NCBI GenBank assembly: GCA_964421565.1
Contig: CAYQXJ010000014.1
Span: 20,690-84,689, forward strand
Length of the DNA: 64,000 nucleotides
DNA from: an uncultured candidatus Brocadiaceae bacterium
Lineage (GTDB): Bacteria > Planctomycetota > Brocadiia > SM23-32
Reading direction: 5' to 3'
Below, one piece after another: positions 1 to 64,000 of the stretch. The number at the start of each line of letters is the position of its first letter. Position 1 is the stretch's first letter. The notes under the pieces are model-generated. The model was not told the origin of the DNA and searched no databases. It saw only the letters and a list, made by a program, of their open reading frames with translations. Position numbers and translations under genes: made by a program.

Positions 1-42
1 AACACGGTCGGCGCAGGTGTCGTAACCAAGGTGCTCGAGTAA
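1..42 (+). CDS. tuf: Elongation factor Tu, 3' end (partial)
   Basis: Frame 1 reads NTVGAGVVTKVLE*, the typical EF-Tu C-terminus; it lies directly upstream of rpmG-tRNA-Trp-secE-nusG. Confidence 0.9.
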   Translation, partial: NTVGAGVVTKVLE

Positions 43-56
43 AGGACATTAAGACC

Positions 57-206
57 GTGCGCGAGTACGTCACCTTGGAATGCACCGAGTGTCGGGAGCA
101 GAACTACCGCACCTCCGTGGAAACCCGCGGGGGCAAGCGGCTGGAGCTGAAGAAACACTGTCCGCGGTGCCGCCAGCATACGGTGCATCGGCAGCGCAGA
201 AGGTAG
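57..206 (+). CDS. rpmG: 50S ribosomal protein L33 (zinc-binding type)
   Basis: GTG start after AGGA; reads MREYVTLECTECREQNYRTS...RLELKKHCPRCRQHTVH, with two CxxC motifs. Not in the ORF track (49 aa). Syntenic position. Confidence 0.93.
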   Translation: MREYVTLECTECREQNYRTSVETRGGKRLELKKHCPRCRQHTVHRQRRR

Positions 207-237
207 CGCGCCGCCCCTGCGAGCGGAGGCGAGGGTT

Positions 238-314
238 AGGCCAGTAGCTCAAGTGGCCAGAGCACCGGTTTCCAAAACCGGCGGTTGGGGGTTCGAGTCC
301 CTCCTGGCCTGCCA
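238..314 (+). tRNA. trnW: tRNA-Trp (anticodon CCA)
   Basis: Acceptor stem AGGCCAG/CTGGCCT, anticodon arm CCGGT-TTCCAAA-ACCGG, T loop GTTCGAGTC, encoded 3' CCA; usual position between rpmG and secE. Confidence 0.97.
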
Positions 315-366
315 GCTCCCGCCCCGGCGGCAGATTCGAGAACGGAGGTCTGGCGTGTCTGCAGCA

Positions 367-813
367 ATGGCACCGTACCGGCCCGCCCAGGGCGTATACG
401 CGCGCAGCGGCATGGCGGGCGCCCTGCTGGTGCTCGTCCTGTTCGGCAGCTATCGCGTGTTTCAGATGACGCAGGTGGAGGGGGCGGTCGCCTTCTCCCT
501 GCTCGGTGTCGACGTGCCGGTGGCCGTCCTGTGGGCCGGGGGCGTGTTCCTGGTCCTGGGCCTCATGGTGTTCCTGTTCACGTTCGGGCCGCAGACGGGG
601 CTTCAGTTCATTGACAAGAACACGCACGCACTGATCGACCTGCTGATCGATACGGAGGCCGAGCTTGCGAAGGTCTCCTGGCCGAACAAGGAGGAGCTGA
701 CGCGCTCCACCACGGCGGTGCTGCTGTCCATGCTGCTTCTGGCCGTCTTCCTCTTCGGTGTCGACCAGGTGGTGCTGACGTTCATGCGCATGGCAGGCGT
801 GCTGCCGGGCTGA
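367..813 (+). CDS. secE: Preprotein translocase subunit SecE (three-TM, planctomycete-like)
   Basis: ELAKVSWP motif followed by a C-terminal TM helix; N-terminal YRPAQG. Start set to ATG 367 because the longer track ORF overlaps the tRNA. Confidence 0.92.
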   Translation: MAPYRPAQGVYARSGMAGALLVLVLFGSYRVFQMTQVEGAVAFSLLGVDVPVAVLWAGGVFLVLGLMVFLFTFGPQTGLQFIDKNTHALIDLLIDTEAELAKVSWPNKEELTRSTTAVLLSMLLLAVFLFGVDQVVLTFMRMAGVLPG

Positions 814-863
814 GCCTTAAAGGGTGCATATTCCCATTCTGATTACACAGAGCTCGGGCCGCG

Positions 864-1472
864 ATGGCTACCAAGGATAAAGAGACAACCGCCCAGCCGA
901 CCGCCGAACAGGCCGCCGAGGGCAACCCGAAGAAGTGGTTCGTCCTGCGAGTGCAGAGCAACCGCGAGGAACGGGTGCGCAACAACTTGGTGCGGCTCGT
1001 CGAGCTGGAGGGATTGAGCGAGCGGATTCCCCAGGTGCTGGTGCCGTCGGAATCAGTGACCGAAATGCGCGGCGGCAAGCGCCAGGTGGTCGACCGCAAG
1101 CTCTATCCGGGCTACGTGCTGGTGCAGATGGAAGTGGACGAGAGGGGCCATATACCCGATGATCTGTGGCACCGCGTGCGCGAGACCAGCGGCGTGGGCG
1201 ACTTCATCGGTGGCGAGAAGCCCTGGCCGATGCGCGACGAGGAGGTGGCCCGCATCCTCGGGCAGGCGCGCGAGGTGGAGGTCGAGACGCCGAAGCTCGA
1301 CATCGACCTGCGCGAGGGTGAGATGGTCGAGATCAAGGAAGGCCCGTTCAAGAACGTCGAAGGCTACGTGGAGGAGGTCAACCGGGCCAGCGGCAAGGTG
1401 AAAGTGGTCATCAACATCTTCAACCGCGCCACCCCGGTCGAGCTGGAATACTGGCAGGTCGAATCCGTCTGA
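864..1472 (+). CDS. nusG: Transcription termination/antitermination factor NusG
   Basis: KWFVLRVQSNRE, LYPGYVLV, KOW motif GPF, C-terminal IFNRATPVELEYWQV. Confidence 0.97.
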   Translation: MATKDKETTAQPTAEQAAEGNPKKWFVLRVQSNREERVRNNLVRLVELEGLSERIPQVLVPSESVTEMRGGKRQVVDRKLYPGYVLVQMEVDERGHIPDDLWHRVRETSGVGDFIGGEKPWPMRDEEVARILGQAREVEVETPKLDIDLREGEMVEIKEGPFKNVEGYVEEVNRASGKVKVVINIFNRATPVELEYWQVESV

Positions 1473-1521
1473 GCCCGACCCGCTGCGCCGTAAGCGAAGA
1501 TACCGCATACCGAGGAGTGTC

Positions 1522-1953
1522 ATGGCCAAACGCAGACCCCAGGCTGTGCTGAAGGTGCTGGCCACGGGCGGCCAGGCCAGCCCCGCCCCCCCGCTGGGGC
1601 CGGTGCTCAGCCAGCATCGCGTCAACATCAGCCAGTTCATCCAACGCTTCAATGAACGCACGCAAGACCAGATGGGCGTGCCCCTGCCGGTGATCATACG
1701 CGTTTACCGCGACGGCTCGTTCGACTTCGAGGTCAAAACGCCGCCGGCCAGCTACCTGATAAAACGGGCGGCAGACATCGCCAAGGGTGCCGAGAACCCC
1801 AAGCGCGAGACGGTCGGCTCCATCACGCGGGAACAGGTGCAGCATATCGCCGAGCAGAAGATGGAAGACCTGAACGCCAGCGACATCGAGATGGCGATGC
1901 GAGTGGTGGAAGGCACCGCCCGCAGTTGCGGCGTGGAGGTCGTCGACGGCTGA
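1522..1953 (+). CDS. rplK: 50S ribosomal protein L11
   Basis: ASPAPPLGP, FEVKTPPAS, GTARSCG; synteny. Confidence 0.97.
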   Translation: MAKRRPQAVLKVLATGGQASPAPPLGPVLSQHRVNISQFIQRFNERTQDQMGVPLPVIIRVYRDGSFDFEVKTPPASYLIKRAADIAKGAENPKRETVGSITREQVQHIAEQKMEDLNASDIEMAMRVVEGTARSCGVEVVDG

Positions 1954-1988
1954 GCCCCGCACAAGCCACCATCCAGGACGGATCAACG

Positions 1989-2672
1989 ATGCCACACAGA
2001 AGCCGCAGATACAGAGAAGCGCAGGCGCTCGTCGCAGAGGAGGGGGCCTATCCCCTGGAGGAAGCCCTCGACAGGGTGAAGAGCATGCCCCCGGTGGCCT
2101 TCGATGAAACGATCGAATGCACCGTCGCCCTCGGCATAGACCCCCGGCAGAGTGACCAGCAGGTGCGCGGCACCATCTCGCTGCCCCACGGCACGGGGCA
2201 GAGCCGCACCGTGGCCGTCTTTGCCGAAGGGCCGGCCGCCGAGGCGGCCCAGCAGGCAGGCGCCGACATCGTGGGCGCTGACGAGCTGATACAGCAGGTG
2301 GAAGAGGGCTTCATGGACTTCGACGTCGCGCTCGCCACCCCCGATATGATGAGCCGTATCGGCCGGCTCGGCCGTTACCTGGGGCCACGCGGCCTGATGC
2401 CGAGCCCCAAGAGCGGCACCGTGCGCGAAGACATTGCCGAGGCCGTCGGCGAGTTCAAGGCCGGCATGATCGAGTTCCGCAATGACAGCGGGGGCAACGT
2501 GCACGTGCCTGTCGGCAAACGCTCGTTCGAGACCGATCAGTTGGCCGAAAACGTGCGCAGCCTGCTGGAGCAGTTGCTGCGCATGCGCCCCCCCGCCGCC
2601 AAGGGCGCCTACGTGCGCAGGGTGCACGTCTGCTCGACGATGAGCCCCGGCGTCCGGGTGGATATGTCCTAA
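1989..2672 (+). CDS. rplA: 50S ribosomal protein L1
   Basis: [39 protein letters not shown]; start set to ATG 1989. Confidence 0.97.
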
Positions 2673-2688
2673 GCTAACGAGGAAGAAG

Positions 2689-3210
2689 ATGCCCCGCGAA
2701 GTCAAAGAACTGATGGTCCGGGAACTGGAGGACGCCTTCCGCCAGGTGCCCGGCGCCGGCTGCGTGCTGGTGAACTACCAGGGCATGAAGGCGGACGACT
2801 CCATCGCCGTGCGCAGCGCCGTGCGGGAGGCCGGGGCGCAACTGACCGTGGTCAAGAACTCGATGTTCGCGATCGCCATGGAGCGGCTCGGGGTCGACGA
2901 TATCCGCACTCTGCTGGAGGGCCCCGTGGCCGTGCTCACGGGCGAGAACCCCGTCGCCGCCGCTAAGGCCGCCCGCAACGCCACCGAGGCGTGCGAAGCC
3001 ATCCAGATCCGGGGCGGCTACGTGGAGGGGGCGATCGTCAACGCCGCCAAGGTCAAGCAACTGGCCGAGATACCCGGCCGCGAGGAGCTGCTGAGCATGA
3101 TCGCCGGCATGCTGCTGATGCCGCTGCGTCGGCTGCTCCTGTGCGTGCTGGACAGGCCGCGCGCCCTGCTGAACGGGCTGGAACAACTGAAGGAGCAGGA
3201 ACAACAGTAA
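2689..3210 (+). CDS. rplJ: 50S ribosomal protein L10
   Basis: NYQGM, VVKNS, LEGP, LAEIPGREELL; lies between rplA and rplL. Confidence 0.93.
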   Translation: MPREVKELMVRELEDAFRQVPGAGCVLVNYQGMKADDSIAVRSAVREAGAQLTVVKNSMFAIAMERLGVDDIRTLLEGPVAVLTGENPVAAAKAARNATEACEAIQIRGGYVEGAIVNAAKVKQLAEIPGREELLSMIAGMLLMPLRRLLLCVLDRPRALLNGLEQLKEQEQQ

Positions 3211-3297
3211 CCGTCGGGGCGCAATCGGCCCGGCAGAATCGTTTGGAGACATCCCTACACGAGCGCGTGCTCGCACGAAACAGGAGGCACAGCACAG

Positions 3298-3714
3298 ATG
3301 TCAGAAGCAACCGTAGAGGAGAGCACCCAGTACTGCGAGAAGGTGCAGGACGTTCTGGATGCGATCAGCGGCTTCACGCTGCTGGAGTTGTCGGAGCTGG
3401 TAAGCGCCTTTGAGGACAAGTTCGGCATCACGGCGGCGGCCGCCGCACCGGTGGCGGCTGCGGCTGCGCCGGCCGAGGCCGAGGAGGAAGAGGAACCCTC
3501 CAGCTACAAGGTCGTGCTGACGAGCTTCGGCGACAAGAAGATCCAGGTCATCAAGGCCGTGCGCAGCGAGACCACCCTGGCGCTGAAAGAAGCGAAGGCC
3601 GTGGTCGAGGGCGTTCCCTCGGATATCAAGACCGGCCTGAGCAAGGAAGAGGCGGAAAAGACGGCCGAGACGCTCAAAGAGGCCGGCGCGGAAGTGGAGG
3701 TCCAGCCCGAGTAA
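3298..3714 (+). CDS. rplL: 50S ribosomal protein L7/L12
   Basis: LLELSELV..FEDKFGI, Ala-rich hinge, KKIQVIKAVR, LKEAK; strong AGGAGG RBS. Confidence 0.96.
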   Translation: MSEATVEESTQYCEKVQDVLDAISGFTLLELSELVSAFEDKFGITAAAAAPVAAAAAPAEAEEEEEPSSYKVVLTSFGDKKIQVIKAVRSETTLALKEAKAVVEGVPSDIKTGLSKEEAEKTAETLKEAGAEVEVQPE

Positions 3715-3915
3715 TCCTGCGGGGGAGACCAGAGTTCGTGCGGACAGTCGGGCAGCGGTACCGTCTTATCAGTTTGGATGGCCGCCAGCGGGGGGGGTGC
3801 GCATCCGCCCGAGCGGCCTTCCACACGTTCAGCCAGGCAGTGCGCCTGCCGGGGCGGAGCAGCACCGGATGCGGGCAGCCCTTCTCCCTATAGCCGAGTC
3901 AGCGGAGTGAACAGT

Positions 3916-6900
3916 ATGGAACATCGCAGCTTCTCGAAAGTTCGCCGGGCCGTCGACATCCCCGACCTGACGAGCATTCAGAAGGACTCCTACCGAGAGT
4001 TTCTCCAGCTCGATGTCGACCCCGCCAAGCGGGAAAGCATCGGACTGCAGCGGATCCTGGAGGAGACCTTCCCGATTGAGAACGAGGCCAAGGGCATCCG
4101 GGTCGACTACATCGAATACCGGTTCGGCAAGCCCCGCTATATGCCGGAGCAATGCCTGCAGCTACGGCTCACCTATGGGCGCCCCTTCTACATCCGTGTG
4201 CGCCTGCACAAAGCGGACGAGGTGCTCGAAGAAGACGTCTACATGGGCGAGATGCCCATCATGCTCGGGGGCGGCGAGTTCATCATCAACGGCGCCGAGC
4301 GCGTCATCGTCACCCAGCTTCACCGCTCGCCCGGGTGCGACTTCTCGAGCGAGACCGCCGGCGACCGCGTGCTCCACTCCTGCCGCATCATCCCCCAGCG
4401 CGGCAGTTGGATCACGATGGAGGTGAACCGGCGCGCGTACCTGACCTGCAGCCTGGACCAGAGCGGCAAGATACCCGTCACCCTGGTGCTGCGTGCCCTG
4501 AGCGAGCAGCACGACAGCGATGCCGACGTGCTGAAGCTCTTCTACGACGTGGAGAAGGTGAAGTTCACCGAGGGCACCGCCGGCGCCAAGTTGCGCGAAC
4601 GCGTCAGTGCCCAGACCATCTACGCCGACGAGGAAGAGGAGCTGGCGATCGTCAGCGCGGGTGAGCAGATCACCGAAGAGAGCGCCCAGCAGCTCGCCCA
4701 GGCCGGCGTCAGCACACTGGAGGTGCTGCCCGAGGAATACGACCCCCTGATGCTCAACACCCTGCGCGAAGACCGCAGCCACGACCATGCCTCCGCCATT
4801 CGCGAACTCTACGGCAAGCTGCGCCCCGGCACCCCCTTCACGTTCGAGAAAGCCCGCCAGACCATTTGGGAGAAGTTCTACGATCCGAACCGCTACCAGC
4901 TCGGCGAGGTCGGCCGGTTCCGCATGAATCGCAAGTTCGGCGAGAACGTGCCGCTGGAGCAGCAGACCCTGCGGCCGGAAGACTTCATCAACGCCGTGCG
5001 CTACATCGTCCTGCTGCGCGAAGGGCGGGGCCAGGTGGACGACATCGACCACCTGGGCAACCGCCGCGTGCGCACCATCGGCGAGCTGGCGACCGACCAG
5101 CTCCGGCGCGGTTTTCTGAAGATGCAGCGCACCGTGCAGGACCGCATCAACCTGAAAGACCCCGAGAAGTTCACCCCCCGCAACCTGATCAACAGCAAAA
5201 CGGTCAGCGCCAGCATCAACTACTTCTTCGGCCGCAGTGAACTGTCCCAGATCGTCGACCAGCACAACCCGCTCAGCCAGCTCACCAACGAGCGTCGGCT
5301 CAGTGCGCTCGGCCCCGGGGGGCTTAACCGCAAGCGGGCGGGCTTCGACGTGCGCGACGTGCACATCAGCCACTACGGGCGCATCTGCCCCATCGAAACG
5401 CCCGAAGGCACGAACATTGGGCTGATCACCAGCCTCGGGCTGTATGCCGGCGTGGACGAGTTCGGTTTCCTGGTCTCGCCCTACCGGGTTGTGCGCGACG
5501 GCGAGGTGACCGACGAGATCCACTACCTGCGGGCGGACGAGGAGGAGGAGATCTTCATCGCCCCGGCCGACGCCGAGCTGGGCGAGCTGCAGCCGGACGA
5601 TGCGATCATCGTGCGCTACGGCGGCGACCTGGCCGAAGTGCGCGTGGCTGACGTGCAGTACGCCGACGTCTCGCCACAACAGATCGTGGGCGTCAGCGCC
5701 AGCCTGATACCCTTCCTGGAGCACAGTGACGCCAACCGCGCGCTGATGGGCTCCAACATGCAGCGCCAGGCCGTGCCGCTGCTGAAGACCGAACCCCCGC
5801 TGGTGGCGACCGGCACCGAGCGGGCCGTCGCGCGCAACTCCGGCATGGTGGTGGTAGCGGAGGCGCACGGCGAGGTGACCCACGTCGACAGCGCCAGGAT
5901 CGTCGTGGACGACAAGATATACCGGCTGAAGAAGTTCGTCGGACTCAACCAGAAGACCTGCCTGAACCAGCGGCCCGTGGTGGAAGTGGGCGACAAGGTA
6001 AAGGCGGGCGACGTGCTGGCCGACGGCGCCTCCACCAGTGAGGGCGAGCTGGCACTCGGGCGCAACGCCCTGGTCGCCTTCATGCCGTGGGAGGGCTACA
6101 ACTTCGAGGACGCCATACTGATCAGCGAGGAGCTGCTCAAGGAGGATGCCTACACCTCCGTCCACATCGAGATGTTCGAGGTGGAGATCCGGGAGACGAA
6201 GCTCGGCAAGGAGGAGTTCACCCGCGACATACCCAACGTCTCCGAGCAGCAGTTGCGCAACCTGGACGAGCACGGCGTGATCCGCGAGGGCACGTGGGTG
6301 CAGTCCGGCGACATCCTGGTCGGCAAGGTCGCCCCCAAGAGCCGCAGTGAACTGACCCCCGAGGAGAAGCTGCTCTACGCCATCTTCGGCAAGGCGGGCG
6401 AAGACGTGCGCAACGACTCGCTCACCGCCCCCAGCGGCGTGGAGGGCGTGGTGGTCAGAACGGAGCAGTTCAGCCGCCGTTCCTACCTGAGCGAGGAGGA
6501 GCAGGCCGAACTGGACACCCAGATCGAGGAGGTTAGCGAGCACTACAACAGCCAGATCATCGGCCTGTTCAAAGAAGCGCTCGAAGCCATCCGCAATGAG
6601 CTGGACGGTCCCGTGGTGGACGTGCGCAGCGGCCGCGTCTTCGAGGCCAGCGGTGACCTCGATGCCGAAGCAATCCTGGATATGGAGGACGATTTCCAGC
6701 TCAGTTCGGTGGACTTCGGCGGCGCCCGCATCAACAGCAAAGTGCGCAAGGTCTACGCACCGTACGCTGACAAGATTGAGCAGCTCAAGCACGAGCGCGA
6801 TCGCAAACTGCTGCAGTACCAAAGCGGCGACGAACTGCCGAGTGGCGTGCTGGAAATGGTCAAGGTCTACGTCGCCACCAAGCACAAGCTGTCGGTGGGC

Positions 6901-7584
6901 GACAAGATGGCCGGCCGGCACGGCAACAAGGGCGTGATCGCGAAGATATTGCCGGTTGAGGACATGCCCTTTTTGGAGGAGGGAACGCCGGTCGACATCG
7001 TGCTCAACCCCCTCGGCGTGCCGAGCCGTATGAACGTGGGGCAGATACTGGAGACGCACCTGGGCTGGGCTGCACGGACGCTCGGTTTCCAGGCCGTCAC
7101 CCCCGTCTTCGACGGTGCCACGGAGGAGGAGATCCGCGAGTGCCTGACAGACGCCGGACTGCCTCAGGACGGCAAGACCATCCTCTACGACGGGCGCACG
7201 GGCGAGCCGTTCGACCAGAAGGTCACCGTCGGCTACATGTACATGATGAAGCTCGACCACCTGGTCGACGAGAAGGTGCACGCCCGGGCCACCGGCCCCT
7301 ACTCACTGATCACGCAGCAGCCCCTCGGCGGCAAGGCCCGTTACGGCGGCCAGCGCTTCGGCGAGATGGAGGTCTGGGCGCTCGAGGCCTACGGCGCCGC
7401 GCACATCCTGCAGGAATTGCTCACCGTCAAGAGCGACGACATCGAAGGACGCACCAAGATATACGAGTCCATGGTCAAGGGGGAGAACCTGCTCGAGCCG
7501 GGCATCCCGGTCGCGTTCGAGGTCCTCTGCAACGAGATACGCGGACTGGGGCTGAACATCCGCCTCGAGAAAGAAACCCTCTGA
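3916..7584 (+). CDS. rpoB: DNA-directed RNA polymerase subunit beta
   Basis: [41 protein letters not shown]; start set to ATG 3916, which follows GGAG. Confidence 0.99.
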
Positions 7585-7679
7585 CCCTGAAACAGCCCGC
7601 GCGAGCGGCCAGTTCTGGCTGAAGCGACGCCGGGCAGAACGAAGAGAACAAACTGGCTCCTTTACGGAGGCCGACGAAG

Positions 7680-10600
7680 ATGCTGGAGAGCGGCTACGAT
7701 CGCGTCAATGAGTATAAGTCCGTGCGCATTTCCCTGGCTTCGCCCCAGGACATCCGCAGCTGGTCGTACGGCGAGGTTACCGAGCCGGAGACCATCAACT
7801 ACCGCACCTACCGCCCGGAGAGGGACGGGCTCTTCTGCGAGCGCATATTCGGCCCGCAGAACGACTGGGAGTGCAGTTGCGGCAAGTACCGCGGCATGAA
7901 GCATAAGGGCATCGTGTGCGACCGCTGCGGGGTGAAGGTCACCCACAGCCGCGTGCGGCGCCACCGCATGGGCCACATCAACCTGGCCGCACCCGTCGTG
8001 CACATATGGTTCTTCAAGAGCATGCCCTGCCGGCTGGCCAACCTGCTGGGCATGAAGAGCACCGACCTTCAGCGGATCATCTACTTCCAGAACTACGCCG
8101 TCACCGACCCCAAAGACACGCCGCTCGAATACCAGCAACTGCTCAGCGAGGAGGAGTACCGCGACGCGCTGATGGAGTATGGCGAGCACGGGTTCGATGC
8201 ACGCATGGGCGCCGAGGCCATCAAGCAGTTCCTGGAGGACCTGGACCTCGAGACCCTGTGCACCGAACTGCGCGCCGAACTGAAGACCTGCTCCTCCAAA
8301 CAGCGGCGCAAGAAGATCATAAAGCAGCTCACCGAGGCCGAAGCCCTGCGCGAGAGCAACAACCGGCCGGAGTGGGTCGTCCTCGACGTCATACCAGTCA
8401 TCCCGCCGGAGCTGCGCCCGCTGGTCATGCTCGACAGCGGCAACTTCGCCTCCAGTGACCTGAATGACCTCTACCGCCGCATCATCAACCGCAACAACCG
8501 TCTGCACAAGCTGCTCGACCTGAACGCCCCCGGCGTGATCATCCGCAACGAAAAGCGCATGCTGCAGCAGTCGGTCGACTCCCTCTTCGACAACAGCCGC
8601 TGCAAGCGGCCCGTGATGGGCAGCGGCAACCGGCCGCTGAAGTCGCTGACCGACATGATCAAGGGCAAGCAGGGCCGGTTCCGCGAGAACCTGCTCGGCA
8701 AGCGCGTGGACTACAGCGCCCGCAGCGTCATCGTGGTCGGACCCGACCTGCGGCTCAACCAGTGCGGCCTGCCCAAGAAGATCGCCCTCGAACTCTACCA
8801 GCCGTTCATCATCCGCAAGCTCAAGGAGAAGGGCATTGCCGACACGCTCAAGAGCGCCAAGCGCGAACTGGAGAACCGCACCGAAGAGGTCTGGGACGTG
8901 CTGGACGAGGTCATCGAGCGTCACCCCGTACTGCTGAACCGGGCCCCCACCCTCCACCGCATGGGCATCCAGGCGTTCGACCCCGTGCTGGTCGAGGGCA
9001 ACGCCATTAAGCTGCATCCGCTGGTCTGCAAGGGCTTCAACGCGGACTTCGACGGCGACGCCATGGCCGTGCACCTGCCGCTCAGCATCGAGGCACAGAT
9101 TGAGGCCAAGACGCTGATGATGGCCCCGCACAACGTGTTCACCCCGCAGAGTGGGCGCCCCATCATCAGCCCCTCGCACGACATCGTGCTCGGCTGCTAC
9201 TACCTGACGGTCGAGCCGCGCCGGGAGCAGGAGGAGATCAAGAACTACGCCGGCCTCCAGGAGGTGCACATGGCGCACTCCCGCTCCTCCAAGGCGCAGA
9301 AGCGCCGTGAATCGGCTGGCGAACAGGTGCCCACTACACCGGCGGGGCAGATTGACGTGCACACGCGCGTGCGCGTGCGTGATAAGTCCATAACCGAGGT
9401 CGTGGACCGCCTCGACGCCGAACCCCGCGAGCACCAGGGCATGCTGGAGACGACGGTCGGGCGCGTGATCTTCAATGATATGCTGCCGGAGGGCATGCCG
9501 TTCTATAACTTCCAGCTCGTCAGCGGCGGGCTGAACCGGGTCATTCACGACTGCTACGAGCGGCTCGGCCGCCAGACCACGGTGGACATGCTGGACGACA
9601 TGAAGGACCTCGGCTTCCACTGGGCCACGGAGGCCGGCATTTCCTTCGCCATGCAGGACCTGCGACTGCCCCCGAGCAAGGCGCGCATCCTGCAGCAGAC
9701 CGAAGAGGTCGTCGAAGAGATCATGCAGGCCTACCGCGAGGGCGCCATCACCGACATCGAGCGGCGACAGCGCGTCATCGACGAGTGGAACGCCGCCACC
9801 GACGCCGTCGCGCAGGAACTGTTCGAGCAACTGGGCACCGACGAACGCGAGGGGCGCCCCTACCTGAACCCCGTCTACATGATGGTGGAGTCCGGCGCGC
9901 GCGGCAAACAGATCCAGATCAGCCAGCTGGCCGGCATGCGCGGCCTGATGGCCAAGCCGAGCGGGCAGATCATCGAAACGCCGATCAAGGCGAGCTTCCG
10001 CGAGGGGCTGGACGTGCTGGAGTACTTCAGCTCCACCCACGGCGCGCGCAAGGGCCTCGCCGACACTGCCCTGAAGACAGCCGAGAGCGGATATCTGACG
10101 CGCCGGCTCGCGGACGTGGCGCAGAATGTCATACTGACCGAGCAGGACTGCGGCACCATGAACGCTATCACCAAGGGACCGGTGCTGCGCGGGGATAAGA
10201 TAGCCGTGCCGCTGCGCGACGTAGTCGTGGGGCGGACGGCGCGCGACACGTTCATCCACCCGATCAGCGACGAACTGATCGTGCGGGAGAACCAGATCAT
10301 CACCGAAGAGATCGCGCGGAAGCTGGAGGAGTTTGACGAGCGGATGAAGATCCGTGTCCGTTCCCCGCTCACGTGCGAGTGCCGCCGGGGCAGTTGCGTG
10401 AAGTGCTACGGTATGGACCTGGCCCGCAAGGAGCCGGCCGAGGTCGGGTTGACCGCTGGCATCATAGCCGCCCAGTCCATCGGCGAGCCCGGCACGCAGC
10501 TCACCATGCAGACCTTCCACATCGGCGGCGTCGCCATTGGCGGTACCGAAGAGACGGAGATTGTCTCCAAGCGGGCCGGCCAGGCGCACTTCGAAGAACT

Positions 10601-11843
10601 GCAGGTGGTAGCCGACCCGGAAGGCCGCCGCGTGGCGATCAGCCGTCACGGCGAAATGGCTATCCTGGACTCCAAAGGCCGCGAACTGGAGCGTCACAGC
10701 ATTCCCGCCGGCGCGGAAGTGCCGGTCGAGGACGGAAGCGCCGTGCAGGAGGGTCAGGTGCTGGCCTCGTGGGACAGCCACTTCACCCCGATCCTCGCCG
10801 AGGTCGGCGGCAAGGTGCACTACGAGGACCTGGTCGAGGGCAAGACCCTGCGCATCGAGGAGGACCAGGTGCACGGCACCAGCCGCAAGCTCGTGATGGA
10901 GCACAAGGGCGACATGCACCCGCAGGTCCTGATCGAGGGGCCGGACGGCGATATCCTGAGCCTCTACCCGCTGCCGGAGAAGGCGATCATCGAAGTGGAT
11001 GACGGCCAGCAGATAACTGCCGGCACGCGGCTGGCCAGAACGCTGCGCGAGGCCCAGCGCACACAGGACATCACCGGCGGCCTGCCGCGCGTGACCGAGC
11101 TGTTCGAGGCACGCACGCCGAAGGACCCCGCCGTGATGAGCGAGATCGACGGCGTGGTCACCGACATCCAGCGGCGCCGCGGCCGCACCGTCATCAAGGT
11201 GGAAGACCCCGAGACGGGTTACGAGTCCGAACACACCGTGCCGGCCGGCAAGCACCTGCGGGTCAACCGCGGTGACCGCGTGGCGGCCGGGCAGGCGCTG
11301 GTCGACGGCCCGCTGGTGCTGGAGGACATCCTGCGCATCAGCGGCGAGGAAGCCCTGCACAACTACATGCTGCAGGAGATCCAGAACGTCTACCGCACGC
11401 AGGACGCCACCATCGACGACAAGCACTTCGAGATCATCATCTCGCAGATGACACGGCGCGTGCGTGTGCAAAACCCCGGCGACACGCGTTTCCTGCCGGA
11501 CGAGCAGGTGGACAAGTTCGTCTTCCGCGACGAGAACGAGCAGGTTGTCGAGCGCGGCGGCGAAGCGGCCACGGCCGAGCCCGTCATCCTGGGCATCACC
11601 AAGGCTGCGCTTAGCAGCGACAGCTTCATCAGCGCTGCTTCGTTCCAGAACACCACGCGTGTGCTGACGCGGGCCGCGCTCGCCGGCGCCACCGACCCGC
11701 TGGAAGGGCTGAAGGAGAATGTGATCGTCGGTCACCTGATACCCTCGGGCACCGGCGTGACGCAGTTGCTGCAGAGCAAGGTAGAGACCCTCGTCGAGGG
11801 CGCCGAACTGCTGGAGCTTGAACAGCCGGCCACCAGCAGCTAA
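7680..11843 (+). CDS. rpoC: DNA-directed RNA polymerase subunit beta'
   Basis: N-terminal zinc finger, [35 protein letters not shown]. Confidence 0.99.
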
Positions 11844-11900
11844 AATAAGGGGCGCGACCGACTTGTGGGAAGGCCCCGCTATACGGAGAGAGTGAACAGT

Positions 11901-12269
11901 ATGCCGACGATCAATCAGTTGGTGCGCAAAGGCCGCGCCAAGCGCAAGAAGAAGACCAAGCGCCCCGACCTGGAAGAATGCCCGCAGAAGCGGGGCGTGT
12001 GCCTGTACGTGACCACCCGCACGCCGAGGAAACCGAACTCCGCCCTGCGGAAGATCGCCCGCGTGCGACTGAGCAACGGGCGCGAGGTGACCGCCTACAT
12101 CCCCGGCGAATCGCATAACCTGCAGGAGCACAACATCGTGCTGGTGCGCGGCGGACGCGTGCGCGACCTGCCGGGAGTGCGCTACCACATCGTGCGCGGC
12201 ACGCTGGACGCCATGGGCGTGCCCGACCGCCGACGGGGCAGGTCCAAATACGGCACGAAGAAGCCCTGA
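11901..12269 (+). CDS. rpsL: 30S ribosomal protein S12
   Basis: [25 protein letters not shown]. Confidence 0.98.
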
Positions 12270-12295
12270 CGCCAGCCGCCCGGAAGGACGACCAG

Positions 12296-12775
12296 ATGGC
12301 CTTGAGATATGACTTCGACGACGAACACCTGAAGCCCGACCCCCGGTTCCGCAGCAACCTGGCCGGCAAGTTCATCAACTGCCTCATGCACGGCGGCAAG
12401 AAGAGCACCGCGCAGAGAATCTTCTACGACGCCATGGACGTAGTGGCCGACAGGCTCGGCGCCGATGAGCCCCTGGAGGTCTTCGAAGAGGCGCTCGGCA
12501 ACGTGGCGCCGATCATCGAGGTGCGCTCCCGCCGCATCGGCGGCATGACCTACCAGGTGCCTACCGAGGTGGACCTGAAAAGGCGCGTATCGCTGGCCAT
12601 CCGCTGGATGCTGGAAGCCGCCCGAAACAAGCGCGGCAGGCCGATGCACCTGCGACTCGCCGACGAGATACTGGACGCCTATCGCCGACAGGGCACCGCC
12701 TACGAACGGCGCGAGAACGCCCACAAGATGGCGGAGGCCAACCGGGCGTTCGCCCACTTCGGCCGCCGACGCTGA
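12296..12775 (+). CDS. rpsG: 30S ribosomal protein S7
   Basis: GKKSTAQRI, EVRSRRIGG, HKMAEANRAFAH. Confidence 0.97.
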   Translation: MALRYDFDDEHLKPDPRFRSNLAGKFINCLMHGGKKSTAQRIFYDAMDVVADRLGADEPLEVFEEALGNVAPIIEVRSRRIGGMTYQVPTEVDLKRRVSLAIRWMLEAARNKRGRPMHLRLADEILDAYRRQGTAYERRENAHKMAEANRAFAHFGRRR

Positions 12776-12792
12776 GCACCGAGTGTCGCCCA

Positions 12793-12840
12793 AACGGGCA
12801 GCCTGATTAGCCCCCAGCCGGGGCGCGCAGGCTGCCCGTT
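12793..12840. promoter_or_regulatory. Long hairpin between rpsG and fusA (attenuator or processing site)
   Basis: Perfect 13-bp inverted repeat AACGGGCAGCCTG (12793-12805) / CAGGCTGCCCGTT (12828-12840) enclosing a GCCCC/GGGGC inner stem; only a weak T tract follows. Confidence 0.55.
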
Positions 12841-12873
12841 CTGCATCAGCCGTCACCTATCAAACGACCAGCC

Positions 12874-14952
12874 ATGGACCTGCACAATCTGAGAAACATC
12901 GGCATCGCCGCCCACATCGACGCGGGCAAAACCACCGTCACCGAGCGCATACTCTACTACGCCGGCCGGCTCCACCGCATGGGCAGCGTCGATGAGGGCA
13001 CCGCCACCATGGACTGGAAGCCGCAGGAGCAGGAACGCGGCATCACCATCGTCTCCGCCGCCACGGCCTGCGATTGGAAGACCCCCCAGGACGGCAACGC
13101 CGCCCCCCGGAGCAACCCCTACCACATCAACATAATCGACACCCCCGGCCACGTGGATTTCACTGTCGAGGTCGAGCGCTGCATGCGCGTGCTGGACGGC
13201 GTGGTGGTGGTCTTCTGCGGCGTAGGGGGCGTGCAGGCCCAGAGCGAGACCGTCTGGCACCAGGCCGAACGCTACAACGTGCCCCGTATCTGCTTTGTGA
13301 ACAAGCTCGACCGGCTCGGCAGCGACTTCATGCGCGTCGTGCGGGAGATGCGGGAGCGCCTCGGCGCCAACGCCGTGCCCGTGCAACTGCCCCTCGGCTC
13401 CGACGCGGACCACGTCGGAGTGCTGGACCTTATCCGACGCGAGGCAGTCGTCTATGAGGATGAGTCGCTCGGGGCCAGGTACACCGTCACGGAAGTGCCG
13501 GAGGAACACCGGCAAGACGTCGAGGACGCCCGCGAGCGCCTTGTCGAGGCCGTCTGCGAAGAAGTCGACTGGATGGCGGACAAGTTCCTCGCCGAAGAGC
13601 CGATCACCGAGCGGGACATCATCCGCGGCATCCGCGAGGCGTGCATCGCCAACCGGCTCCACCCCGTCCTCTGCGGCGCCGCGCTGCGCAACCGGGGCGT
13701 GCAGCAACTGATGGACGCCATATGCGACTACCTGCCCAGCCCGCTCGAACTGCCCGCCGTGGTCGGGCACGAGCCGCAATCCGGCGACCTGGTGGAGCGC
13801 CACCCCGACCCGGAAGAACCGCTCAGCGCCATGGCGTTCAAGCTCCAGGCGGAGAAGCACGCCGACCTCTGCTACATACGCGTCTACAGCGGCGAGCTGC
13901 GGGAGCGGTCCCGCGTCTACAACGCCAACCAGGACACCATGGAGAACGTGGTCCAGCTCTACCTGATGCACGCCAACTCGCGCACGCAGGTCGAAAAGGC
14001 CGGCCCGGGCGCCATCGTGGCTGCCACGGGGCTGCGCTCCACGGCAACCGGCGACACCCTGTGCGACCGGCGCCAACCCGTCGTCTACGAGCGGATGATG
14101 ATACCGGAGACGGTCATCTCCATGGCGATCGAACCCCGCACACAGGCCGAGAAGGATAAGCTGAACGAGGCGCTGGATCGCCTGGGCCAGGAGGACCCCA
14201 CCTTCCGCCAGCACATGGACAGCCAGACAGGCCAGTTGCTCATCAGCGGCATGGGCGAACTGCACCTGGATATCATCCGCGACCGCCTGCTGCGCGAGTT
14301 CAACGTGGACGCGCGCATAGGCGAACCGCGCGTCAGCTACCGTGAGGGGCTGGAGGAAGCAGTCACCGTGAAGCAGACCTTCGAGAAGGAGCTGGAAGGT
14401 CGCCGCCAGTTCGCCCGGGTGGTGGTGCGGTTCGAGCCCGCCGACTGCGGATCGCAGCTCGAGTTCCGCAACGAGTGCCCGAAGGAGAAGCTCTCCCGTC
14501 AGTTCGCCCACGCGGTCGAGCAGTCCCTCACTCAGTCGTCCTCCGGCATGCTCTACGGCTTCCCGCTGATCAACGTGCGGGCCACGTTGCTGGACGCGGT
14601 GGCCCACCCCGTCGACTCCACCGAGCTGGCCTTCGAAGCAGCCGCCAGCATGGCCCAACGCCGCGCCCTCGAAGAGGGCGGCTGCCGGCTCTACGAGCCC
14701 TACATGCGCCTGGAGGTCGTCACGCCCGAGGAGAACATGGGCGACGTGATTAGCTTCATCAATAGTTGTCGCGGCGTCATTCATGATGTGGTCCAGCGCG
14801 AGAAACTGCGCGTCATCCGGGCTCAGGCTCCTCTGGCGGAGCTGTTCGGGTTTGCCACGAAGCTGCGATCGCTGACCCAGGGGCGGGGCACCTACAGTAT
14901 GGAACCGCTCGAGTACCGCCCCGCGCGCACGGACACGCTTGACTTCGCTTAG
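12874..14952 (+). CDS. fusA: Elongation factor G (divergent str-operon copy)
   Basis: AHIDAGKTT, ERGITI, DTPGH, NKLD, GMGELHL, LRSLTQGRG; domain IV loops are divergent. Confidence 0.93.
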   Translation: MDLHNLRNIGIAAHIDAGKTTVTERILYYAGRLHRMGSVDEGTATMDWKPQEQERGITIVSAATACDWKTPQDGNAAPRSNPYHINIIDTPGHVDFTVEVERCMRVLDGVVVVFCGVGGVQAQSETVWHQAERYNVPRICFVNKLDRLGSDFMRVVREMRERLGANAVPVQLPLGSDADHVGVLDLIRREAVVYEDESLGARYTVTEVPEEHRQDVEDARERLVEAVCEEVDWMADKFLAEEPITERDIIRGIREACIANRLHPVLCGAALRNRGVQQLMDAICDYLPSPLELPAVVGHEPQSGDLVERHPDPEEPLSAMAFKLQAEKHADLCYIRVYSGELRERSRVYNANQDTMENVVQLYLMHANSRTQVEKAGPGAIVAATGLRSTATGDTLCDRRQPVVYERMMIPETVISMAIEPRTQAEKDKLNEALDRLGQEDPTFRQHMDSQTGQLLISGMGELHLDIIRDRLLREFNVDARIGEPRVSYREGLEEAVTVKQTFEKELEGRRQFARVVVRFEPADCGSQLEFRNECPKEKLSRQFAHAVEQSLTQSSSGMLYGFPLINVRATLLDAVAHPVDSTELAFEAAASMAQRRALEEGGCRLYEPYMRLEVVTPEENMGDVISFINSCRGVIHDVVQREKLRVIRAQAPLAELFGFATKLRSLTQGRGTYSMEPLEYRPARTDTLDFA

Positions 14953-15019
14953 GCCCGGGCGTAGCCTGTCGCGTTGCTTTCCATTCGTACCTGGCACTCA
15001 GGAGCGCCGGAGGCCCCCC

Positions 15020-16864
15020 ATGAACCGCAGCACGTACCGCGTCACCTTTCAGCCCGAAGGGCGTAGTGTCTTCGTCCTCGGCGGCACCGCACTCGTGGAG
15101 GCCGCCGGCCAGGCCGGCATCATCCTCAACCAGCCGTGCGGTGGGGAGGGCGTCTGTGGCAAGTGCCGCGTCGAGGTGCTGGAGAATGCGCCGGCGCCCA
15201 CCGCCGCCGACCGCCGCCACATCAGCGAGGAGCAACTGGCCGAAGGCTGGCGGCTGGCCTGCCGGCTTTGCGTTGAGAGCGACATGGTCGTCACCGTGCC
15301 GCAGGAGACGCGTTTCTTCGAGCAGATGGTGCTCACCGAAGGCGAGGGCCGCCGTTACCCCTTTGCTCCATACCTGCGCAAACGTTTCGTCACTGTGCCG
15401 CAGGCGACCGTCGAGGATCAGCGCAGCCATCTGGACCGACTGAAGGCCGTCCTCCACGAGAACGGCCTTCGCGTTGAGCTGCCCCTGGTACGGCGTCTCG
15501 GGGCCATGATCGGCGACGGCGAGCGCGCACTGACCGTCGTGACCGAGGGCGACGAGATTCAATGGCTCGAAGACGGCGACACGACGGACGAGCTTTTCGG
15601 CGTCGCCTTCGATATCGGCACCACAACGCTCGCCGGCAGCCTGCTGGACCTCACGGACAGCAGCCACGCCGGCGTGCGCGCCGTGGCCAGCCGCACCAAC
15701 CCCCAGATACACTTCGGCGACGACGTGGTCAGCCGCATCAGCTACATTGGGAAGAACGCCGACGGGCTGGCCAGGCTGCGCCGTCGACTGCTGACGGCGC
15801 TGAATGAGATCATCCTTGAGCTCTGCGCCTCAGCGGGTATTGAGCCGGAGGGCATCTACGAAGCGACAGCGGTCGGCAACACCACCATGTCGCACATATT
15901 CCTGGATGTCGATCCGAGCTGCATCGGGCGCTCGCCGTACGTGACGGTGTTGCGCGAGGCGGTGGACGTGAAGGCCCGCGATGTGGGCATCGAGATCAAC
16001 CGGAACGCGAATCTGCACGTGTTGCCGAATATCGCGGGCTTCGTCGGCAGCGACACGGTGGCCCTTGTGCTGGCGAGTGGCATGTCGAGCGATGAGCCGA
16101 TCCAGCTTGGCATCGACATTGGCACGAACGGAGAGGTAGTCATCGGCAACCGGGACCGGCTGATCGCCTGCTCCTGTGCCGCCGGGCCCGCCCTGGAAGG
16201 CGCGCGCATCCGCTACGGCATGCGGGCGACCGAAGGAGCCATCAGCAAGGTGGTCATCAACGACGGCATCGAGGTCGGCGTCATCGGCGGCGGGCGTGCG
16301 GGAGGCATCTGCGGCAGTGGCCTTGTCGACGCCGTTGCCGAACTGCTCAACGCCGGCGTGATCGACGGCGGCGGCCGCATCCTGACCGGGGGTGCGTTGC
16401 CGGAGGGGCTGCCCGTGGGCGTGCGCGAGGCGGTCGTCGAGTTCGAGGACCAGCCGGCCGTGGCCCTGGTTGCTGCGGGCGAGAGCAAGATCGGCGGACC
16501 GATCCTGCTCACGCAGCGCGACATACGCGAAGTGCAGCTTGCCAAGGGTGCCATTCAGGCGGGGGTGATGGTGCTGGCCGAGGAGTTCGGCGTCGAGCTG
16601 CGCGACATATCGCGCGTGCTGGTGGCGGGCGGCTTCGGCAACTTCATTCGGCGCTCCAACGCGAAGCGCATCGGCCTGTTGCCCGACGTGCACAGCGATC
16701 GCATCGAGTATATCGGCAACGCCGCACTGACGGGGGCGAAGATCGCACTGGCCTGCCGCCAGTGCCGAGAGGAAGCGGAGAGCATCAGCCGTCGCACGCA
16801 GTATGTAGAGCTGGCCAATCGCCCGGACTTCCAGATGCACTTCATGGAAGCGATGACGTTCTGA
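15020..16864 (+). CDS. ASKHA-family ATPase with N-terminal 2Fe-2S domain (RACo/DUF4445, reductive activator of corrinoid proteins)
   Basis: CGGEGVCGKC...RLAC ferredoxin motif, DIGTTT, FGDDVVSRI, DIGTNGE, AAGPALEG, GICGSG, QLAKGAI, GNAAL. Confidence 0.9.
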   Translation: MNRSTYRVTFQPEGRSVFVLGGTALVEAAGQAGIILNQPCGGEGVCGKCRVEVLENAPAPTAADRRHISEEQLAEGWRLACRLCVESDMVVTVPQETRFFEQMVLTEGEGRRYPFAPYLRKRFVTVPQATVEDQRSHLDRLKAVLHENGLRVELPLVRRLGAMIGDGERALTVVTEGDEIQWLEDGDTTDELFGVAFDIGTTTLAGSLLDLTDSSHAGVRAVASRTNPQIHFGDDVVSRISYIGKNADGLARLRRRLLTALNEIILELCASAGIEPEGIYEATAVGNTTMSHIFLDVDPSCIGRSPYVTVLREAVDVKARDVGIEINRNANLHVLPNIAGFVGSDTVALVLASGMSSDEPIQLGIDIGTNGEVVIGNRDRLIACSCAAGPALEGARIRYGMRATEGAISKVVINDGIEVGVIGGGRAGGICGSGLVDAVAELLNAGVIDGGGRILTGGALPEGLPVGVREAVVEFEDQPAVALVAAGESKIGGPILLTQRDIREVQLAKGAIQAGVMVLAEEFGVELRDISRVLVAGGFGNFIRRSNAKRIGLLPDVHSDRIEYIGNAALTGAKIALACRQCREEAESISRRTQYVELANRPDFQMHFMEAMTF

Positions 16865-16879
16865 ACCCGTACATAACGA

Positions 16880-16902
16880 GGGCGGACCGCGACGGTCCGC
16901 CC
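16880..16902. terminator. Hairpin between convergent genes (probable terminator)
   Basis: GGGCGGACCG-CGA-CGGTCCGCCC, a 10-bp perfect stem just after the RACo stop; no long U tract. Confidence 0.5.
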
Positions 16903-16936
16903 GTGAAGCGCACACGTGACGCTGCCCTGGCGCCGG

Positions 16937-17281
16937 TCATTCGACGCGGATGGAGACCGATTTCTTCTCTTCGGTGATGTTGACCAGTTCGCCGGTGGCG
17001 CCCTCCTCGATCATCTCGACGATGAGCTCGGGGTCGATGCGGCCCAGCTTGCCCTCGGGTACCATCCGCAGGCCGGCTTCGGCCAGGGCGATGGGGATAC
17101 GCAGGTTGATGTAGGACTCCTCCCCCGTTCCCTCGATCACGGCGTTATGGTCGACGACGCAGATACACAGGTATCTTCTTTCGGCCACGGGTGTTGCTCT
17201 CCTCTCTCTGCGGGATGGCTTCTCCGGCTCGGGTTCCGACGGTCCCGACACCTCGAACGTCTCAAGCCCTTCGTCGCTCAT
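16937..17281 (-). CDS. Small conserved hypothetical protein (C-terminus resembles SHOCT-like/DUF2089-associated proteins)
   Basis: GGAGGGAG RBS; INLRIPIALAEAGL...IVEMIEEGATGELVNI...VSIRVE pattern; has its own candidate promoter. Confidence 0.6.
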   Translation of the reverse strand: MSDEGLETFEVSGPSEPEPEKPSRRERRATPVAERRYLCICVVDHNAVIEGTGEESYINLRIPIALAEAGLRMVPEGKLGRIDPELIVEMIEEGATGELVNITEEKKSVSIRVE

Positions 17282-17346
17282 GGTCTCCCTCCAGCTTACC
17301 TGCCGCTCTCGGCGGCCTGGGGTTGCGCGCTACGGTTCACGGAATC

Positions 17347-17413
17347 TTTATAGCCGAATACGGCGGGCTGTCAACCAAAAGCGTTGAAGATGCCGCCACT
17401 GACCACGTAGAAT
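17347..17413. promoter_or_regulatory. Back-to-back sigma70-type promoters
   Basis: Minus strand: TTGACA (17374-17369), 16 nt, TATAAA (17352-17347). Plus strand: TTGAAG (17384-17389), 18 nt, TAGAAT (17408-17413). Lies between divergent genes. Confidence 0.55.
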
Positions 17414-17448
17414 CCCTGTGCAGCGCCTCACTCAACGGTGAACCGCAC

Positions 17449-18231
17449 ATGGCAGACCGAACGGATGACCGCACACCTCGCAAGCGCCGCGCCAACGGGG
17501 GCTACCTGTATGCCAAGCGCAGCATTCGAGACGATTTCGAACTGTTAGACGCCAGCCGCCAGCGCCCTGACTTCACCCGCACGGACACCTGGCGCGTTTT
17601 CCGCATCATGAGCGAGTTCGTGGAAGGTTTCGAGCAACTGGCTGGCGTTGGCCCGGCAGTGAGCATCTTCGGCAGTGCGCGCGCTTTAGAGCAGGACAAC
17701 TACTATGAGGCCGCACGCCAGACGGCCCGCCTGCTGGCGCAGAAGGACATATGCGTCATCACCGGCGGCGGGCCGGGACTGATGGAAGCCGCCAACCGCG
17801 GGGCGAAGGAGGGAGGCGGCCATTCTGTGGGGCTCAACATCGAGCTGCCGCACGAGCAGGCGCCGAATGCCTACCTGGACACGATGCTCGAGTTCCACTA
17901 CTTCTTCGTCCGCAAGGTCATGTTCCTGAAGTACTCCGTCGGGTTCATCCTCTTCCCCGGTGGATACGGCACCATGGACGAGCTGTTCGAGTCCCTCACC
18001 CTGGTGCAGACCGGCAGGAACCGCAACTTCGGCGTCGTCCTTTACGGCAGCGACTACTGGCGGGGCCTCGTCGACTGGCTGATGGAGCCGATGCTCGCCC
18101 GCGGCTACATCTCGCCCGAAGATCGCGACCTTTTTGAGATAACTGACGAGCCGGCGCGGGCGGTCGAACGGATTGTCGAGCAGCTACACGCTGTTGCCGC
18201 AGAGGTCGCAAGCCGGCAGGCGGACTCGTAG
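17449..18231 (+). CDS. LOG-family (TIGR00730) nucleotide phosphoribohydrolase
   Basis: SIFGSAR, ITGGGPGLMEAANRGA, YFFVRK, PGGYGTMDE. Confidence 0.92.
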   Translation: MADRTDDRTPRKRRANGGYLYAKRSIRDDFELLDASRQRPDFTRTDTWRVFRIMSEFVEGFEQLAGVGPAVSIFGSARALEQDNYYEAARQTARLLAQKDICVITGGGPGLMEAANRGAKEGGGHSVGLNIELPHEQAPNAYLDTMLEFHYFFVRKVMFLKYSVGFILFPGGYGTMDELFESLTLVQTGRNRNFGVVLYGSDYWRGLVDWLMEPMLARGYISPEDRDLFEITDEPARAVERIVEQLHAVAAEVASRQADS

Positions 18232-18282
18232 AGCATGCGAGCCGGCTCCGGGCGGCGACGACTCACGGCAGGAGGGCCTGGA

Positions 18283-19146
18283 ATGCAGTTCGGGCTCAAC
18301 CTGATGCTCTTCGGCGACACGGTTACCGACGAGGTGATGAAGCGCCTGGATCTCGTGCGTCAGGCCGGCTATGACGGTGTGGAGGTGCCCGTCTTTGCCC
18401 CCGAGGCGCTCGACGCCGAGGGGGTGCGGCGCGCCGCCGAGAGCCGGGGGCTGGCCCTGACCGCCTCCGGCGCCCTGCCGCCCGGCAGCAGCCTGTGCGG
18501 GGGGCGGGCAGGCGCGCGTGCGCTGGCGGAACAGTACGTCCGCGGTGCGCTCCACGCCTGCGCCCGCATGGGGGCTACGGTCTTCTGCGGTCCGCTTTAC
18601 AAGCCCGTCGGCGAGACCGGCGGAGCGCTGACGCCCGCGCAACAACGCGAACAGGCCGGAGCGGCCCTCCGGCCCCTGGCCGCACAGGCCGCTCAGCTCG
18701 GAGTCAAGCTCGCCGTCGAGCCGCTCAACCGGTTCGAGACCGACGTGTTGAACACCGTCGCCGACGCCGTTGAGCTTGCGCGCTCTGTTGGCAGCCCCGG
18801 TCTGGGCTTGCTGCTCGACACCTTCCACATGCACATCGAGGAGAAGGACTCAGCCTCCGCCATCGGGGATGCCGCTGAGGCCGGTCTGCTGGCCCACTTT
18901 CACGCAAGCGAAAACGATCGGGGCGTGCCCGGCACGGGGCAGGTGGACTGGGAGGGCGTGGCCAGTGCGCTGTGGGCCTGTCAATACGAAGGCTGGGTCG
19001 TGCTGGAGACCTTCAACCAGCAGAACGAGGCCATCCGCCGGGCCGTCTCCTGCTGGCGGCCGTTCTATCCTGACGAGGCCCAGTACCTGCGCGATGGCCT
19101 GTGTTTCGCGAAATCTACCTTCCGCCCCAACCACAACACCGGATGA
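18283..19146 (+). CDS. Sugar phosphate isomerase/epimerase (D-psicose/D-tagatose 3-epimerase family)
   Basis: GYDGVE, EPLNRFET, LDTFHMHIEE, HASENDRG, LETF. Confidence 0.9.
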   Translation: MQFGLNLMLFGDTVTDEVMKRLDLVRQAGYDGVEVPVFAPEALDAEGVRRAAESRGLALTASGALPPGSSLCGGRAGARALAEQYVRGALHACARMGATVFCGPLYKPVGETGGALTPAQQREQAGAALRPLAAQAAQLGVKLAVEPLNRFETDVLNTVADAVELARSVGSPGLGLLLDTFHMHIEEKDSASAIGDAAEAGLLAHFHASENDRGVPGTGQVDWEGVASALWACQYEGWVVLETFNQQNEAIRRAVSCWRPFYPDEAQYLRDGLCFAKSTFRPNHNTG

Positions 19147-19182
19147 CGCGACGGCGGACTGGCGAGCGGCGCGTGCACAAAG

Positions 19183-19188
19183 TATAAT
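19183..19188 (+). promoter_or_regulatory. Candidate -10 element upstream of the FHA gene
   Basis: Perfect TATAAT in a GC-rich intergenic region about 100 nt upstream of the start; the -35 match is poor. Confidence 0.4.
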
Positions 19189-19288
19189 GTTGAGGCAATG
19201 GGCTCTGTCCCGGGCGGCAGCCTGGCGAGGCGTATCGACAGACCACGGCGACGCGCACGCTTCGCTGAGGATTGACACAGGAGGCGCC

Positions 19289-19783
19289 ATGCTCTTCCTG
19301 GTGTATCTGCCGAAGGGAAACGTTACCTCTTTCTCGCTCGCAGACGGCGAGGATGTGCTGCTGGGCCGGGACCCCGACCGTTGCGACATCAGCGTGATGG
19401 AGCCCTCCCTCTCGCGCGTGCACTGCAAGTTCACCGGCACCGGCTCCAGGGCGTGGCTGGAGGACCTGGGCAGCACGAACGGAACATTCGTCAACGACGA
19501 GCGCGTCGACATCGCGCTCGTGCAAAGCGGCGACACGATTCGCCTGGGCGAATGTCGCGTCGACGTGGCCATAGCCGGCACGGAGGGCAGACAGGCCGAG
19601 ACCGTTCGGCTCGGCCCTGCCGGAGCCCACGACCGCACCGTTGTCAGTTGGTCCGGTCAGGCGGGTGACCAGGTGGCGGAGCAAGAAGCTGACGACGAAC
19701 AGCGCGAAGGCGACAGTCGGCCCGGCGCCGCCAGCCCCAAACCGCGCTTCCCCTTCCTGCGCCACCACCGGCCCGGCTTCTGA
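19289..19783 (+). CDS. FHA-domain protein
   Basis: AGGAGG RBS; LGR..SRVH..DLGSTNGTFVN..GDTIRLG FHA signature followed by a low-complexity tail. Confidence 0.88.
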   Translation: MLFLVYLPKGNVTSFSLADGEDVLLGRDPDRCDISVMEPSLSRVHCKFTGTGSRAWLEDLGSTNGTFVNDERVDIALVQSGDTIRLGECRVDVAIAGTEGRQAETVRLGPAGAHDRTVVSWSGQAGDQVAEQEADDEQREGDSRPGAASPKPRFPFLRHHRPGF

Positions 19784-19816
19784 GCCGATTCGCCGGCGAC
19801 GTGCACCCGCCGGCGC

Positions 19817-20833
19817 TCATCCCGTGAGCCCTTGCAGGAACTGCAGCACGCAGCGGCCCAGGCCCTCCCGATCGTAGCCACCTTCCTGCACGACAAGGGT
19901 GGGCAGGCCGAGCCCGGCCACCATCTGCGCCATGCGTGCGAACCCGTCGGGTTCGATCTGGAACGTCCCGAGCCGGTCGTCGGCTCCGGTATCGGTGCCG
20001 AGGGACACGACCAGTTGGGCCGGTGCGTAATCGCAGATGGACTGCACGGCCCGTTCGAGCGCTTCCAGGTAAAGGGCCTCGTCGGCGTCGAGGGGCAGCG
20101 GCAGGTTCAGGTTGCAGCCCTCGCCCTCGCCGGCTCCGCGCTCATGCGTCCAGCCCCAGTGGTAGGGATAGGCCAGGTTGGGGTCGGCGTGCAGGGAAGC
20201 GTAGAGCACGTCGCCGCGCTCGTAGAGAATGTCCTGCGTGCCGTTGCCGTGGTGATAGTCGAGGTCGAGGACGGCCGCGCTGCCGCCCGGCGAAAGCCGG
20301 TCAGCGGCGAGGGCGGCGTTATTCAGGTAGCAGTAGCCGCCGCAGTAATCGCGCCCGGCGTGATGGCCGGGCGGACGGCACAGGGAGTATGCGCTCCGCT
20401 CGCCGTCCAGCAGCATCTCGGCGCCGGTCAGTGCGCAGGCGGCGGCAGCCCGCGCCGCCCGCCAGGTTCCGGCGACGATCGGGGTCTCGGAATCGAAGCA
20501 GTACCATCCCGAGAGGCGGGACATTTCGCGGGAGCGGCCGCGAACCCGTCGCAGAGGAAAGACATCGGCGATTACCCCCGAGGTCGGGCGGCGTGCCTCC
20601 ACCCACGCCGGGTACGCGCCGGCCAGCCAGGCCAGGTAATCGGGGCAGTGAACGGCGCCGAGCATGGCATCATCGCAAACGTGGGGCTCCACCACAGCGA
20701 AGCCCGCCTCGCGCAGCTTCTTCAGGATGGTCAGCGCCCGCGCCGGCTGCTCGGCGTACGGCACCTGTCGCCCCCGTGCGAAGCCGTAGGCCGGATCGTG
20801 AAGGCGGTGCGCATCGGAGTAGACAGCCTTCAT
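19817..20833 (-). CDS. Histone-deacetylase family protein (acetylpolyamine amidohydrolase-like)
   Basis: RPPGHHA, GGYCYLNNAA, DLDYHHGNGTQ, QEGGY; start MKAVYS overlaps the upstream stop codon. Confidence 0.9.
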   Translation of the reverse strand: MKAVYSDAHRLHDPAYGFARGRQVPYAEQPARALTILKKLREAGFAVVEPHVCDDAMLGAVHCPDYLAWLAGAYPAWVEARRPTSGVIADVFPLRRVRGRSREMSRLSGWYCFDSETPIVAGTWRAARAAAACALTGAEMLLDGERSAYSLCRPPGHHAGRDYCGGYCYLNNAALAADRLSPGGSAAVLDLDYHHGNGTQDILYERGDVLYASLHADPNLAYPYHWGWTHERGAGEGEGCNLNLPLPLDADEALYLEALERAVQSICDYAPAQLVVSLGTDTGADDRLGTFQIEPDGFARMAQMVAGLGLPTLVVQEGGYDREGLGRCVLQFLQGLTG

Positions 20834-21765
20834 GCCTGATCTCCAGAAGCAGCGCTCGTCCCGCGCTCTGCCAGAAAGGCGTCCACTTCCCCGCGCGTGG
20901 GTATGCCCGCGCGTCCGCCGAGGGCGCGGCATTTCAGCGCCGCCGCGGCGCTGGCAAACACCAGGTTGCGCTCCAGGCACAAACCCTCGGCCAGACCATA
21001 GCAGAACGCCCCGTGAAACACGTCGCCCGCGCCCGTGGTGTCGATTACGTCCACCTCGAACGCCGACAGCCGGCGGAAGCGCTCGCCGTGCAGTGACGCC
21101 AGACCCCTGTCGCCGAGCGTCACGCAGACGTGCCGGGGGCCGAGCTGCTGGATGCCCTCGCAGGCCTGGCGAGCGTCGTCGGAGATGCTTTGGGCGCAAC
21201 TTTCTGAGACGATGGCATGGTCGATATAGGGCAGCAACTCGCGGAGCTTCTCGTTCACAGGGTGTCCGAAATCGGCGACGACGGGCACACCTCGGCGCCG
21301 GCACTCGCGGGCCGCGCGCAGCGCGCTGCCGTGATGGTGGCCGTCGATGAGGATACAGGCCGCCTGCGCGAGCCGTGCCGGGTCGCCCAGATCGGTCTGA
21401 TGCAGGTGGCCCCAGCCGACTCCGCCGGTAAACGTGCGCTCGCCCGTCGGCTCGTCCACGCACGCGATGACGGTGGGGCCCGTCTGACCTTCGATGCGGC
21501 GCACCTGGCTGGTGTCGACCCCTTCACGCGCCAGGTCGTCTATGATGCGCTGACCGACCAGATCGCTACCGACCGACGCCCATATCTCCGCCCGGCCACC
21601 CAGGCGAGCCACCGCCGTCATGGCGGTGCCGACCATGCCCCCGCCCTGGAGCTGTTGGCTCAGCACCCGGTTCCCGAAGACCGGCTTGCTCATGTCCTCC
21701 CACAGCAACACCTGGTCGAGGACGGCGACGCCGATGCCTATGACCTTTTTCGGCTGGTTCTGCAC
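20830..21765 (-). CDS. PfkB-family carbohydrate kinase
   Basis: GGG..GTA...ARLG, VTLGDRG, DTTGAGDVFHGAF. Confidence 0.92.
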   Translation of the reverse strand: MQNQPKKVIGIGVAVLDQVLLWEDMSKPVFGNRVLSQQLQGGGMVGTAMTAVARLGGRAEIWASVGSDLVGQRIIDDLAREGVDTSQVRRIEGQTGPTVIACVDEPTGERTFTGGVGWGHLHQTDLGDPARLAQAACILIDGHHHGSALRAARECRRRGVPVVADFGHPVNEKLRELLPYIDHAIVSESCAQSISDDARQACEGIQQLGPRHVCVTLGDRGLASLHGERFRRLSAFEVDVIDTTGAGDVFHGAFCYGLAEGLCLERNLVFASAAAALKCRALGGRAGIPTRGEVDAFLAERGTSAASGDQA

Positions 21766-21798
21766 GCGGGGCCTCGTGGTTCCTCGGTCTGGGGCGAG

Positions 21799-22752
21799 TC
21801 AATCCGTCTCGGAAGGGATCTCATTGATCACGTGCGCGCCCATGTCCCGCAGCATTCGCACCCACGAGGCAACGGTCTCCTCGTCAGGGGCCTCCACCCC
21901 TTCCATGCCTTCCCCCTCGATGCCGAAGCGTTCCCGCTTGCTGGTGCCCAGGCGGTGGTAGGGCATGACCTCGAGCCCGAGCAGGCCGGGAAGCTTGCGC
22001 GCCAGGTCGGCTACGCGGCGGAAGTGCTCCTTGCGGTCGTTCAGCCCGGGCACGACCGGCAGGCGCAACAGGACGGACGCTCCGGCTTCGTGAAGTTTGC
22101 GGAGGTTGGCGATGATAAGTTCGGTGGAGACGCCAGTGAACTCCACGTGGCGGCCGGGGTCGGTCTCCTTGATGTCGTAGAGGAACAGGTCCGTCAGCGG
22201 CATCACGCGTTCGAAGCGCGCGAACGTGACGTGGCCGCACGTCTCGATGGCATTGTGCAGCTTCTCTTCCTTCGCCACGCGGAGCAGCGCCTCGGCGAAG
22301 TCAATTTGCATCAGCGGCTCTCCCCCGGAGAGCGTCATCCCGCCCCCGCTGGTCTCGTAGAAGGGTCTGTCGCTAAGCACGTCTTGCATCACTTGCTCCA
22401 CCGTCGCCTCGCGACCCACGATCTCGAGCGCTCCGGCATAGCATTCCTCCGCGCATTTGCCGCAGACCACACAGCGGGCACGGTCGAGCAGGTGACGCCC
22501 GTCCTGCATTTGGTGGGCCTCGTTGGGACAGACGCGGAAGCAGTAGCCGCAGCCGATGCAACGGTCCGGCAGGAAGCTGAGAAGCGGCCCGGCGTCGATG
22601 CCTTCCGAATTGTGGCACCAGACGCAGCGGAGCGGACAGCCCTTCATGAAGATGGTGGTGCGTATGCCGGGCCCGTCGTGGATGGAGAAGCGCTGGATGT
22701 CGAAGATGCGGCCGCTGACGGCGTTCAGCTTGCTGATGGGGGTTGTGCGCAT
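21799..22752 (-). CDS. Glycyl-radical enzyme activating protein (radical SAM with ferredoxin insert)
   Basis: IQRFSIHDGPGIRTT, GCPLRCVWCHN, two CxxCxxCxxxC motifs, SGGEP, MPYHRLG; TATAAT on the minus strand at 22799-22794. Confidence 0.93.
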   Translation of the reverse strand: MRTTPISKLNAVSGRIFDIQRFSIHDGPGIRTTIFMKGCPLRCVWCHNSEGIDAGPLLSFLPDRCIGCGYCFRVCPNEAHQMQDGRHLLDRARCVVCGKCAEECYAGALEIVGREATVEQVMQDVLSDRPFYETSGGGMTLSGGEPLMQIDFAEALLRVAKEEKLHNAIETCGHVTFARFERVMPLTDLFLYDIKETDPGRHVEFTGVSTELIIANLRKLHEAGASVLLRLPVVPGLNDRKEHFRRVADLARKLPGLLGLEVMPYHRLGTSKRERFGIEGEGMEGVEAPDEETVASWVRMLRDMGAHVINEIPSETD

Positions 22753-22834
22753 GATGCGGGGCCACCCTGAGACTGCAGTTTCCTTCCCGATGTATTATAG
22801 GCGGGGCGGCTGCGGCCCCGCCACTGGAGAGCGT

Positions 22835-23839
22835 CTAACCTTTTAAGGCGACGTCACGCATGGCGATGTAGTTCTCCTGCGGCACGTATGCGGGGATACT
22901 GTTCCCGGAGCCGAGGGCATAGCCTCCCCGTCCTTCGGTGCGTTCGAGCATGGCCCGGCAGCGCTCCTTGATCCGCTCGGGCGTGGAGCGGCAGAGGAAG
23001 TCCACGTCGATGCCGCCCAGGATGGCGATGCGCTTTCCCCACTGTTCGTAGGCCTGCTCCACCGGCAAGATCTGGTCTTCGTAGCTGTGCTTGCCGTCGT
23101 AGCCGATTGTGTCGATTACGTCGTCCATCACCCCCGCCAGGTTGCCGCACGAGTGCAATACGGCGGGTTTGCCCGCGGCGTGGATGGCGGCGACGATGCG
23201 CTGATGCCAGGGAATCACCCAGCGGCGCATCTGTTCGGGGCGCAGCATCGTCTGCGTTTTGAAGCCCCAGTCGTCATTGCCCATCAGGGCGCCGACCGTA
23301 TCGTAGCCGGCGCAGAGTTCGTAGTAACGAACGAGCCGGCTGCCGATGGCCTCGAAGATCTCGTCCACCAGTTCGGGCTCGTCGAGGCTCAGATAGCAGA
23401 GCCGTTCATAGCCCACGAGGCCGACCGCGTTCTCCAGCACGCCGCCGGGCCCCCAGACGGTCAGCTTCATCCCTTCCGGCAGGGGGGACTGGGCCAGGGC
23501 AGAGTAGTCGCACGCGTCGGGCTCGGGCCATGCGTAGGCCTCGAAGCTCTCACGATCGGTGATCAGAGCTCCCTGGTTCATGGAGACGGTGGATTCCTTG
23601 GCCCGCTCACCTTTGGGGAAGGCGAAACCGCCGGCGTGGCAGAGCATGTAGTCGTAGCCCAGGTTGCGCCAGGCCAGCAGCAGGTAACGGCTCCGGGGGC
23701 CGCTCCAGTCTTCCGGCACGCCGGGTTCGGCGAACCGCTTGATCAGCTCGCCGTTGACGGGCAGTTCGAACAGCACGGGGTGGTCGGGCTCGTCGCCGCC
23801 CAGCACGCGGACCAACTGGCTGAAATCGGGAGCGCGCAT
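22835..23839 (-). CDS. Uroporphyrinogen decarboxylase/MtaA-CmuA-like family protein
   Basis: GNDDWGFK, LHSCGN, LGGIDVD, GSGNSIP. Confidence 0.85.
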   Translation of the reverse strand: MRAPDFSQLVRVLGGDEPDHPVLFELPVNGELIKRFAEPGVPEDWSGPRSRYLLLAWRNLGYDYMLCHAGGFAFPKGERAKESTVSMNQGALITDRESFEAYAWPEPDACDYSALAQSPLPEGMKLTVWGPGGVLENAVGLVGYERLCYLSLDEPELVDEIFEAIGSRLVRYYELCAGYDTVGALMGNDDWGFKTQTMLRPEQMRRWVIPWHQRIVAAIHAAGKPAVLHSCGNLAGVMDDVIDTIGYDGKHSYEDQILPVEQAYEQWGKRIAILGGIDVDFLCRSTPERIKERCRAMLERTEGRGGYALGSGNSIPAYVPQENYIAMRDVALKG

Positions 23840-23997
23840 GGCTTCTCCACTGACAGTGCAACGGGAAGCGCCCACGTTACAGCGGGCTGCGCCACTGCGC
23901 AACCGCAGCGACGGGCACTGGAGGGCGCGGCCCGCCTGCGGTACACTGTGTGCGTCCGGAATCCCCGCACTCCGCGCTTTCCTTAGAGGAGCCTGCA

Positions 23998-25434
23998 ATG
24001 CGCATCCCCGTCTCCGCCGCACTCATCACCCTCTTTCTCTTGTCGGTGTCAGCCATGGCCCAGCAGAACCCCGCCCGCGACCTTCCGCGCCCCGAACCGC
24101 CGGCGAACTCCGATCAGCTCGGCGCAGGCATCCAGCGGCCCATGACCCTTATGGCCACCAGCACGCCAGAGCGACGCAACACGGTCAAGGTGCTCTACTA
24201 CGGCCAGTCGATCACCAACCAGCAGTGGACCGACCAGGTCAGCGAACACCTCCGGCAGACGTATTCCCACGCCGACCTGCAGTTCGAGAAGCTCTCCCTG
24301 GGCGGCTTCGCCAGCCAGAGGCTGGTGCGCACCACGGATTACGACGTACTGCCGTACTACCCGGACCTGCTGGTCTTCCACGTTTTGGGCGACCACCGGC
24401 GCTACGAGGATATCATCATCAAGGTCCGCCAGAAGACCACCGCCCAGATCGCCATCTGGAATGATCACATAACCCGCCTGCCGACGTCGCCCGACGATTG
24501 GAGCGAGCAGATGTCCTACAAGTTCATACCGAGCTACGCCGAACGCTACGGCTGTTACCTGATGGATATCCGCACGCCGTGGAAGGAGTACCTGCTGAAG
24601 CATGGCTTCGAGCCGAAGAAGTTCCTGCGCGACGGCGTGCACTTGAACGACAACGGCAACTGGCTTCTGGCGACCCTCATCAACGACCGTCTGCTTTACA
24701 ACCCCAAGCTGCCCCGTGACTGGCAGGACCTGGTGCGCGACTATGCTGTCGGCGAAGATGTCGAGTGGCAGGACGGCCGGCTGAAGCTGGAGTTCACGGG
24801 CAACCGTGTCGATGTCGTCAGCGCGTGGACAGGGGGGGGCGAGCCCGGGCATGCGAAGGTGCTTATCGACGGCAAGGCCCCCAGTGAGCATCCGGAAGTC
24901 TACTACCACGCACGCCCGACGGGCACACCCCACATCGGATGGCCAGCCATCAAGCGTATCGGCCACCGCGTACCGCTGCTGCAGGAGCAATGGACGGCGA
25001 GAGTCTGGGGCTTCAACGAGGATGCCACGGATTTCCAGTTCGAGGTCACCGGTTCGGTTACTGGCCCGGACGGGCGTGGGCGCGGTGCCGAGACCTTCGT
25101 CTCGGAGTCCGGCCGGGTCGTGATCGAGCCGCAGGACTGGACCTACGACTACGATTGGAGCCTGGCTCAGCGACGCAATGATGCGCCACGTCTGCCGCAG
25201 GAGCATGTCGTCCGGTGGCAGACCAGGGCGATAGCTGAGGACACCTACGCGCCGGAGAAGGTCGAAGACCCCTCCATGACATACGCCACGGTGCTCGCGC
25301 AAGGACTCCAGAACGCGCGGCACACGCTGGAGCTGCTGAGCAGTTTTGGAGGGCCGATGCCGATCGGCGCAATCCGCGTCTACGAGCCGCCTCTGAAGCA
25401 GGTCGAACCGCTTCACGGCCAGCCCGTGCAGTAG
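23998..25434 (+). CDS. Secreted SGNH/GDSL-like hydrolase
   Basis: Signal peptide ending AMA-QQ; YGQSIT block I and DGVHLN block V; beta-rich C-terminal extension. Confidence 0.72.
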   Translation: MRIPVSAALITLFLLSVSAMAQQNPARDLPRPEPPANSDQLGAGIQRPMTLMATSTPERRNTVKVLYYGQSITNQQWTDQVSEHLRQTYSHADLQFEKLSLGGFASQRLVRTTDYDVLPYYPDLLVFHVLGDHRRYEDIIIKVRQKTTAQIAIWNDHITRLPTSPDDWSEQMSYKFIPSYAERYGCYLMDIRTPWKEYLLKHGFEPKKFLRDGVHLNDNGNWLLATLINDRLLYNPKLPRDWQDLVRDYAVGEDVEWQDGRLKLEFTGNRVDVVSAWTGGGEPGHAKVLIDGKAPSEHPEVYYHARPTGTPHIGWPAIKRIGHRVPLLQEQWTARVWGFNEDATDFQFEVTGSVTGPDGRGRGAETFVSESGRVVIEPQDWTYDYDWSLAQRRNDAPRLPQEHVVRWQTRAIAEDTYAPEKVEDPSMTYATVLAQGLQNARHTLELLSSFGGPMPIGAIRVYEPPLKQVEPLHGQPVQ

Positions 25435-25452
25435 GGGTGGGAAGAGGGTGAC

Positions 25453-26451
25453 ATGCTTCGCGGGTGTTACCGGCTCTGGGCTCTCGCCATTTTGACGGTT
25501 CTGGCCGGCTGCACGGCGCAGCCGGTCGGAACAATGCGCAGAAGTGGAGCGACGGCAGTGGAACGCATTGACTTCCATGGATGGCGCGACTGCTACCGGT
25601 TGAGCAACGGCGAGGCGGAGGTGGTCTTCGTGCCGCAGGTGGCGCGCATCATGCGCTATGCGCCTGCGGGTGGCGAAAACGTGCTGTGGGTGAACCCCCA
25701 GACGACGCCCGATGCAGTCGGCAACGGCGAGCCGCCGCACGTCGGCGGCTGGGTGAACTACGGCGGCTACAAGCTATGGCCGGCCCCGCAGCAGCGCTGG
25801 GGATGGCCTCCGCCGAGCGCACTGGACAGCGGACAGTGCACGCTCGAGGTCGAAGAGGGGGCGCTCCACGTGAGAGGCCAGGTCGACGAACACATCGGGA
25901 TCCGCTTCGACCGCGTCATCCGGCTCGCGCCGCAGGGCACACGGGTTGACCTGCAGCAGAAGATGGTGAACGTCTCGGCTGAGCCGGTCACGTGGGCCGT
26001 CTGGGACGTAACGCAGATCCCGTCGGCCTGCGTCGTATTCGTGCCACTTGCGCCCGGCTCGGACTATTACACACAGGAAGGCCTGCGCCTGAGCAACCAG
26101 TGGAGGCGGGTCGATTCGGTTCTGCTGTTGAGGCCGGAAGGGGAGCCGGAAAAGGTCTTTGTAAAGGGCGGGCCGGGCTGGCTCGGGGCGAAGGTATCGG
26201 GGCGCATATTCATCAAGATGTTCCGCCTCTCGCACATCAGCGCACCGGCGCCGGAGGCACCACGGGAAGTTTGGACCGGAGACACCGGCTACGTTGAGCT
26301 GGAGGTCGTCGGGCCACAGACGACGCTGATGCCGGGCGAGAGCGCAACGCTGGCGGAGACGTGGTTTCTGTGTTCGGCAGGCGCCGACGCGGAGACTGAC
26401 GGGCAGGTCGCGGCCGCCGCGCGCGCCTGCGCGCAGAAGGCGCACCGCTGA
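25453..26451 (+). CDS. Lipoprotein, DUF4380/galactose-mutarotase-like fold
   Basis: Lipobox LAGC; GW..CYRLSNG, NYGGYKLWPAPQ, WDVTQ, YVELEV. Confidence 0.7.
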   Translation: MLRGCYRLWALAILTVLAGCTAQPVGTMRRSGATAVERIDFHGWRDCYRLSNGEAEVVFVPQVARIMRYAPAGGENVLWVNPQTTPDAVGNGEPPHVGGWVNYGGYKLWPAPQQRWGWPPPSALDSGQCTLEVEEGALHVRGQVDEHIGIRFDRVIRLAPQGTRVDLQQKMVNVSAEPVTWAVWDVTQIPSACVVFVPLAPGSDYYTQEGLRLSNQWRRVDSVLLLRPEGEPEKVFVKGGPGWLGAKVSGRIFIKMFRLSHISAPAPEAPREVWTGDTGYVELEVVGPQTTLMPGESATLAETWFLCSAGADAETDGQVAAAARACAQKAHR

Positions 26452-26463
26452 GGCGCTGCTGCC

Positions 26464-26502
26464 AGGGGGTGGTGAGGCCTTACTAACGCGCCTCTACCCC
26501 CT
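26464..26502 (+). terminator. Imperfect hairpin downstream of the lipoprotein gene
   Basis: AGGGGGT/ACCCCCT and GAGGC/GCCTC stems; followed by TAAG only. Confidence 0.35.
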
Positions 26503-26551
26503 TAAGCGGGTGGGGCCCCATGTCCTGGCATAGGGAACTGGAACCGATTGA

Positions 26552-26766
26552 CTGACCCGCGCCGGCTGGTGGACCTCCGCCACCCTCGTGCCCGGCGAGC
26601 TGCGCGAGACCCTCACCGCCGAGGTCGTCCGGGAACACGTCCATGTTCGATTTGCTCTGCTACCGGCGCCTACTGGCGAGACAGGACCTGCCGGACAAAG
26701 CATGCGGGCGGCTCACGCGTGCCCTTCTGGCCGCAGTGCAGGCGCAGGTGCAGGCTGGCCGCATGA
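26552..26766 (+). pseudogene. Possible frameshifted gene remnant
   Basis: Protein-like helical text changes frame near 26640 (LVPGELRETLTAEVVREH, then MFDLLCYRRLLARQDLPDKACGRLTRALLAAVQAQV); no RBS and no complete ORF. Confidence 0.3.
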
Positions 26767-26865
26767 GATCGGCTGCCAAAGGGCTGAACGGCCGCGGCTG
26801 CGTAGAGGGCTGCGAACTCTCGCTGCCCCGGACCGCTCGGGCAGCGCGGCTTTGGGGTTTCGACC

Positions 26866-26914
26866 TTGACGTGCCGCCCCGAATAGGATAAAGTATCTAA
26901 ATATAAAGATACTT
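26866..26914 (+). promoter_or_regulatory. Sigma70 promoter with overlapping palindromic operator (probable ArsR site)
   Basis: TTGACG (26866-26871), 17 nt, TAAAGT (26889-26894); inverted repeat AAGTATCT-N8-AGATACTT (26891-26914) covers the -10 and the start site. Confidence 0.75.
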
Positions 26915-27046
26915 CGATGAAGCGGGCCGGTGGGGCGGTCCGACAGTCGAGGGGGCGAGGATATGCATCCCGGGGCAATCTGAGCAGAATCCGGCGGGGG
27001 GCCTCTGCCGGGAGCCAGCCATCACCAAGCGCGGGAGGAGTCGCGC

Positions 27047-27337
27047 ATGAGACCACAGGTCGAAGATGATGCTGCAATGTTCAAGGCGCTCTCCGATCCC
27101 CTGCGTCTGCGGCTTTTGAGCCTGCTGCCGACCAGCGGCGACAAGCGGGAGTTCTGCGTCTGCGATCTGGCCCGCAAGCTCGACGTCAGCCAGCCCTGCC
27201 TGTCGCACCATCTGAACATCCTCAAGAATGCGAGTCTGATCGGGTTTGAGAAAGACGGCTGCAGCACGTTCTACTACGTCGAAGATGATGAAATGCAGCA
27301 GAGACTGCGTGACTTTCAGAAGAGAATGAAACTGTGA
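27047..27337 (+). CDS. ArsR/SmtB-family transcriptional repressor
   Basis: FKALSDPLRLRLL, EFCVCDLA, SQP.LSHHL..LK; GGAGGAG RBS. Confidence 0.93.
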   Translation: MRPQVEDDAAMFKALSDPLRLRLLSLLPTSGDKREFCVCDLARKLDVSQPCLSHHLNILKNASLIGFEKDGCSTFYYVEDDEMQQRLRDFQKRMKL

Positions 27338-28365
27338 AGACGGCACTGATATACGACGAGATGACGCCCGACGGCCGGGCCGGCTGGGTGGAGGCCGAGT
27401 ATGAATCGCCCGAGACAATACAGGCGCTGCTGGACGCCATAGCGGAGCATTGCGATGAGGCGGTGGCGGTGCCTTTTGATGAGGGCCTCATCGGCCGGCT
27501 CCACATGGAACGTCCGGACCTGGCCTTCAACATCGCGGAAGGGCGCGCGGGGGCATCGCGCGAAACCATCGTCCCCTGCGTGCTGGAATACCTTCAGGTA
27601 CCTTACACCGGCTCGGACGGCGTTGCGCTGGGGGTGTCGCTGAATAAGGCGATGACCAAGCAGCTTGCCATGCGCGCGGGAGTGCCGACGCCGGAGTTCT
27701 CACTGTTCCGCGAGACGTGGCAGGTGGAGGAGGCAGCCGGAAGCCTGCCATATCCTGTGCTGGCCAAGCCCAACTACGGTGGCTCCAGCGTAGGCATTGA
27801 GCTGGACAGCGTGGTCGAGGGCCCGGACCGGCTGGTGCCCGTTGTGCAGGAGCACCTGCGCGTCTACGAGCAGCCCTGCCTGGTGGAGCGTTACGTGCGG
27901 GGGAGCGACGTGACGGTCGGGTTGCTCGGCAGTGAGCAGGGCGCGGGCATCGAGGTCCTCCCCGTTGGACGCATCGAAGCCCCCGACGGACTCTACTCCG
28001 CTCACGTTAAGCAGTCTCACGAGCGACGCGTCCTCTGCCCCTGCGACCTGCCCGAGGGCGTCGAGGAGCAGTTGATCGACTGGGCGCTGCGCGTTTACCG
28101 GGCGATTGGCGCACGCGACTTCGCGCGGGTGGACTTCATGGTCGACGAGGGCGGCGAGGCACACTTCCTGGAGATCAACCCCTTGCCCGGGCTGAGCCCC
28201 TTCTACGGGGTGTATCCTGTGCTGGCAACGGCTGCCGGTTACGACCACAGCGCCCTCATAGGCCGGATCATGGAGGTGGCAATGGACAGATACGCACGCA
28301 AAACGAGGAGCATGCAGCATGGACGACTGGCAACAGCAGTTGCGCAACAGCATCACAACTGTTGA
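27334..28365 (+). CDS. D-Ala-D-Ala-ligase-like ATP-grasp peptide ligase
   Basis: FNIAEG, PYTGSD, NKAMTK, KPNYGGSSVGI, ARVDF, LEINPLPGL; N-terminal AEYESPETI as seen in KamA-associated Ddl-like proteins; GTG start overlaps the ArsR stop. Confidence 0.88.
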   Translation: MKTALIYDEMTPDGRAGWVEAEYESPETIQALLDAIAEHCDEAVAVPFDEGLIGRLHMERPDLAFNIAEGRAGASRETIVPCVLEYLQVPYTGSDGVALGVSLNKAMTKQLAMRAGVPTPEFSLFRETWQVEEAAGSLPYPVLAKPNYGGSSVGIELDSVVEGPDRLVPVVQEHLRVYEQPCLVERYVRGSDVTVGLLGSEQGAGIEVLPVGRIEAPDGLYSAHVKQSHERRVLCPCDLPEGVEEQLIDWALRVYRAIGARDFARVDFMVDEGGEAHFLEINPLPGLSPFYGVYPVLATAAGYDHSALIGRIMEVAMDRYARKTRSMQHGRLATAVAQQHHNC

Positions 28366-29416
28366 GCAACTTGAGAGATACGTGAATCTGACGCCCGAAG
28401 AGCGCGAGGGGATAGCGCGCATTCAAGGCGTCTTCAACTGGGGCATTAGCCCTTACTACGCGTCGCTTATGGAACGCGACGATCCCCAATGCCCGGTGCG
28501 CCTGCAGGTGGTGCCGCGTATTCAGGAACGGCATGACGAGCTCGGCGTGTGGGACCCGCTCAAGGAAGAGGACCACAGCCCCGTCGAGAATCTGATCCAC
28601 GTCTATCCGGATCGCGTGGCGTTCTGCGTCAGCAGCGTCTGTGCCACGTTCTGCCGGTTCTGCCTGCGCAAGCGGATGGTGGATACGCGCGGTTCGGCCA
28701 TCACGGCGGCGAACTTCGAGGAAGGGCTCGACTACATCCGCGCGAACCCCGCCATACGCGACGTGCTGCTGACCGGCGGTGATCCACTGTTGATGGAGGA
28801 CGAGCGCGTTGAAGAGGTAGTGGCCAGGGTGCACGAGATACCGCATGTCGAGCTGGTGCGCATCGGCAGCCGCACGCCGTGTACACTGCCTATGCGGATC
28901 ACGGACGAACTGATGCGGCGCCTGAGCAAGTACCAGCCCTTCTGGATCAATACCCATTTCAACCACCCGAAAGAGCTGACCGAGGAGGCTGTAGCAGCCT
29001 GCGGACGCATCGTCGACGCCGGCATCCCCATGGGCAACCAGACCGTCTTCATGGCGGGCATCAACGACGACACTGAGGTGCTGAAGGAACTCGGCGAACG
29101 GCTGGTCGCGGCGCGCGTCAGGCCTTACTACCTCTACCAGTGCCAGGTGCTCAAGGGAACGGCCCATTTCCGTGTGCCGATTGAGCAGGGCATACGTATC
29201 GTGCGGGGGCTGCGGGGGCGCACCAGCGGATTCGCCATCCCGCAGTACGTCCTCGACACGCCTTACGGTAAAGTGCCGCTCAATTATGACTACTTGAAGG
29301 GGCGCGACGGGGAAGACATGGTCATGGAAACCTTCTCGGGCAAGATCTGGCGCGAGCCAAACTCCCTGCGCAGGTGTGCAACATGTCAGGCGGATCCGAA
29401 CCTCGTCTCATCCTAA
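28319..29416 (+). CDS. KamA-family radical SAM/PLP 2,3-aminomutase
   Basis: DWQQQLRN, DPL.E, HVYPDR, CATFCRFC, LLTGGDPL, RIGSRTP, NTHFNHPKE, PYYLYQC, GKVP (PLP lysine). Confidence 0.93.
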   Translation: MDDWQQQLRNSITTVEQLERYVNLTPEEREGIARIQGVFNWGISPYYASLMERDDPQCPVRLQVVPRIQERHDELGVWDPLKEEDHSPVENLIHVYPDRVAFCVSSVCATFCRFCLRKRMVDTRGSAITAANFEEGLDYIRANPAIRDVLLTGGDPLLMEDERVEEVVARVHEIPHVELVRIGSRTPCTLPMRITDELMRRLSKYQPFWINTHFNHPKELTEEAVAACGRIVDAGIPMGNQTVFMAGINDDTEVLKELGERLVAARVRPYYLYQCQVLKGTAHFRVPIEQGIRIVRGLRGRTSGFAIPQYVLDTPYGKVPLNYDYLKGRDGEDMVMETFSGKIWREPNSLRRCATCQADPNLVSS

Positions 29417-31224
29417 TCTGCCTCGGCAACCCCGGGCCCGAATACGCAGGCACCCGTCACAACGCGGGTTTCCTGTTCGCCGACTGGTTGCGTGAGCGAC
29501 AGGGCTTCGGCGACTACCGTCAGCTCGACGGAGCCGAGGCGCGGGTATCCGAAGGCAACATTGTGGGCCTGCCCGCCATGCTGGTGAAGCCCATGACCAG
29601 CATGAATGAGTCGGGACGGGTGATGGATGCCCTTGCGGAGCGGTACGATCCCGACGAGCACCTGTACGCCATCGCGCACGACGATCTGGACGTTGCCGTC
29701 GGCAGCGTGAAGGGCCGGGCCAAGGGCGGCCACGCAGGGCACAACGGTGTGCGCTCTATCCTGGAGGCTGCCGGGCGCAGAGACATCGTCCGCATCAAGC
29801 TTGGGGTCAACAGCACCGCCCGACGCGGCTATGACGGGCCAGTCGAGTTCCTGCTCAGCGACTTCGACGCCGGCGACCGCCAGGAGCTTGAGCAGGCTTT
29901 CCCCGACGCGGAACAGGTGCTGGTGGGGCAGGTGAAGTCCTTCCTCGCGAGCCTCGACAGGCGAGACGGGCGACGGCAGGCTGCCGAAGCGTACGAACGC
30001 GATGTCCTGGTGGGGGCGCGCGAGGCTCTGGTAGAGGTTCCGGCGGCGTCGCCGTGGCCCGTCCTGCTGGAAGGCAAGGACATGGCGCGAGTCTTCGACG
30101 TGGTCTCGGTGCTTGCCAAGCTGCTGCGCAAAGCGCGCGTGGCCGCTGCGGAGAACGACGTGTTCTACGCGCGGCTGGCCTCTTGCATCCCAGAACACCT
30201 GCGCGCCCTGCTGGCGGGGCGGCGAAGGACCCAGCGGGTGTTCTTTGCCGTGGATCTGCATGTCTCAGAGCAGGGCATCAAGGTCATCGAGCTGAACTGC
30301 GCCGTGGGCTACGGGCACTACGCAGCCGTGGCGGACGAAGCCCTCTGGGCGCTCGTGCAGGACGTGCCCGGCCCGCTGCGCCGGCCGAACGACGAGCAGT
30401 TCGCCCCCTTCCTCCTTGAGAACGGCCTCCTGCCGCTTCACGATCCGGCGGGCGGCTGCATCGCCTTCCTGCGCGGCTTCGGCGGGGAGGATATGTTTAA
30501 CGTGGACGAGTTGGGGGGCGTGGTGGCGCGCATCGCCAAATCCGGAGGTCCGTCAATGCCCCTCTGTGACGAGGGCGAACTGGAACTGCGGGATGATGGC
30601 CTGCATCTGCCTGATGGAGGGCGGATCGACTTGCTGTACGTCGAGGAGAACCTGGCCGAGTGGCCCGCTGATCCCGCCGACTCTGCGGTGCGGCGGGCTG
30701 TTGAGTGCGGGCTCGTCAGAACTTTCCCGCCGCTCGATATGTTCCTGTTCACAAGCAAGGCTTTCCTCGCCGCCCTGCTGGACCCGGACCTGCGGCGGTA
30801 CTTCGATCCCGACGATGAGGAGAGCAAGGTCCTGCGCGAGAACGTGCTCTGGTCCCAACGGCTTGATGCACACATCGAGCCGGCAGCTTACTACATGCTG
30901 GAGCAGGGGCTGCCCCTCGTCGTCAAGGATGCATTGGGAGGCGGTGGGCGCGGAGTGACCATCCTGCGCCCCGACTCCGCAGGCCAGCAGGCGGGGCACA
31001 TCCTGCGGCGCCGCATGCTGGAGGGAGGTAGCGTCGTGCAGGGCTACTTCGCGCCGGGGCGATGGCGAGAGGGCAGCGACCTGCGCTTCGACGTGCGCGT
31101 CCTCTGCGCAGCGCACGAGGGCGACATCCGCATCGGTCCCGTCTACGGCAGGACTTTCCGCAGCGACAAGCTGTCCTTGAATGAGCCCGATGCCGGCGTC
31201 GCGCCAGTGTACGTGCTGGACTGA
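29383..31224 (+). CDS. Fusion of peptidyl-tRNA hydrolase (N-terminal) and circularly permuted/GspS-type ATP-grasp ligase (C-terminal)
   Basis: Pth motifs: LGNPG..Y..TRHNAGF, KP.T.MN.SG, HDDLD, GHNG.RSI. ATP-grasp motifs: D......GIKVIELN, SKAFLA.L.D, LVVK...GGGGRGV, VVQ, DVR. One continuous frame; start set to ATG 29383. Confidence 0.85.
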   Translation: MSGGSEPRLILICLGNPGPEYAGTRHNAGFLFADWLRERQGFGDYRQLDGAEARVSEGNIVGLPAMLVKPMTSMNESGRVMDALAERYDPDEHLYAIAHDDLDVAVGSVKGRAKGGHAGHNGVRSILEAAGRRDIVRIKLGVNSTARRGYDGPVEFLLSDFDAGDRQELEQAFPDAEQVLVGQVKSFLASLDRRDGRRQAAEAYERDVLVGAREALVEVPAASPWPVLLEGKDMARVFDVVSVLAKLLRKARVAAAENDVFYARLASCIPEHLRALLAGRRRTQRVFFAVDLHVSEQGIKVIELNCAVGYGHYAAVADEALWALVQDVPGPLRRPNDEQFAPFLLENGLLPLHDPAGGCIAFLRGFGGEDMFNVDELGGVVARIAKSGGPSMPLCDEGELELRDDGLHLPDGGRIDLLYVEENLAEWPADPADSAVRRAVECGLVRTFPPLDMFLFTSKAFLAALLDPDLRRYFDPDDEESKVLRENVLWSQRLDAHIEPAAYYMLEQGLPLVVKDALGGGGRGVTILRPDSAGQQAGHILRRRMLEGGSVVQGYFAPGRWREGSDLRFDVRVLCAAHEGDIRIGPVYGRTFRSDKLSLNEPDAGVAPVYVLD

Positions 31225-31229
31225 GCTGC

Positions 31230-32618
31230 TCAGAGGGCCGCCGCGATCCGCCCGCGCAGCCGGCGCATGAGAGGCAGGTGTTCCGCCCGGGCGGCCAGGT
31301 TTGTGGTCTCGCCCGGGTCCACGTTCAGATCGTAGAGCTCGTGTTCCCCGAGGGGGCTGCAGGTAAAGCGCCAGCCCTGTGCCGTGACGAGCGTGCGCAC
31401 AGGGTCCGACCACGACTCGAGGATCTGTTCCTTCGTGGCATCCGGCAGCTCGACGTTGGGGCTGTAGCCGTTTGAGCCGTTCCACTCGATGACGATATCC
31501 TGGTCGAGTTCCGTGACAGTACCCTCCGCGGCTTGGCGCAGGCTCTTGCCTTCCAGCGCTTCGGGGACTGGCTGGCGCATCACGTCGAGCAGCGTGGGCA
31601 CGAGGTCGATCTGGCTGATCGGCCCGCTGACCCGGTGCCCTTCCCGTTGGCCAGGCACGCGCACCAGCAGAGGCACCCGCACCGACTCCTGGTACATGAC
31701 CGTCTTTGCTACCATGCCGTGACTGCCCATCATGTCGCCGTGGTCGCTGGTATAGACCACGACGGTATTGTCGGCGAGGCCGAGCTCCTCCAGCACGTCC
31801 ATGATGCGGCCGAAGTAAGTATCGACCTGGCTGCAGAGGCCCCAGTAGCGCGCTATGAGCCGGCGGAAATCTTGCTCGGACTGGAAGCGGTTGTGCCACT
31901 TGGCATGGCCGGCCCGCAGCCGTAGCGGCTGGTCCGCTCCGGGCACGGCTTCGAAGTTGTCCGGCAGGGGTATACTTTCGGGTTCGTACTGATCGTCGCG
32001 CGGCCCGGTGAACGGCATGTGCGGCTCCAGGAAATTGACGAACAGCACGAAAGGGTTGTCATGGTTCTTGCGCAGGAAGCGGGTGGCTTCCCGGGCGAGG
32101 TAGGCCGGCTTGCTGTATTCTTCGGGCAGTTTTGCCGCCTGGCTACGGTTGAAGAAGTCGCCCTCGGGCGCCTCCAATCCCTGCTCGCGGAGCCAGCGCT
32201 GATAGTGCGACAGCTCGTCGCGCGGCTTGCCCGGACGGTAGTACGGGCGATACATGTCCTCTATGGCACGCCATTCCGAAAACCCGTGCTGCGGGAATAT
32301 CTCGTCCCCCAGGTGCCACTTGCCGTGATGGGCGCACGTGTAGTTGCCCTCGGTCAGCATCTCCGGCAGGCACGGGGTGTCCGGTGAGAGCGGGACGTTG
32401 TTCGCTATGCAGCCGTTCGTGTGCGGATAGAGGCCGGTAAGCAGTGACGAGCGGGACGGCGTGCAGACCGGCTGAGTAACGTAGGCTTCCTCGAACACCG
32501 TGGCAGTCTCCGCGAAGCGGTTCAGGTTAGGCATCTCGATGTGTGTATTGCCGTAGGCTGCCATGGTGTCGTAGCGTTGCTCGTCGGTGTAGATGAACAG
32601 CAGGTTGGGTGCGGGCAT
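31230..32618 (-). CDS. Sulfatase (Cys/FGly type)
   Basis: PNLLFIYTDEQR, CTPSRSSLLTG, GKWHLG, SDHG, ELYDL..DP.E; no signal peptide. Confidence 0.93.
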   Translation of the reverse strand: MPAPNLLFIYTDEQRYDTMAAYGNTHIEMPNLNRFAETATVFEEAYVTQPVCTPSRSSLLTGLYPHTNGCIANNVPLSPDTPCLPEMLTEGNYTCAHHGKWHLGDEIFPQHGFSEWRAIEDMYRPYYRPGKPRDELSHYQRWLREQGLEAPEGDFFNRSQAAKLPEEYSKPAYLAREATRFLRKNHDNPFVLFVNFLEPHMPFTGPRDDQYEPESIPLPDNFEAVPGADQPLRLRAGHAKWHNRFQSEQDFRRLIARYWGLCSQVDTYFGRIMDVLEELGLADNTVVVYTSDHGDMMGSHGMVAKTVMYQESVRVPLLVRVPGQREGHRVSGPISQIDLVPTLLDVMRQPVPEALEGKSLRQAAEGTVTELDQDIVIEWNGSNGYSPNVELPDATKEQILESWSDPVRTLVTAQGWRFTCSPLGEHELYDLNVDPGETTNLAARAEHLPLMRRLRGRIAAAL

Positions 32619-32679
32619 GGGGTCCCTTCTTCCTCATTGTCTGAGTAGCGCCTCGCACGCGGCGCGTTGTGCGAGAGAG

Positions 32680-34032
32680 CTATCGGCGCGCGCCGGTGCC
32701 AGCTGACGCGACGGCAGCCAGCCACGTGGCGGCGGGCGAGTTCAACTTCAGGTGATGCTGCACGATTCGTTCTGTAAGTTCGGCCACCACTTGTCTGCAG
32801 GCAGGGTCCTCAAAGCGGTTGTGCACCTGGGCCGGGTCTTTGCGACGATCGAAGAGGACCGGCTCAGAGCGGTGGACGTACGCCAGCTCCCAATCCCTGG
32901 CGAATATGCCGGCGGCCAGATGGCTGCTGTGGTGTATGAAGACATCGTCTCTCCATTCGACATCCTGCCCGCTCAGCAGGGCAGAGGCGTCCCGCCCCTG
33001 CTCCCTGCCGCAGGGCTCGATACCCATCAGGCCAAGGATGGTGGGCTGAAAGTCCACCGTGCTCAGGAGTGAAGTGAACACGGCGCCCGCCGGCACCTGC
33101 CCTGGCCAGCGAACAAGCATTGGAAGTCGATACACCGACTCGTAGAGCATGTTCTTATTGACCAAGCCGTGCTCCCCCATGTAGTCACCGTGGTCGCTGG
33201 TGAACACGACGATGGTCTTGTCCAGAATCCCCCGCTGCTGCAAACAGTCCAGAATGTGGCCCAGGTTGTCATCAATGCACCGCACCTCGCCGCAGAACAA
33301 CGCCATGCGCCGGCGCAACTGGTCTTCGTCGCCCTGCCAGAGGGTGCCGCCCAGGGTGCCACTGCGCACCCAATCGGGCAGGGCCTCCTGGCGAACGGTG
33401 GCCGGCAGTTCCATGTCCTCGGCGCGGAACATGCTGTGATAGGGCTCGCGGATATCCGCCGGGTCGTGCGGATCGGGGATGCTGAGCATGTGAAAGAACG
33501 GTTCTTCCGCGCCCTCGAGGATCTCCAGTGTCTTGGCGGTCAGGTAATCTGTAGTGTAGGACTCCTCGTTTCCGATCACGCCATAGGGATAGACCATGGG
33601 CTGGGTCTCGGCCATCGGCATATCCTCCATGCGTTGCCAGTGGCCTCGGTTGAACATGAAGCGGTTGTCCTGGAAGCCCATCCCGCGTTCGGGGTGAACC
33701 CAGCCGGGGCGCGGCGCGCCGTCCAAATGCCACTTGCCGACGTAACCTGTGGAATAGCCGGCATCACGCAGCACGTGGGCGAGCGTGACCTCGTCGGAGT
33801 TCAGCGGGTGGTTGTTGGCGTAGGCCCCATGGCAGTGAGGGTAGCGACCGGTCAGGAAGCATCCGCGCGAAGGAGTGCAGACTGCGCTGTTGGTGAAGAA
33901 GTTGGTCAGCAACGCGCCCTCGCCGGCCAGCCTGTCTATGTTCGGCGTCTCAACGGGCGAACGACCGTAGGCGCTGACCATCCACCACGGCTGCTGGTCG
34001 GTGTGAACGATAAGCAAGTTCGGACGCGGCAT
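32680..34032 (-). CDS. Sulfatase (Cys/FGly type)
   Basis: PNLLIVHTDQQ, CTPSRGCFLTG, GKWHL, SDHG; start set to MPRPN. Confidence 0.93.
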   Translation of the reverse strand: MPRPNLLIVHTDQQPWWMVSAYGRSPVETPNIDRLAGEGALLTNFFTNSAVCTPSRGCFLTGRYPHCHGAYANNHPLNSDEVTLAHVLRDAGYSTGYVGKWHLDGAPRPGWVHPERGMGFQDNRFMFNRGHWQRMEDMPMAETQPMVYPYGVIGNEESYTTDYLTAKTLEILEGAEEPFFHMLSIPDPHDPADIREPYHSMFRAEDMELPATVRQEALPDWVRSGTLGGTLWQGDEDQLRRRMALFCGEVRCIDDNLGHILDCLQQRGILDKTIVVFTSDHGDYMGEHGLVNKNMLYESVYRLPMLVRWPGQVPAGAVFTSLLSTVDFQPTILGLMGIEPCGREQGRDASALLSGQDVEWRDDVFIHHSSHLAAGIFARDWELAYVHRSEPVLFDRRKDPAQVHNRFEDPACRQVVAELTERIVQHHLKLNSPAATWLAAVASAGTGARR

Positions 34033-34043
34033 GAGGGCTCCGT

Positions 34044-35468
34044 CTAACGGGTTGCTGAGTCTTCTTGCTGGATGGAGAGCGGTCCGATCGGCGCCGTGCG
34101 CAGCGTGGCGTATTGCGTGTTGAAGAGCGAGACGTCCCCGATCTCTTTCATCTTGCGCCACATGCGCATGCACATCTCCTCCAGCACGCCCCGATGCTCG
34201 GGGTCGTCGGCCAGGTTCTGCACTTCATGCGGGTCGTCGGCGAGGTTGTAGAGTTCGTCCATGCCGCCGGGGGTGAAGATGTACTTCCAATCGGCGTGCC
34301 ATGTAATGCGCTGGGTGTAGACGAAGCGTTGGCCGAAGAACTCCGCGTAGGCGTCCTGCCAGTCGGCAGGGTCGGCCGTGCCGTCGAGCACTCCTCGCAG
34401 AGAGCGGCCCTGCGCCGTATGCATCGGCTCGGCGCCGCAGAGGTCGAGGACGGTCGGCGCCACGCAGGTCATATCCATGCGATGCGCGCCGTCCTCGCCC
34501 GTCCTCATGCCGGGCATGCCGATCACGAGGGGCACGTTGTAGACCTCCTCGTAGCCGGTGCCCACCCCCTTGGTCACCAGGCCGTGCGCGCCGAGCATGT
34601 CGCCGTGATCGCTGGTGACGATGACGAGGGTATTCTCGTAGACTCCGGCTTCTTTCAGCGCGTCCACCACTCGCCCGACCTCGGCGTCGAGCCATGTGAC
34701 CACCGCCCAGTAGGCGGCGCGCACTGTGCGCCAATCGTCGTCGGTGAGGTCCCGCCAAACACCCCGCATCCGCTGCAGCACCTCGGGTTTGTCGCCGTAG
34801 CCGTATTCTTCGTGGAGCGTGGGGGGCAGCTCGATGGCGCTGACGTCGTACATATCCCAGAACTTCTTGAACGGCACATAGGCGTCATGCGGCTCGTTAC
34901 TGGAGATGAAGCAGCAGAACGGCTCCTGCCCGTCGGCATGCCGGCGGATGAAGTCGATGCCCTTCTCGTAGGCGGGGTGGCGAGGGTCCTCGACGTCCCG
35001 GCCCACGGCGCAGAGCCGGTACGGTCGGTATCCCCGATTCTCGACCACGACGCCGGTCCCCTCAATCTGCGCGGGCTGCACGCCGCCGCAGGAGATGTCC
35101 CACTCGTGCCAGCCGAATGGTGTGAGGTCCTTTGTCTGCTCGACATGCCACTTGCCGAAGTAGCCCATGGCGTAGCCGGCATCGGCGAGCGGCCGGGAGA
35201 AGTAAGTGAGCCGTTCGTCTACGTTCACCCATTCGCTGCGCTGAGTGTGCGTGCAGTCCCACATGCCGTGCGTCGAGGCGTAGGTGCCCGTCATCAGCGA
35301 GGCGCGGGCCGGCGAGCAGATGGCGTTCGTGGTGTAGAAGTGCGCGAAGCGCAGACCCTCCTGCGCGAGCGCGTCCACGTTTGGCGTCAGGCATTGACTG
35401 CCCGGCGCGAGGGCCTCGGCGTTCGTGTGGTCGGACATCAGGATGACAACGTTGGGTCGAGACGGCAT
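34044..35468 (-). CDS. Sulfatase (Cys/FGly type)
   Basis: PNVVILMSDH, CSPARASLMTG, GKWHV, SDHG, ELYNLADDP.E. Confidence 0.93.
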   Translation of the reverse strand: MPSRPNVVILMSDHTNAEALAPGSQCLTPNVDALAQEGLRFAHFYTTNAICSPARASLMTGTYASTHGMWDCTHTQRSEWVNVDERLTYFSRPLADAGYAMGYFGKWHVEQTKDLTPFGWHEWDISCGGVQPAQIEGTGVVVENRGYRPYRLCAVGRDVEDPRHPAYEKGIDFIRRHADGQEPFCCFISSNEPHDAYVPFKKFWDMYDVSAIELPPTLHEEYGYGDKPEVLQRMRGVWRDLTDDDWRTVRAAYWAVVTWLDAEVGRVVDALKEAGVYENTLVIVTSDHGDMLGAHGLVTKGVGTGYEEVYNVPLVIGMPGMRTGEDGAHRMDMTCVAPTVLDLCGAEPMHTAQGRSLRGVLDGTADPADWQDAYAEFFGQRFVYTQRITWHADWKYIFTPGGMDELYNLADDPHEVQNLADDPEHRGVLEEMCMRMWRKMKEIGDVSLFNTQYATLRTAPIGPLSIQQEDSATR

Positions 35469-35483
35469 GTGTGAGTCTCCATC

Positions 35484-35804
35484 TTATGTGTTTCTCGGTT
35501 GCGTCAGTCCGGCGCGCCAGCGGTTGAGTCTGCCCATCAAGTCGCGGACGATCGGCCGAAGCCCAGCGTCCCCGACGCGCTTGTCCAGCTCGTACGGATC
35601 GCTCTGGGTATCGTACAGAGTGAGCGCCCGGCTGCAAGGGGAGTCGGCGACGAGCTTATAGCGGCCGTGCACGATGCAGCGCTCCTTGTGCTGAATGAAT
35701 ACGGCCCTCTCCGTCACAGCGCTACGGGGCCGCCGTAGCAGGCGGCCCCGTAGCGCGCTGAGCTGATCGGGGAACACGAACAGCACGTTGGGGCGCGTGG
35801 GCAT
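35484..35804 (-). pseudogene. Internally deleted sulfatase remnant
   Basis: The sulfatase N-terminus MPTRPNVLFVFPDQL joins almost directly to the sulfatase C-terminus (RCIVHGRYKL..LYDTQSDPYEL); the CxPxR, GKWH and SDHG core is missing. Confidence 0.8.
35719..35756. repeat. Perfect 16-bp inverted repeat at the pseudogene junction
   Basis: GCGCTACGGGGCCGCC-gtagca-GGCGGCCCCGTAGCGC. Confidence 0.9.
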
Positions 35805-35807
35805 CGC

Positions 35808-36707
35808 TCAGTCCCTACCGTGCAGCGAGTCGAGGTCGAGGGCGTAGCGGTCGTTCAGGGCTGCAAGATCGAGCCGGTTCGACAGGTCATCGGCGAGAGC
35901 CACGTTTGTCCGTACCTGGTCGCAGTTCGTCATGCCTATCAACGCGCAGTCGATCTCGGCCGTGGAGAGGACGAACCGAATGGCGAATGCGGTAAGGGCG
36001 CGTGTGTCGGCCTGGGGAAACTCCAGCGCCATCGTCCGTTGCAGGAAGCCGCTGGTGGCCGTGCGCATGGAAAGGATGCCGAGCCCGAGCTCGCGCGCCA
36101 GGGGCACAACACCCCTCGGGCCACGCTGGTAGTCACAGTGCGACTGGTAGATGAACGAGTAGGCGATCTGAAGCGTGTCGAAGATGCCCGTGCGGAGCAG
36201 GCTTTCGAGCGGGCCGGAGTCAGTCTCCGCCGTAATGCCCAGGTAGCGGGTGCGTCCGCGCGTCCTTTCGCGTTGCGCCCACTCGAGCACCGGGCCGCCG
36301 ATGAGCGCGTCGGCGGCGCACTGTCGGAACCAATCGCCGTGAAGCTGGAGCAGGTCTACGTGGTCGGTCCGCAGCAGGCGCAGGCTGCGGTCGAGGGTGG
36401 CCTCCAGTCGGGCTATGTCGCCGCAGCGCCACTGGTGGAACTTGGTGGCGATGACGCACTCATCGCGCCTATCGCCGAGGACGGAGCCCATCAGTTCCTC
36501 CGATCGGCCGTCGCCGTAGGCCGCTGCCGTGTCAAAGAATGTGACCCCGCTGTCGAGTGCGAGTCGAAGGGCATCCTGGGCCTGCCGGACGAACCCTTCC
36601 GATGCCTTATCCTGGCCACCGAGGTAGCCCTGTAGCCCGAGCGGCGCGCCGCCGAAACCGATGCGCGAGACTTGAAGGTCGCTGTTACCGAGTTGTCGCG
36701 TTTCCAT
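35808..36707 (-). CDS. Aldo/keto reductase
   Basis: METRQLG, FDTAAAYGDGRSE, IATK, SLRLLRTDHVDLLQLH. Confidence 0.92.
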   Translation of the reverse strand: METRQLGNSDLQVSRIGFGGAPLGLQGYLGGQDKASEGFVRQAQDALRLALDSGVTFFDTAAAYGDGRSEELMGSVLGDRRDECVIATKFHQWRCGDIARLEATLDRSLRLLRTDHVDLLQLHGDWFRQCAADALIGGPVLEWAQRERTRGRTRYLGITAETDSGPLESLLRTGIFDTLQIAYSFIYQSHCDYQRGPRGVVPLARELGLGILSMRTATSGFLQRTMALEFPQADTRALTAFAIRFVLSTAEIDCALIGMTNCDQVRTNVALADDLSNRLDLAALNDRYALDLDSLHGRD

Positions 36708-38043
36708 CGTTGCCCTGTTCACGTTTGCCGTATTGGTGCGGCTCGTCGGTGAGGGGGGTGACCGGGCAGTGCTCGTATGCGCCGATCTCAACCGTGTAGC
36801 CGCACGGACGGGGGTTGCCTTCGAAGTCCGTCTGCGGCGCGCGTTCGGCCGTGCCGGCGTCAATGGCCGGGCTGCCCTCCTGCAGGCGGAACTCGCCGCT
36901 GCCGCTGTCCACGAACATCGGGTCGCCGAGAACGAATGCCTCGCCTCGCGTCTGCGTGTCGCCGTGGATGAGGTTGTGGTCGATCACGGCGAGTGCGGCC
37001 TTCTTGCGCACGACGATCTGGCCGAGGGTGTTCTGGCTCAGGATGTTGTTGCGGACGACGACTCCGTGTGCCTGTTCGTTCTCGAACCACATGCCGGCTC
37101 CCCAGCGCTCCGTGCCGTTGTTCCACGCGGTGTTGTTGATGTAGGCCACGTCGCGGATGGGGTGCGAGGCGCCGCGTCCCCAGTCGGCCACCACCATCGC
37201 CGGGCCCCTGTTGTTGTAGATGACGTTATTGTATGCCCTCACGTTGTGCAGCAGCCCGCCGGTCTCCGCGCACATGGCGATGCCGAAGCCGCAGTCGTGC
37301 ACCACGTTGCCGACGAACTCGATATTGAAGGTCTCCACGTTCCACGCGTCGGCGTAGAGCCCCTGGCGTTCCACGTGATGGATGTGGTTGTGCGCGACCA
37401 GCACGTTGCGCGCGCCCTCTTTGATGTCGATCCCTTCCTTGCGGGAATGATGGATGTGGTTGTTGGTGACACGTATCCGGTCGGAGCGTATCTTCACCGT
37501 GATGCACTCTTCCGCGCCGGACAGGCAAGCCTGTTCGATCTCGTTGCCGTTCACCGTGCAGTCCGTGCATTCGATGAGTTTGACGCCAGAGGACGCGGTA
37601 TTGCGGGTGTGGCAGTTCTCGACCACCACGTGGCGCGAGCGCTGCAAGAAGATGCCCGACTGCCCCCGTGTGTGCGCATTGATCACGGTAAGGCCGCGCA
37701 GGCGGATGTGTTCCTGTTCGATGATATTGAACACGCCCCCCGCCCGCCGGCTGCTGCCGGAACCGTCGACTGTCGGCGTGGCGCCGTCCGCTGCTGCGAA
37801 CGTGATCGGGTTGCCCGGCCGGCCCGAGACATTGACGTTCACCTGCTCGGGGTAGATACCGTCGGCCAGGATGACCGTGCTGCCCGGCCCTACTGTATCA
37901 GCGGCCTTCTGCACGGTGCCCCAGGGATGCTCGCTCGTGCCCGGGTCGCCATCGCTCCCATGCGGCGAGACGTAGTACGTGCGGGGGCTCTGCGCGCCCA
38001 TGATCGCAACGAACAGCACGAAGATGATCAGCAGGTTGGTCAT
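36685..38043 (-). CDS. Secreted right-handed parallel beta-helix protein (DUF1565/pectin-lyase-like)
   Basis: Signal peptide; YYVSP.GSD...GT...PW.TVQKAA; repeated N.I..N rungs; C-terminal GSPAIDAG...IGAYE. Confidence 0.85.
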   Translation of the reverse strand: MTNLLIIFVLFVAIMGAQSPRTYYVSPHGSDGDPGTSEHPWGTVQKAADTVGPGSTVILADGIYPEQVNVNVSGRPGNPITFAAADGATPTVDGSGSSRRAGGVFNIIEQEHIRLRGLTVINAHTRGQSGIFLQRSRHVVVENCHTRNTASSGVKLIECTDCTVNGNEIEQACLSGAEECITVKIRSDRIRVTNNHIHHSRKEGIDIKEGARNVLVAHNHIHHVERQGLYADAWNVETFNIEFVGNVVHDCGFGIAMCAETGGLLHNVRAYNNVIYNNRGPAMVVADWGRGASHPIRDVAYINNTAWNNGTERWGAGMWFENEQAHGVVVRNNILSQNTLGQIVVRKKAALAVIDHNLIHGDTQTRGEAFVLGDPMFVDSGSGEFRLQEGSPAIDAGTAERAPQTDFEGNPRPCGYTVEIGAYEHCPVTPLTDEPHQYGKREQGNDGNATTR

Positions 38044-38087
38044 TTCGTTCGCCCTTTCCGGGGGCAGTGTGCCGGGTGCCCATCAAT

Positions 38088-39128
38088 TCAGGCGGGCTCG
38101 CCAAGAATGCGGCGCACGCCCTGCCGATGAGCGTCAAGGGCCGGCTTGGGCCGGCCGTCGCGGCCCACCAGGCCCCAGCCGGTCTCGGCCGGGCAGTCCG
38201 GCGCGCCGCATTGCCAGCAGGTCTCTTGATCCTCCCACCGGTAGAAGAACAGGCCGAGGAGCTTCTCGCGCCGGGAGGCGAAGACATCGAAGGCGCGCTC
38301 AACGAACTCCGCCTGGCCTTCGGGGTTGTGCCCGGCGCCCCAGGTGTTCTTCCACTTATGCAGGTCACAGACGGAGGCGCCGGACTGCTTCTGCTCGTCT
38401 GTCATCACTCCGCCGGCCGAGGAGAAGCCCCATTCGTTGATGAGCAGGGGGTGGCCCGTCCATGCGTAGACGGTATCGATCCGTTCCCCCCAGCTAAAGG
38501 GCCCGCCCTGCTGCCAGGTGCCGTAGTAGCCGTCCAGACCTACATAGTCGAGTGGCCCGTCGCCCTGGCCGCGGAAGTAGCCGAGGAAGTAGAGGGTCTT
38601 GCCCCATCCGGCCGTCAGGTTGAACCCGACCAGCAGCGAGGGGTCGGCCTCCTTGAGGCCGGTGGCCCCGGCCGAGAGCAAGTCGCAGGCCTGCCGGGGA
38701 TTCATGGGACCGGCGAACGGTGGGATGTCCAGCTCGTTGGCGACCTGCCATGCGGTCACGAGGCCGCGCAGGTCATTGGCGAGCCATTCGCACGTCTCCC
38801 CATAGATCTGCACGAACCGGGGCGTGTCCGGCTCTCCACACCATTGCGGCACGCGGGGGTTCCACTTCCGGAACTGCAGATTGCCATTCTCGTCGGGCTC
38901 GCGCGTGGCGATGCCCGGCGGTGGGGTGACGCCGAGGATGCGGAACCCGTCGGAGACCAGCGAGGCCACCGCTTCGCGGCGTTCGCAGTAATCCTCGCTC
39001 AGCTCTCCCCCCACATGGTCGCGGAACGGAAACGGCATAGTCTGGCGCAGCCAACCCATGCCTGCTTCGCGCAGCATCTTGGGGTCGGCGCCGGGATAGG
39101 CGCTCGTGCCGATCATGAATTCTTCCAT
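38088..39128 (-). CDS. Clan GH-A TIM-barrel glycoside hydrolase (family unassigned)
   Basis: WQVANE (acid/base) and LLINEWGF (nucleophile) motifs; GWGLV..DG.PKPA C-terminus. Confidence 0.75.
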   Translation of the reverse strand: MEEFMIGTSAYPGADPKMLREAGMGWLRQTMPFPFRDHVGGELSEDYCERREAVASLVSDGFRILGVTPPPGIATREPDENGNLQFRKWNPRVPQWCGEPDTPRFVQIYGETCEWLANDLRGLVTAWQVANELDIPPFAGPMNPRQACDLLSAGATGLKEADPSLLVGFNLTAGWGKTLYFLGYFRGQGDGPLDYVGLDGYYGTWQQGGPFSWGERIDTVYAWTGHPLLINEWGFSSAGGVMTDEQKQSGASVCDLHKWKNTWGAGHNPEGQAEFVERAFDVFASRREKLLGLFFYRWEDQETCWQCGAPDCPAETGWGLVGRDGRPKPALDAHRQGVRRILGEPA

Positions 39129-39153
39129 CTCTACTCTCCCCTATTGCGCGCAG

Positions 39154-40149
39154 TCACTTGCGGCAAGCCGGCACCTCAAAGGTGCCGTTTTCACCTTCCG
39201 AAAGCAACTCCACGATCTGCATCACGGCTACCCCGTCGGCGATGGTGGAGAAGGCCGGCGCCTGCCCGGTGCGGACGGCTTCGATGAATGCCTGCACCTC
39301 TCCAGCGTAGCCCTGCAGAAACAGGCTGCTGTTCTCGGGGGTCTGGAGAGCCATGTTGGGGCGTCGCACCTCCCTGACCGAAGGCTTCCAGACGCTCTGC
39401 ACGCGGGGGTAGTACTCCAGCGTTGCAACATCGTCCACCACGACCATCGCTCCCTCGCCCGTCAGCTCCATGCGCTCGAGGACGGCCGGCGCCTGTGAAG
39501 ACATCACGATGACTCCGCTGGCGCCGGAGGTGAAATCGACGCTTAAAGTAAGCGTAAGCCCCTCGCCGGCGCGGCCCCAGAGCGCGTGCATCCGGCCGTA
39601 ATCGCCCATCAGGTGCCGCGCAAGGTCGAGGGGATGGGAGCCCATGCCGGCCAGAAAGCTGCGTCGGTCGCCGCTGGTCTTGAACGAATAGCGCAGTGAC
39701 ATGTGCGTCGGACGACCGAACTCATCCCTTTGGCTGATCTTCTTTGCCATGGCGTACTTCTGCGCGAACCTCTTCATGAACGCCACCATGCAGATGCAGC
39801 CCGAGCTCTCACTGACGGCCAGCATCTCCTCGGCCTGCGCCAGGCCCTCGCTCGGGGGCTTCTCGCAGAAAACGTCCAGCCCCCGCTTCATTGCGGCGAC
39901 GGCGGCCTCGTAGTGGAGCCGCGGCGGCCCGCTGATCATCACGGCGTCCAGGTCGTCCTGCCCGTCCAGGAGGTCGGCGTAATCCTCATAAAGGTTCGCC
40001 ACGTTGTAGGCCCGCGCGATGCGCTCGCGGCGCTCCTCATAGAGGTCGGCCACGGCAACGATCCTCGCGGACGTAAAGCGGAGCGAGGGATACAAGTTCA
40101 TGCTTGCGTGCGTGCCGCAGCCGATGAAGCCGATTCTGACCTGGTCCAT
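39154..40149 (-). CDS. Gfo/Idh/MocA-family oxidoreductase
   Basis: IGFIGCG, FCEKP, AFMKRF, H..D motif. Confidence 0.9.
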   Translation of the reverse strand: MDQVRIGFIGCGTHASMNLYPSLRFTSARIVAVADLYEERRERIARAYNVANLYEDYADLLDGQDDLDAVMISGPPRLHYEAAVAAMKRGLDVFCEKPPSEGLAQAEEMLAVSESSGCICMVAFMKRFAQKYAMAKKISQRDEFGRPTHMSLRYSFKTSGDRRSFLAGMGSHPLDLARHLMGDYGRMHALWGRAGEGLTLTLSVDFTSGASGVIVMSSQAPAVLERMELTGEGAMVVVDDVATLEYYPRVQSVWKPSVREVRRPNMALQTPENSSLFLQGYAGEVQAFIEAVRTGQAPAFSTIADGVAVMQIVELLSEGENGTFEVPACRK

Positions 40150-40165
40150 GCCCTGCCTCCTCGAT

Positions 40166-41629
40166 TCAGGCGCCGACGTCTGGCTGGTAGGGGCGGTCGG
40201 TATCGGTACGGGTGCACCAGTCGATCATCTTGCGCTGGAGCTCGGGCACGATCTGTTCGTAGCCCTCGCGGCCCCACAGGTTGCGCATTTCGTACGGATC
40301 TTCTTCCATGTCGTACAGCTCGTCTCCGCCGACCAGCCGGGTGACCAGCTTCCACTTGTCGGTGCGCACCATCTTCGTGCGGGCCATCGTCTCCGGATGC
40401 AGGGCGTAGGTGCGCTGCTTGCCGCTGCTGTCGGGGGCGTACTCTACCCGTTCCCACATCTCTGCCTCGTGCCCGCCGTCCGCGAAGACGGCCTCCTTGT
40501 GCCGAGCCCCGTCGATCACCGGCAGCAGACTCTCGCCGTGTATGCCCCAGGCGGGCTTGATGCCGAGCAACTCGAGGATCGTTGGCGCCAGGTCAGTGTG
40601 CTCGCTCAGGCTTTCGATCAGGCGGCCCTGAGGCAGGCCCGGCGCGTACAGGATGCAGGGCACGTGCAGCAGGCAGTCGGCCATGCAGGTGTCCCATTTC
40701 TCCGGCAGGCCGTACTGCCCCGCGAAGTCGCCGTGATCGACGAAGAACAGGACGATCGAGTCCTCGAAGAGTCCTTCGCGCTCGATGGCGTCCAGAACGC
40801 GTCCGAGCACGTGATCGGTCTTGGTTACCATGGCGTAGTAGACGGCCTGCACTTCGCGCAGCATCCACTCGGGGGCGTCCGTTCCCGTGCGCACTTCGCG
40901 CATGCGGCGCAGCGGCAGCGGGGCGCTTTCCGGCAGGTCGTAGGGCCACGGCTGGATGGCGTCGCGCTTGTACATGCTGAAGTAAGGCTCCGGCGCCTTG
41001 TAGCCGGGGTGTGGCCAGCTAAGGTTCAACTGCATGAAGAAGGGGCGCGAGCGGTCGCGCACGTTGGTCAGGTATTCGATGGCCTGCTCGGCGCGGTTGT
41101 CGTCGCAGAAGAAGGTCATCGGCTCCTCAACGCGGCCGCCGTAGTGGTAGTCCGCATCTGTGGGCGGGGAGGGCGGCCCGACACTCAGGGGGCCCGGCGG
41201 CTCCACGGGCCACTGTCGTTCGAGCATATGGCGGAAGTAGCCCTCGGTGAAGGAATGGTAATCGACGTAGGAGGCACCCTTTTCGTTGAGTCCCTCGCCG
41301 AACACGTTCTCCCATACATGGTTGATGCCGAACAGGGCGCTCTCGTAGCCGTGGGCCTTGAGGGCAGAGAGCAAGTCCGGCTGGTCGTTCGGCAGGTGTT
41401 GCTGGATGGTGCGGAAGCCGTCGGTGTGGCAGTAGCGCCCGGTCATCATGGCGATGCGAGTCGGTACGCACTTGGGGAAGACGGAGAAGTGGTTGCTCAG
41501 GTTGACGGCGCGCGTGGCGAAGCGGTCGAGGTTAGGCGTGCGGCAGTCGGGGTTGCCCATGTAGCCGGGGCAGTCCCCGCGCATCTCGTCGGAGGAGAGG
41601 ATGATGACGTTCTTCCGTCGGTCGGGCAC
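40166..41629 (-). CDS. Sulfatase (Cys/FGly type)
   Basis: NVIILSSDEMR, CVPTRIAMMTG, DHGDFAG, ELYD...DPYE; GTG start. Confidence 0.9.
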   Translation of the reverse strand: MPDRRKNVIILSSDEMRGDCPGYMGNPDCRTPNLDRFATRAVNLSNHFSVFPKCVPTRIAMMTGRYCHTDGFRTIQQHLPNDQPDLLSALKAHGYESALFGINHVWENVFGEGLNEKGASYVDYHSFTEGYFRHMLERQWPVEPPGPLSVGPPSPPTDADYHYGGRVEEPMTFFCDDNRAEQAIEYLTNVRDRSRPFFMQLNLSWPHPGYKAPEPYFSMYKRDAIQPWPYDLPESAPLPLRRMREVRTGTDAPEWMLREVQAVYYAMVTKTDHVLGRVLDAIEREGLFEDSIVLFFVDHGDFAGQYGLPEKWDTCMADCLLHVPCILYAPGLPQGRLIESLSEHTDLAPTILELLGIKPAWGIHGESLLPVIDGARHKEAVFADGGHEAEMWERVEYAPDSSGKQRTYALHPETMARTKMVRTDKWKLVTRLVGGDELYDMEEDPYEMRNLWGREGYEQIVPELQRKMIDWCTRTDTDRPYQPDVGA

Positions 41630-41677
41630 GGCTGCGGCTCCCTGTTATGGGTTACGGCGTTTGGCCAGTGAAGTGAC

Positions 41678-41705
41678 AGTGTATGCGGCCACTTGCAGTT
41701 CTCAA
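41678..41705 (-). promoter_or_regulatory. Candidate sigma70 promoter for the minus-strand sulfatase operon
   Basis: TTGAGA (41705-41700), 16 nt, TACACT (41683-41678). Confidence 0.5.
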
Positions 41706-41765
41706 GCGCCGGGGTGGAAAAGAGCGCCGTTCGCGTATCCGGGCGGGTCGATTCGCGATTCGCGG

Positions 41766-41794
41766 TTGACGTGGGCACGACTATGCGGTATAGT
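41766..41794 (+). promoter_or_regulatory. Sigma70 promoter for the Fur/PerR unit
   Basis: TTGACG (41766-41771), 17 nt, TATAGT (41789-41794). Confidence 0.7.
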
Positions 41795-41823
41795 TCTTAC
41801 ATACAACCTGCCCTCAATAAGGC

Positions 41824-42285
41824 ATGCGGATGGCGGTCGACCCCAGGAAGGCCGAGGAACGCATGCGGCAGTTCGAGCGCGCCTGCCGGGAGTCCGGTCT
41901 GCGGCGGACACACCAGAGGATGGTCATCTTCCATGAACTGAGCCGCAGCGACGAGCATCCGAGCGCTGAGGACTTGTGCCGCCGGGTGCGCCGGGAGGTG
42001 CCGACCATCTCCCAAGACACCGTGTACCGAACGCTCTGGATGCTCGAAGAGGGGGGGCTTGTCGGCACCGTCGGTGCGCTGCACGATAGGATACGGTTCG
42101 ATCCGAACACGGATCCTCACCACCATTTCATCTGTACACGCTGTGCTGAGGTGTTGGATTTCACCAGTGCCAAACTGGACGCCTATGAGCCGCCAGAGGA
42201 AGTGAGGAACTGGGGGCAGATTGACAGAATGCAGGCCGAGCTGCGGGGGACGTGCAGCAAGTGCCTGGAGGAGTTGAACGAGTAG
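41824..42285 (+). CDS. Fur-family transcriptional repressor (PerR-like)
   Basis: THQR, HPSAE, DTVYRTL, HHHFICTRC, CSKC. Confidence 0.92.
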   Translation: MRMAVDPRKAEERMRQFERACRESGLRRTHQRMVIFHELSRSDEHPSAEDLCRRVRREVPTISQDTVYRTLWMLEEGGLVGTVGALHDRIRFDPNTDPHHHFICTRCAEVLDFTSAKLDAYEPPEEVRNWGQIDRMQAELRGTCSKCLEELNE

Positions 42286-42446
42286 GCCGGGCAAGCGCTG
42301 TCGCGGCAGGGGGGCGCGCACTGGAGTGCGCGGCCGCCAATGAGGGGCACAACAGGGAAAGGAGGCCACCAGGGGAGTATGGTGTCGTGCGCAGGGGCGG
42401 GGCAGGCATGCACTTCGATCAACCTCACAGTAAAAGGGGGCAACAG

Positions 42447-42728
42447 ATGTCGGGGAAGATTCAGACTGAGAGTGCCGAGGCCTTCGGCAGAACGTTCGTG
42501 AAGGGCAACATCCCGGAGGTCAACGGCGTGCGGTGCCTTGCCTGCGGCCATTGCGTGAAGCTCTGCCGCAAGCTGGGGCCAGACGTGCTGGAGATCGTGG
42601 ACGGCGTGGCCAAGCCCGTCCGGGCGGAGGCGTGCATCGGCGATGGGGCCTGCATGCTGGCTTGCCCGACCAAGGCCATATTCCTGATGAGCAAATACGA
42701 TCCCGATTCGCCGCCAGACCCCGTCTGA
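42447..42728 (+). CDS. Dicluster 4Fe-4S ferredoxin
   Basis: CLACGHC...C and CIGDGAC...CP motifs; AGGGGG RBS. Confidence 0.82.
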   Translation: MSGKIQTESAEAFGRTFVKGNIPEVNGVRCLACGHCVKLCRKLGPDVLEIVDGVAKPVRAEACIGDGACMLACPTKAIFLMSKYDPDSPPDPV

Positions 42729-42846
42729 TACGGAGGCGGACCGAGCACATGGGGGGAATCCGTCGAAGCGACGCAGTCAATGGCGACTGAACGCCGGCGG
42801 AGCATTACTGACCGCCTTACATTTCTCTGCAATGAGGGGGCCACAC

Positions 42847-43398
42847 ATGGCCAGAGTAGCGCGCAAGATGGTGGAGGATGCCGGAGTCAACGTAGATGAG
42901 CTGCTCGAGGCGCTGATCGCCAACGCGGCGGCGGAGTTTACGACTTTCTTCTACTACACGCACCTGCGTTACAACTTGATTGGGCTCGAGGGGGAAGGTC
43001 TGAAGCTGATCGCCGAGACCGCCCGCATCGAGGATCGCAATCACTTCGAGGCGCTGCTGCCGCGCATCTACGAGCTCGGCGGCAAACTGCCGAACGACAT
43101 GAAGGAGTTCCACGACGTGTCGGGCTGTCCACCGGCAACGTTGCCGGAAGATGTGACGGACGTGAACGCGATACTAGAGGTTCTGGTCAACGCCGAACGC
43201 TGCGCGGTGAGGCAGTACACAGGCATCTGCGACATGACCGCAGGCAAGGACCATCGCACCTACCTGCTCGCGCAGGCGATCCTCAACGAGGAGGTGGAGC
43301 ACGAGTCGTGGTTCTCGGAGTTCCTGGGTGAAGGTCCTTCGGGCCATTACCTGCGGCAAGGCGACACTTCGCCCTTCGTGCGGCCCTTCCTGCGCTGA
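42847..43398 (+). CDS. DPS-like (DPSL) ferritin-superfamily protein
   Basis: AEFTTFFYYT, EDRNHFE, GCPPA, AERCAV, EEVEHESWF: di-iron ligands plus the DPSL cysteine pair. Confidence 0.88.
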   Translation: MARVARKMVEDAGVNVDELLEALIANAAAEFTTFFYYTHLRYNLIGLEGEGLKLIAETARIEDRNHFEALLPRIYELGGKLPNDMKEFHDVSGCPPATLPEDVTDVNAILEVLVNAERCAVRQYTGICDMTAGKDHRTYLLAQAILNEEVEHESWFSEFLGEGPSGHYLRQGDTSPFVRPFLR

Positions 43399-43425
43399 AC
43401 AACGGGTGAAGCCGCATTCTTCGGC

Positions 43426-43462
43426 GAACCGGGGCCGCGCCGAGCGGCCCTGGTTCAGTTTT
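43426..43462 (+). terminator. Rho-independent terminator
   Basis: GAACCGGGGCCGC/GCGGCCCTGGTTC stem (one G-U pair) followed by AGTTTT. Confidence 0.7.
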
Positions 43463-43477
43463 CCCAGCAGCAGGTCC

Positions 43478-44827
43478 TTATGCCTCAGCCTCGAAGGCGC
43501 ACAGCAACGGTTCGAGCGCGGCCGTAGTGACGCCGGCGTGATTCTGGCGTCCGTGGCCGCGGCAGACGGCGCTGACGCTCTTCGCGGCGCACCCGTGATC
43601 GCGGCCGTCGGGGAGGGCCCGTCGCGCCAGCGAGAGGCAGACCCGGCCGATGTCGAGTGCGCGCGCGGCGAGCTCTCGGTCGCCCCGAATCTCGGCGCCG
43701 AGGGCGAGCGTGAGCGGGTTGCAGCGGCGTTCGCGACCGTCCTCCAGCCAGCGCAGCATGTCCGCTCTTTTGCCGATGCCTGAGGGCCGACCATCGAGCC
43801 GCACGGAGGGATCGAGTGTCAGCTCCGAGAACGACCAGGGATCGAGTGATTCCACCACTTCCATCACCGCCTCGTCGTAGCGCCGCTCGCCTGTGGCGTT
43901 GCGATACGCCCGCACGGCGTCGGCCGCGGCGCCCGCGTCAGGGTCAGGGAGCTGCGTGACCAGCACATCGATGATGCGTTCGGCGGCGCGTCTGAAGTGC
44001 CGCTCCCCGGTGATGCTACCCAACTGCAGCAGCGCCCCGGTGACGTCCGAGGCGAGCAGGTTCTCGGCGCGGTCCACAGGGCTGTCCATCTGCTGCGGCA
44101 GCATGCCTACGAAACTGCGGTAGAGCTGCTCCTGGTCGGCGCCGAGGGTGGTAACCCCGCCATCCGGGCCGAGTGCAACAGGCAGGGACTCGGACTCGTT
44201 GACGGCTTCTGCCCAGCGGCCGAGGTAGTCGGTGCAGAACTCGATGTAGCGCGATCTCGCTGTGGCCCGATGCGCGAGCAGGCAGACGTTGACGAACCGG
44301 ACATGGTCCGGCACGTTGAGGGGCGGTTCATCGGCGACTTCGGCCGTGCCCATGTGCACGGCGCGGAACAGGCGCGCATCGGCGTCGTACCAGTCGGGCA
44401 CCCCCGCTACCCAGTTGCCGACATGTTCGGCTGCGTCGTCGAGCTGACGGGCGGTCTCGTCGTCGTTTGGGTTGAGGGCGAGCAGCGTGCCGAGGAAGAG
44501 CTCGTAGTGCTCGGTGCCGTGATGGGGCTCATGCACGCGCCAGTAGCCGTGCTGCCAGGCACCGCTCTGCACGAAATGGTCGCGGATGCGGTCGCGAGTG
44601 TCCTTCAGGAAGGCGAGCACTGCGCCGTCGTCGCGCCGACGCACCCAGGGGGCCCAGCCCGTCGTGTAGGTGCCCTGATCGTGCCCGTCCGTCGGCGCGG
44701 TGTCGCCATACCTGCGCACGCATTCAAGCGCCCAATCGCCTAACTCGTCCAGGAAGCGCTCGGCGGCCTCCTCGAGGCCGGTCGAGGGCTCAATCCGGGC
44801 TGAGAACATGTCCGCTCCTTCCGACAT
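43478..44827 (-). CDS. Hypothetical protein (probable alpha-helical barrel, carbohydrate-active context)
   Basis: 449-aa ORF starting 2 nt after the upstream GH gene; His/Asp/Trp-rich motifs (DGHDQG, HHGTEH, PDH, DHGC). Confidence 0.65.
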   Translation of the reverse strand: MSEGADMFSARIEPSTGLEEAAERFLDELGDWALECVRRYGDTAPTDGHDQGTYTTGWAPWVRRRDDGAVLAFLKDTRDRIRDHFVQSGAWQHGYWRVHEPHHGTEHYELFLGTLLALNPNDDETARQLDDAAEHVGNWVAGVPDWYDADARLFRAVHMGTAEVADEPPLNVPDHVRFVNVCLLAHRATARSRYIEFCTDYLGRWAEAVNESESLPVALGPDGGVTTLGADQEQLYRSFVGMLPQQMDSPVDRAENLLASDVTGALLQLGSITGERHFRRAAERIIDVLVTQLPDPDAGAAADAVRAYRNATGERRYDEAVMEVVESLDPWSFSELTLDPSVRLDGRPSGIGKRADMLRWLEDGRERRCNPLTLALGAEIRGDRELAARALDIGRVCLSLARRALPDGRDHGCAAKSVSAVCRGHGRQNHAGVTTAALEPLLCAFEAEA

Positions 44828-44829
44828 CG

Positions 44830-47295
44830 CTACTTCTTCTGTAGGATTACGTCGACCGTATGTGCTTCTGGCCCGGCCAGCTCTACGGCGGCGTAGCGGG
44901 AATCCTCGACGGTCTCGGTGCGGAACTCGACCGGGGCGCCGTCGACGGTGACCTGCGCGGCAGCGCGGCCCTCCGGCAGCAAGCAGCGGAGGGTGGTCTC
45001 GCCGGCGCTTCCCGTCACCTCGACCCGCAAAGCCTTATCACCCGCGCTGTAGCGGTAGGCCACGTAGCCGTCGGAGGCGGGATACTTGATGGTCACGTCC
45101 GCCTCGTCCACGCCGGCCGCCGCCCAGCGGGGAGAGATCCGCGCGCGGTCGAACGCGGCGCCCTCGTCGACGACGCCGGCGATGCCTTCCACGAGGGCAT
45201 AGATGATGCTGCCGGCGCCCCACATGTCGGGGATGCCGTAACTGACGTCGGAGACGGGGAGCAGCGCGCGCTCCTCGCCCAGCGAGACAGCCACTATCCA
45301 CCATGTGGCGCCGTTTCGGGCCGCTGTGAACTTGAGCTCGCTCAACTCGCAATCAGGCCGCGGGTTGTCCACCGCGCAGGCCCAGACTCCGACGTTCTGG
45401 TACTTCCCGTTCTCGCCCGACCAGGCCAGGCAGAGTGGCTCGCGCCCGAGTGTCTCCTCCGGGGCTGGCGGCATGAACCAGTTGCCGACCTGCCGGCCAT
45501 TCTGGACGTAATGCACCTGCTCCTCGCCGTCCGCGTAGCGAAGGGTCATCCATCCGATCAGGCCTCCGCCGCTGGCGGCGTGCAGGAGGTAGAGCGACCG
45601 GCATTCGCGTCCGACGGACACCGCCGCCCGATCGGCATAGCCGCTCTTGCTGGAGAGGCCGATGCACGCGCGGCGTCCGTTCCGGGCCGGATCGATCACG
45701 TCGAACTCAACTGTGCGGAAGGTCTGGCGGCCGACCGGCAGGTTGCGCATGTCGTTATCGCCGTCTCCGGCCCATCCCGTTACTTCGCCCTCCACGTCGC
45801 CTCGGAAGTCGCAGTTGGCCTGCTCGCGCAGGTCGAGGGGATGGAAGGTCCGCCCCTTCAGCTCGGGCATCTTGCCCCGCAGCACGCAATGAAGGTGGTC
45901 GCGGTGTTTCTCCCCCCAGCCGCGCACGCGATCCAGGATGTCCACGCCGTAATGCTCGTAGCCGTGCTCGAACGCGCCGCGCGCCAGCTCGCCGGCGGTG
46001 ATCGTGCTGACGCCGCCGTTCATGTAATGCCATTTCGAGTGCCGGCCGAAGCCCTTCTCGAAGGGCGGGTAGATGAGGTAGAACTCGCCGGGGGAGCTGT
46101 CCGGCATCTCTCGCCGGATGCGGCGGTAGCTCTCGATGATCGCGACGCACTTATCGTGGGGCAGGCCGCGGTTGAGGGCGTAGGCGTTTGAGAGGCTGAC
46201 CTGCGCGCTCTCGTTGGTGTCGCCGAAGTCCCGTTCGAATGATGGGTCCTCGCTGACGTGGTGCGCGTAGAACTCGCCGTTCCAGGCCAGCTCGGTGAGC
46301 CGCTCCATCAGTTCGTCGCCCAGCCGGTCGAAGCGCTCCGCCTCTGCCTGGCGTCCGGCGTGGCGGAGCATTTCGGCCAGGTAATGGCAGCCAACTGCAA
46401 AGCCAGTGTTGTCACCGTGGAATACGCCGAAGACGGTCCGGTCGGGGTCGACGATCATGTTGCGCCCGATGCCGAGGTTCTGGTCGTACTGCGAAAGGAA
46501 GTCCCACGTGTCGATGGTGTATCCGCGCTTCAGGAGCGCGAACTTCTCGCTCCAGCGGTACTCGTCGCTGGTGGCGTATTCGCAGGCGCGGATGGCGTTG
46601 TCGAGCAGGGACGCCATCCATTTGTCGTCGCCTGTTGCCTTCCAGCTGAAGTAGAGCCCCTCCAGGAAGAGCCATTCGACGTCGTTCTCGACCGGCACGC
46701 GGCAGAAGCGCCGCTTCGGGTGGCCCGGCACCTTTCGGATGAAATCGCCGCGGGCGAAGGTCACATCGAACCAGTTCTGGGCGTTCGAGTGAAACTGCTC
46801 CTTCACCTTGTCCCAGATCATGCCGTCCTCGCGCTGCCAGTCGGCATACAGGTCGATGCCGCTGCGCAGGTCGCCGACGAAGTACTTCAGCCCCTTCATG
46901 GAGTGGACGTGGTCGCGCAGCCAGACCTTGAAGTACTTGTAGAGCTTGTCGTTGATACGAACGCTCTTGGTGTAGCCGCTGGTCCAGCCGTTGTACATGG
47001 TGTCATGGGCCATCTGGAAGAGCCGGCGGAAGCGCCCATCTGCGTCGTCTATGCGCGTGCGGCAGTCCACGCGGAAAGCGGCGGATTCCAGCAGACGCCC
47101 CTGCTGATCCTGCAGGGTTACGTTGTGCGTGCCGAGGGCGCCGCCGACGGAGAACTCCAGCTCTCCGCCGGGAGGCACGGGTTCATCCACGTAGTGGTGC
47201 CCCTGGCCGTCCCGTACGGTCACGTGCCCCCCATCAGGAACATCGAGCACGACGCGTTCGAGCGGAAGGTATTCGGTCTTTCCCATAGTGATCAT
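44830..47295 (-). CDS. Putative six-hairpin (alpha/alpha)6 glycoside hydrolase, paralog B
   Basis: WLRDHVH, PVENDVE, GYTIDTWDF, HGDNTG, YMNGGV, WGA...YALVEG.AGV; similar along its whole length to 47314-49770. Confidence 0.7.
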   Translation of the reverse strand: MITMGKTEYLPLERVVLDVPDGGHVTVRDGQGHHYVDEPVPPGGELEFSVGGALGTHNVTLQDQQGRLLESAAFRVDCRTRIDDADGRFRRLFQMAHDTMYNGWTSGYTKSVRINDKLYKYFKVWLRDHVHSMKGLKYFVGDLRSGIDLYADWQREDGMIWDKVKEQFHSNAQNWFDVTFARGDFIRKVPGHPKRRFCRVPVENDVEWLFLEGLYFSWKATGDDKWMASLLDNAIRACEYATSDEYRWSEKFALLKRGYTIDTWDFLSQYDQNLGIGRNMIVDPDRTVFGVFHGDNTGFAVGCHYLAEMLRHAGRQAEAERFDRLGDELMERLTELAWNGEFYAHHVSEDPSFERDFGDTNESAQVSLSNAYALNRGLPHDKCVAIIESYRRIRREMPDSSPGEFYLIYPPFEKGFGRHSKWHYMNGGVSTITAGELARGAFEHGYEHYGVDILDRVRGWGEKHRDHLHCVLRGKMPELKGRTFHPLDLREQANCDFRGDVEGEVTGWAGDGDNDMRNLPVGRQTFRTVEFDVIDPARNGRRACIGLSSKSGYADRAAVSVGRECRSLYLLHAASGGGLIGWMTLRYADGEEQVHYVQNGRQVGNWFMPPAPEETLGREPLCLAWSGENGKYQNVGVWACAVDNPRPDCELSELKFTAARNGATWWIVAVSLGEERALLPVSDVSYGIPDMWGAGSIIYALVEGIAGVVDEGAAFDRARISPRWAAAGVDEADVTIKYPASDGYVAYRYSAGDKALRVEVTGSAGETTLRCLLPEGRAAAQVTVDGAPVEFRTETVEDSRYAAVELAGPEAHTVDVILQKK

Positions 47296-47313
47296 TGCGT
47301 GCTCCCAAACGGC

Positions 47314-49770
47314 TCAACTGAGTTCGATGCGCACAGCATGGGGCCCAAGGTCGTTCAGTGGCACACACACGTAGCGCGAAGATTCGACCTGCCGTATCTT
47401 GACGGCAGCCGCCTCGCCGTCCACTGTGACCGACTTGACCCCGGTATCCTCCGGCAGCAGCCAACGGAAGTCCACCTCATCGGCGCTGCCGGCCACGCGC
47501 ATTGTGGCTGATTTGCCCTCGGCATCGTACTGGTAGCACACGTAGCCTCCCGAGGCGGGATACTTGACGGTGACCGCGGCCTCCTGAACACCCGCAGCGC
47601 TCCAGCGGGGCGCAACCAGCGCCTTGTCGAAGGCGACGCCGCTGTCCTTCACTCCCGCCAGGCCCTCTACCAGCGCGTAGAGCACGGCGGCGGCGCCCCA
47701 GTTGTCGGGTATGCCAAAGGAGACGTCGCCGGGGTCGAACCAGACCGGCGCGTCGCAGAGCGTGATGCCGAGCACGGGCCAGAACGCGCCGCTCTCGGTG
47801 GCATGCAGAGTCAGGTGGTCGACCAGCTTCTTCGGCTCGGGGTTGTCCCATCCGTAGACGTAGCAGCCCACATTCGGGAACACGTCGTTAGGTCCCCACC
47901 AGGCCACCTCGCACCTCTTCTTGCCGTGCCGGCCCGGATTCGGTGCGCTGGGCAGCCACCAGCCGTTCAGGTGCTGGCCCTTCATGATGTATTCGCTGTG
48001 CGTGGTTCCGTCGGCGTAGCTCACCTCCAGCAGGCCGATCGGGTTCTCGCCGCCGGCAGTGTGCAGGAAGTAGATGGAGGCGGCCGCCTGGCCGACTGGC
48101 ACGGTGCACTCGCCGTGGTAGCCCTCGCGATTCATCATGGTGACGACGGTCCGCCGGCCGTTCTCGGCCGGGTCGATTACATCGAAGGGGATGCCTTCGA
48201 AGGTCTGCTTGCCGGTGGGCATGTGGGCGAAATCATTGCCCGCTTCACCGCTCCATCCAGGGACCTCTTCGGCGCCTTCGCCGCGCAGATCGACGTTTGC
48301 CTGCTCACGCAGGTCGAGCGTGGTGAAGCTGCGCTCGGGTTCCTCGGGCAGGGCGCCCTTCAGGCAGCAGGGCAGATAGTCTCGATGGTCCTTGCCCCAG
48401 TTGCGTACGCGCTCCAGGATGTCCGCGCCGTACTCCTCGAACCCGTGCTCGAAAGCGCCGTGCGCCAGTTCGCCGGCGACGATTGTGGTAACGCCGCCGT
48501 TCATGTACTCCCACTTGGAGCCGTGCCCGCCGAAGCCCCGCTCGAAGGGCGGGAAGATCTGATAGAACTCGCCCGGGGAACTCTCCGGCATCTGTTCGCG
48601 AATGCGCCGGTAGGCTTCGATGATGCGGACGCACTGCTCGTGGTCTATGCCGCGGTTCAGGGCGTAGGCGTTCGAAAGGCTGACCTGTTTCGACTGGTCG
48701 ACGCCTAGGTCACGCTCGACATCTGAGTCCTCGGGAACATGGTGAGTGAAGAACTCGCCGTTCCAGCAGACGCTGTCGAGTCGCTCCTTGAGCGTGTCAG
48801 CGAGCTGCGCGTATTCCCTCGCCTCGCTGTCGCGACCGACGTGTGCGAGCATCTCGGCCAGGTAGCAACAGCCGGCGATCATGCCGGTGTTGTCGCCGTG
48901 CATGATGCCGAAGCGCGACTTCTCGGGGTGCACCACCATGCTGTAGCCCGTCCGCGCGGCGTCTTCCTCCGCCTGGAAGTCCCAGGTGTCAATGGTGAAG
49001 CCGCGCTTGAGCAGGCCGTACTTCTCGCTCCAGCGGTACTCGTCGGTGGTGGAGTAGTGGACGGCCTTCATGGCGCTGTCGAGCAGGCCGGCCATCCAGT
49101 CGTCGTCGCCGGTTGCCTTCCAGGTGTAGTAGAGGCCCTCGAGGTAGAGGTACTCGACATCGTTCTCGACCGGTATGCGTTCCATGCGTTCGCGACCATC
49201 GTTGATCTTGGTGATGAATCCGCCGGGGCCGAACCAGTGGTCGCGGTGCGTGGGACGGGGATAGTTGTGCTCGTTGCTGATCTTGTCGAAGACCATCCCG
49301 TCGTCGCGCTGTGTGTCGGCATACATCTCGATGCCGGTTTCCAGGTCAGGGTAGTAATACTTCATGCCCTTCAGCGTGTGGACATGGTCGCGCAGCCAGC
49401 GGACGAAGAACTTGTAGACCTTCTCGTCGATGCGGAACGCGCCGGTCTCGCCGTGCCAACCCACCATGGTCCAGTAGCAGATGTCGAGCAGATCGGAGAA
49501 TCGGCCTGATGATTCGCGGATTGTGGTCGTGCAGTCGAGCTCGAAGCTCGTTGTCTGCTGGACGCGGGCCTCGGCGTCCTCGCAGGTGACGGTGTGGGTC
49601 CCCAGCGCCCCGGAGGCTATGAACTGGAAGGGGTCGGACGCCTCCCGGCGGGTATACTCGCGGCCCCGGCCGTCCCGGACAACGACGACGCCTTCCGCAG
49701 CCCCTGTGACGGTAACTTCGTCGAGGGGACGAAAGCGAGGTTGAGCAGCTTCGGTCTGAATGGACAGCAT
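47314..49770 (-). CDS. Putative six-hairpin (alpha/alpha)6 glycoside hydrolase, paralog A
   Basis: Same motif set as the neighbouring gene; GGAGG RBS; no signal peptide. Confidence 0.7.
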   Translation of the reverse strand: MLSIQTEAAQPRFRPLDEVTVTGAAEGVVVVRDGRGREYTRREASDPFQFIASGALGTHTVTCEDAEARVQQTTSFELDCTTTIRESSGRFSDLLDICYWTMVGWHGETGAFRIDEKVYKFFVRWLRDHVHTLKGMKYYYPDLETGIEMYADTQRDDGMVFDKISNEHNYPRPTHRDHWFGPGGFITKINDGRERMERIPVENDVEYLYLEGLYYTWKATGDDDWMAGLLDSAMKAVHYSTTDEYRWSEKYGLLKRGFTIDTWDFQAEEDAARTGYSMVVHPEKSRFGIMHGDNTGMIAGCCYLAEMLAHVGRDSEAREYAQLADTLKERLDSVCWNGEFFTHHVPEDSDVERDLGVDQSKQVSLSNAYALNRGIDHEQCVRIIEAYRRIREQMPESSPGEFYQIFPPFERGFGGHGSKWEYMNGGVTTIVAGELAHGAFEHGFEEYGADILERVRNWGKDHRDYLPCCLKGALPEEPERSFTTLDLREQANVDLRGEGAEEVPGWSGEAGNDFAHMPTGKQTFEGIPFDVIDPAENGRRTVVTMMNREGYHGECTVPVGQAAASIYFLHTAGGENPIGLLEVSYADGTTHSEYIMKGQHLNGWWLPSAPNPGRHGKKRCEVAWWGPNDVFPNVGCYVYGWDNPEPKKLVDHLTLHATESGAFWPVLGITLCDAPVWFDPGDVSFGIPDNWGAAAVLYALVEGLAGVKDSGVAFDKALVAPRWSAAGVQEAAVTVKYPASGGYVCYQYDAEGKSATMRVAGSADEVDFRWLLPEDTGVKSVTVDGEAAAVKIRQVESSRYVCVPLNDLGPHAVRIELS

Positions 49771-49905
49771 GGCGAGACCTCCCTCTCCGATGGGCGTGGA
49801 TGCAATGGCCTGTGCTTGTGACGTCTATCCCTTAGGGAAAACCATTTGAGCACGATAGGACGATAGGGCGCGGCAAGCAAGCGCATACCGGCCCGGGGGG
49901 CCGTG

Positions 49906-51219
49906 TTAGCGGGCCTGCCGTGTGTTGGACTCGGACTGTCGGCGTCCCGTCAGCCACCAGACGGTGGTCGCTTCCGATGCGAACCCGACGACGAGCATTG
50001 CTGCTGCCGTTACGTGGTTGTAACATCCGGCGGCCACCAGCAGGCCGGCCCCTACCAGGATGCCGAGGTTGCGGTTGACGGAGCCGAAGAACATGGCGCT
50101 CGTGCGCCGATGGATCATGGCCAGTCCGTGGTAGTAGTTGCGCCAGGCAACCACCGCGGGCACCAGGCAGAGAACCCAGAGCGCCTGCCGCGCCATGACG
50201 AGCGTGCGGCCCGTCGCCCCCTGCATCTCCCGCAGAAACCACTCGGCGAACGGGGTGGCCACGGCCAGCAGCATCAGCAGGGTCACCGCCAGCGCGACTC
50301 GACGCATGAACACTCGCACGCCGGCAAGGTCGCGCCGGTCGAAGGTCACCAGCAGGTGCCGGAACTGGTTGATAGCGGACTGGAAGACCATGCCGAGGGT
50401 AAAGGCCAGTGAAATGCCTGCCACCATGGCGTCCAGGGGCTCCGGGTCGGGCCCGTGATCCGAACCGAGACCGGTCAGAAAGGCGAAGATGATCGGCCGG
50501 CTGAGGGTGAACATGACGCTGGTGGCGACCATGGGCAAGTAGTACGCAGATATCTCGCTCACTGCGAGCCGGCTGTCTTCCTGCGGAGCGTGGTGCTCAT
50601 GGAAGGATGCCACCAACAGTCCGCCGAGCAGAAGCTGAGCCGACTGGGGCAGCAGCAGGGAAAGGCTGAGAGTGACCACGGGGCTCCATGCCAGCGCGAT
50701 CCCCGTCGCCAACACCCCGATCATGAGGGCGAGGTTGAAGGCCTTCAGCAGCGTCACGCTGCCGGTCCGGTGCGCCTGGATGAGCAGCCCGATGAAGAAC
50801 GACGAGGCGCCGCCGATGACGATCAGAGGGGTGAACCAGCGCAGGTAGGCGCAGATGAGCGAGATTCGCTCCGGCCCCACGTTATAGATGAACGGTAGCA
50901 GCGCCGGGCCCAGGGGCGTCCAGCCCAGCGCCACCAGTGGCAGCGTAGAGATGATGCACAGCCCGACCAGAAACCGCAGCAGCGCGCGGGCCGAATGCGG
51001 GCCGCGCACCAGCACGTTCGCCGCCTGGGGGATGAAACCCAGCGCCGCCCGGAAGGGACTGTAAACGGCGAGGGCGAGGGCGAAGACGGCCAGTTCCCGC
51101 ACGCCTTCATCGTATCCGAGAAGCACGTAGTTCTGACCGAAGTGCCCCGCCAGGATCACGACACCTATCAGGCTCAGGGGCCAGTAAAACCGCCAGAACC
51201 TGCCTTGTGCAGAACTCAC
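49906..51219 (-). CDS. MATE/MOP-superfamily membrane transporter
   Basis: About 12 hydrophobic segments in two repeats (FWRFYWPL... and ISAYYLPM...). Confidence 0.7.
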   Translation of the reverse strand: MSSAQGRFWRFYWPLSLIGVVILAGHFGQNYVLLGYDEGVRELAVFALALAVYSPFRAALGFIPQAANVLVRGPHSARALLRFLVGLCIISTLPLVALGWTPLGPALLPFIYNVGPERISLICAYLRWFTPLIVIGGASSFFIGLLIQAHRTGSVTLLKAFNLALMIGVLATGIALAWSPVVTLSLSLLLPQSAQLLLGGLLVASFHEHHAPQEDSRLAVSEISAYYLPMVATSVMFTLSRPIIFAFLTGLGSDHGPDPEPLDAMVAGISLAFTLGMVFQSAINQFRHLLVTFDRRDLAGVRVFMRRVALAVTLLMLLAVATPFAEWFLREMQGATGRTLVMARQALWVLCLVPAVVAWRNYYHGLAMIHRRTSAMFFGSVNRNLGILVGAGLLVAAGCYNHVTAAAMLVVGFASEATTVWWLTGRRQSESNTRQAR

Positions 51220-51227
51220 TGGCCTGG

Positions 51228-51303
51228 CCCCATTCTATGTCCCACTTGCTATGAGAGAGTGTTGCTGTTTCGGGCGCGCGTGTTGCGGAAGGACGAGGGA
51301 ACC
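51228..51303. repeat. 76-bp direct repeat, copy 1
   Basis: 71 of 76 positions identical to 52844-52919 by manual alignment; immediately upstream of the MATE gene. Confidence 0.92.
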
Positions 51304-51429
51304 GAGCCCTGGAGGAAAATACGCGCCTCGGCAAACTCCTGCTGGGTACGGCGAGGTTTCTGGGGCTCCATAGCCTGCCACTGTTGCAGATCGTCCATCG
51401 GGCGGCAGCCCCAGCCGTGCAGCCGCTCA

Positions 51430-51530
51430 GGGCCGGGAAAGTGAGTGTGCCCGCAGAGCACAGTATCGCACCCGGCCGCCTACATCCAGCCGCCGATAGT
51501 CGGTATCTCGGGCATGGTGTGCTCCGTGTG
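51430..51530 (-). pseudogene. Possible metallophosphoesterase fragment
   Basis: Minus frame reads ...IGGWM*AAGCDTVLCGHTHFP: a calcineurin-like GHTH motif preceded by an in-frame TAG. Confidence 0.35.
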
Positions 51531-51538
51531 GCCTTGCT

Positions 51539-52744
51539 CTATGCGTCGAAGTTCTGAAGGTATTCGCTGAGCGCCGGGGTATCCAGCGTGCGCTCGATCA
51601 GGAATACGGCGCTCTTGTCCGAGGGCACGGCCATGTAGACGCAAACGTACTGGACGCCCTTTTCCGCGTCGATGCAGGTGCCGGCCGGATAGTGCCCGTC
51701 GATCTCGCCAAATTTGCCTTCACGTCGCAGCAAAGTGCCCTCGAAGCGCCATTGGGCGTTACCGGCGAACAGCTCGTCCGGCGCGATACTCCACAGGTTC
51801 ACGGAGATACATGGGGCAGCCTCATGCCCGGGGCCGCCGCCCCCGCGGTTGCCGGCGACGCACTCATAACGTCCCGTCACAGGATTGTGGATGAGCGCCG
51901 TATTGTCGCCCGTCGCGCCGCTCTGCGTGATATTGGTCTCGCCGCAGTGTTCGGGCGGGAGCCAACCGTTCCGGGACCACATCTGGGCATAGGGCCACCC
52001 GGCGCCGTTGGGACCGTTGCGCGTGGCGAACACCAGGGCACCATCGTGGCAGACGGCTGTTGGCTCAGCGGGAACCATGTTCTCCGGCAGGTCGTGGGCT
52101 TCTTCCTCCCAGTGCTCCAGGTCCGTGGAGTACTTGACGATTATGCGGTTCTTCAGGCCGATGCGGTCGTTGCCCGGGTTGGCCAGGATGAGCAGGCCCT
52201 TCTGTGGGTGCACGCAGGGCTCGTGGTTCCAGGTGCCAACCTGCGACAACGCGGCCAGGTTGTTCGGCACCGTCTCCCAGGTCTCCCCCTCGTCAGGGGA
52301 CCGGAAGACGCCCCGCCCGCAGACGACGATCGCATCGCCCGAATACTCGCAGACGAATCCGCCCCAGCCGAGCGTTCCGATGGGTTCAGTCGCCCCAAGC
52401 TCATGATCAATGCGCCGCAGGGGCGACCACGTCCGGCCGCCGTCGCCTGAGCGCACGATGGCGGCGCGGCTGGTGTCGGGATTGCTCTTCTGTTCATCCC
52501 CACCAAAGTGGAACCGGCGGGTGATGACCCAGACAAGAAGCGTGTCTCCGACACGGGCCACCACGTTGCCGCTGTAGTGGTCGTTGCCGTTGATGACGTT
52601 GTCGCCGACCGGCCAGATGGCCGGCCACAGGCGCAGCAGGTCGTCGCCTTCCCGGTATTTCGCCTTCTCGGCGTTGCTGAAGTGCATCAGGTATTCGGCC
52701 AGTGGTTCGTCCAGCCAGTCGTAGCTTACATCTGTTCGGCGCAT
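51539..52744 (-). CDS. BNR/Asp-box beta-propeller protein (sialidase-like)
   Basis: Asp boxes RSGDGGRTWS, RSPDEGETWE and STDLEHW; start set to MRRTD. Confidence 0.75.
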   Translation of the reverse strand: MRRTDVSYDWLDEPLAEYLMHFSNAEKAKYREGDDLLRLWPAIWPVGDNVINGNDHYSGNVVARVGDTLLVWVITRRFHFGGDEQKSNPDTSRAAIVRSGDGGRTWSPLRRIDHELGATEPIGTLGWGGFVCEYSGDAIVVCGRGVFRSPDEGETWETVPNNLAALSQVGTWNHEPCVHPQKGLLILANPGNDRIGLKNRIIVKYSTDLEHWEEEAHDLPENMVPAEPTAVCHDGALVFATRNGPNGAGWPYAQMWSRNGWLPPEHCGETNITQSGATGDNTALIHNPVTGRYECVAGNRGGGGPGHEAAPCISVNLWSIAPDELFAGNAQWRFEGTLLRREGKFGEIDGHYPAGTCIDAEKGVQYVCVYMAVPSDKSAVFLIERTLDTPALSEYLQNFDA

Positions 52745-52843
52745 GATCACTCCCTGATCGGTAAAAGACATCTTCAGTAGCGGGCGGTCTGGGGCGGGCC
52801 GGTGTCGATGGCCAGCGCCACTTCGTCGAAGCAGCTGGGCTGC

Positions 52844-52919
52844 CCCCATTCTATGTTCCACTTGCTATGCGAGAGTGTTGCTGTTCCGGGCGCGCGTGTT
52901 GCGCAAGGGCGAGGGAACC
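52844..52919. repeat. 76-bp direct repeat, copy 2
   Basis: See copy 1; about 100 nt upstream of the BNR gene. Confidence 0.92.
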
Positions 52920-52980
52920 ACGTGCCAGCGCCCCACAGTAACAAAGCCTTCCGCCCATGTCAACTTTCCGGCCGATTCCG

Positions 52981-53008
52981 TTGCAGCCGCACCGACCGGC
53001 CCTACAAT
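52981..53008 (+). promoter_or_regulatory. Candidate sigma70 promoter
   Basis: TTGCAG, 16 nt, TACAAT, upstream of the gene starting at 53053. Confidence 0.5.
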
Positions 53009-53052
53009 GCCGGAACAGTGCACCCCCTGCTGTAGCCGAAGGAGCGCAAGGA

Positions 53053-53850
53053 ATGGCCATCGCATGCTCGACCAGCGCTTTCCGCGTGCCACTGGATGAG
53101 GCCCTGCGGCAGGTTGCCGAGCTGGGTTTCAACTACGTGGACCTGATCACCATCCCCGGCTGGGATCATATCCAGCCCGATGCCCTGGCAGAGGATCTCG
53201 AGGCGACCGCTGAGCGCGTGGAGATGCTGCTGCGGAAGCACGACCTGACGGCCGTGGCGATGAACGTGGGCATACCCGCCACCTATGACCGCAGCGCGGA
53301 GGCGTCTGCCGCCCGCCTGGCGCAGGTACGGGGCGTGGCGGGGCTTATGCAGCGGCTTGCCATCGGGGTCGCCTCGTTCTATCCCGGCTATAAGGTCGAG
53401 GACAGGCCCTGGAAGGAAGTGCTGGCGGCGTCGGCGGAGACGTTCGAGGAGATGCTGGAGATCGCCGACGATGCCGGCGTGACCTTCGCCGTCGAGCTGC
53501 ACTACGGCACGCCCTACCAGACGCTGGGCCAATGTGCCGGCCTGCTCGATGCCGTGCCGGGGCTCGGGGTGGCATACGACCCCAGCCACTTCGCCATGCA
53601 GTGCGTTGCGCTCGGCGAGACGGGCTTCATCCTGGACCGCACGGTGCACGTGCACCTGCGCGACGCGGCGCCAGATCAGATGTTCGTGCCTCTCGGGGAA
53701 GGGACGGTGGATGTCGACTGGATCGTCGAGTCATTGCTCGAACGCGGGTATGACGGGCATTTCTCCATGGAGTACCTGAAGCTGCACGATGGAGCCCGCA
53801 GGGAGCTGATCCGGCTGCGGAACATGGTGGCCGCGCACCTGGGGGAGTGA
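53053..53850 (+). CDS. Sugar phosphate isomerase/epimerase (xylose-isomerase-like TIM barrel)
   Basis: AVELH, YDPSH, HVHLRD, PLGEG.VD, GYDG.FSMEY; AAGGAG RBS. Confidence 0.88.
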   Translation: MAIACSTSAFRVPLDEALRQVAELGFNYVDLITIPGWDHIQPDALAEDLEATAERVEMLLRKHDLTAVAMNVGIPATYDRSAEASAARLAQVRGVAGLMQRLAIGVASFYPGYKVEDRPWKEVLAASAETFEEMLEIADDAGVTFAVELHYGTPYQTLGQCAGLLDAVPGLGVAYDPSHFAMQCVALGETGFILDRTVHVHLRDAAPDQMFVPLGEGTVDVDWIVESLLERGYDGHFSMEYLKLHDGARRELIRLRNMVAAHLGE

Positions 53851-53863
53851 CACGCCGAGGCGC

Positions 53864-54379
53864 TCACTCTTGCTCAGCAGAGGATTCCTGTGCCGGCTCG
53901 GCGTCGCCGGAGGGCAAGGCGGAGCGGAACACCCGGCGCACCAGCGCGCGCAGGCCGGTCTCGGTCTCCTGTACCTCTTGTTCCGCCTTCTCCACGGCGC
54001 GCTCCCACGCGGGGGCGAAGCCCGGCGCCTCGACGTTCAGGATGTGGACTGCACGGTCATAGACGTGGAGAGTGCGCAGCTCGGAACGGTCCGGCTTGTT
54101 CTGCAATGTGCGCACCGTGATACGCAGGTTCTCGTTCTGCTTGCGCAGTTCCTCCAGCTCGTCGCGCAGCGCGCGGTTGCCTTCGCCCGTGATCTCCATC
54201 TGCCGATGCAGGTGGGACTTCAGGTCCCTGGCCTGCTCCTCCAACTCCCGCCGCTTGCCGCGCGCTGCCAGCCAGCCCCGGAAGGCGACGCCGAGTCCGG
54301 CGGCCAGGCCCACGGCGAAGCCGATGGTGCCGCCGACGAGGGCGGGATTGTCGCTGAGGGCGCCTATGACCACGCGCAT
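53864..54379 (-). CDS. Membrane-anchored coiled-coil hypothetical protein
   Basis: GGAGG RBS; one N-terminal TM segment, a coiled coil (ELEELRKQNENLR) and APGFAPAWE. Confidence 0.7.
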   Translation of the reverse strand: MRVVIGALSDNPALVGGTIGFAVGLAAGLGVAFRGWLAARGKRRELEEQARDLKSHLHRQMEITGEGNRALRDELEELRKQNENLRITVRTLQNKPDRSELRTLHVYDRAVHILNVEAPGFAPAWERAVEKAEQEVQETETGLRALVRRVFRSALPSGDAEPAQESSAEQE

Positions 54380-54560
54380 GCGCCACCTCCGTTCATAGTA
54401 TCTGGGGTATGGCGTGATTATACGCGGGCTACCCGCTGAGCACAAACCAAGCGCCGCGCCTTGACACCCGCAGCGCGTTGCGGTAATCGTGGGCGGTCTG
54501 CGTTGGAGCAGGACCGAACCCGCCCTCTTACCGTTACCCTACACTCCGGAGCATCACACT

Positions 54561-55607
54561 ATGGCTGGCAAGCTGAAGGTCGGCTGGATCGGCACCGGCG
54601 GCATCGCCGGCTCGCAGGCCCGGCACCTGCTGGAAGAGCGCGATGACGTGGAGATCGTCGCCGGTTGCGACATCAGCGAGGACGCGCTGAAGCGCTTTGC
54701 CGAGAAGTTCGAAGTCAAGCACACGTTTCAGGATTTCCACGAAATGGTGCAGCTCGACGATCTGGACGCCGTCAGCGTCTGCACCCCCAACTTCATGCAC
54801 AAGGAACCGACCGTCGCCGCCCTGGAGGCCGGCAAGCATGTGATGGTCGAGAAGCCGATGGCCATGAGTGCCGCCGAGGCGCAGGCCATGGTCGACGCCG
54901 CCGAGAAGAGCGACGCCACGCTGGTGATGGGCTTCCAATACCGCCTGAGCCCCGGCGCGCAGATGCTGAAGCGCTATGAGCGCGAGGGACAGATCGGCAA
55001 GGTCATGTTTGCCCGCGTGCAGGCCCTGCGGCGCAAGGGCATACCGAACTGGGGCGTCTTCGGGCGCAAGGATCTGCAAGGCGGCGGGCCGCTCATCGAC
55101 ATCGGCGTCCACCTGATCGAGTGTGCCCACTACCTGATGGGGGAGCCCAACCCCGTGGCCGCCTGCGCGCAGACCTATACCTATCTGGGCGATAAGGCGA
55201 GCGATGTGCTCAGCCCATGGGCCGGCTGGGACCACGAGACCTACACCGTTGAGGACCTCGCCGTCGGCTTCATCCGCTTCGAGAACGGGGCAACGATGGC
55301 CATCGAGTCGAGTTACATCGCCCACATCAAGGAGAACAACTTCAACGTGCAGATCATGGGCGAGATGGGCGGATGCACGCTCCATCCGCCACAGGTCTTC
55401 AAGGACGATGCCGGCACCATGGTCAACGTGGAGCCGAACTGGCTGCCCAACTACAACTCCATGGCCCGCAAGATGCGCGACTGGATCGGTCACATTCGCG
55501 GAGAGATCGAGACTGAATGCCCCGCCCGTGCGGGACTCGACGTGCAGAAAATACTTCAGGGACTTTACGACAGCTCCGAGCAGGGCAGGGAAGTGGCGAT
55601 CGACTGA
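54561..55607 (+). CDS. Gfo/Idh/MocA-family oxidoreductase
   Basis: IGTGGIA, CTPN..H, EKPMA, GGGPLIDIGVH. Confidence 0.93.
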   Translation: MAGKLKVGWIGTGGIAGSQARHLLEERDDVEIVAGCDISEDALKRFAEKFEVKHTFQDFHEMVQLDDLDAVSVCTPNFMHKEPTVAALEAGKHVMVEKPMAMSAAEAQAMVDAAEKSDATLVMGFQYRLSPGAQMLKRYEREGQIGKVMFARVQALRRKGIPNWGVFGRKDLQGGGPLIDIGVHLIECAHYLMGEPNPVAACAQTYTYLGDKASDVLSPWAGWDHETYTVEDLAVGFIRFENGATMAIESSYIAHIKENNFNVQIMGEMGGCTLHPPQVFKDDAGTMVNVEPNWLPNYNSMARKMRDWIGHIRGEIETECPARAGLDVQKILQGLYDSSEQGREVAID

Positions 55608-55645
55608 GCAGCCTGCCAGGCCGACCGGCGAGGAGTCTGCCGCCC

Positions 55646-57040
55646 ATGAAGGCCATCTTCATCATGTCCGACTCATTCCGCCGCGACCATATCGGGGCGT
55701 ACGGTAACGAGTCGATCCAGACGCCGAACCTCGACCGCCTGGCCGGGATGTCGCACGTGTTCGAGGACATGTACGCCGGTTCCTTCCCCACGGGGCCGAA
55801 CCGGCGCGACATTCACGTGGGCAAGGGAGAGGCGCCGGGTACGCCGTTCAACTCGTGGAAGAACATCGAGCCCGATGAGGTCACCCTCGCAGAGCGCCTG
55901 GGCCGGGCGGGCGTGCCGAGCCAGATGATCACCGACGTGGCGAACGGCGCGGCCCGGGGGGCCAACATGTTCAAGGGCTTCGGCGCCTATCACGTCAACC
56001 GCGGCCAGGAGGGCGACTCATACTTCCTGGATGATTCGGCGGATCTCGATTACCCGCTGCCGCCCGAGCTCATACGATACAACGAGGCCGGGCTCCACAG
56101 GGTGCTGATGAATCGGGCCCGGCGTCGCTGTGAGGAGGATTACTTCGCTCCCGGCACCTTCAAGCTGGCGTGCGAATGGCTGGAGCGGAACTGGCGGCGC
56201 GAGCAGTTTCTGCTCTGGGTGGAGGTCTTCGACCCCCACGAGCCGTGGGACCCTCCGCCCTGGTACCTCGACCTTTACGATCCGGGCTATGGCGGCCGTG
56301 TGTTCGAGTTTCCGCCCTACGGCTATTATCGGAAGATGGGCATCACGGAGCGCGAGATACGGCACACACAGGCGCGATACGCCGGCGAGGTGACCATGGT
56401 GGACCACGCCGTCGGTCGCCTGCTTGCCACTCTGCAGAAACTCGGCCTGACGGACGAAGTTGCGATCGTCTTCACCTCCGATCACGGCATCTACGCCGGC
56501 CACCACGGCGATGCCGGCTGCGTGGGTAAGCCCTGGCTGGTTTGTGATGAGACCGCCTGGCTGGTGGGCGGTGACTTCAGTGTGCGCAACCCCACGCGCC
56601 TGCCCCTGCGCACCGGCACGATGCGCATCCCCCTGATCATCAAGCTGCCGGGCCAGACGCAGGGCGAACGACACCGCGGCATCGTGCAGCCCTGGGACCT
56701 GCACCCCACAATGCTGGAGCTGTTTGGCATGGATCCGCCACACGACCTGCAAGGCACTTCGCTGTTGCCGGCAATGCAGGGCGATAAGCTGCCCGAGCGC
56801 GAGTACGCCTTCAACTGCTGCATGCACTCTGGGTCGGGCACGCGGCAGGCGATGAACGGGGAGTGGATCTACACCTGCTGGCCGGCCGGAGAGCAGGAGC
56901 CGCACCTGATCGACCTGCAGAGCGATCCCGGGCAGGAGCATAACGTCGCAGGCGAACATGCCGACGTGTGCCGCCGCATGCATGCCGCGCTGGGGGATGC
57001 GGATCCGGCGTCTTTCCAGGATGCGGCGAATCCCTGGTAG
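55646..57040 (+). CDS. Sulfatase-like hydrolase with Thr at the nucleophile position
   Basis: IMSDSFRRDH, TPNLD, SFPTGPNRR, FDPHEPWDPP, SDHG. Confidence 0.85.
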   Translation: MKAIFIMSDSFRRDHIGAYGNESIQTPNLDRLAGMSHVFEDMYAGSFPTGPNRRDIHVGKGEAPGTPFNSWKNIEPDEVTLAERLGRAGVPSQMITDVANGAARGANMFKGFGAYHVNRGQEGDSYFLDDSADLDYPLPPELIRYNEAGLHRVLMNRARRRCEEDYFAPGTFKLACEWLERNWRREQFLLWVEVFDPHEPWDPPPWYLDLYDPGYGGRVFEFPPYGYYRKMGITEREIRHTQARYAGEVTMVDHAVGRLLATLQKLGLTDEVAIVFTSDHGIYAGHHGDAGCVGKPWLVCDETAWLVGGDFSVRNPTRLPLRTGTMRIPLIIKLPGQTQGERHRGIVQPWDLHPTMLELFGMDPPHDLQGTSLLPAMQGDKLPEREYAFNCCMHSGSGTRQAMNGEWIYTCWPAGEQEPHLIDLQSDPGQEHNVAGEHADVCRRMHAALGDADPASFQDAANPW

Positions 57041-57053
57041 CGGCGGGAGGGCG

Positions 57054-58427
57054 TTACAGTAGGGGAGCCAGCAGCCGGCCGACACCCTCGAGCAGTTCCG
57101 CCACGCCTGACGCTTCCTTCATGCCGGTCTCGCTGCGGGATACGGCGTTCTCGCACCAGCAAGCCAGCCGTGAGACGGCTTCCCTCTCGTGCACGAACAG
57201 GGCGACTTCGTAGTTGAGGAAGAAGCTGCGCACGTCCATGTTCATGGAGCCGACGATGGCGCGGTCGTCAGCGACTACCAGCTTGGCGTGGAGCATGCCT
57301 GGTTGGAACCTGTGCACGGCGGCCGCGGCGTCCTGCGCCTGTCGCAGGTAGCTGCGGCGCACCAGGTCGGCGAGGTGATGGTTGGATTGGTCGGGCACGA
57401 CAATGCGCACGTCCACCCCGCGCCGGGCAGCGATGCACAGCGCGCGGGCGAGCATCTCGTCGGGCACGAAGTAGGGCGTTGTGATCCATATCCGTTCGCG
57501 CGCCTCGAACAGGTAAGTGACCACGGCGTCATACAGGGCGTCGCCGGGCACGTCGGGACCGCTCGGCACGAGCTGCACCGCAGCGTCTCCGACGGGCTCG
57601 GGCGCTTTGTCAAGGACGGGTAATTCCTCGCCGGCCGCGAAGGACCAGTCCCCCCGGAACACGGTGTAAAGGTCGGCCAAAACAGGCCCGCGAACGGCGA
57701 GCGATATGTCGTGCCATCTGTCGGGGTCACCCTCCGGGCCCATGTATTCCTCAGCCAGATTCATGCCGCCGAGCATGCCGTAAGCGTGGTCGACGAGCAC
57801 AATCTTGCGGTGATTGCGCAGATTGGCGCGCCCGCGGAACGGCAGGTGCATCATGGGCATGAAGCGCGCGTGCCGGCCGCCGGCAGCCTCGTAGTCCGCC
57901 AGAAACCGGCCTGAGACCTGCCAGCATCCGAGTGCGTCGAGCAGCAGGTACACCTCGGCGCCTTGCTTCGCCTTCTGGGTAAGCACGTCCATGATGGCGC
58001 GGCCCGCGGCGTCGGTGCCGAGTATGTAGGTGCTGATGTGGATGGAGTGCTCGGCTGCCTCGAGGTGTTCCATCAGGTCGTCGAATGCGTGCTCTCCGGT
58101 GCCGAGCAGCATCACCTCGTTGCCCTGCCGCGGCGGAAACACGCCGCCCGGTTCGGCGGGCAGTGCACCGATGAGGGCCCGCCCGCCGTCGGACCGACGG
58201 GCCAGATCGGGCAGGCTCTCCTTGCGCTCCTCCGCCTTCTTCAGCTTGCGACCGCCGAATATCAGGTACAGGGGCACGCCGACATACGGAACCAGGAAGA
58301 TCGCCAGCAACCAGGCCATCGTGCTTGCCGGCGGCCGACGTTCGCGCAGCAGGTGCACCACCAATACGAGCGCCAGCAGGAAGCCGAGCGCTGGCAGCAG
58401 GTACGACAACATCCAGCGCAGCACCAT
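57054..58427 (-). CDS. cls: Cardiolipin synthase (PLD family)
   Basis: Two N-terminal TM segments, NHRKIVLVD and LHAKLVVAD HKD motifs, TPYFVPD, GSMNMD.RSF.LN.E. Confidence 0.9.
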   Translation of the reverse strand: MVLRWMLSYLLPALGFLLALVLVVHLLRERRPPASTMAWLLAIFLVPYVGVPLYLIFGGRKLKKAEERKESLPDLARRSDGGRALIGALPAEPGGVFPPRQGNEVMLLGTGEHAFDDLMEHLEAAEHSIHISTYILGTDAAGRAIMDVLTQKAKQGAEVYLLLDALGCWQVSGRFLADYEAAGGRHARFMPMMHLPFRGRANLRNHRKIVLVDHAYGMLGGMNLAEEYMGPEGDPDRWHDISLAVRGPVLADLYTVFRGDWSFAAGEELPVLDKAPEPVGDAAVQLVPSGPDVPGDALYDAVVTYLFEARERIWITTPYFVPDEMLARALCIAARRGVDVRIVVPDQSNHHLADLVRRSYLRQAQDAAAAVHRFQPGMLHAKLVVADDRAIVGSMNMDVRSFFLNYEVALFVHEREAVSRLACWCENAVSRSETGMKEASGVAELLEGVGRLLAPLL

Positions 58428-58543
58428 GGCGTTGCTCCGTTCGTCCCCGTCCCTGAACGAGGGCGATTGTAACATCCTCGCCGGCGCAGTGACACCGACT
58501 GGCTTGAGGGGGCGCGCAGTTGCCGCCGCGGCGCCTGCCGCCC

Positions 58544-58572
58544 TTGCAAGCGCCGGCCGCCGCGCCTATCAT
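58544..58572 (+). promoter_or_regulatory. Candidate sigma70 promoter for the GH130 gene
   Basis: TTGCAA, 17 nt, TATCAT; a divergent TGnTACAAT for cls lies on the minus strand around 58474-58466. Confidence 0.55.
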
Positions 58573-58609
58573 CGCTGCCCTGTCCCAAGCCCAAGGAAGG
58601 ACGCACGCT

Positions 58610-59605
58610 ATGAGCGCACAGGATTCATCCATCGTCGTTGGTGACGCCATAACGAACCTGCCGTGGGAGGATCGCCCGGAGGGCTGCTCCGACGTGGTCT
58701 GGCGCTACAGCGAGAACCCCATCATCCCGTGGGACCTGAATCCCTCCTCGAACAGCATATTCAACAGCGCCGTCGTCCCGTTCGAGGGCAAGTTCGCGGG
58801 CGTTTTCCGCTGCGACGACCGGCGGCGCCGTATGTTGCTGCACAGCGGCCGCAGCGAGAACGGCATCGACTGGCAGATCGACAACGACCCGATCGAGTTC
58901 GAGTGCGATATCCCCGCCCTGAGGCGTTTCGAGTACGGCTACGACCCACGCGTCTGCTGGATCGAGGATCGCTATTACGTTCAGTGGTGCAACTGGTACC
59001 ACGGACCCACCATCGGCTTGGCCTGGACGAAAGACTTTGAGACGTATCACCAGATGGAGAACGCCTTCCTGCCTTACAACCGCGACGGCGTCCTGTTCCC
59101 CCGCAAGGTCGGCGGCAACTACGGCATGCTCAGCCGCCCGAGCGGGCCGGGCCACAACGCATTCGGTGACATGTACTACAGCGAGAGCCCGGACCTGACC
59201 TACTGGGGCAAGCACAGGTTCGTGTTCGGCACAGTGGGCGGCTGGCAGTCCACCAAGGTCGGGGCCGGCCCCGTGCCTATCGAGACTGAGGAGGGCTGGC
59301 TGCTGCTCTACCACGGTGTGCTGACCTCGTGCAACGGGTTCTGGTACAGCACCGGCGTGGCGCTGCTCGACCTGGAGGAGCCCTGGAAGGTCATTGCGCG
59401 GGGCGACGAATATGTGCTGGCGCCGAAGGAGACATATGAGTGTGTCGGCGATGTGCCTAACGTGGTCTTTCCCTGCGCGGCGCTCTGCGACGCCCCGAGC
59501 GGGCGGGTCGCCATCTACTACGGCGGCGCGGACACGGTGACCTGCCTGGCCTTCGCTTACGCGGATGAGCTGGCGCAGTTCGCCAGGGACCACAACATGG
59601 CGTGA
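58610..59605 (+). CDS. GH130 beta-mannoside phosphorylase (beta-1,4-mannooligosaccharide phosphorylase-like)
   Basis: WRYSENPII, IFNSAVV, YDPRV, PYNRDGVLFP, KVGAG, GDVPNVVFP, YYGGADT. Confidence 0.92.
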   Translation: MSAQDSSIVVGDAITNLPWEDRPEGCSDVVWRYSENPIIPWDLNPSSNSIFNSAVVPFEGKFAGVFRCDDRRRRMLLHSGRSENGIDWQIDNDPIEFECDIPALRRFEYGYDPRVCWIEDRYYVQWCNWYHGPTIGLAWTKDFETYHQMENAFLPYNRDGVLFPRKVGGNYGMLSRPSGPGHNAFGDMYYSESPDLTYWGKHRFVFGTVGGWQSTKVGAGPVPIETEEGWLLLYHGVLTSCNGFWYSTGVALLDLEEPWKVIARGDEYVLAPKETYECVGDVPNVVFPCAALCDAPSGRVAIYYGGADTVTCLAFAYADELAQFARDHNMA

Positions 59606-59611
59606 GGCCCT

Positions 59612-61390
59612 TTACCGGTCTTTGTGGGCCAGTTCCACGAATGCCTGGCGGTCGTGCAGCTCTACGATGGCCTCCTTCTCGCAGATGCCGACGATCCGGT
59701 CCGGCTCGTCCGGGTCACAGACGGGCAGGCAGTCGTAGTCGTAGTTGCCCATGGTGCGCCAGGCTTCGATGAGCGGTTGATCGGCTTGCAGGCTTACAGC
59801 CTCCGGCTCGAGCAGGTCGCGCACCGGCATGCGTTCGCCGTCCCGGCGGCGCTGGGCAGCCGCCAGCAGGCTGGCGAGCATGACGAGGCCGACGAAGCGC
59901 TGCTGCCCATCAACCACGGGAAAGGTGCGGTTTTCGGAGCGGCGCACCTTTTCGCCGATCTCTGTGATGTCCGCGTTGGCGGGAAGGGCGGTATAACTTT
60001 CCGCTGCAACATCCCCAACCGTCAGGTCGTTCAGCAGCGAGTAGTCCATCCCTCGCGCCATGCGCATGCCCAGGCGTATGAGGCGACGCGTGAAGGCGCT
60101 CTCCGGCTCGAACAGCTCGGCGACCTTGATGCTGATGACGCATGCGATCATGAGAGCCGGGATGGCGGAGTAGTTGCGCGTCAGCTCGAACGTCACCAGT
60201 ATGGCCTGCAAGGGTGCACGCATAACTGCCCCCATCACGGCGGCCATGCCCACCATCACGTAGGCGTGGAAGGGGGCTATGTCGAGGCCGAGCCACGTCT
60301 GCGCCAGGCCATAAAAGAACGCTCCGAGCGCTGCCCCGCTGAACAGGGCCGGGGCGAAGATGCCCCCGCTCGCGCCGGATGCGAGGCCGAGCGAGCAGAG
60401 CAATGGCTTGAGCAGCACGAACACAATCAGCATCCGCAGCGAGGTATCCGGCTCCGTCAGCAGTGACTGGATGAAGCCGTGGCCCGTGCCCAGCAGGCTC
60501 GGCGCCACGAAGCCGACCAGACCGACCGCGAGCCCGCCGAAGAGGGCCCGCGCCCAGAGCTGGCTGAAGAGCCGTTCGAACAGGTCATCCACGGCGAAGA
60601 TCAGCTTCACGAAGTAAATAGAAACGAGCCCCGCGAGCACACCGAGGACGGTGAATAGCAGGTAATCTGCCGCGACGAAAGTCGGCAGCGCCGGGATGAC
60701 GTATTCGCTTAAATGACCAAGCAGGCTGAAGCGGACGATGACGGCCGAGACAGAAGCGACGATCAGCGGCAGCAGCGCGGGCGCCCCGGCGCCGCCCAGT
60801 ATGAGCTCGGCACTGAAGACGGCACCGCCGATCGGGGCGCCGTACTTCGCGGCCAGGCCCGCCGCCGCGCCGGCCGCCACCAGCACTCGGGTGTTGCCCA
60901 CCCCCATCTTGCTGTGCTCGCCGACCAGGCTGCCGACGGCCGCCCCGGTCTGCACCACCGGCCCTTCCATGCCCAGGGGCGCACCCGCGCCAATGCACAG
61001 CGCCGTGAAGAGCGGCTTCAGCATTATCACGCGCCGGCGGATGAAGCCGCCGCCCCGCCCTATGGACGACATAACGCGCCCGATGCCCGTGCCCTGCGTC
61101 TCCGGGGCCGTCCACCGAATGGCATAGGCTACCACGAGGAAGACAACGGCCGGCAAACACACCAGTACGTAACGCCAGGGCTCGGGAAGCGAGCCGACCG
61201 GACGGCCGATGCCCAGGAACAAGTGCCGGTTCAGGAAGCCGACGCACCAGTTGAGCCCCAGGGCGAGTATGCCCGCCAGCAGCCCGACCAATACGGCCAG
61301 GATCACGGTGACGCCGACGGCCGAGGTCTCTGACCGGGGAGGTATCATCCGGCGCAGCAGGCGAGCGATTCTGCTCTCTGTTTCAGCCAT
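59612..61390 (-). CDS. ClC-family chloride channel/antiporter with C-terminal CBS pair
   Basis: GTGIG, GMEGP, FSAE, GGIFAP motifs; CBS repeats; promoter TTGCCT-18-TATAAT on the minus strand at 61467-61438. Confidence 0.92.
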   Translation of the reverse strand: MAETESRIARLLRRMIPPRSETSAVGVTVILAVLVGLLAGILALGLNWCVGFLNRHLFLGIGRPVGSLPEPWRYVLVCLPAVVFLVVAYAIRWTAPETQGTGIGRVMSSIGRGGGFIRRRVIMLKPLFTALCIGAGAPLGMEGPVVQTGAAVGSLVGEHSKMGVGNTRVLVAAGAAAGLAAKYGAPIGGAVFSAELILGGAGAPALLPLIVASVSAVIVRFSLLGHLSEYVIPALPTFVAADYLLFTVLGVLAGLVSIYFVKLIFAVDDLFERLFSQLWARALFGGLAVGLVGFVAPSLLGTGHGFIQSLLTEPDTSLRMLIVFVLLKPLLCSLGLASGASGGIFAPALFSGAALGAFFYGLAQTWLGLDIAPFHAYVMVGMAAVMGAVMRAPLQAILVTFELTRNYSAIPALMIACVISIKVAELFEPESAFTRRLIRLGMRMARGMDYSLLNDLTVGDVAAESYTALPANADITEIGEKVRRSENRTFPVVDGQQRFVGLVMLASLLAAAQRRRDGERMPVRDLLEPEAVSLQADQPLIEAWRTMGNYDYDCLPVCDPDEPDRIVGICEKEAIVELHDRQAFVELAHKDR

Positions 61391-61660
61391 GGCACCGGCG
61401 ACGCGGGAGTGCGGGTGGCGAGCAGCACGGACGCTGGATTATATGCGCTTGGCTACCCCGCAGGCAATGACGCCGCGCGGGTTCGCCTGTGCCCAGGACT
61501 GAGCCCCCAGAGGCGGCAATGGAGGCGCGGAGCGGCTCAATAGCGCCGTCCGGCCCGTCCGCTCGGGCTCGCCCTTTGTGCCTTCCAGTTGCGTGCGCGC
61601 TCAGTGGTGTGCATATTGTCAGCAGACAACCACACGTCACCATGTCCAGGAGGACCGGAT

Positions 61661-63154
61661 ATGCGCAGCACACCGATCGGCATCGCCATGCTCAACGACG
61701 AGCGGCCGCACGTCTGGAAGCAGAACAATCCCGCCAATCAGAGGGTCGTCGACCGATGGGCGGAGATCGTTCGCCGCCAGGTGCGCAAACGTGACGGCTC
61801 GGAGCTGGAGGTCGTCGTCGCCGAGCAGATCATCACCGGTACGCGCGAAGCACAGCAGGTCGGCGAGCAGCTCCGCCGCGCCGGCTGCCGCTCCGTCATC
61901 ATGTGCTATAACGTGTGGAACTTTCCTTTCCTTGCCTGGCCCTTCCTCAACAGCGTTGGGCCCGACCTGCCCGTGCTCAGCCTGTCCAACAACGGCAAGT
62001 TCCCCGGCAACGTCGGCCTCTTGGCCACCGATGGCGCCCTGCGTCAGGCCGGCGTTCGCACGCACCGCATCGTCGGTGATATGGACGACGGGGAAACCGT
62101 GGCACAGGTCGTCGACTGGGTCCGTGCAGCGCAGGCCGTCACCACCGTCCGCAACGAAGTCTACGGGCTCTTCGGCGGACACAGCATGGGCATGGAGACC
62201 GGCTACTGGCACCTGACACAGACGCTGAAGGCCCTCGGCACCACCTGCCGCCAGATCGACCAGCTCTGGTTGGTGAAGGCGATGGAGAACGAGGTCGATG
62301 AGGCAGAGGTCGCGAACGGGCTGGCCTGGTTCGAGCAACTGCTCGGCGACCGGTTGCTCTACGATGGGAAGATACTGACACCCACGACTCTCAAGACGCA
62401 GATACGTCTTTACCTCGCCATGCAGGCGGTGAACGAGGAGAAGGGGTTCGACTTCTGCGGTCTGAAAGGGCAGAGGGAGTTGACCGAGCACGTCTGCCTC
62501 GGCGACGTGCCCGAGATGCTGATGAATGACCCCTACGATTGGCGCGGCGCGAAGGAGCCGGTCGTCTGCGCGACTGAGGCGGACGCCTACGCCGCGCTGA
62601 CCATGCAACTGCTGAAGTACGTTACCGGCGGGCTGCCCGCACTGTTCATGGACGTGCGGCTCTACCACCCCGACCGCGACTTGTGGGACTGGTGCAACAG
62701 CGGCAACCACGCAAGCTGGTACGCGGCCCGCAGCGACGATCCGGCCGAGAACTTCGAGAAGATCACGTTCCATCCGGCCCTGGAATTCTACTTCAAGGCC
62801 GGCGGGGCCTCGGTGGAGTTCGATGCCGCCCCTGGCCGCATGACCTTCGCCCGGCTCGGCCTCTGGGATGGCAAGCCCTTCATGGCGATAGTGCCCGGCG
62901 AAGCCGCGGAACTGCCGCCCGAGGAAAGCCGCGAGCTGAAGGAACAAACGGATCCCACCTGGCCCCACGTCTGGGCGAAGCTGGACGGCAGCTTCCGGCA
63001 GTTTCTGAACGTCTTCCCCTGCAACCACGTGCAGGGCGTGCCCGGCGACCGTGTGCGCGCCCTCACCATGCTCTGCGAGATCTGCGGCATAACGCCGATC
63101 GTCCTCGGCCAGGACCGCCTGCCACCCATATGGGAGATGATGAGCGGCGACTGA
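61661..63154 (+). CDS. L-fucose/L-arabinose isomerase family protein
   Basis: GG.SMGM, KGQRELTE, NDPYDW.G.K, ATEAD, FMDVR, CNSG, CNH (metal ligands E, D, H); AGGAGG RBS. Confidence 0.88.
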   Translation: MRSTPIGIAMLNDERPHVWKQNNPANQRVVDRWAEIVRRQVRKRDGSELEVVVAEQIITGTREAQQVGEQLRRAGCRSVIMCYNVWNFPFLAWPFLNSVGPDLPVLSLSNNGKFPGNVGLLATDGALRQAGVRTHRIVGDMDDGETVAQVVDWVRAAQAVTTVRNEVYGLFGGHSMGMETGYWHLTQTLKALGTTCRQIDQLWLVKAMENEVDEAEVANGLAWFEQLLGDRLLYDGKILTPTTLKTQIRLYLAMQAVNEEKGFDFCGLKGQRELTEHVCLGDVPEMLMNDPYDWRGAKEPVVCATEADAYAALTMQLLKYVTGGLPALFMDVRLYHPDRDLWDWCNSGNHASWYAARSDDPAENFEKITFHPALEFYFKAGGASVEFDAAPGRMTFARLGLWDGKPFMAIVPGEAAELPPEESRELKEQTDPTWPHVWAKLDGSFRQFLNVFPCNHVQGVPGDRVRALTMLCEICGITPIVLGQDRLPPIWEMMSGD

Positions 63155-63237
63155 CATGCCGGTTGCAAGACGCCCGCCACTGCGGCGGCGCGCTCTGCTG
63201 AATGGCCCCGGCCTGCGGCCTGACATGGAGAGGTGCC

Positions 63238-64000
63238 ATGCATAGCATGCCTGAACAGCGGTTCTCAGCAGTCTGGCGCATCACCGCGTGCGTCATGCTC
63301 TGCATTTCCCTGCTTGCGCGCGCGCAGCCGGCAGACCCGCAGGCGCGCCACGCCGCAGTCCGCAACCGCCTGCGTGCTCACCTGCAGAGCGCGCTCATCC
63401 CGTGGTGGGTCGAACACAGCCCGGACACCGAGTTCGGCGGCTTCCTCTGCGAGCTGGAGCGTGACGGGTCGGTCCGCAGCGGCGAGAAGATGCTCGTCAG
63501 TCAGGCGCGGCAGATATGGTCCTTCGCCCGCCTGTGGCGGTCCGGCTATCGGGATGACCCGCGTGTTCACGACGCCGCCGTCCGAGGGCTTCACTTCCTG
63601 CTCCGCCACTTCTGGGACCGCGAGCACGGCGGCTTCATTTACCGCGCCGAGCGCGCCGGCCGAGTACAGAGCGATCGCAAGGACACCTACGCCCACGCGT
63701 TCGTCATCTACGCCGGGGTTGAGTTCCATCGCGCCTTCGGCGATCCCGCCGGCCTCCAGGTAGCCCAGGCCGCCTTCGATGCGCTCGAACGCCATGCCAA
63801 AGATCCCGAATATCCGGGCTACTTCAGCCAGTTGAGCCGCGATTGGGATGTCGGCCGCCGGGGGCGAGCCTCGAAGTCTATGAACACGCAGCTCCACCTG
63901 CTCGAGGCCTTCAGCGAGCTGTACGCGGAGACAAGGGACCAGACCGTGGGCCGGCGCCTTAAGGAGATACTCGACGCGCTGGTCGAGCACGCCTACCTGC
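63238..64000 (+). CDS. AGE/cellobiose 2-epimerase family protein, partial (runs off the window)
   Basis: Not in the ORF track. Reads MHSMPEQRFSAVWRITACVMLCISLLARAQP...IPWW..HSPD.EFGGF...K.LVSQARQIWSFA...WDREHGGF...YAHAFVIYA...KSMNTQLHLLEAFSELY. Confidence 0.88.
   Translation, partial: MHSMPEQRFSAVWRITACVMLCISLLARAQPADPQARHAAVRNRLRAHLQSALIPWWVEHSPDTEFGGFLCELERDGSVRSGEKMLVSQARQIWSFARLWRSGYRDDPRVHDAAVRGLHFLLRHFWDREHGGFIYRAERAGRVQSDRKDTYAHAFVIYAGVEFHRAFGDPAGLQVAQAAFDALERHAKDPEYPGYFSQLSRDWDVGRRGRASKSMNTQLHLLEAFSELYAETRDQTVGRRLKEILDALVEHAYL

Follow-up and report, generated by a model that had tools for sequence, protein, structure and literature searches.

The operon described here lies within the window, the whole 64,000-nucleotide stretch of DNA that was analysed, and consists of four plus-strand genes arranged head to tail. 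They encode an ArsR-type repressor, a Ddl-like ATP-grasp protein, a KamA-family radical-SAM aminomutase and a protein in which a peptidyl-tRNA hydrolase (Pth) is fused to a C-terminal ligase domain (hereafter the C-domain; Table 1). When open reading frames are called from their first start, successive genes overlap by 4, 47 and 43 nt, and the unit opens with a single promoter and an AT-rich palindrome upstream of all four genes. The original prediction had described just this arrangement of one promoter, one operator and four overlapping genes, and it is borne out by conservation of both promoter and operator box in all 11 of the upstream regions compared. DUF4380, GDSL-like and URO-D-like genes flank the operon on its 5' side and two convergent sulfatase genes on its 3' side. 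No composition break is seen across the region (GC 0.62–0.68 throughout), and a Pfam scan of the opposite-strand open reading frames within the operon gave no match. No exporter gene is encoded within the unit. There is no tRNA gene or aminoacyl-tRNA synthetase paralogue in or beside the operon, and the 11 orthologous loci contain 0 tRNA genes. An unrelated tRNA-Trp gene lies 26 kb from the operon.

Table 1. Features of the operon and its control region (positions in the window).
Feature	Position	Strand	Basis
Sigma-70-like promoter: TTGACG (-35), 17-nt spacer, TAAAGT (-10)	26866..26894	+	Pattern search and aligned upstream regions
AT-rich operator box with palindrome, then conserved CGATGA	26891..26921	+	Palindrome search, upstream alignment
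ArsR/SmtB-family repressor, 96 aa; putative, likely local, autoregulator	27047..27337	+	HTH_5, NF033788
Ddl-like ATP-grasp, 343 aa; first ligase	27334..28365	+	PF07478
KamA-family radical-SAM/PLP 2,3-aminomutase, 365 aa; non-lysine type	28319..29416	+	TIGR00238, motifs
Pth-ATP-grasp fusion protein, 616 aa	29374..31224	+	Open reading frame
Pth domain of fusion, residues 1-199	29374..29970	+	TIGR00447, intact motifs
Second ligase: predicted circularly permuted ATP-grasp domain, residues 200-616, GspS/YgiC/glutathione-synthetase type	29971..31224	+	Predicted fold, 29-row invariant residues

One promoter-like site was found between positions 26300 and 31500, against 0.8 expected. Its -35 element is conserved as TTGAC(A/G) in 10 of the 11 aligned upstream regions, with TTGCAC in the remaining one, and a TAnAAT-like hexamer aligns in all 11. 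The -10 hexamer and the expected start of transcription both overlap with the operator box, which contains a perfect 8-N8-8 palindrome, AAGTATCT-N8-AGATACTT, at positions 26891–26914, and recurs as ATC-AAATAT-GAATACTTCGATGA in each of the 11 upstream regions. When the whole genome was searched with up to 3 mismatches allowed, the palindrome matched this site only; a reversed control pattern gave 3 matches per strand. We infer that the ArsR protein binds this putative operator. The repressor scores 48.6 bits with HTH_5 and 79.4 bits with NF033788 (cut-off 55), which places it in the ArsR/SmtB family. ArsR sensors of As(III) carry a CVC motif in the helix that precedes the recognition helix. The Cys of xVCxL is present in 11 of 12 ArsR orthologues and the full CVC in only 7 of the 12, the window copy included, and the cysteines of SQPCLSHH and DGCS are invariant in all 12. 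No small open reading frame is conserved in the operon leader across the 11 aligned upstream regions.

The order and strand of the genes, ArsR-Ddl-KamA-(Pth)C-domain, are kept in 11 of 11 related loci that were fetched, at 51–83% protein identity. The co-occurrence of the four genes, and of KamA with the Pth-ATP-grasp fusion in particular, which the original prediction had put forward as a check, is seen throughout these loci, save that the Pth part is missing from one close relative. The flanks differ: none of five queries drawn from the DUF4380, GDSL-like and two sulfatase proteins had a match in the 11 orthologous loci (the URO-D-like gene was left out of the query set). Thus, the operon is conserved as a unit of its own, independent of its neighbours as had been proposed. 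Its range is narrow: within one Planctomycetota family 17 of the 31 genomes have the C-domain, which is nearly absent elsewhere, and KamA at 77–83% identity occurs in exactly those 17 genomes.

The aminomutase scores 314.3 bits with the KamA-family model TIGR00238 (cut-off 199.2) and aligns over residues 2–357 with the lysine 2,3-aminomutase structure 2A5H (E 3e-112). The window copy has both the CxxxCxxC motif and the PLP lysine, and the CATFCRFC and GK(V)P of all 12 operon copies align with the cluster cysteines and Lys337 of 2A5H. In 2A5H, Asp293 and Asp330 are the side-chain-binding positions, and Asp293 binds the lysine side-chain amine; all 12 operon copies have Gln at the former and keep Asp at the latter, and the identical Gln occurs in all of the best 120 database relatives. 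The enzyme was rejected as a lysine 2,3-aminomutase, since TIGR03820 gives 416.5 bits (cut-off 525.4) and Gln replaces Asp293. It shares family, cluster motif and PLP lysine with KamA/AblA and with the glutamate, arginine and EpmB relatives, but lies below every equivalog cut-off, including those for glutamate 2,3-aminomutase (403.8 bits against 650), arginine 2,3-aminomutase (402.2 against 600) and EpmB (237.2 against 369.3). The earlier description of a KamA-like radical-SAM enzyme is upheld by family score and motifs, with the correction that it is of a non-lysine type. The Ddl-like protein scores 120.5 bits with PF07478, the Pfam Ddl C-terminal ATP-grasp domain (cut-off 24), and is about 30% identical to solved Ddl enzymes (best E 8e-34). 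It falls under every NCBIfam Ddl cut-off (best NF002378, 172.4 bits against 243), and a ddl gene at a separate locus in the genome scores better (PF07478, 161.3 bits against 122.1 for the operon copy), so the operon gene was not accepted as the genome's cell-wall Ddl.

Residues 13–182 of the last protein score 134.4 bits with the Pth1-family model TIGR00447 (cut-off 100) and match mycobacterial Pth (E 1e-32), every motif being present. The catalytic motifs of Pth1 are GNPG, RHN, MNxSG, HDD and GHNG. The window Pth and all 10 orthologous fusions keep GNPG, TRHN, MNESG, HDDLD, GHNG and RIKLGV intact; in E. coli Pth it is the basic residues within RIKLGV that contact tRNA. Orthologues are 53–63% identical in the Pth domain, which is no less conserved than the ligase domain (55–65%). 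From these sequence features the fused Pth looks active. A separate housekeeping pth lies elsewhere in the genome, and the fused domain, only 37% identical to its product, differs in being fused and an extra copy. It also differs from its PDB match CRS2, a plant splicing factor, in that the catalytic motifs are kept. The Pth is fused in 10 of the 11 close loci, and the fusion is old: in four very distant relatives (P0005, P0007, P0008 and P0009; 21–28% identity) the N terminus is likewise a Pth, and its catalytic His and Asp are retained. In the window's nearest relative on an RpoB tree (G008) the ligase domain is not joined to a Pth, and the genome has a single pth gene; two distant homologues (P0006 and P0010) are also standalone. 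The Pth part is therefore dispensable or replaceable in trans.

The 417-residue C-domain belongs to a very small sequence family (22 relatives among 1.84 billion representative proteins). The sequence-level hint of an ATP-grasp is an R2K_3 match at E 0.009, below the Pfam threshold; PF03738, PF04174, PF14403 and the NCBIfam models of the permuted class gave no match at threshold on the window protein, and only the distant relatives P0014 and P0018–P0020 reach or approach the three Pfam cut-offs. AlphaFold2, run on a 29-row alignment, predicted its structure with a pLDDT of 92.7 and a pTM of 0.92. The best structural matches of this model are YjfC (Z 29.0), YgiC (Z 28.1) and the GspS synthetase domain (Z 27.7), and glutathione and homoglutathione synthetases follow at Z 27–28; over 342–394 aligned residues the rmsd to these proteins is 3.2–3.6 and the identity 12–15%. 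The permuted ATP-grasp class accounts for 26 entries at Z 22–29, and the next fold class stands at Z 12. Foldseek agrees (GspS/YgiC class, E 3e-14, probability 1.00). By its predicted fold, then, the C-domain is a circularly permuted ATP-grasp of the GspS/glutathione-synthetase type, so that the proposed Pth-ATP-grasp fusion stands but its ligase part is not a classical ATP-grasp. D95, E107, N109, K263, K319 and R394 (domain numbering) are invariant across the 29 rows and a GGGGRG loop is present; by analogy, the acidic, Asn and Lys residues among them may take part in Mg-ATP binding. Known ligases of this class act on N-blocked peptides, whose C-terminal carboxylate they activate.

A sister clade (9 of the 31 genomes) has the Ddl-like gene and a non-lysine KamA with the same Gln/Asp signature, and there the slot of the fusion is taken by a soluble MprF-C-like PF09924 protein. 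This protein (LPG_synthase_C, 146 bits) is encoded directly downstream of KamA in 9 of 9 sister-clade genomes, with the Ddl-like gene upstream of KamA in 3 of 4 fetched loci, and is not present in the window's genome. Its sole solved sequence relative, 2hqy, is itself uncharacterised; family membership suggests that it uses aminoacyl-tRNA. Its place in the fusion slot would be a second, independent link to tRNA and lends independent support to the tRNA idea of the original prediction. On the RpoB tree the two versions fall into two clean clades, each with support 100: one holds 16 rows with the fusion operon and 4 without either version, the other 9 rows with the PF09924 operon and 1 without either. 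The swap must therefore be counted as one event, not as repeated evidence of equivalence. Elsewhere in the phylum, KamA beside Ddl-like ligases, which the original prediction had called a recognised neighbourhood, is widespread: among the top 20 KamA loci, 14 carry a pair of Ddl-like genes and 1 a single Ddl-like gene. At 18 of these 20 KamA matched the lysine-type YQCD (Asp/Asp), the other 2 being unmatched by the pattern at that position. Given such loci, the position of the fusion in the operon is that of a second ligase.

These findings point to an undescribed route to a small peptide, aided by charged tRNA; a literature search for this gene combination found no description in print, in line with the original prediction. 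The reading that we tentatively favour, at not quite an even chance, is a beta-amino-acid peptide pathway in which the second coupling would proceed via an N-acyl-aminoacyl-tRNA that the fused Pth sets free, by analogy with the PEARLs (peptide aminoacyl-tRNA ligases) discussed below. The chemical steps, tRNA use, repressor signal and product are what we infer for a dedicated operon under its own ArsR-type repressor, whose output would be a small peptide or conjugate containing a beta-amino acid, made in three steps. Because of its KamA family membership and the Gln at the lysine-binding position, the aminomutase would begin by shifting the alpha-amino group of a non-lysine amino acid to the beta carbon. 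The Ddl-like ATP-grasp would then form the first amide bond via an acyl phosphate, as its family suggests. In the third step the intermediate would be phosphorylated on its free carboxylate by the ATP-grasp domain of the fusion, an aminoacyl-tRNA would attack the acyl phosphate through its alpha-amine to give the N-acyl-aminoacyl-tRNA, and the fused Pth would hydrolyse the ester, which frees the extended peptide and recycles the tRNA. The order might also be reversed, with Pth liberating a peptidyl carboxylate from tRNA before the ATP-grasp re-activates it and couples it to an amine. We know of no ATP-grasp enzyme that takes aminoacyl-tRNA as nucleophile; if the favoured pathway is correct, an ordinary GspS-type ATP-grasp would do so through the amine of the charged tRNA, and release of the product would fall to a built-in Pth. 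It is possible, but rather doubtful, that the fusion represents a novel class of peptide ligases that depend on tRNA but not on the ribosome, with the same step carried out in the sister clade by an MprF-like aminoacyl-tRNA transferase. A PF09924 route would extend at the amine and a PEARL-like route at the carboxylate, and the products need not match.

It is unlikely, but conceivable, that the pathway makes a small molecule independently of tRNA, with both ATP-grasp enzymes joining free acids and amines and the fused Pth as a safeguard. The Pth would then be a co-expressed extra dose of tRNA rescue, clearing tRNAs that bear N-blocked or abnormal (beta-)aminoacyl or peptidyl groups and would accumulate if the beta-amino acid or its peptide disturbed charging or translation. 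A fully canonical Pth that is an extra copy, predicted to be expressed with the operon only, would suit this task, as would the close relative and the standalone distant homologues that lack Pth and the lack of an associated tRNA or synthetase gene. However, so loose a role does not need a fusion. The two domains nevertheless stay fused in 10 of the 11 close loci, and the fusion recurs in four relatives at 21–28% identity. The aminoacyl-tRNA-family transferase in the sister-clade slot is also left unexplained.

We consider it quite improbable that the Pth was recruited for a non-tRNA ester, or for undoing the product of the ligase in a regulated make-and-break cycle of a stress metabolite, on the model of the amidase in glutathionylspermidine synthetase/amidase. 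The protein does share its plan with GspS/amidase and trypanothione synthetase-amidase (some 195 residues of N-terminal hydrolase, then the same ligase fold), the invariant cysteines of the regulator suggest a redox or metal(loid) signal, and neither GshB (PF02955) nor GCS2 (PF04107) was found in the 91%-complete genome. A new substrate would be expected to leave marks, however, and all Pth motifs are unaltered in the close fusions, the basic residues of RIKLGV included; moreover, Pth cleaves esters, whereas the bonds that such ligases form are amides. At least as improbable is a macromolecular target, either a protein (as for RimK, LysX and tubulin ligases), a translation factor (as in EF-P beta-lysylation) or a cell-wall precursor, with the Pth reflecting a link to translation. 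KamA relatives do serve EF-P modification (EpmB, 237 bits against a cut-off of 369), and an exporter is absent from the unit; but this KamA is not lysine-type, no EpmA was found at cut-off in the genome, and repressor control speaks against constitutive modification of a translation factor. Protein-modifying ATP-grasp ligases are distant structural matches of the C-domain (Z about 8), against Z 27–29 for small-molecule ligases, its closest folds, and no conserved gene next to the operon is a candidate target or carrier.

Among known systems, the uncharacterised Planctomycetota cluster of KamA with two Ddl-like genes likewise combines one aminomutase with two ligases, and its first Ddl-like protein is 32–37% identical to that of the window; it differs in its lysine-type KamA, in a second ligase that is Ddl-like without Pth, and in that no ArsR match was seen. 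The circularly permuted ATP-grasp fold is common to the predicted C-domain, GspSA, YgiC/YjfC, trypanothione synthetase-amidase and eukaryotic-type glutathione synthetase. GspS/amidase and trypanothione synthetase-amidase have an N-terminal amidase and a C-terminal ligase function. In the E. coli GspS/amidase a 195-residue N-terminal hydrolase precedes the ligase, and the ligase of the fusion aligns to chain residues 212–618; that hydrolase is a CHAP amidase, whereas the operon fusion has instead a Pth, an esterase that acts on tRNA-bound peptides. Enzymes of the MprF C-terminal domain family (PF09924, DUF2156) transfer an aminoacyl group from tRNA. The GNAT-fold aminoacyl-tRNA transferases VlmA, PacB, DhpH and Orf11 do likewise, with a small acceptor, as outlined in PMC12945691. 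In the sister clade, soluble DUF2156/MprF-C proteins stand where the operon has its fusion, but their fold is unrelated to that of the fusion. PEARLs, as outlined in PMC11962472, phosphorylate a C-terminal carboxylate at an ATP-grasp-like site and condense it with an aminoacyl-tRNA through the amine of the latter, after which hydrolysis of the ester removes the tRNA. The chemistry proposed here would be analogous, but PEARLs are LanB-like, with no homology to the fusion and a different fold; Pfam and NCBIfam scans found no LanB-type family in the operon proteins. The fusion was rejected as a PEARL itself, since it has no LanB-type domain and there is no conserved leader open reading frame for a scaffold peptide. 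The counterpart of PEARL hydrolysis would lie in the operon protein's own fused Pth domain. If this is so, the fusion would be a convergent, two-domain counterpart of the PEARLs, acting on a beta-amino-acid intermediate.

A co-occurrence search, proposed with the original prediction, found the operon to be conserved: ArsR, the Ddl-like ATP-grasp protein, KamA and the ligase domain of the fusion occur in identical order and on the same strand in all 11 fetched loci, and the Pth part is present in 10 of them. Identities over the 11 loci are 51–69% for ArsR, 57–63% for the Ddl-like protein, 76–83% for KamA and 55–65% for the ligase domain, and 53–63% for the Pth part in the 10 loci that have it. 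The operon flanks vary among these loci; the sole recurring neighbours, a convergent GFO/IDH/MocA oxidoreductase (5 of 11 loci) and an upstream FAD oxidoreductase (3 of 11), were judged to be local synteny. Of 41 sampled relatives 13 have the ligase domain, and all 13 lie in the window's own Planctomycetota family (12 of 24 there; none of the 16 relatives from other families of the class); in the family as a whole, 17 of 31 genomes have it. Across the phylum it matched 3 of 401 sampled genomes; one is the window's own, and the other two matches are weak (E about 1e-7 and 1e-6) and are ordinary CP_ATPgrasp_2 proteins. The one locus that lacks Pth is from G008, the nearest relative of the window's genome in the RpoB tree, which has a single pth gene in its genome; at this locus (L025:2581-3843) the Pth part is cleanly missing, and the KamA match lies about 40 nt from the ligase-domain match.

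Features of the operon and of its surroundings, in window coordinates
Feature	Position	Strand	Evidence or remark
tRNA-Trp (CCA)	238-314		window's sole tRNA gene; 26 kb off the operon
rpoB	3919-7566		G000:C14:24608-28255
URO-D/MtaA-like gene	22835-24022	-	PF01208, 77 bits; 3 kb 5' of the operon
Promoter-like site	26866-26894		TTGACG-17-TAAAGT
Perfect palindrome	26891-26914		AAGTATCT-N8-AGATACTT
(C/G)GATGA element	26915-26921		directly 3' of the operator box
ArsR/SmtB repressor	27047-27337	+	NF033788, 79 bits (cut-off 55)
Ddl-like ATP-grasp	27334-28365	+	PF07478, 120 bits; under all NCBIfam Ddl cut-offs
KamA-family radical-SAM aminomutase	28319-29416	+	TIGR00238, 314 bits (cut-off 199)
Pth/ligase fusion, 616 aa	29374-31224	+	residues 1 to ~185 Pth: TIGR00447, 134 bits (cut-off 100)
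Flanks: DUF4380 protein, GDSL-like protein, URO-D-like protein, two convergent sulfatases			

With first-start calling the four ORFs overlap by 4, 47 and 43 nt, the region is of even GC content, and terminator-like sites within the operon are at chance level (2 against 2.2 expected). Opposite-strand ORFs within the operon had no family match, and no dedicated tRNA gene was found near the operon in the window or in the 11 orthologous loci. An Rfam scan of 26400-31400 at E up to 1 gave zero matches, so a T-box or riboswitch is absent; PADLOC returned generic HTH matches to ArsR and nothing more, so the operon is not a known defence system. The sequencing runs listed as containing this stretch are all DNA runs of microbial-mat metagenomes, with no RNA run among them.

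The promoter-like site is the only one within 26300-31500. In an alignment of the sequences 5' of 11 operon copies, a -35 of the form TTGAC[AG] was retained in 10, and all 11 retained both an AT-rich box (consensus ATCTAAATATAAGAATACTTCGATGA) and a TAnAAT-like -10, despite the ~65% GC of these genomes. The 110–180 nt of leader 3' of the box are not conserved, and the ORFs opened by the conserved leader ATG differ between upstream regions. The (C/G)GATGA element is conserved at the aligned positions of 10 other loci; since its ATG frames encode non-conserved peptides, it probably belongs to the operator or the transcription-start region and not to a leader peptide. The operator palindrome has no second occurrence with up to three mismatches in the 3.48-Mb assembly, and the ArsR-type repressor is thus, judging from the sequence, most likely a dedicated autoregulator of the operon. 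The cysteines of SQPCLSHH and DGCS are invariant in 12 of 12 ArsR orthologues, seven of which have an arsenite-type CVC motif, and the signal could plausibly be thiol-based or a metal(loid).

The Pth domain of the fusion resembles mycobacterial Pth (E 1e-32) and has all of the Pth signature motifs (GNPG, TRHN, MNESG, HDDLD, GHNG and RIKLGV), which are also complete in all 10 orthologous fusions. A separate housekeeping pth gene, 37% identical to the fused domain, lies on another contig of the window's genome. The C-terminal domain (residues 200-616) matched nothing at threshold among the Pfam and NCBIfam models, and ESM Atlas returned only unnamed clusters plus a single GSP_synth cluster. A single-sequence fold of the whole fusion was unusable (pLDDT 36); the ligase domain folded with a 29-row alignment reached pLDDT 92.7 and pTM 0.92. 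Foldseek and VIA-align assign this model to the circularly permuted ATP-grasp proteins, the class that includes glutathionylspermidine synthetase (GspS), E. coli YgiC/YjfC and the eukaryotic-type glutathione synthetases, with Z of 22–29 to 26 entries of that class and 12 to the following class. The original prediction had called this gene a Pth-ATP-grasp fusion, and the predicted fold class of residues 200-616 bears the label out. In the alignment D95, E107, N109, K263, K319 and R394 (domain numbering) are invariant. Modelling of the ligase and Pth domains as separate chains scored 0.00, which is evidence neither way.

The fusion is rare. Among 1.84 billion representative proteins, scanned exhaustively with HMMER, 22 relatives had E up to 0.001, and only five of these had E up to 1e-10. 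Four database relatives of 620–821 aa (P0005, P0007, P0008 and P0009; 21–28% identity) have an N-terminal Pth domain as well, in which the catalytic His and Asp pair is kept, the first Asn is lost and the GHNG Asn is partly lost; these four indicate that the fusion is no recent accident of a single lineage. By cluster look-up they are found solely in Logan assemblies, on contigs of 4.7–29.5 kb. The remaining distant relatives include standalone proteins of ~400 aa, and some attain the CP_ATPgrasp or GSP_synth models. A search of genome and metagenome contigs with a 3-row alignment found no loci related to the distant fusions, and a metagenome-contig search with a further relative, P0006, gave no match.

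Within the family, KamA homologues are of two classes. A KamA 77–83% identical to that of the window occurs in 17 genomes, exactly the 17 that have the ligase domain (version A of the cluster). Nine further genomes have a KamA of 56–60% identity (version B), and in all nine a soluble protein of ~305 aa that belongs to PF09924 (146 bits, cut-off 27.5) is encoded directly 3' of KamA. The Pfam description of PF09924 is phosphatidylglycerol lysyltransferase C-terminal domain; the closest solved relative of the version-B protein is 2hqy, a hypothetical protein. A Ddl-like gene is immediately 5' of KamA in three of four fetched version-B loci; in the fourth an MtaA/CmuA-like (URO-D/MtaA-like) gene (L031:3805-4770) takes its place; that the window has a similar gene 3 kb 5' of its operon may be coincidence. 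No genome among the 31 carries versions A and B together. Four of the five with neither are 64–85% complete; the fifth, G010 (96% complete), has version C alone, in which KamA is accompanied by two Ddl-like genes. A more distant PF09924/DUF2156 paralogue, 32–36% identical to the version-B protein, lies elsewhere in 13 family genomes (for example G009:C10:26666-27511 and G011:C30:31993-32784), among hosts of both versions and of neither; two of these also hold the version-B gene. A search of the window's own genome for the paralogue gave no match.

The RpoB tree, built on 30 of the 31 genomes (all but G019, which received no locus), separates 16 version-A rows plus four with neither version from nine version-B rows plus one with neither, each clade with support of 100. 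Versions A and B thus sit in two separate clades, and their exchange is a single event. In the family genome G011 rpoB lies ~45 kb from the operon on a shared contig. Version C is widespread in the phylum: KamA matches at up to 51% identity occur in 102 of 401 genomes, and among the best 20 loci 14 have two Ddl-like genes, one has one and five have none, one of the five being cut by a contig end. Version C loci are L043, L045, L046, L048, L049, L052-L054 and L056-L061, and also L035 and L036. The aminomutase and a Ddl-like ligase are the constant core, and the second ligase is a variable slot, filled by a Ddl-like ATP-grasp (C), a PF09924 protein (B) or the Pth/GspS-type ATP-grasp fusion (A); in two of these three solutions the known relatives of a constituent domain act on an amino acid- or peptide-tRNA ester.

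The window's KamA matches the solved lysine 2,3-aminomutase 2A5H at E 3e-112. Its scores against the EpmB and the Lys, Glu and Arg aminomutase equivalogs are all below cut-off. Asp293 and Asp330 of 2A5H bind the amine of the lysine side chain; both positions are Asp in version C, as in lysine 2,3-aminomutase, and versions A and B have Gln at the first and Asp at the second (YQCQ... and LDTPYGK, 16 of 16 sequences). The Gln and Asp recur in all of the best 120 relatives (P0025-P0144) in a collection of 5.8 billion proteins, one of them labelled Candidatus Poribacteria and so from beyond Planctomycetota, and they form a large, uncharacterised aminomutase subclass with Gln at the lysine-binding position. 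The product of the widespread cluster of lysine-type KamA and two Ddl-like genes seems to be undescribed.

Pth is a housekeeping enzyme of tRNA recycling that acts on N-blocked aminoacyl esters and yields N-blocked acids, and the carboxylate that ligases of the GspS/glutathione-synthetase type activate is the C-terminal one of an N-blocked peptide. We tentatively favour a pathway in which the fusion would join the Ddl product and an amino acid that arrives as aminoacyl-tRNA, and its own Pth domain would then free the coupled product from the tRNA; this is suggested by the tRNA-ester domains in two of the three slot solutions, by the fit between ligase and Pth substrates, and by the chemistry of peptide aminoacyl-tRNA ligases (PEARLs). 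The order could also be the alternative one, Pth first and ligase second, which would make the fusion a two-step counterpart of peptidyl transferase. It is more doubtful that the fusion represents a new class of peptide ligase, with two domains and dependent on tRNA.

Against tRNA coupling stand the absence of the Pth part from one close relative and from the standalone homologues, the lack of a tRNA or synthetase gene linked to the operon, and the fact that we know of no ATP-grasp enzyme that uses aminoacyl-tRNA. Also against tRNA coupling, the A/B exchange counts as one event and the PF09924 subfamily is uncharacterised, its nearest solved relative, 2hqy, included. Among the rivals, a pathway that does without tRNA, where Pth would be a safeguard expressed alongside, is unlikely. 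Recruitment of Pth for a non-tRNA ester or for product turnover, for which GspS/amidase offers a comparison, is improbable; neither PF02955 nor PF04107 turned up in the window's 91%-complete genome, which is a hint only as to a glutathione link. Least probable is modification of a protein or other macromolecule by the operon enzymes; as to EF-P, no EpmA attaining its cut-off was found in the window's genome.

Literature searches (supplements aside) turned up no paper that describes this cluster or a fusion of Pth with an ATP-grasp domain. The component enzymes are of known kinds; what is new, as far as we have seen, is the fusion, the Gln-type class of KamA and the exchange of second ligases among three forms. 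A conserved fusion of Pth to an amide ligase in a biosynthetic operon would give Pth a metabolite-making role. The aminomutase/Ddl-like pathway occurs in many uncultured Planctomycetota, the three interchangeable second ligases on its shared core are a natural experiment for decoding it, and as a self-contained unit of three enzymes it should be easy to express and test. Known diversions of charged tRNAs to non-ribosomal peptide bonds form a short list (Fem/MprF-type transferases, cyclodipeptide synthases and PEARLs), which the fusion would extend by a new and simple architecture. Its domain order has a parallel in GspS/amidase, likewise an N-terminal hydrolase followed by the identical ligase fold (chain residues 212-618). 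GNAT-fold aminoacyl-tRNA transferases serve small-molecule pathways, according to excerpts of a review (PMC12945691). PEARLs, as outlined in the excerpted text of PMC11962472, phosphorylate a carboxylate at an ATP-grasp-like site, the amine of aminoacyl-tRNA attacks and the tRNA is hydrolysed off, and they are in this respect a natural precedent for the chemistry proposed here for the fusion.

Follow-up and report, generated by a model that had tools for sequence, protein, structure and literature searches.

Peptidyl-tRNA hydrolase (Pth) is normally a stand-alone housekeeping enzyme, and the locus described here raises the question of why a copy of it should share one polypeptide with an ATP-dependent ligase. 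The window that we analyzed, a stretch of 64,000 nucleotides from an uncultured candidatus Brocadiaceae bacterium, contains on its forward strand a gene at positions 29374..31224 that encodes 616 amino acids from a GTG codon at 29374 or 613 amino acids from an ATG codon at 29383, the latter start agreeing with the database entry for this protein (P0001, 613 aa). The start of the gene overlaps the 3' end of an aminomutase gene. A preliminary description had claimed that the frame continues open from a Pth domain into a ligase domain, and this is the case: there is no stop codon from 29374 to 31224 on this strand, and both parts belong to a single ORF. Three regions follow one another on the forward strand, namely a Pth1-type hydrolase domain recognized by profiles and catalytic residues (approximately residues 12-175, positions 29407..29898), a helical linker that extends the C-terminal helix of Pth (approximately residues 176-230, positions 29899..30063), and a circularly permuted ATP-grasp ligase domain with the fold of GspS, YgiC and the eukaryotic glutathione synthetase (approximately residues 231-616, positions 30064..31221).

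A chance fusion, or an error of assembly or gene calling that joins an ordinary pth to the ligase gene beside it, was considered and is refuted with near certainty. Some records of the fusion family are imperfect, as seen from one old MAG locus (L011) that has the Pth part in two frames and from one database entry (P0029) in which a ligase fragment is joined to a cytochrome bd domain, and both cases were counted in favor of an artefact. Against it, four per-run contig assemblies from one study, which span positions 28747-31300 or more, are identical to the window across the junction (0 differences and no indels), and the genome has a separate housekeeping pth. These four runs may be the window's own source and are then not independent of it; it is the homologues, which share the architecture of Pth and ligase, that support the fusion independently. 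The same junction is present in 24 full-length homologues with 54-63% identity, and the search found 29 proteins, 26 of which carry PF01195 at a length of 550-625 aa. Eleven related loci extend over the N-terminal region, and the Pth part occurs in 10 of them. Among 30 further genomes of this family-level group, 16 contain the ligase, as do 17 of 32 genomes of the order; the latter count also speaks against an artefact. The Pth-ligase fusion is confirmed and is not an assembly accident. In the literature that we searched, no fusion of Pth to such a ligase was found.

The Pth part scores as a true member of its family. The Pfam profile Pept_tRNA_hydro (PF01195) matches residues 14-183 (E 2.2e-40, 138.9 bits against a cut-off of 27), the NCBIfam model TIGR00447 'pth' scores 134.4 bits against an equivalog cut-off of 100, and a solved mycobacterial Pth is matched with an E of 9e-33. 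The catalytic set that had been read as intact, consisting of N19 (GNPG), H29/N30 (RHN), N78 (MN), D103 (HDDLD) and H123/N124 (GHNG), is invariant in all 25 aligned family members, and so are residues R115, R140 and K142 of the basic clamp. In the alignment with E. coli Pth (NC_000913.3), N19, H29, N78, D103 and N124 correspond to N10, H20, N68, D93 and N114, which we take to be the catalytic residues of that enzyme, while R115 and K142 correspond to K105 and R133, presumably its clamp for the tRNA 5'-phosphate. Among the 25 members the mean pairwise identity is 58.7% for the Pth domain (27 of 164 columns invariant) and 63.6% for the ligase domain (76 of 386), compared with 47.7% for the linker, which is the least conserved region (1 of 55). 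These values suggest that the Pth domain is conserved like the ligase and is under purifying selection, and from its complete catalytic set we predict that it is apparently working.

The genome does contain the separate housekeeping pth whose presence had been proposed as a check. It is a 190-aa gene on another contig, located between rplY and rpsF-ssb, and its product is only about 38% identical to the fused Pth; genomes with the fusion and its neighboring genes have two Pth matches, and those without have one. Housekeeping Pth1 resembles the Pth part in its catalytic and clamp residues, which are identical or conservatively kept, but it is a single domain of about 190 aa encoded among ribosomal-protein genes, whereas the window protein is a fusion of 616 aa in an accessory cassette. 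Since the housekeeping pth adjoins rplY, the fused copy is free for a special role.

The assignment of the C-terminal part to the glutathionylspermidine-synthase type of ATP-grasp ligases also holds, on the basis of fold (Z 22-27) and transitive sequence links. Profile searches matched Pept_tRNA_hydro but no GSP_synth or CP_ATPgrasp profile, and the fold was obtained from the predicted structure. None of PF03738, PF04174 and PF14403 matched the window protein in Pfam at E <= 0.01, and its sole ATP-grasp profile match, to R2K_3, was weak (16.7 bits, with the cut-off at 26.3). Remote relatives (P0040, P0044, P0045 and P0046) do attain the CP_ATPgrasp cut-offs. A model of residues 196-616 (pLDDT 90.9, pTM 0.92) aligned in VIA-align with YgiC (7uka) at Z 26.8 and with residues 212-615 of E. 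coli GspS (2io7) at Z 26.4, followed at Z 22-25 by glutathione and homoglutathione synthetases, 3n6x, Cp1B and trypanothione synthetase, and then by a tier at Z <=11. Circularly permuted enzymes match nearly the whole domain, whereas ordinary ATP-grasp enzymes match only about residues 163-421 with Z <=9. Foldseek searches with the ligase model gave E values of about 1e-14 to 1e-9, the lowest being 2.6e-14. The whole-protein model (AlphaFold2, 25-row alignment) has a mean pLDDT of 87.5 and a pTM of 0.73; according to DSSP its linker forms helices at 176-210 and 212-218, and nothing in it points to a fixed arrangement of the two domains, although the comparison of pTM values (0.73 against 0.92 for the ligase alone) is weak evidence.

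All ligase motifs named in the preliminary description, namely D294, E306/N308 (VIELN), K462 (SK), K518 with GGGGRGV, Q556 (VVQ) and D573/R575 (DVR), are invariant in 25 of 25 members. The reported absence of the arginine before the first aspartate was borne out as well, with A292 at this position in every one of the 25. In E. coli Gss, R316-x-D318...E330-x-N332 aligns with A292-x-D294...E306-x-N308 of the window protein, a weak hhalign match (probability 0.33, E 0.18) over 61 columns, the only stretch that hhalign could align between the two proteins. In GspS we take D318, E330 and N332 to be the metal-binding D...E-x-N motif and R316 to be the arginine two residues before its aspartate. Since this arginine is an alanine here, substrate handling probably differs from that of the characterized relatives.

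The fusion gene is the last of four genes in a cassette that runs, on the forward strand, from an ArsR regulator through a Ddl-like ATP-grasp ligase and a KamA-family 2,3-aminomutase to the Pth-ligase fusion. The cassette was found in one family-level lineage, with a conserved gene set and variable flanks, and its carriers are marine-sediment and microbial-mat bacteria. Its three enzymes are all additional to the housekeeping set, Pth and Ddl each having a separate housekeeping copy. The first gene (27047..27337) encodes an ArsR/SmtB-family winged-helix regulator of 96 aa (HTH_5, E 7.5e-13; NCBIfam HTH_metalloreg, 79.4 bits against a cut-off of 55), and its stop codon overlaps the start of the Ddl-like ligase gene. 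A gene of this type lies directly upstream in 9 of the 9 related loci whose contig extends so far; seven of 10 copies retain the CVC motif, and two further cysteines are invariant.

The Ddl-family ligase paralogue (27334..28365, 343 aa) matches Dala_Dala_lig_C with an E of 8.8e-35, and its closest solved relatives are Ddl enzymes (E 8e-34). It falls below every NCBIfam Ddl/Van cut-off among the best 25 of 49 matches (top score 172 bits against 243), and a stronger Ddl match exists elsewhere in the genome (C2, 161 bits). Compared with E. coli DdlB, it keeps K215, R255, D257, E270 and N272, its ATP/Mg residues being retained, and has replacements at Y216, S281 and L282, which we take to line the D-Ala2 pocket. 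The gene thus probably encodes an amino-acid ligase with an altered second-substrate pocket.

The third gene (28319..29416, 365 aa) encodes a radical-SAM/PLP amino-acid 2,3-aminomutase of the broad KamA family (TIGR00238, 314 bits against a cut-off of 199), with a match to the solved lysine 2,3-aminomutase 2A5H at E 3e-112. It stays below the equivalog cut-offs for the lysine (TIGR03820, 416.5 against 525.4 bits), glutamate (404 against 650) and arginine (402 against 600) 2,3-aminomutases. Residues R134, D330 and the PLP lysine K337 of 2A5H are kept, but D293 is replaced by glutamine in 11 of 11 cassette copies; D293 and D330 are presumably the aspartates that bind the lysine epsilon-amine. 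With this glutamine, the cassette enzyme may have a substrate specificity new to the KamA family, and no other KamA-family gene above the cut-off was found in the genome.

No small conserved ORF was found adjoining the cassette, which makes small-molecule or tRNA substrates likelier than a scaffold peptide. The cassette also lacks tRNA and aminoacyl-tRNA synthetase genes, the only tRNA in the window being tRNA-Trp at 238-314. The preliminary description mentioned neither the conserved cassette nor the parallel with Gss nor the lineage without the Pth part that is described below.

Pth fusions extend beyond the close homologues, being present in four of the six most distant ligase relatives examined (P0031, P0033, P0034 and P0035). 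With ligase identities of 27-34%, these indicate that the pairing of Pth and ligase is old. In three of these four, N10 is changed to Ser and N114 to Lys or Arg (E. coli numbering), so some members of the clade may lack the full Pth chemistry. The remaining two relatives (P0032 and P0036) are stand-alone proteins without Pth, and the ligase therefore does not need Pth in cis. In one lineage (L014/G404) the whole cassette is kept and the Pth part is gone, with only the housekeeping Pth found in a genome that is 78% complete; the Pth part has been lost secondarily there.

The nearest architectural parallel is E. coli Gss (GspSA; 2io7), annotated as a fused amidase/synthetase, in which a linker likewise connects a hydrolase at the N-terminus to a circularly permuted ATP-grasp ligase at the C-terminus. 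Its ligase fold superimposes on that of the window protein with an rmsd of 3.6 over 354 residues at 14% identity. Its hydrolase is a CHAP amidase, whereas the window hydrolase is a Pth1-type esterase, and it lacks the gene context of an aminomutase and a Ddl-like ligase. Gss is an example of the same ligase fold occurring in nature with a hydrolase at its N-terminus that works on the ligase chemistry. The best structural matches, YgiC/YjfC (7uka and 7uk6; for the best, rmsd 3.3 over 339 residues, 14% identity), are stand-alone enzymes without a hydrolase domain, unlike the window ligase; one report describes them as peptide-spermidine ligases that form amides on small peptides (PMC12568646). 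The LanB-like PEARLs resemble the window protein in the proposed chemistry only, having an ATP-grasp-like site for carboxylate phosphorylation according to two accounts (PMC11962472, PMC12945691). They have an unrelated fold, extend a ribosomal scaffold peptide and lack a Pth domain, in contrast to the Pth and circularly permuted ATP-grasp domains found here, and no scaffold-peptide gene is conserved beside the cassette.

The reading that we consider best, with a probability of about 0.4, is a PEARL-like chemistry of acyl-phosphate formation, attack by the amine of an aminoacyl-tRNA, and release by the built-in Pth. The aminomutase would yield a beta-amino acid, which the Ddl-like ligase would couple to a second amino acid, and the fused ligase would phosphorylate the resulting carboxylate with ATP; acyl-phosphate formation is standard ATP-grasp chemistry. 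The alpha-amine of an aminoacyl-tRNA would then attack to give an N-acyl-aminoacyl-tRNA, in effect a short peptidyl-tRNA, whose ester the built-in Pth would cleave, so that a small peptide with a beta-amino acid is freed and the tRNA can be used again. The chemical logic would be that of PEARLs, for which the same texts describe a carboxylate that is phosphorylated at the expense of ATP and attacked by the amine of an aminoacyl-tRNA, with hydrolysis of the tRNA to follow (PMC11962472, PMC12945691), reached from unrelated folds and with the release step assigned to a dedicated domain. For the fusion itself we propose tentatively, with the odds somewhat against it, an ATP-grasp enzyme that takes aminoacyl-tRNA as amine substrate and carries its own Pth for product release; such an enzyme would provide a tRNA-dependent, ribosome-independent route to beta-amino-acid peptides, convergent with PEARLs. 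In support of the PEARL-like reading we counted the intact catalytic and clamp residues, the conservation of the Pth domain, the fusion shared even by distant ligase relatives, the second pth copy, the conserved cassette, the PEARL precedent and the N-terminal hydrolase fusion of Gss. Counted against it were the loss of Pth in L014/G404, the stand-alone relatives P0032 and P0036, the cassette without tRNA genes, the alanine in place of the GspS arginine, the changed N10 and N114 in the distant fusions, and the pTM of 0.73. In addition, we know of no ATP-grasp enzyme that uses aminoacyl-tRNA, and the term 'ATP-grasp' has 0 occurrences in a 2026 review of aminoacyl-tRNA-dependent enzymes.

The preliminary description offered two models, in which the ligase acylates aminoacyl-tRNA and Pth releases the peptide, or Pth protects translation; its catalytically complete Pth and its ligase type stand, and these models are a matter apart. 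In the protective model, which we regard as unlikely, the ligases and the aminomutase would work without tRNA, assembling free substrates into a small peptide or an amide, and the fusion would add Pth capacity at just the times when the pathway is active. This could be needed if reactive acyl-phosphates or the product N-acylate aminoacyl-tRNAs, or if the product stalls ribosomes and thereby raises peptidyl-tRNA drop-off. Pth is known to reverse the toxic N-acetylation of aminoacyl-tRNA by GNAT toxins, the domain passes the equivalog model of ordinary Pth with all residues kept, and the cassette can persist after Pth loss, as the ligase does in its stand-alone relatives. However, protection makes covalent fusion unnecessary, yet the fusion persists to 27-34% ligase identity; a housekeeping Pth is already in the genome, and the related loci show no conserved exporter or other resistance gene beside the cassette.

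A further reading is a hydrolase that opposes or edits the ligase as in Gss, cleaving an ester that the ligase has made, for example with an N-blocked amino acid or dipeptide placed on a tRNA 3' end or another ribose acceptor. Such an arrangement, to which we give a small chance, would result in a regulated steady-state level of the conjugate or in proofreading of wrong products; in a bolder variant the ligase would esterify the tRNA 3' end with a dipeptide and Pth would edit or oppose this. The order and sizes of the domains match those of Gss (N-terminal hydrolase of about 195 aa, linker, C-terminal ligase), both active sites are fully conserved, and ATP-grasp enzymes can form esters, as in VanA-type Ddl and graspetide ligases. 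But in L014, which has lost the Pth part, nothing would oppose the conjugate, we know of no ATP-grasp enzyme that acylates RNA 3' ends, and the aminomutase and second ligase are explained no better than by the PEARL-like reading. Quite unlikely, too, is a repurposed Pth that has given up tRNA and either hydrolyzes another ester of the pathway, for example in an ester-linked intermediate or in a nucleoside-peptide, or has kept a binding role only. It would fit the altered N10 and N114 of the distant fusions and the presence among the solved relatives of CRS2, a non-hydrolase Pth homologue that serves chloroplast intron splicing. One source also places Pth-family genes next to MNIO enzymes in unrelated biosynthetic clusters (PMC12452194). 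The invariance of the catalytic and clamp residues in 25 of 25 members, together with a score above the true-Pth cut-off, is not what this explanation predicts.

What the locus presents is an additional, fully conserved Pth tied to an amide-forming ligase, beside a mutase predicted to form a beta-amino acid and a second ligase, and kept over deep divergence. The cassette may be a new tRNA-assisted way of building small peptides, and the conserved fusion opens the link between small-molecule peptide ligation and the pool of tRNA to direct tests. Should tRNA prove to be a substrate, the ATP-grasp enzymes would join the short list of enzyme classes that take aminoacyl-tRNA from translation, and a compact two- or three-enzyme system for beta-amino-acid peptides would be at hand. 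If it is not, the fusion would point to an unrecognized hazard of such pathways for tRNA, or to a new substrate of Pth.

The Pth-ligase fusion gene occupies a single open frame on the forward strand, from a GTG codon at 29374 to position 31224. Its first ATG, at 29383, is the start used in the preliminary description and yields the 613-aa form held as database entry P0001. All fusion motifs listed in that description were recovered in the sequence. In a word-index search with 8000 candidates scored, 29 proteins matched the fusion at E <= 0.001. The majority (26 proteins) are 550-625 aa long, have PF01195 on record and, leaving P0001 aside, are 55-64% identical to the window protein, so the earlier proviso of a chance fusion without any fused homologue does not apply. 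Two matches are short fragments encoded on contigs of 2-2.5 kb. In protein P0029 (554 aa), some 240 residues of the ligase domain (55-57% identity) are combined with a cytochrome bd subunit I domain, which probably reflects a chimeric contig or an error of gene calling. In the database, the fusion proteins go by no names other than ‘aminoacyl-tRNA hydrolase’ or ‘PTH1 family peptidyl-tRNA hydrolase’. We aligned the window protein with 24 homologues (omitting P0001, the 550-aa P0025, the two fragments and P0029), and the junction and linker are collinear across the entire alignment. The gene is also spanned by separately assembled contigs of four runs, all belonging to one microbial-mat study, with no differences, indels, stop or frameshift; these runs are a possible source of the window and do not count as independent support. 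The fusion is real and conserved, and we exclude an artefactual origin at any appreciable probability. In one related locus (L011:1400-1949, from the MAG Planctomycetes bacterium SM23_32), the Pth part lies in two frames (residues 3-45 and 52-186) and the fusion gene appears as two ORFs in the ORF list, reflecting a frameshift or else an error in the sequencing of this older MAG.

A scan of species-representative genomes identified 12 loci, every one from MAGs labelled Planctomycetota/Brocadiia. Within the GTDB order of the window, the ligase domain is present in 17 of 32 genomes (counting the window's own); this corresponds to 16 of the 30 other genomes of the same family, to 11 of 21 genera and, among genomes of high quality, to 7 of 11. 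In an even sample of the phylum (401 genomes), the domain was found in the window's own genome only, and two further matches were stretches of about 110 residues with E values of 1e-6 to 1e-7.

Residues 14-183 of the fusion match the Pfam family Pept_tRNA_hydro (E 2.2e-40), and the Pth part scores 134.4 bits against the NCBIfam pth equivalog model, which has a cut-off of 100. Using E. coli Pth from NC_000913.3 as reference, N19, H29, N78, D103 and N124 correspond to the catalytic residues N10, H20, N68, D93 and N114, while R115 and K142 correspond to K105 and R133, which clamp the 5' phosphate of the tRNA. Each of these seven positions is invariant in all 25 aligned proteins. Invariant columns number 27 of 164 in the Pth domain, 76 of 386 in the ligase domain and 1 of 55 in the linker, with mean pairwise identities of 58.7%, 63.6% and 47.7%, respectively; the Pth domain is thus under purifying selection comparable to that on the ligase. 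Two Pth matches were found in the window's genome, an assembly of 58 contigs that is 91% complete. The stronger, at 191 bits, is to a 190-aa gene between rplY (L25) and rpsF-ssb, the usual neighborhood of a housekeeping pth; its product shares only about 38% identity with the fused domain. A separate housekeeping pth, which the preliminary description had proposed to look for, is thus present, and the fused domain is a second Pth copy of the genome. Two Pth matches were likewise counted in each of two related genomes carrying the cassette, and one in each of two genomes without it.

For the approximately 400 residues that follow the Pth domain, the only matches to ATP-grasp profiles were below threshold: R2K_3 at 16.7 bits, and the pyruvate carboxylase model over a stretch of 35 residues. 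AlphaFold2 predicted the whole fusion with pLDDT 87.5 and pTM 0.73, and residues 196-616 alone with pLDDT 90.9 and pTM 0.92. A Foldseek-independent structure search, run against 48,161 representative chains, retrieved ten circularly permuted ATP-grasp ligases with Z scores of 22-27, led by YgiC (Z 26.8) and residues 212-615 of E. coli glutathionylspermidine synthetase, Gss (Z 26.4). The same ten include glutathione or homoglutathione synthetases from plant, nematode, yeast and trypanosome, 3n6x, the E-64 ligase Cp1B, and trypanothione synthetase. Below these ten, the highest Z score is 11, and for ordinary ATP-grasp enzymes it is at most 9, over the C-terminal half only. Foldseek was concordant (E down to 2.6e-14), and in the ESM Atlas residues 200-616 matched one GSP_synth cluster, the other clusters being unnamed (‘hypothetical protein’). 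The ATP-grasp family assignment of the preliminary description therefore holds by fold, whereas by profile the Pth assignment stands and the ligase remains below threshold. PMC12568646 describes YgiC and YjfC as peptidylpolyamine synthetases and the structural relatives of Cp1B as ATP-grasp enzymes forming amides. The only stretch aligned with Gss by hhalign was the metal-binding motif, in a weak match that pairs D294, E306 and N308 with D318, E330 and N332. In this alignment the position of Gss R316 is an invariant Ala in the fusion family, in agreement with the earlier remark that the Arg usually preceding the first Asp is absent.

An exhaustive phmmer search of the ligase domain against 1.84 billion representatives retrieved only 22 proteins at E <= 0.001. 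The nearest relatives outside the close family (P0031, P0033, P0034 and P0035; 27-34% identity, 620-821 aa) all have an N-terminal Pept_tRNA_hydro domain. These four distant fusions retain H20, N68, D93 and the basic clamp positions in E. coli numbering; N10 is replaced by Ser in all four, and N114 by Lys or Arg in three. Two proteins at a similar distance, P0032 and P0036, are stand-alone ligases, and farther relatives pass the Pfam cut-offs for CP_ATPgrasp_1 or CP_ATPgrasp_2. Either the fusion is older than the split between the close and distant groups, or it has multiple origins. The distant fusions and P0049 (822 aa), a cluster-mate of P0033, are rare and come from run assemblies only. 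P0033, like P0049, is about 200 aa longer, with a large insertion in the ligase, and P0033 ends in a Cys-rich, zinc-ribbon-like tail. A word-index search with P0034 recovered itself and P0035 only. Scanning metagenomes with the distant fusions gave 194 pattern matches, including a single weak partial relative, and when P0034 was compared by tblastn with phages (7 records) and plasmids (15 records), the only matches were ordinary Pth-like stretches covering at most 36% of the query, with the fusion absent.

One member of the close family, encoded at locus L014, is a stand-alone ligase. In a FastTree tree (32 rows, 410 columns, SH-like support) it is sister to the fused P0002 with support of 1.000 and is nested within fused proteins under any rooting. 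L014 carries the whole cassette (5584-9227), and its last gene encodes the ligase domain alone, from about residue 207 of the fusion. The gap between the aminomutase and ligase genes is too small for a Pth remnant, and the only Pth found in this genome (78% complete) is the housekeeping one. Together these observations show that the loss of the Pth part in L014 is secondary.

The fusion closes a four-gene cassette whose gene content, order and single-strand orientation recur in all nine related loci with sufficient upstream contig, the other three of the 12 being truncated at contig ends. In the window the successive genes overlap at 27334-27337, 28319-28365 and 29374-29416. The flanks are not conserved: the sole recurring gene, in 5 of 10 related loci compared, encodes a GFO/IDH/MocA oxidoreductase, oppositely oriented and at no fixed distance, and no small ORFs are conserved on either side outside very close relatives. 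No ars genes or exporter lie beside the cassette in the window. A promoter and terminator scan of 26300-31500 stayed at chance level (1 vs 0.8 and 2 vs 2.2). By PADLOC, none of the three cassette enzymes matches a defence-system family, and the regulator has only generic HTH matches.

The first gene (27047-27337) encodes an ArsR-type regulator. The CVC motif typical of arsenite-sensing ArsR proteins is present in 7 of 10 copies and is replaced by SVC, CVG or GVC in the others; two further Cys, in SQPCLSHH and KDGCS, are invariant and may form a different sensing site. The Ddl-like ligase (27334-28365) reaches none of the curated Ddl/Van cut-offs represented in the top 25 of its 49 NCBIfam matches. 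Relative to E. coli DdlB, it retains the ATP/Mg residues and is changed at Y216, S281 and L282, and a better Ddl candidate is located elsewhere in the genome. Its C-terminus is extended by a conserved tail of about 25 residues, absent from DdlB, which ends in Asn-Cys or His-Cys in three of five aligned copies. The aminomutase (28319-29416) belongs to the KamA family (E 3e-112 to the lysine 2,3-aminomutase structure 2A5H) and scores under the lysine, glutamate and arginine equivalog cut-offs. The position of 2A5H Asp293, a lysine-binding residue, is Gln in all 11 cassette aminomutases, with Arg134, Asp330 and the PLP lysine retained, and the enzyme may have a new substrate specificity.

Elsewhere, the window contains an rpoBC-rpsLG-fusA cluster, sugar-metabolism genes and many sulfatases. 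The cluster is closed by a gene directly 3' of fusA (14939-16864) for a RACo-type reductive activator of corrinoid proteins, with Fer2 and RACo domains. Besides five or more sulfatases, the regions 31230-35468, 40166-41629 and 55517-57040 encode GFO/IDH/MocA oxidoreductases, xylose-isomerase-like TIM barrels, a GH130 phosphorylase and a fucose isomerase; they form a polysaccharide-degrading neighborhood with no relation to the cassette. On the reverse strand, 43478-52861 contains five consecutive large ORFs (449, 821, 818, 437 and 440 aa) with coding-like GC3 and without a Pfam match at E <= 1e-5.

The cassette is an accessory, co-directional unit that is probably co-translated. It combines an enzyme of a beta-amino-acid-forming type with two types of carboxylate-amine ligase and an apparently complete tRNA-ester hydrolase on the second ligase. 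We tentatively favor a tRNA-dependent reading, with a probability of about 0.4, in which the fused ligase acylates the amine of an aminoacyl-tRNA and the fused Pth releases the product. The second ligase would turn a carboxylate into an acyl-phosphate, an activation that to our knowledge is common to all ATP-grasp enzymes. It would then accept the alpha-amine of an aminoacyl-tRNA, and the resulting N-acyl-aminoacyl-tRNA, which belongs to the substrate class of Pth, would be hydrolyzed by the fused domain. Identical three-step logic is described for the peptide aminoacyl-tRNA ligases (PEARLs) in PMC11962472 and PMC12945691. The tRNA-dependent reading would explain why a catalytically complete, clamp-retaining Pth has been kept in cis over deep divergence, and it makes a scaffold-peptide gene unnecessary. 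Loss of the Pth domain would be tolerable as well, since the housekeeping Pth could act in trans.

Several observations stand against the tRNA-dependent reading. The cassette has no tRNA or synthetase gene, stand-alone relatives of the ligase exist, the Arg position is altered, and the predicted models give no sign of a fixed inter-domain geometry; moreover, we know of no ATP-grasp enzyme that uses aminoacyl-tRNA. A pathway independent of tRNA, with the Pth serving only to shield the tRNA pool, appears rather unlikely. By analogy with Gss, which shares the hydrolase-linker-ligase layout, the Pth might instead be an opposing or editing hydrolase, and we consider this improbable. There is similarly little probability that the domain is a repurposed Pth acting as an esterase or, like CRS2, as a binding module. 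We set aside a system for beta-lysylation of EF-P, given that the cassette is an accessory one (present in 16 of 30 genomes of the family), has an ArsR-type repressor and is without the lysyl-tRNA-synthetase-like EpmA. A compatible solute or a metal-binding thiol peptide is a possible product in view of the ArsR regulator, the habitats (mats and sediments) and the glutathione-synthetase fold.

The fusion resembles two known kinds of protein, Pth1 and the bifunctional ligases of the GspS type. In literature on Pth together with ATP-grasp enzymes, amidoligases or aminomutase, the titles and abstracts among the matches listed describe no such fusion, and an earlier mention is possible. The available portion of PMC7824862 contains nothing relevant to the Pth-ligase fusion, while that of PMC12452194 reports stand-alone Pth-family genes adjoining MNIO enzymes. 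The Pth-ligase fusion represents a solid, conserved and unexplained architecture, through which a link of tRNA to ATP-grasp chemistry is open to direct test.
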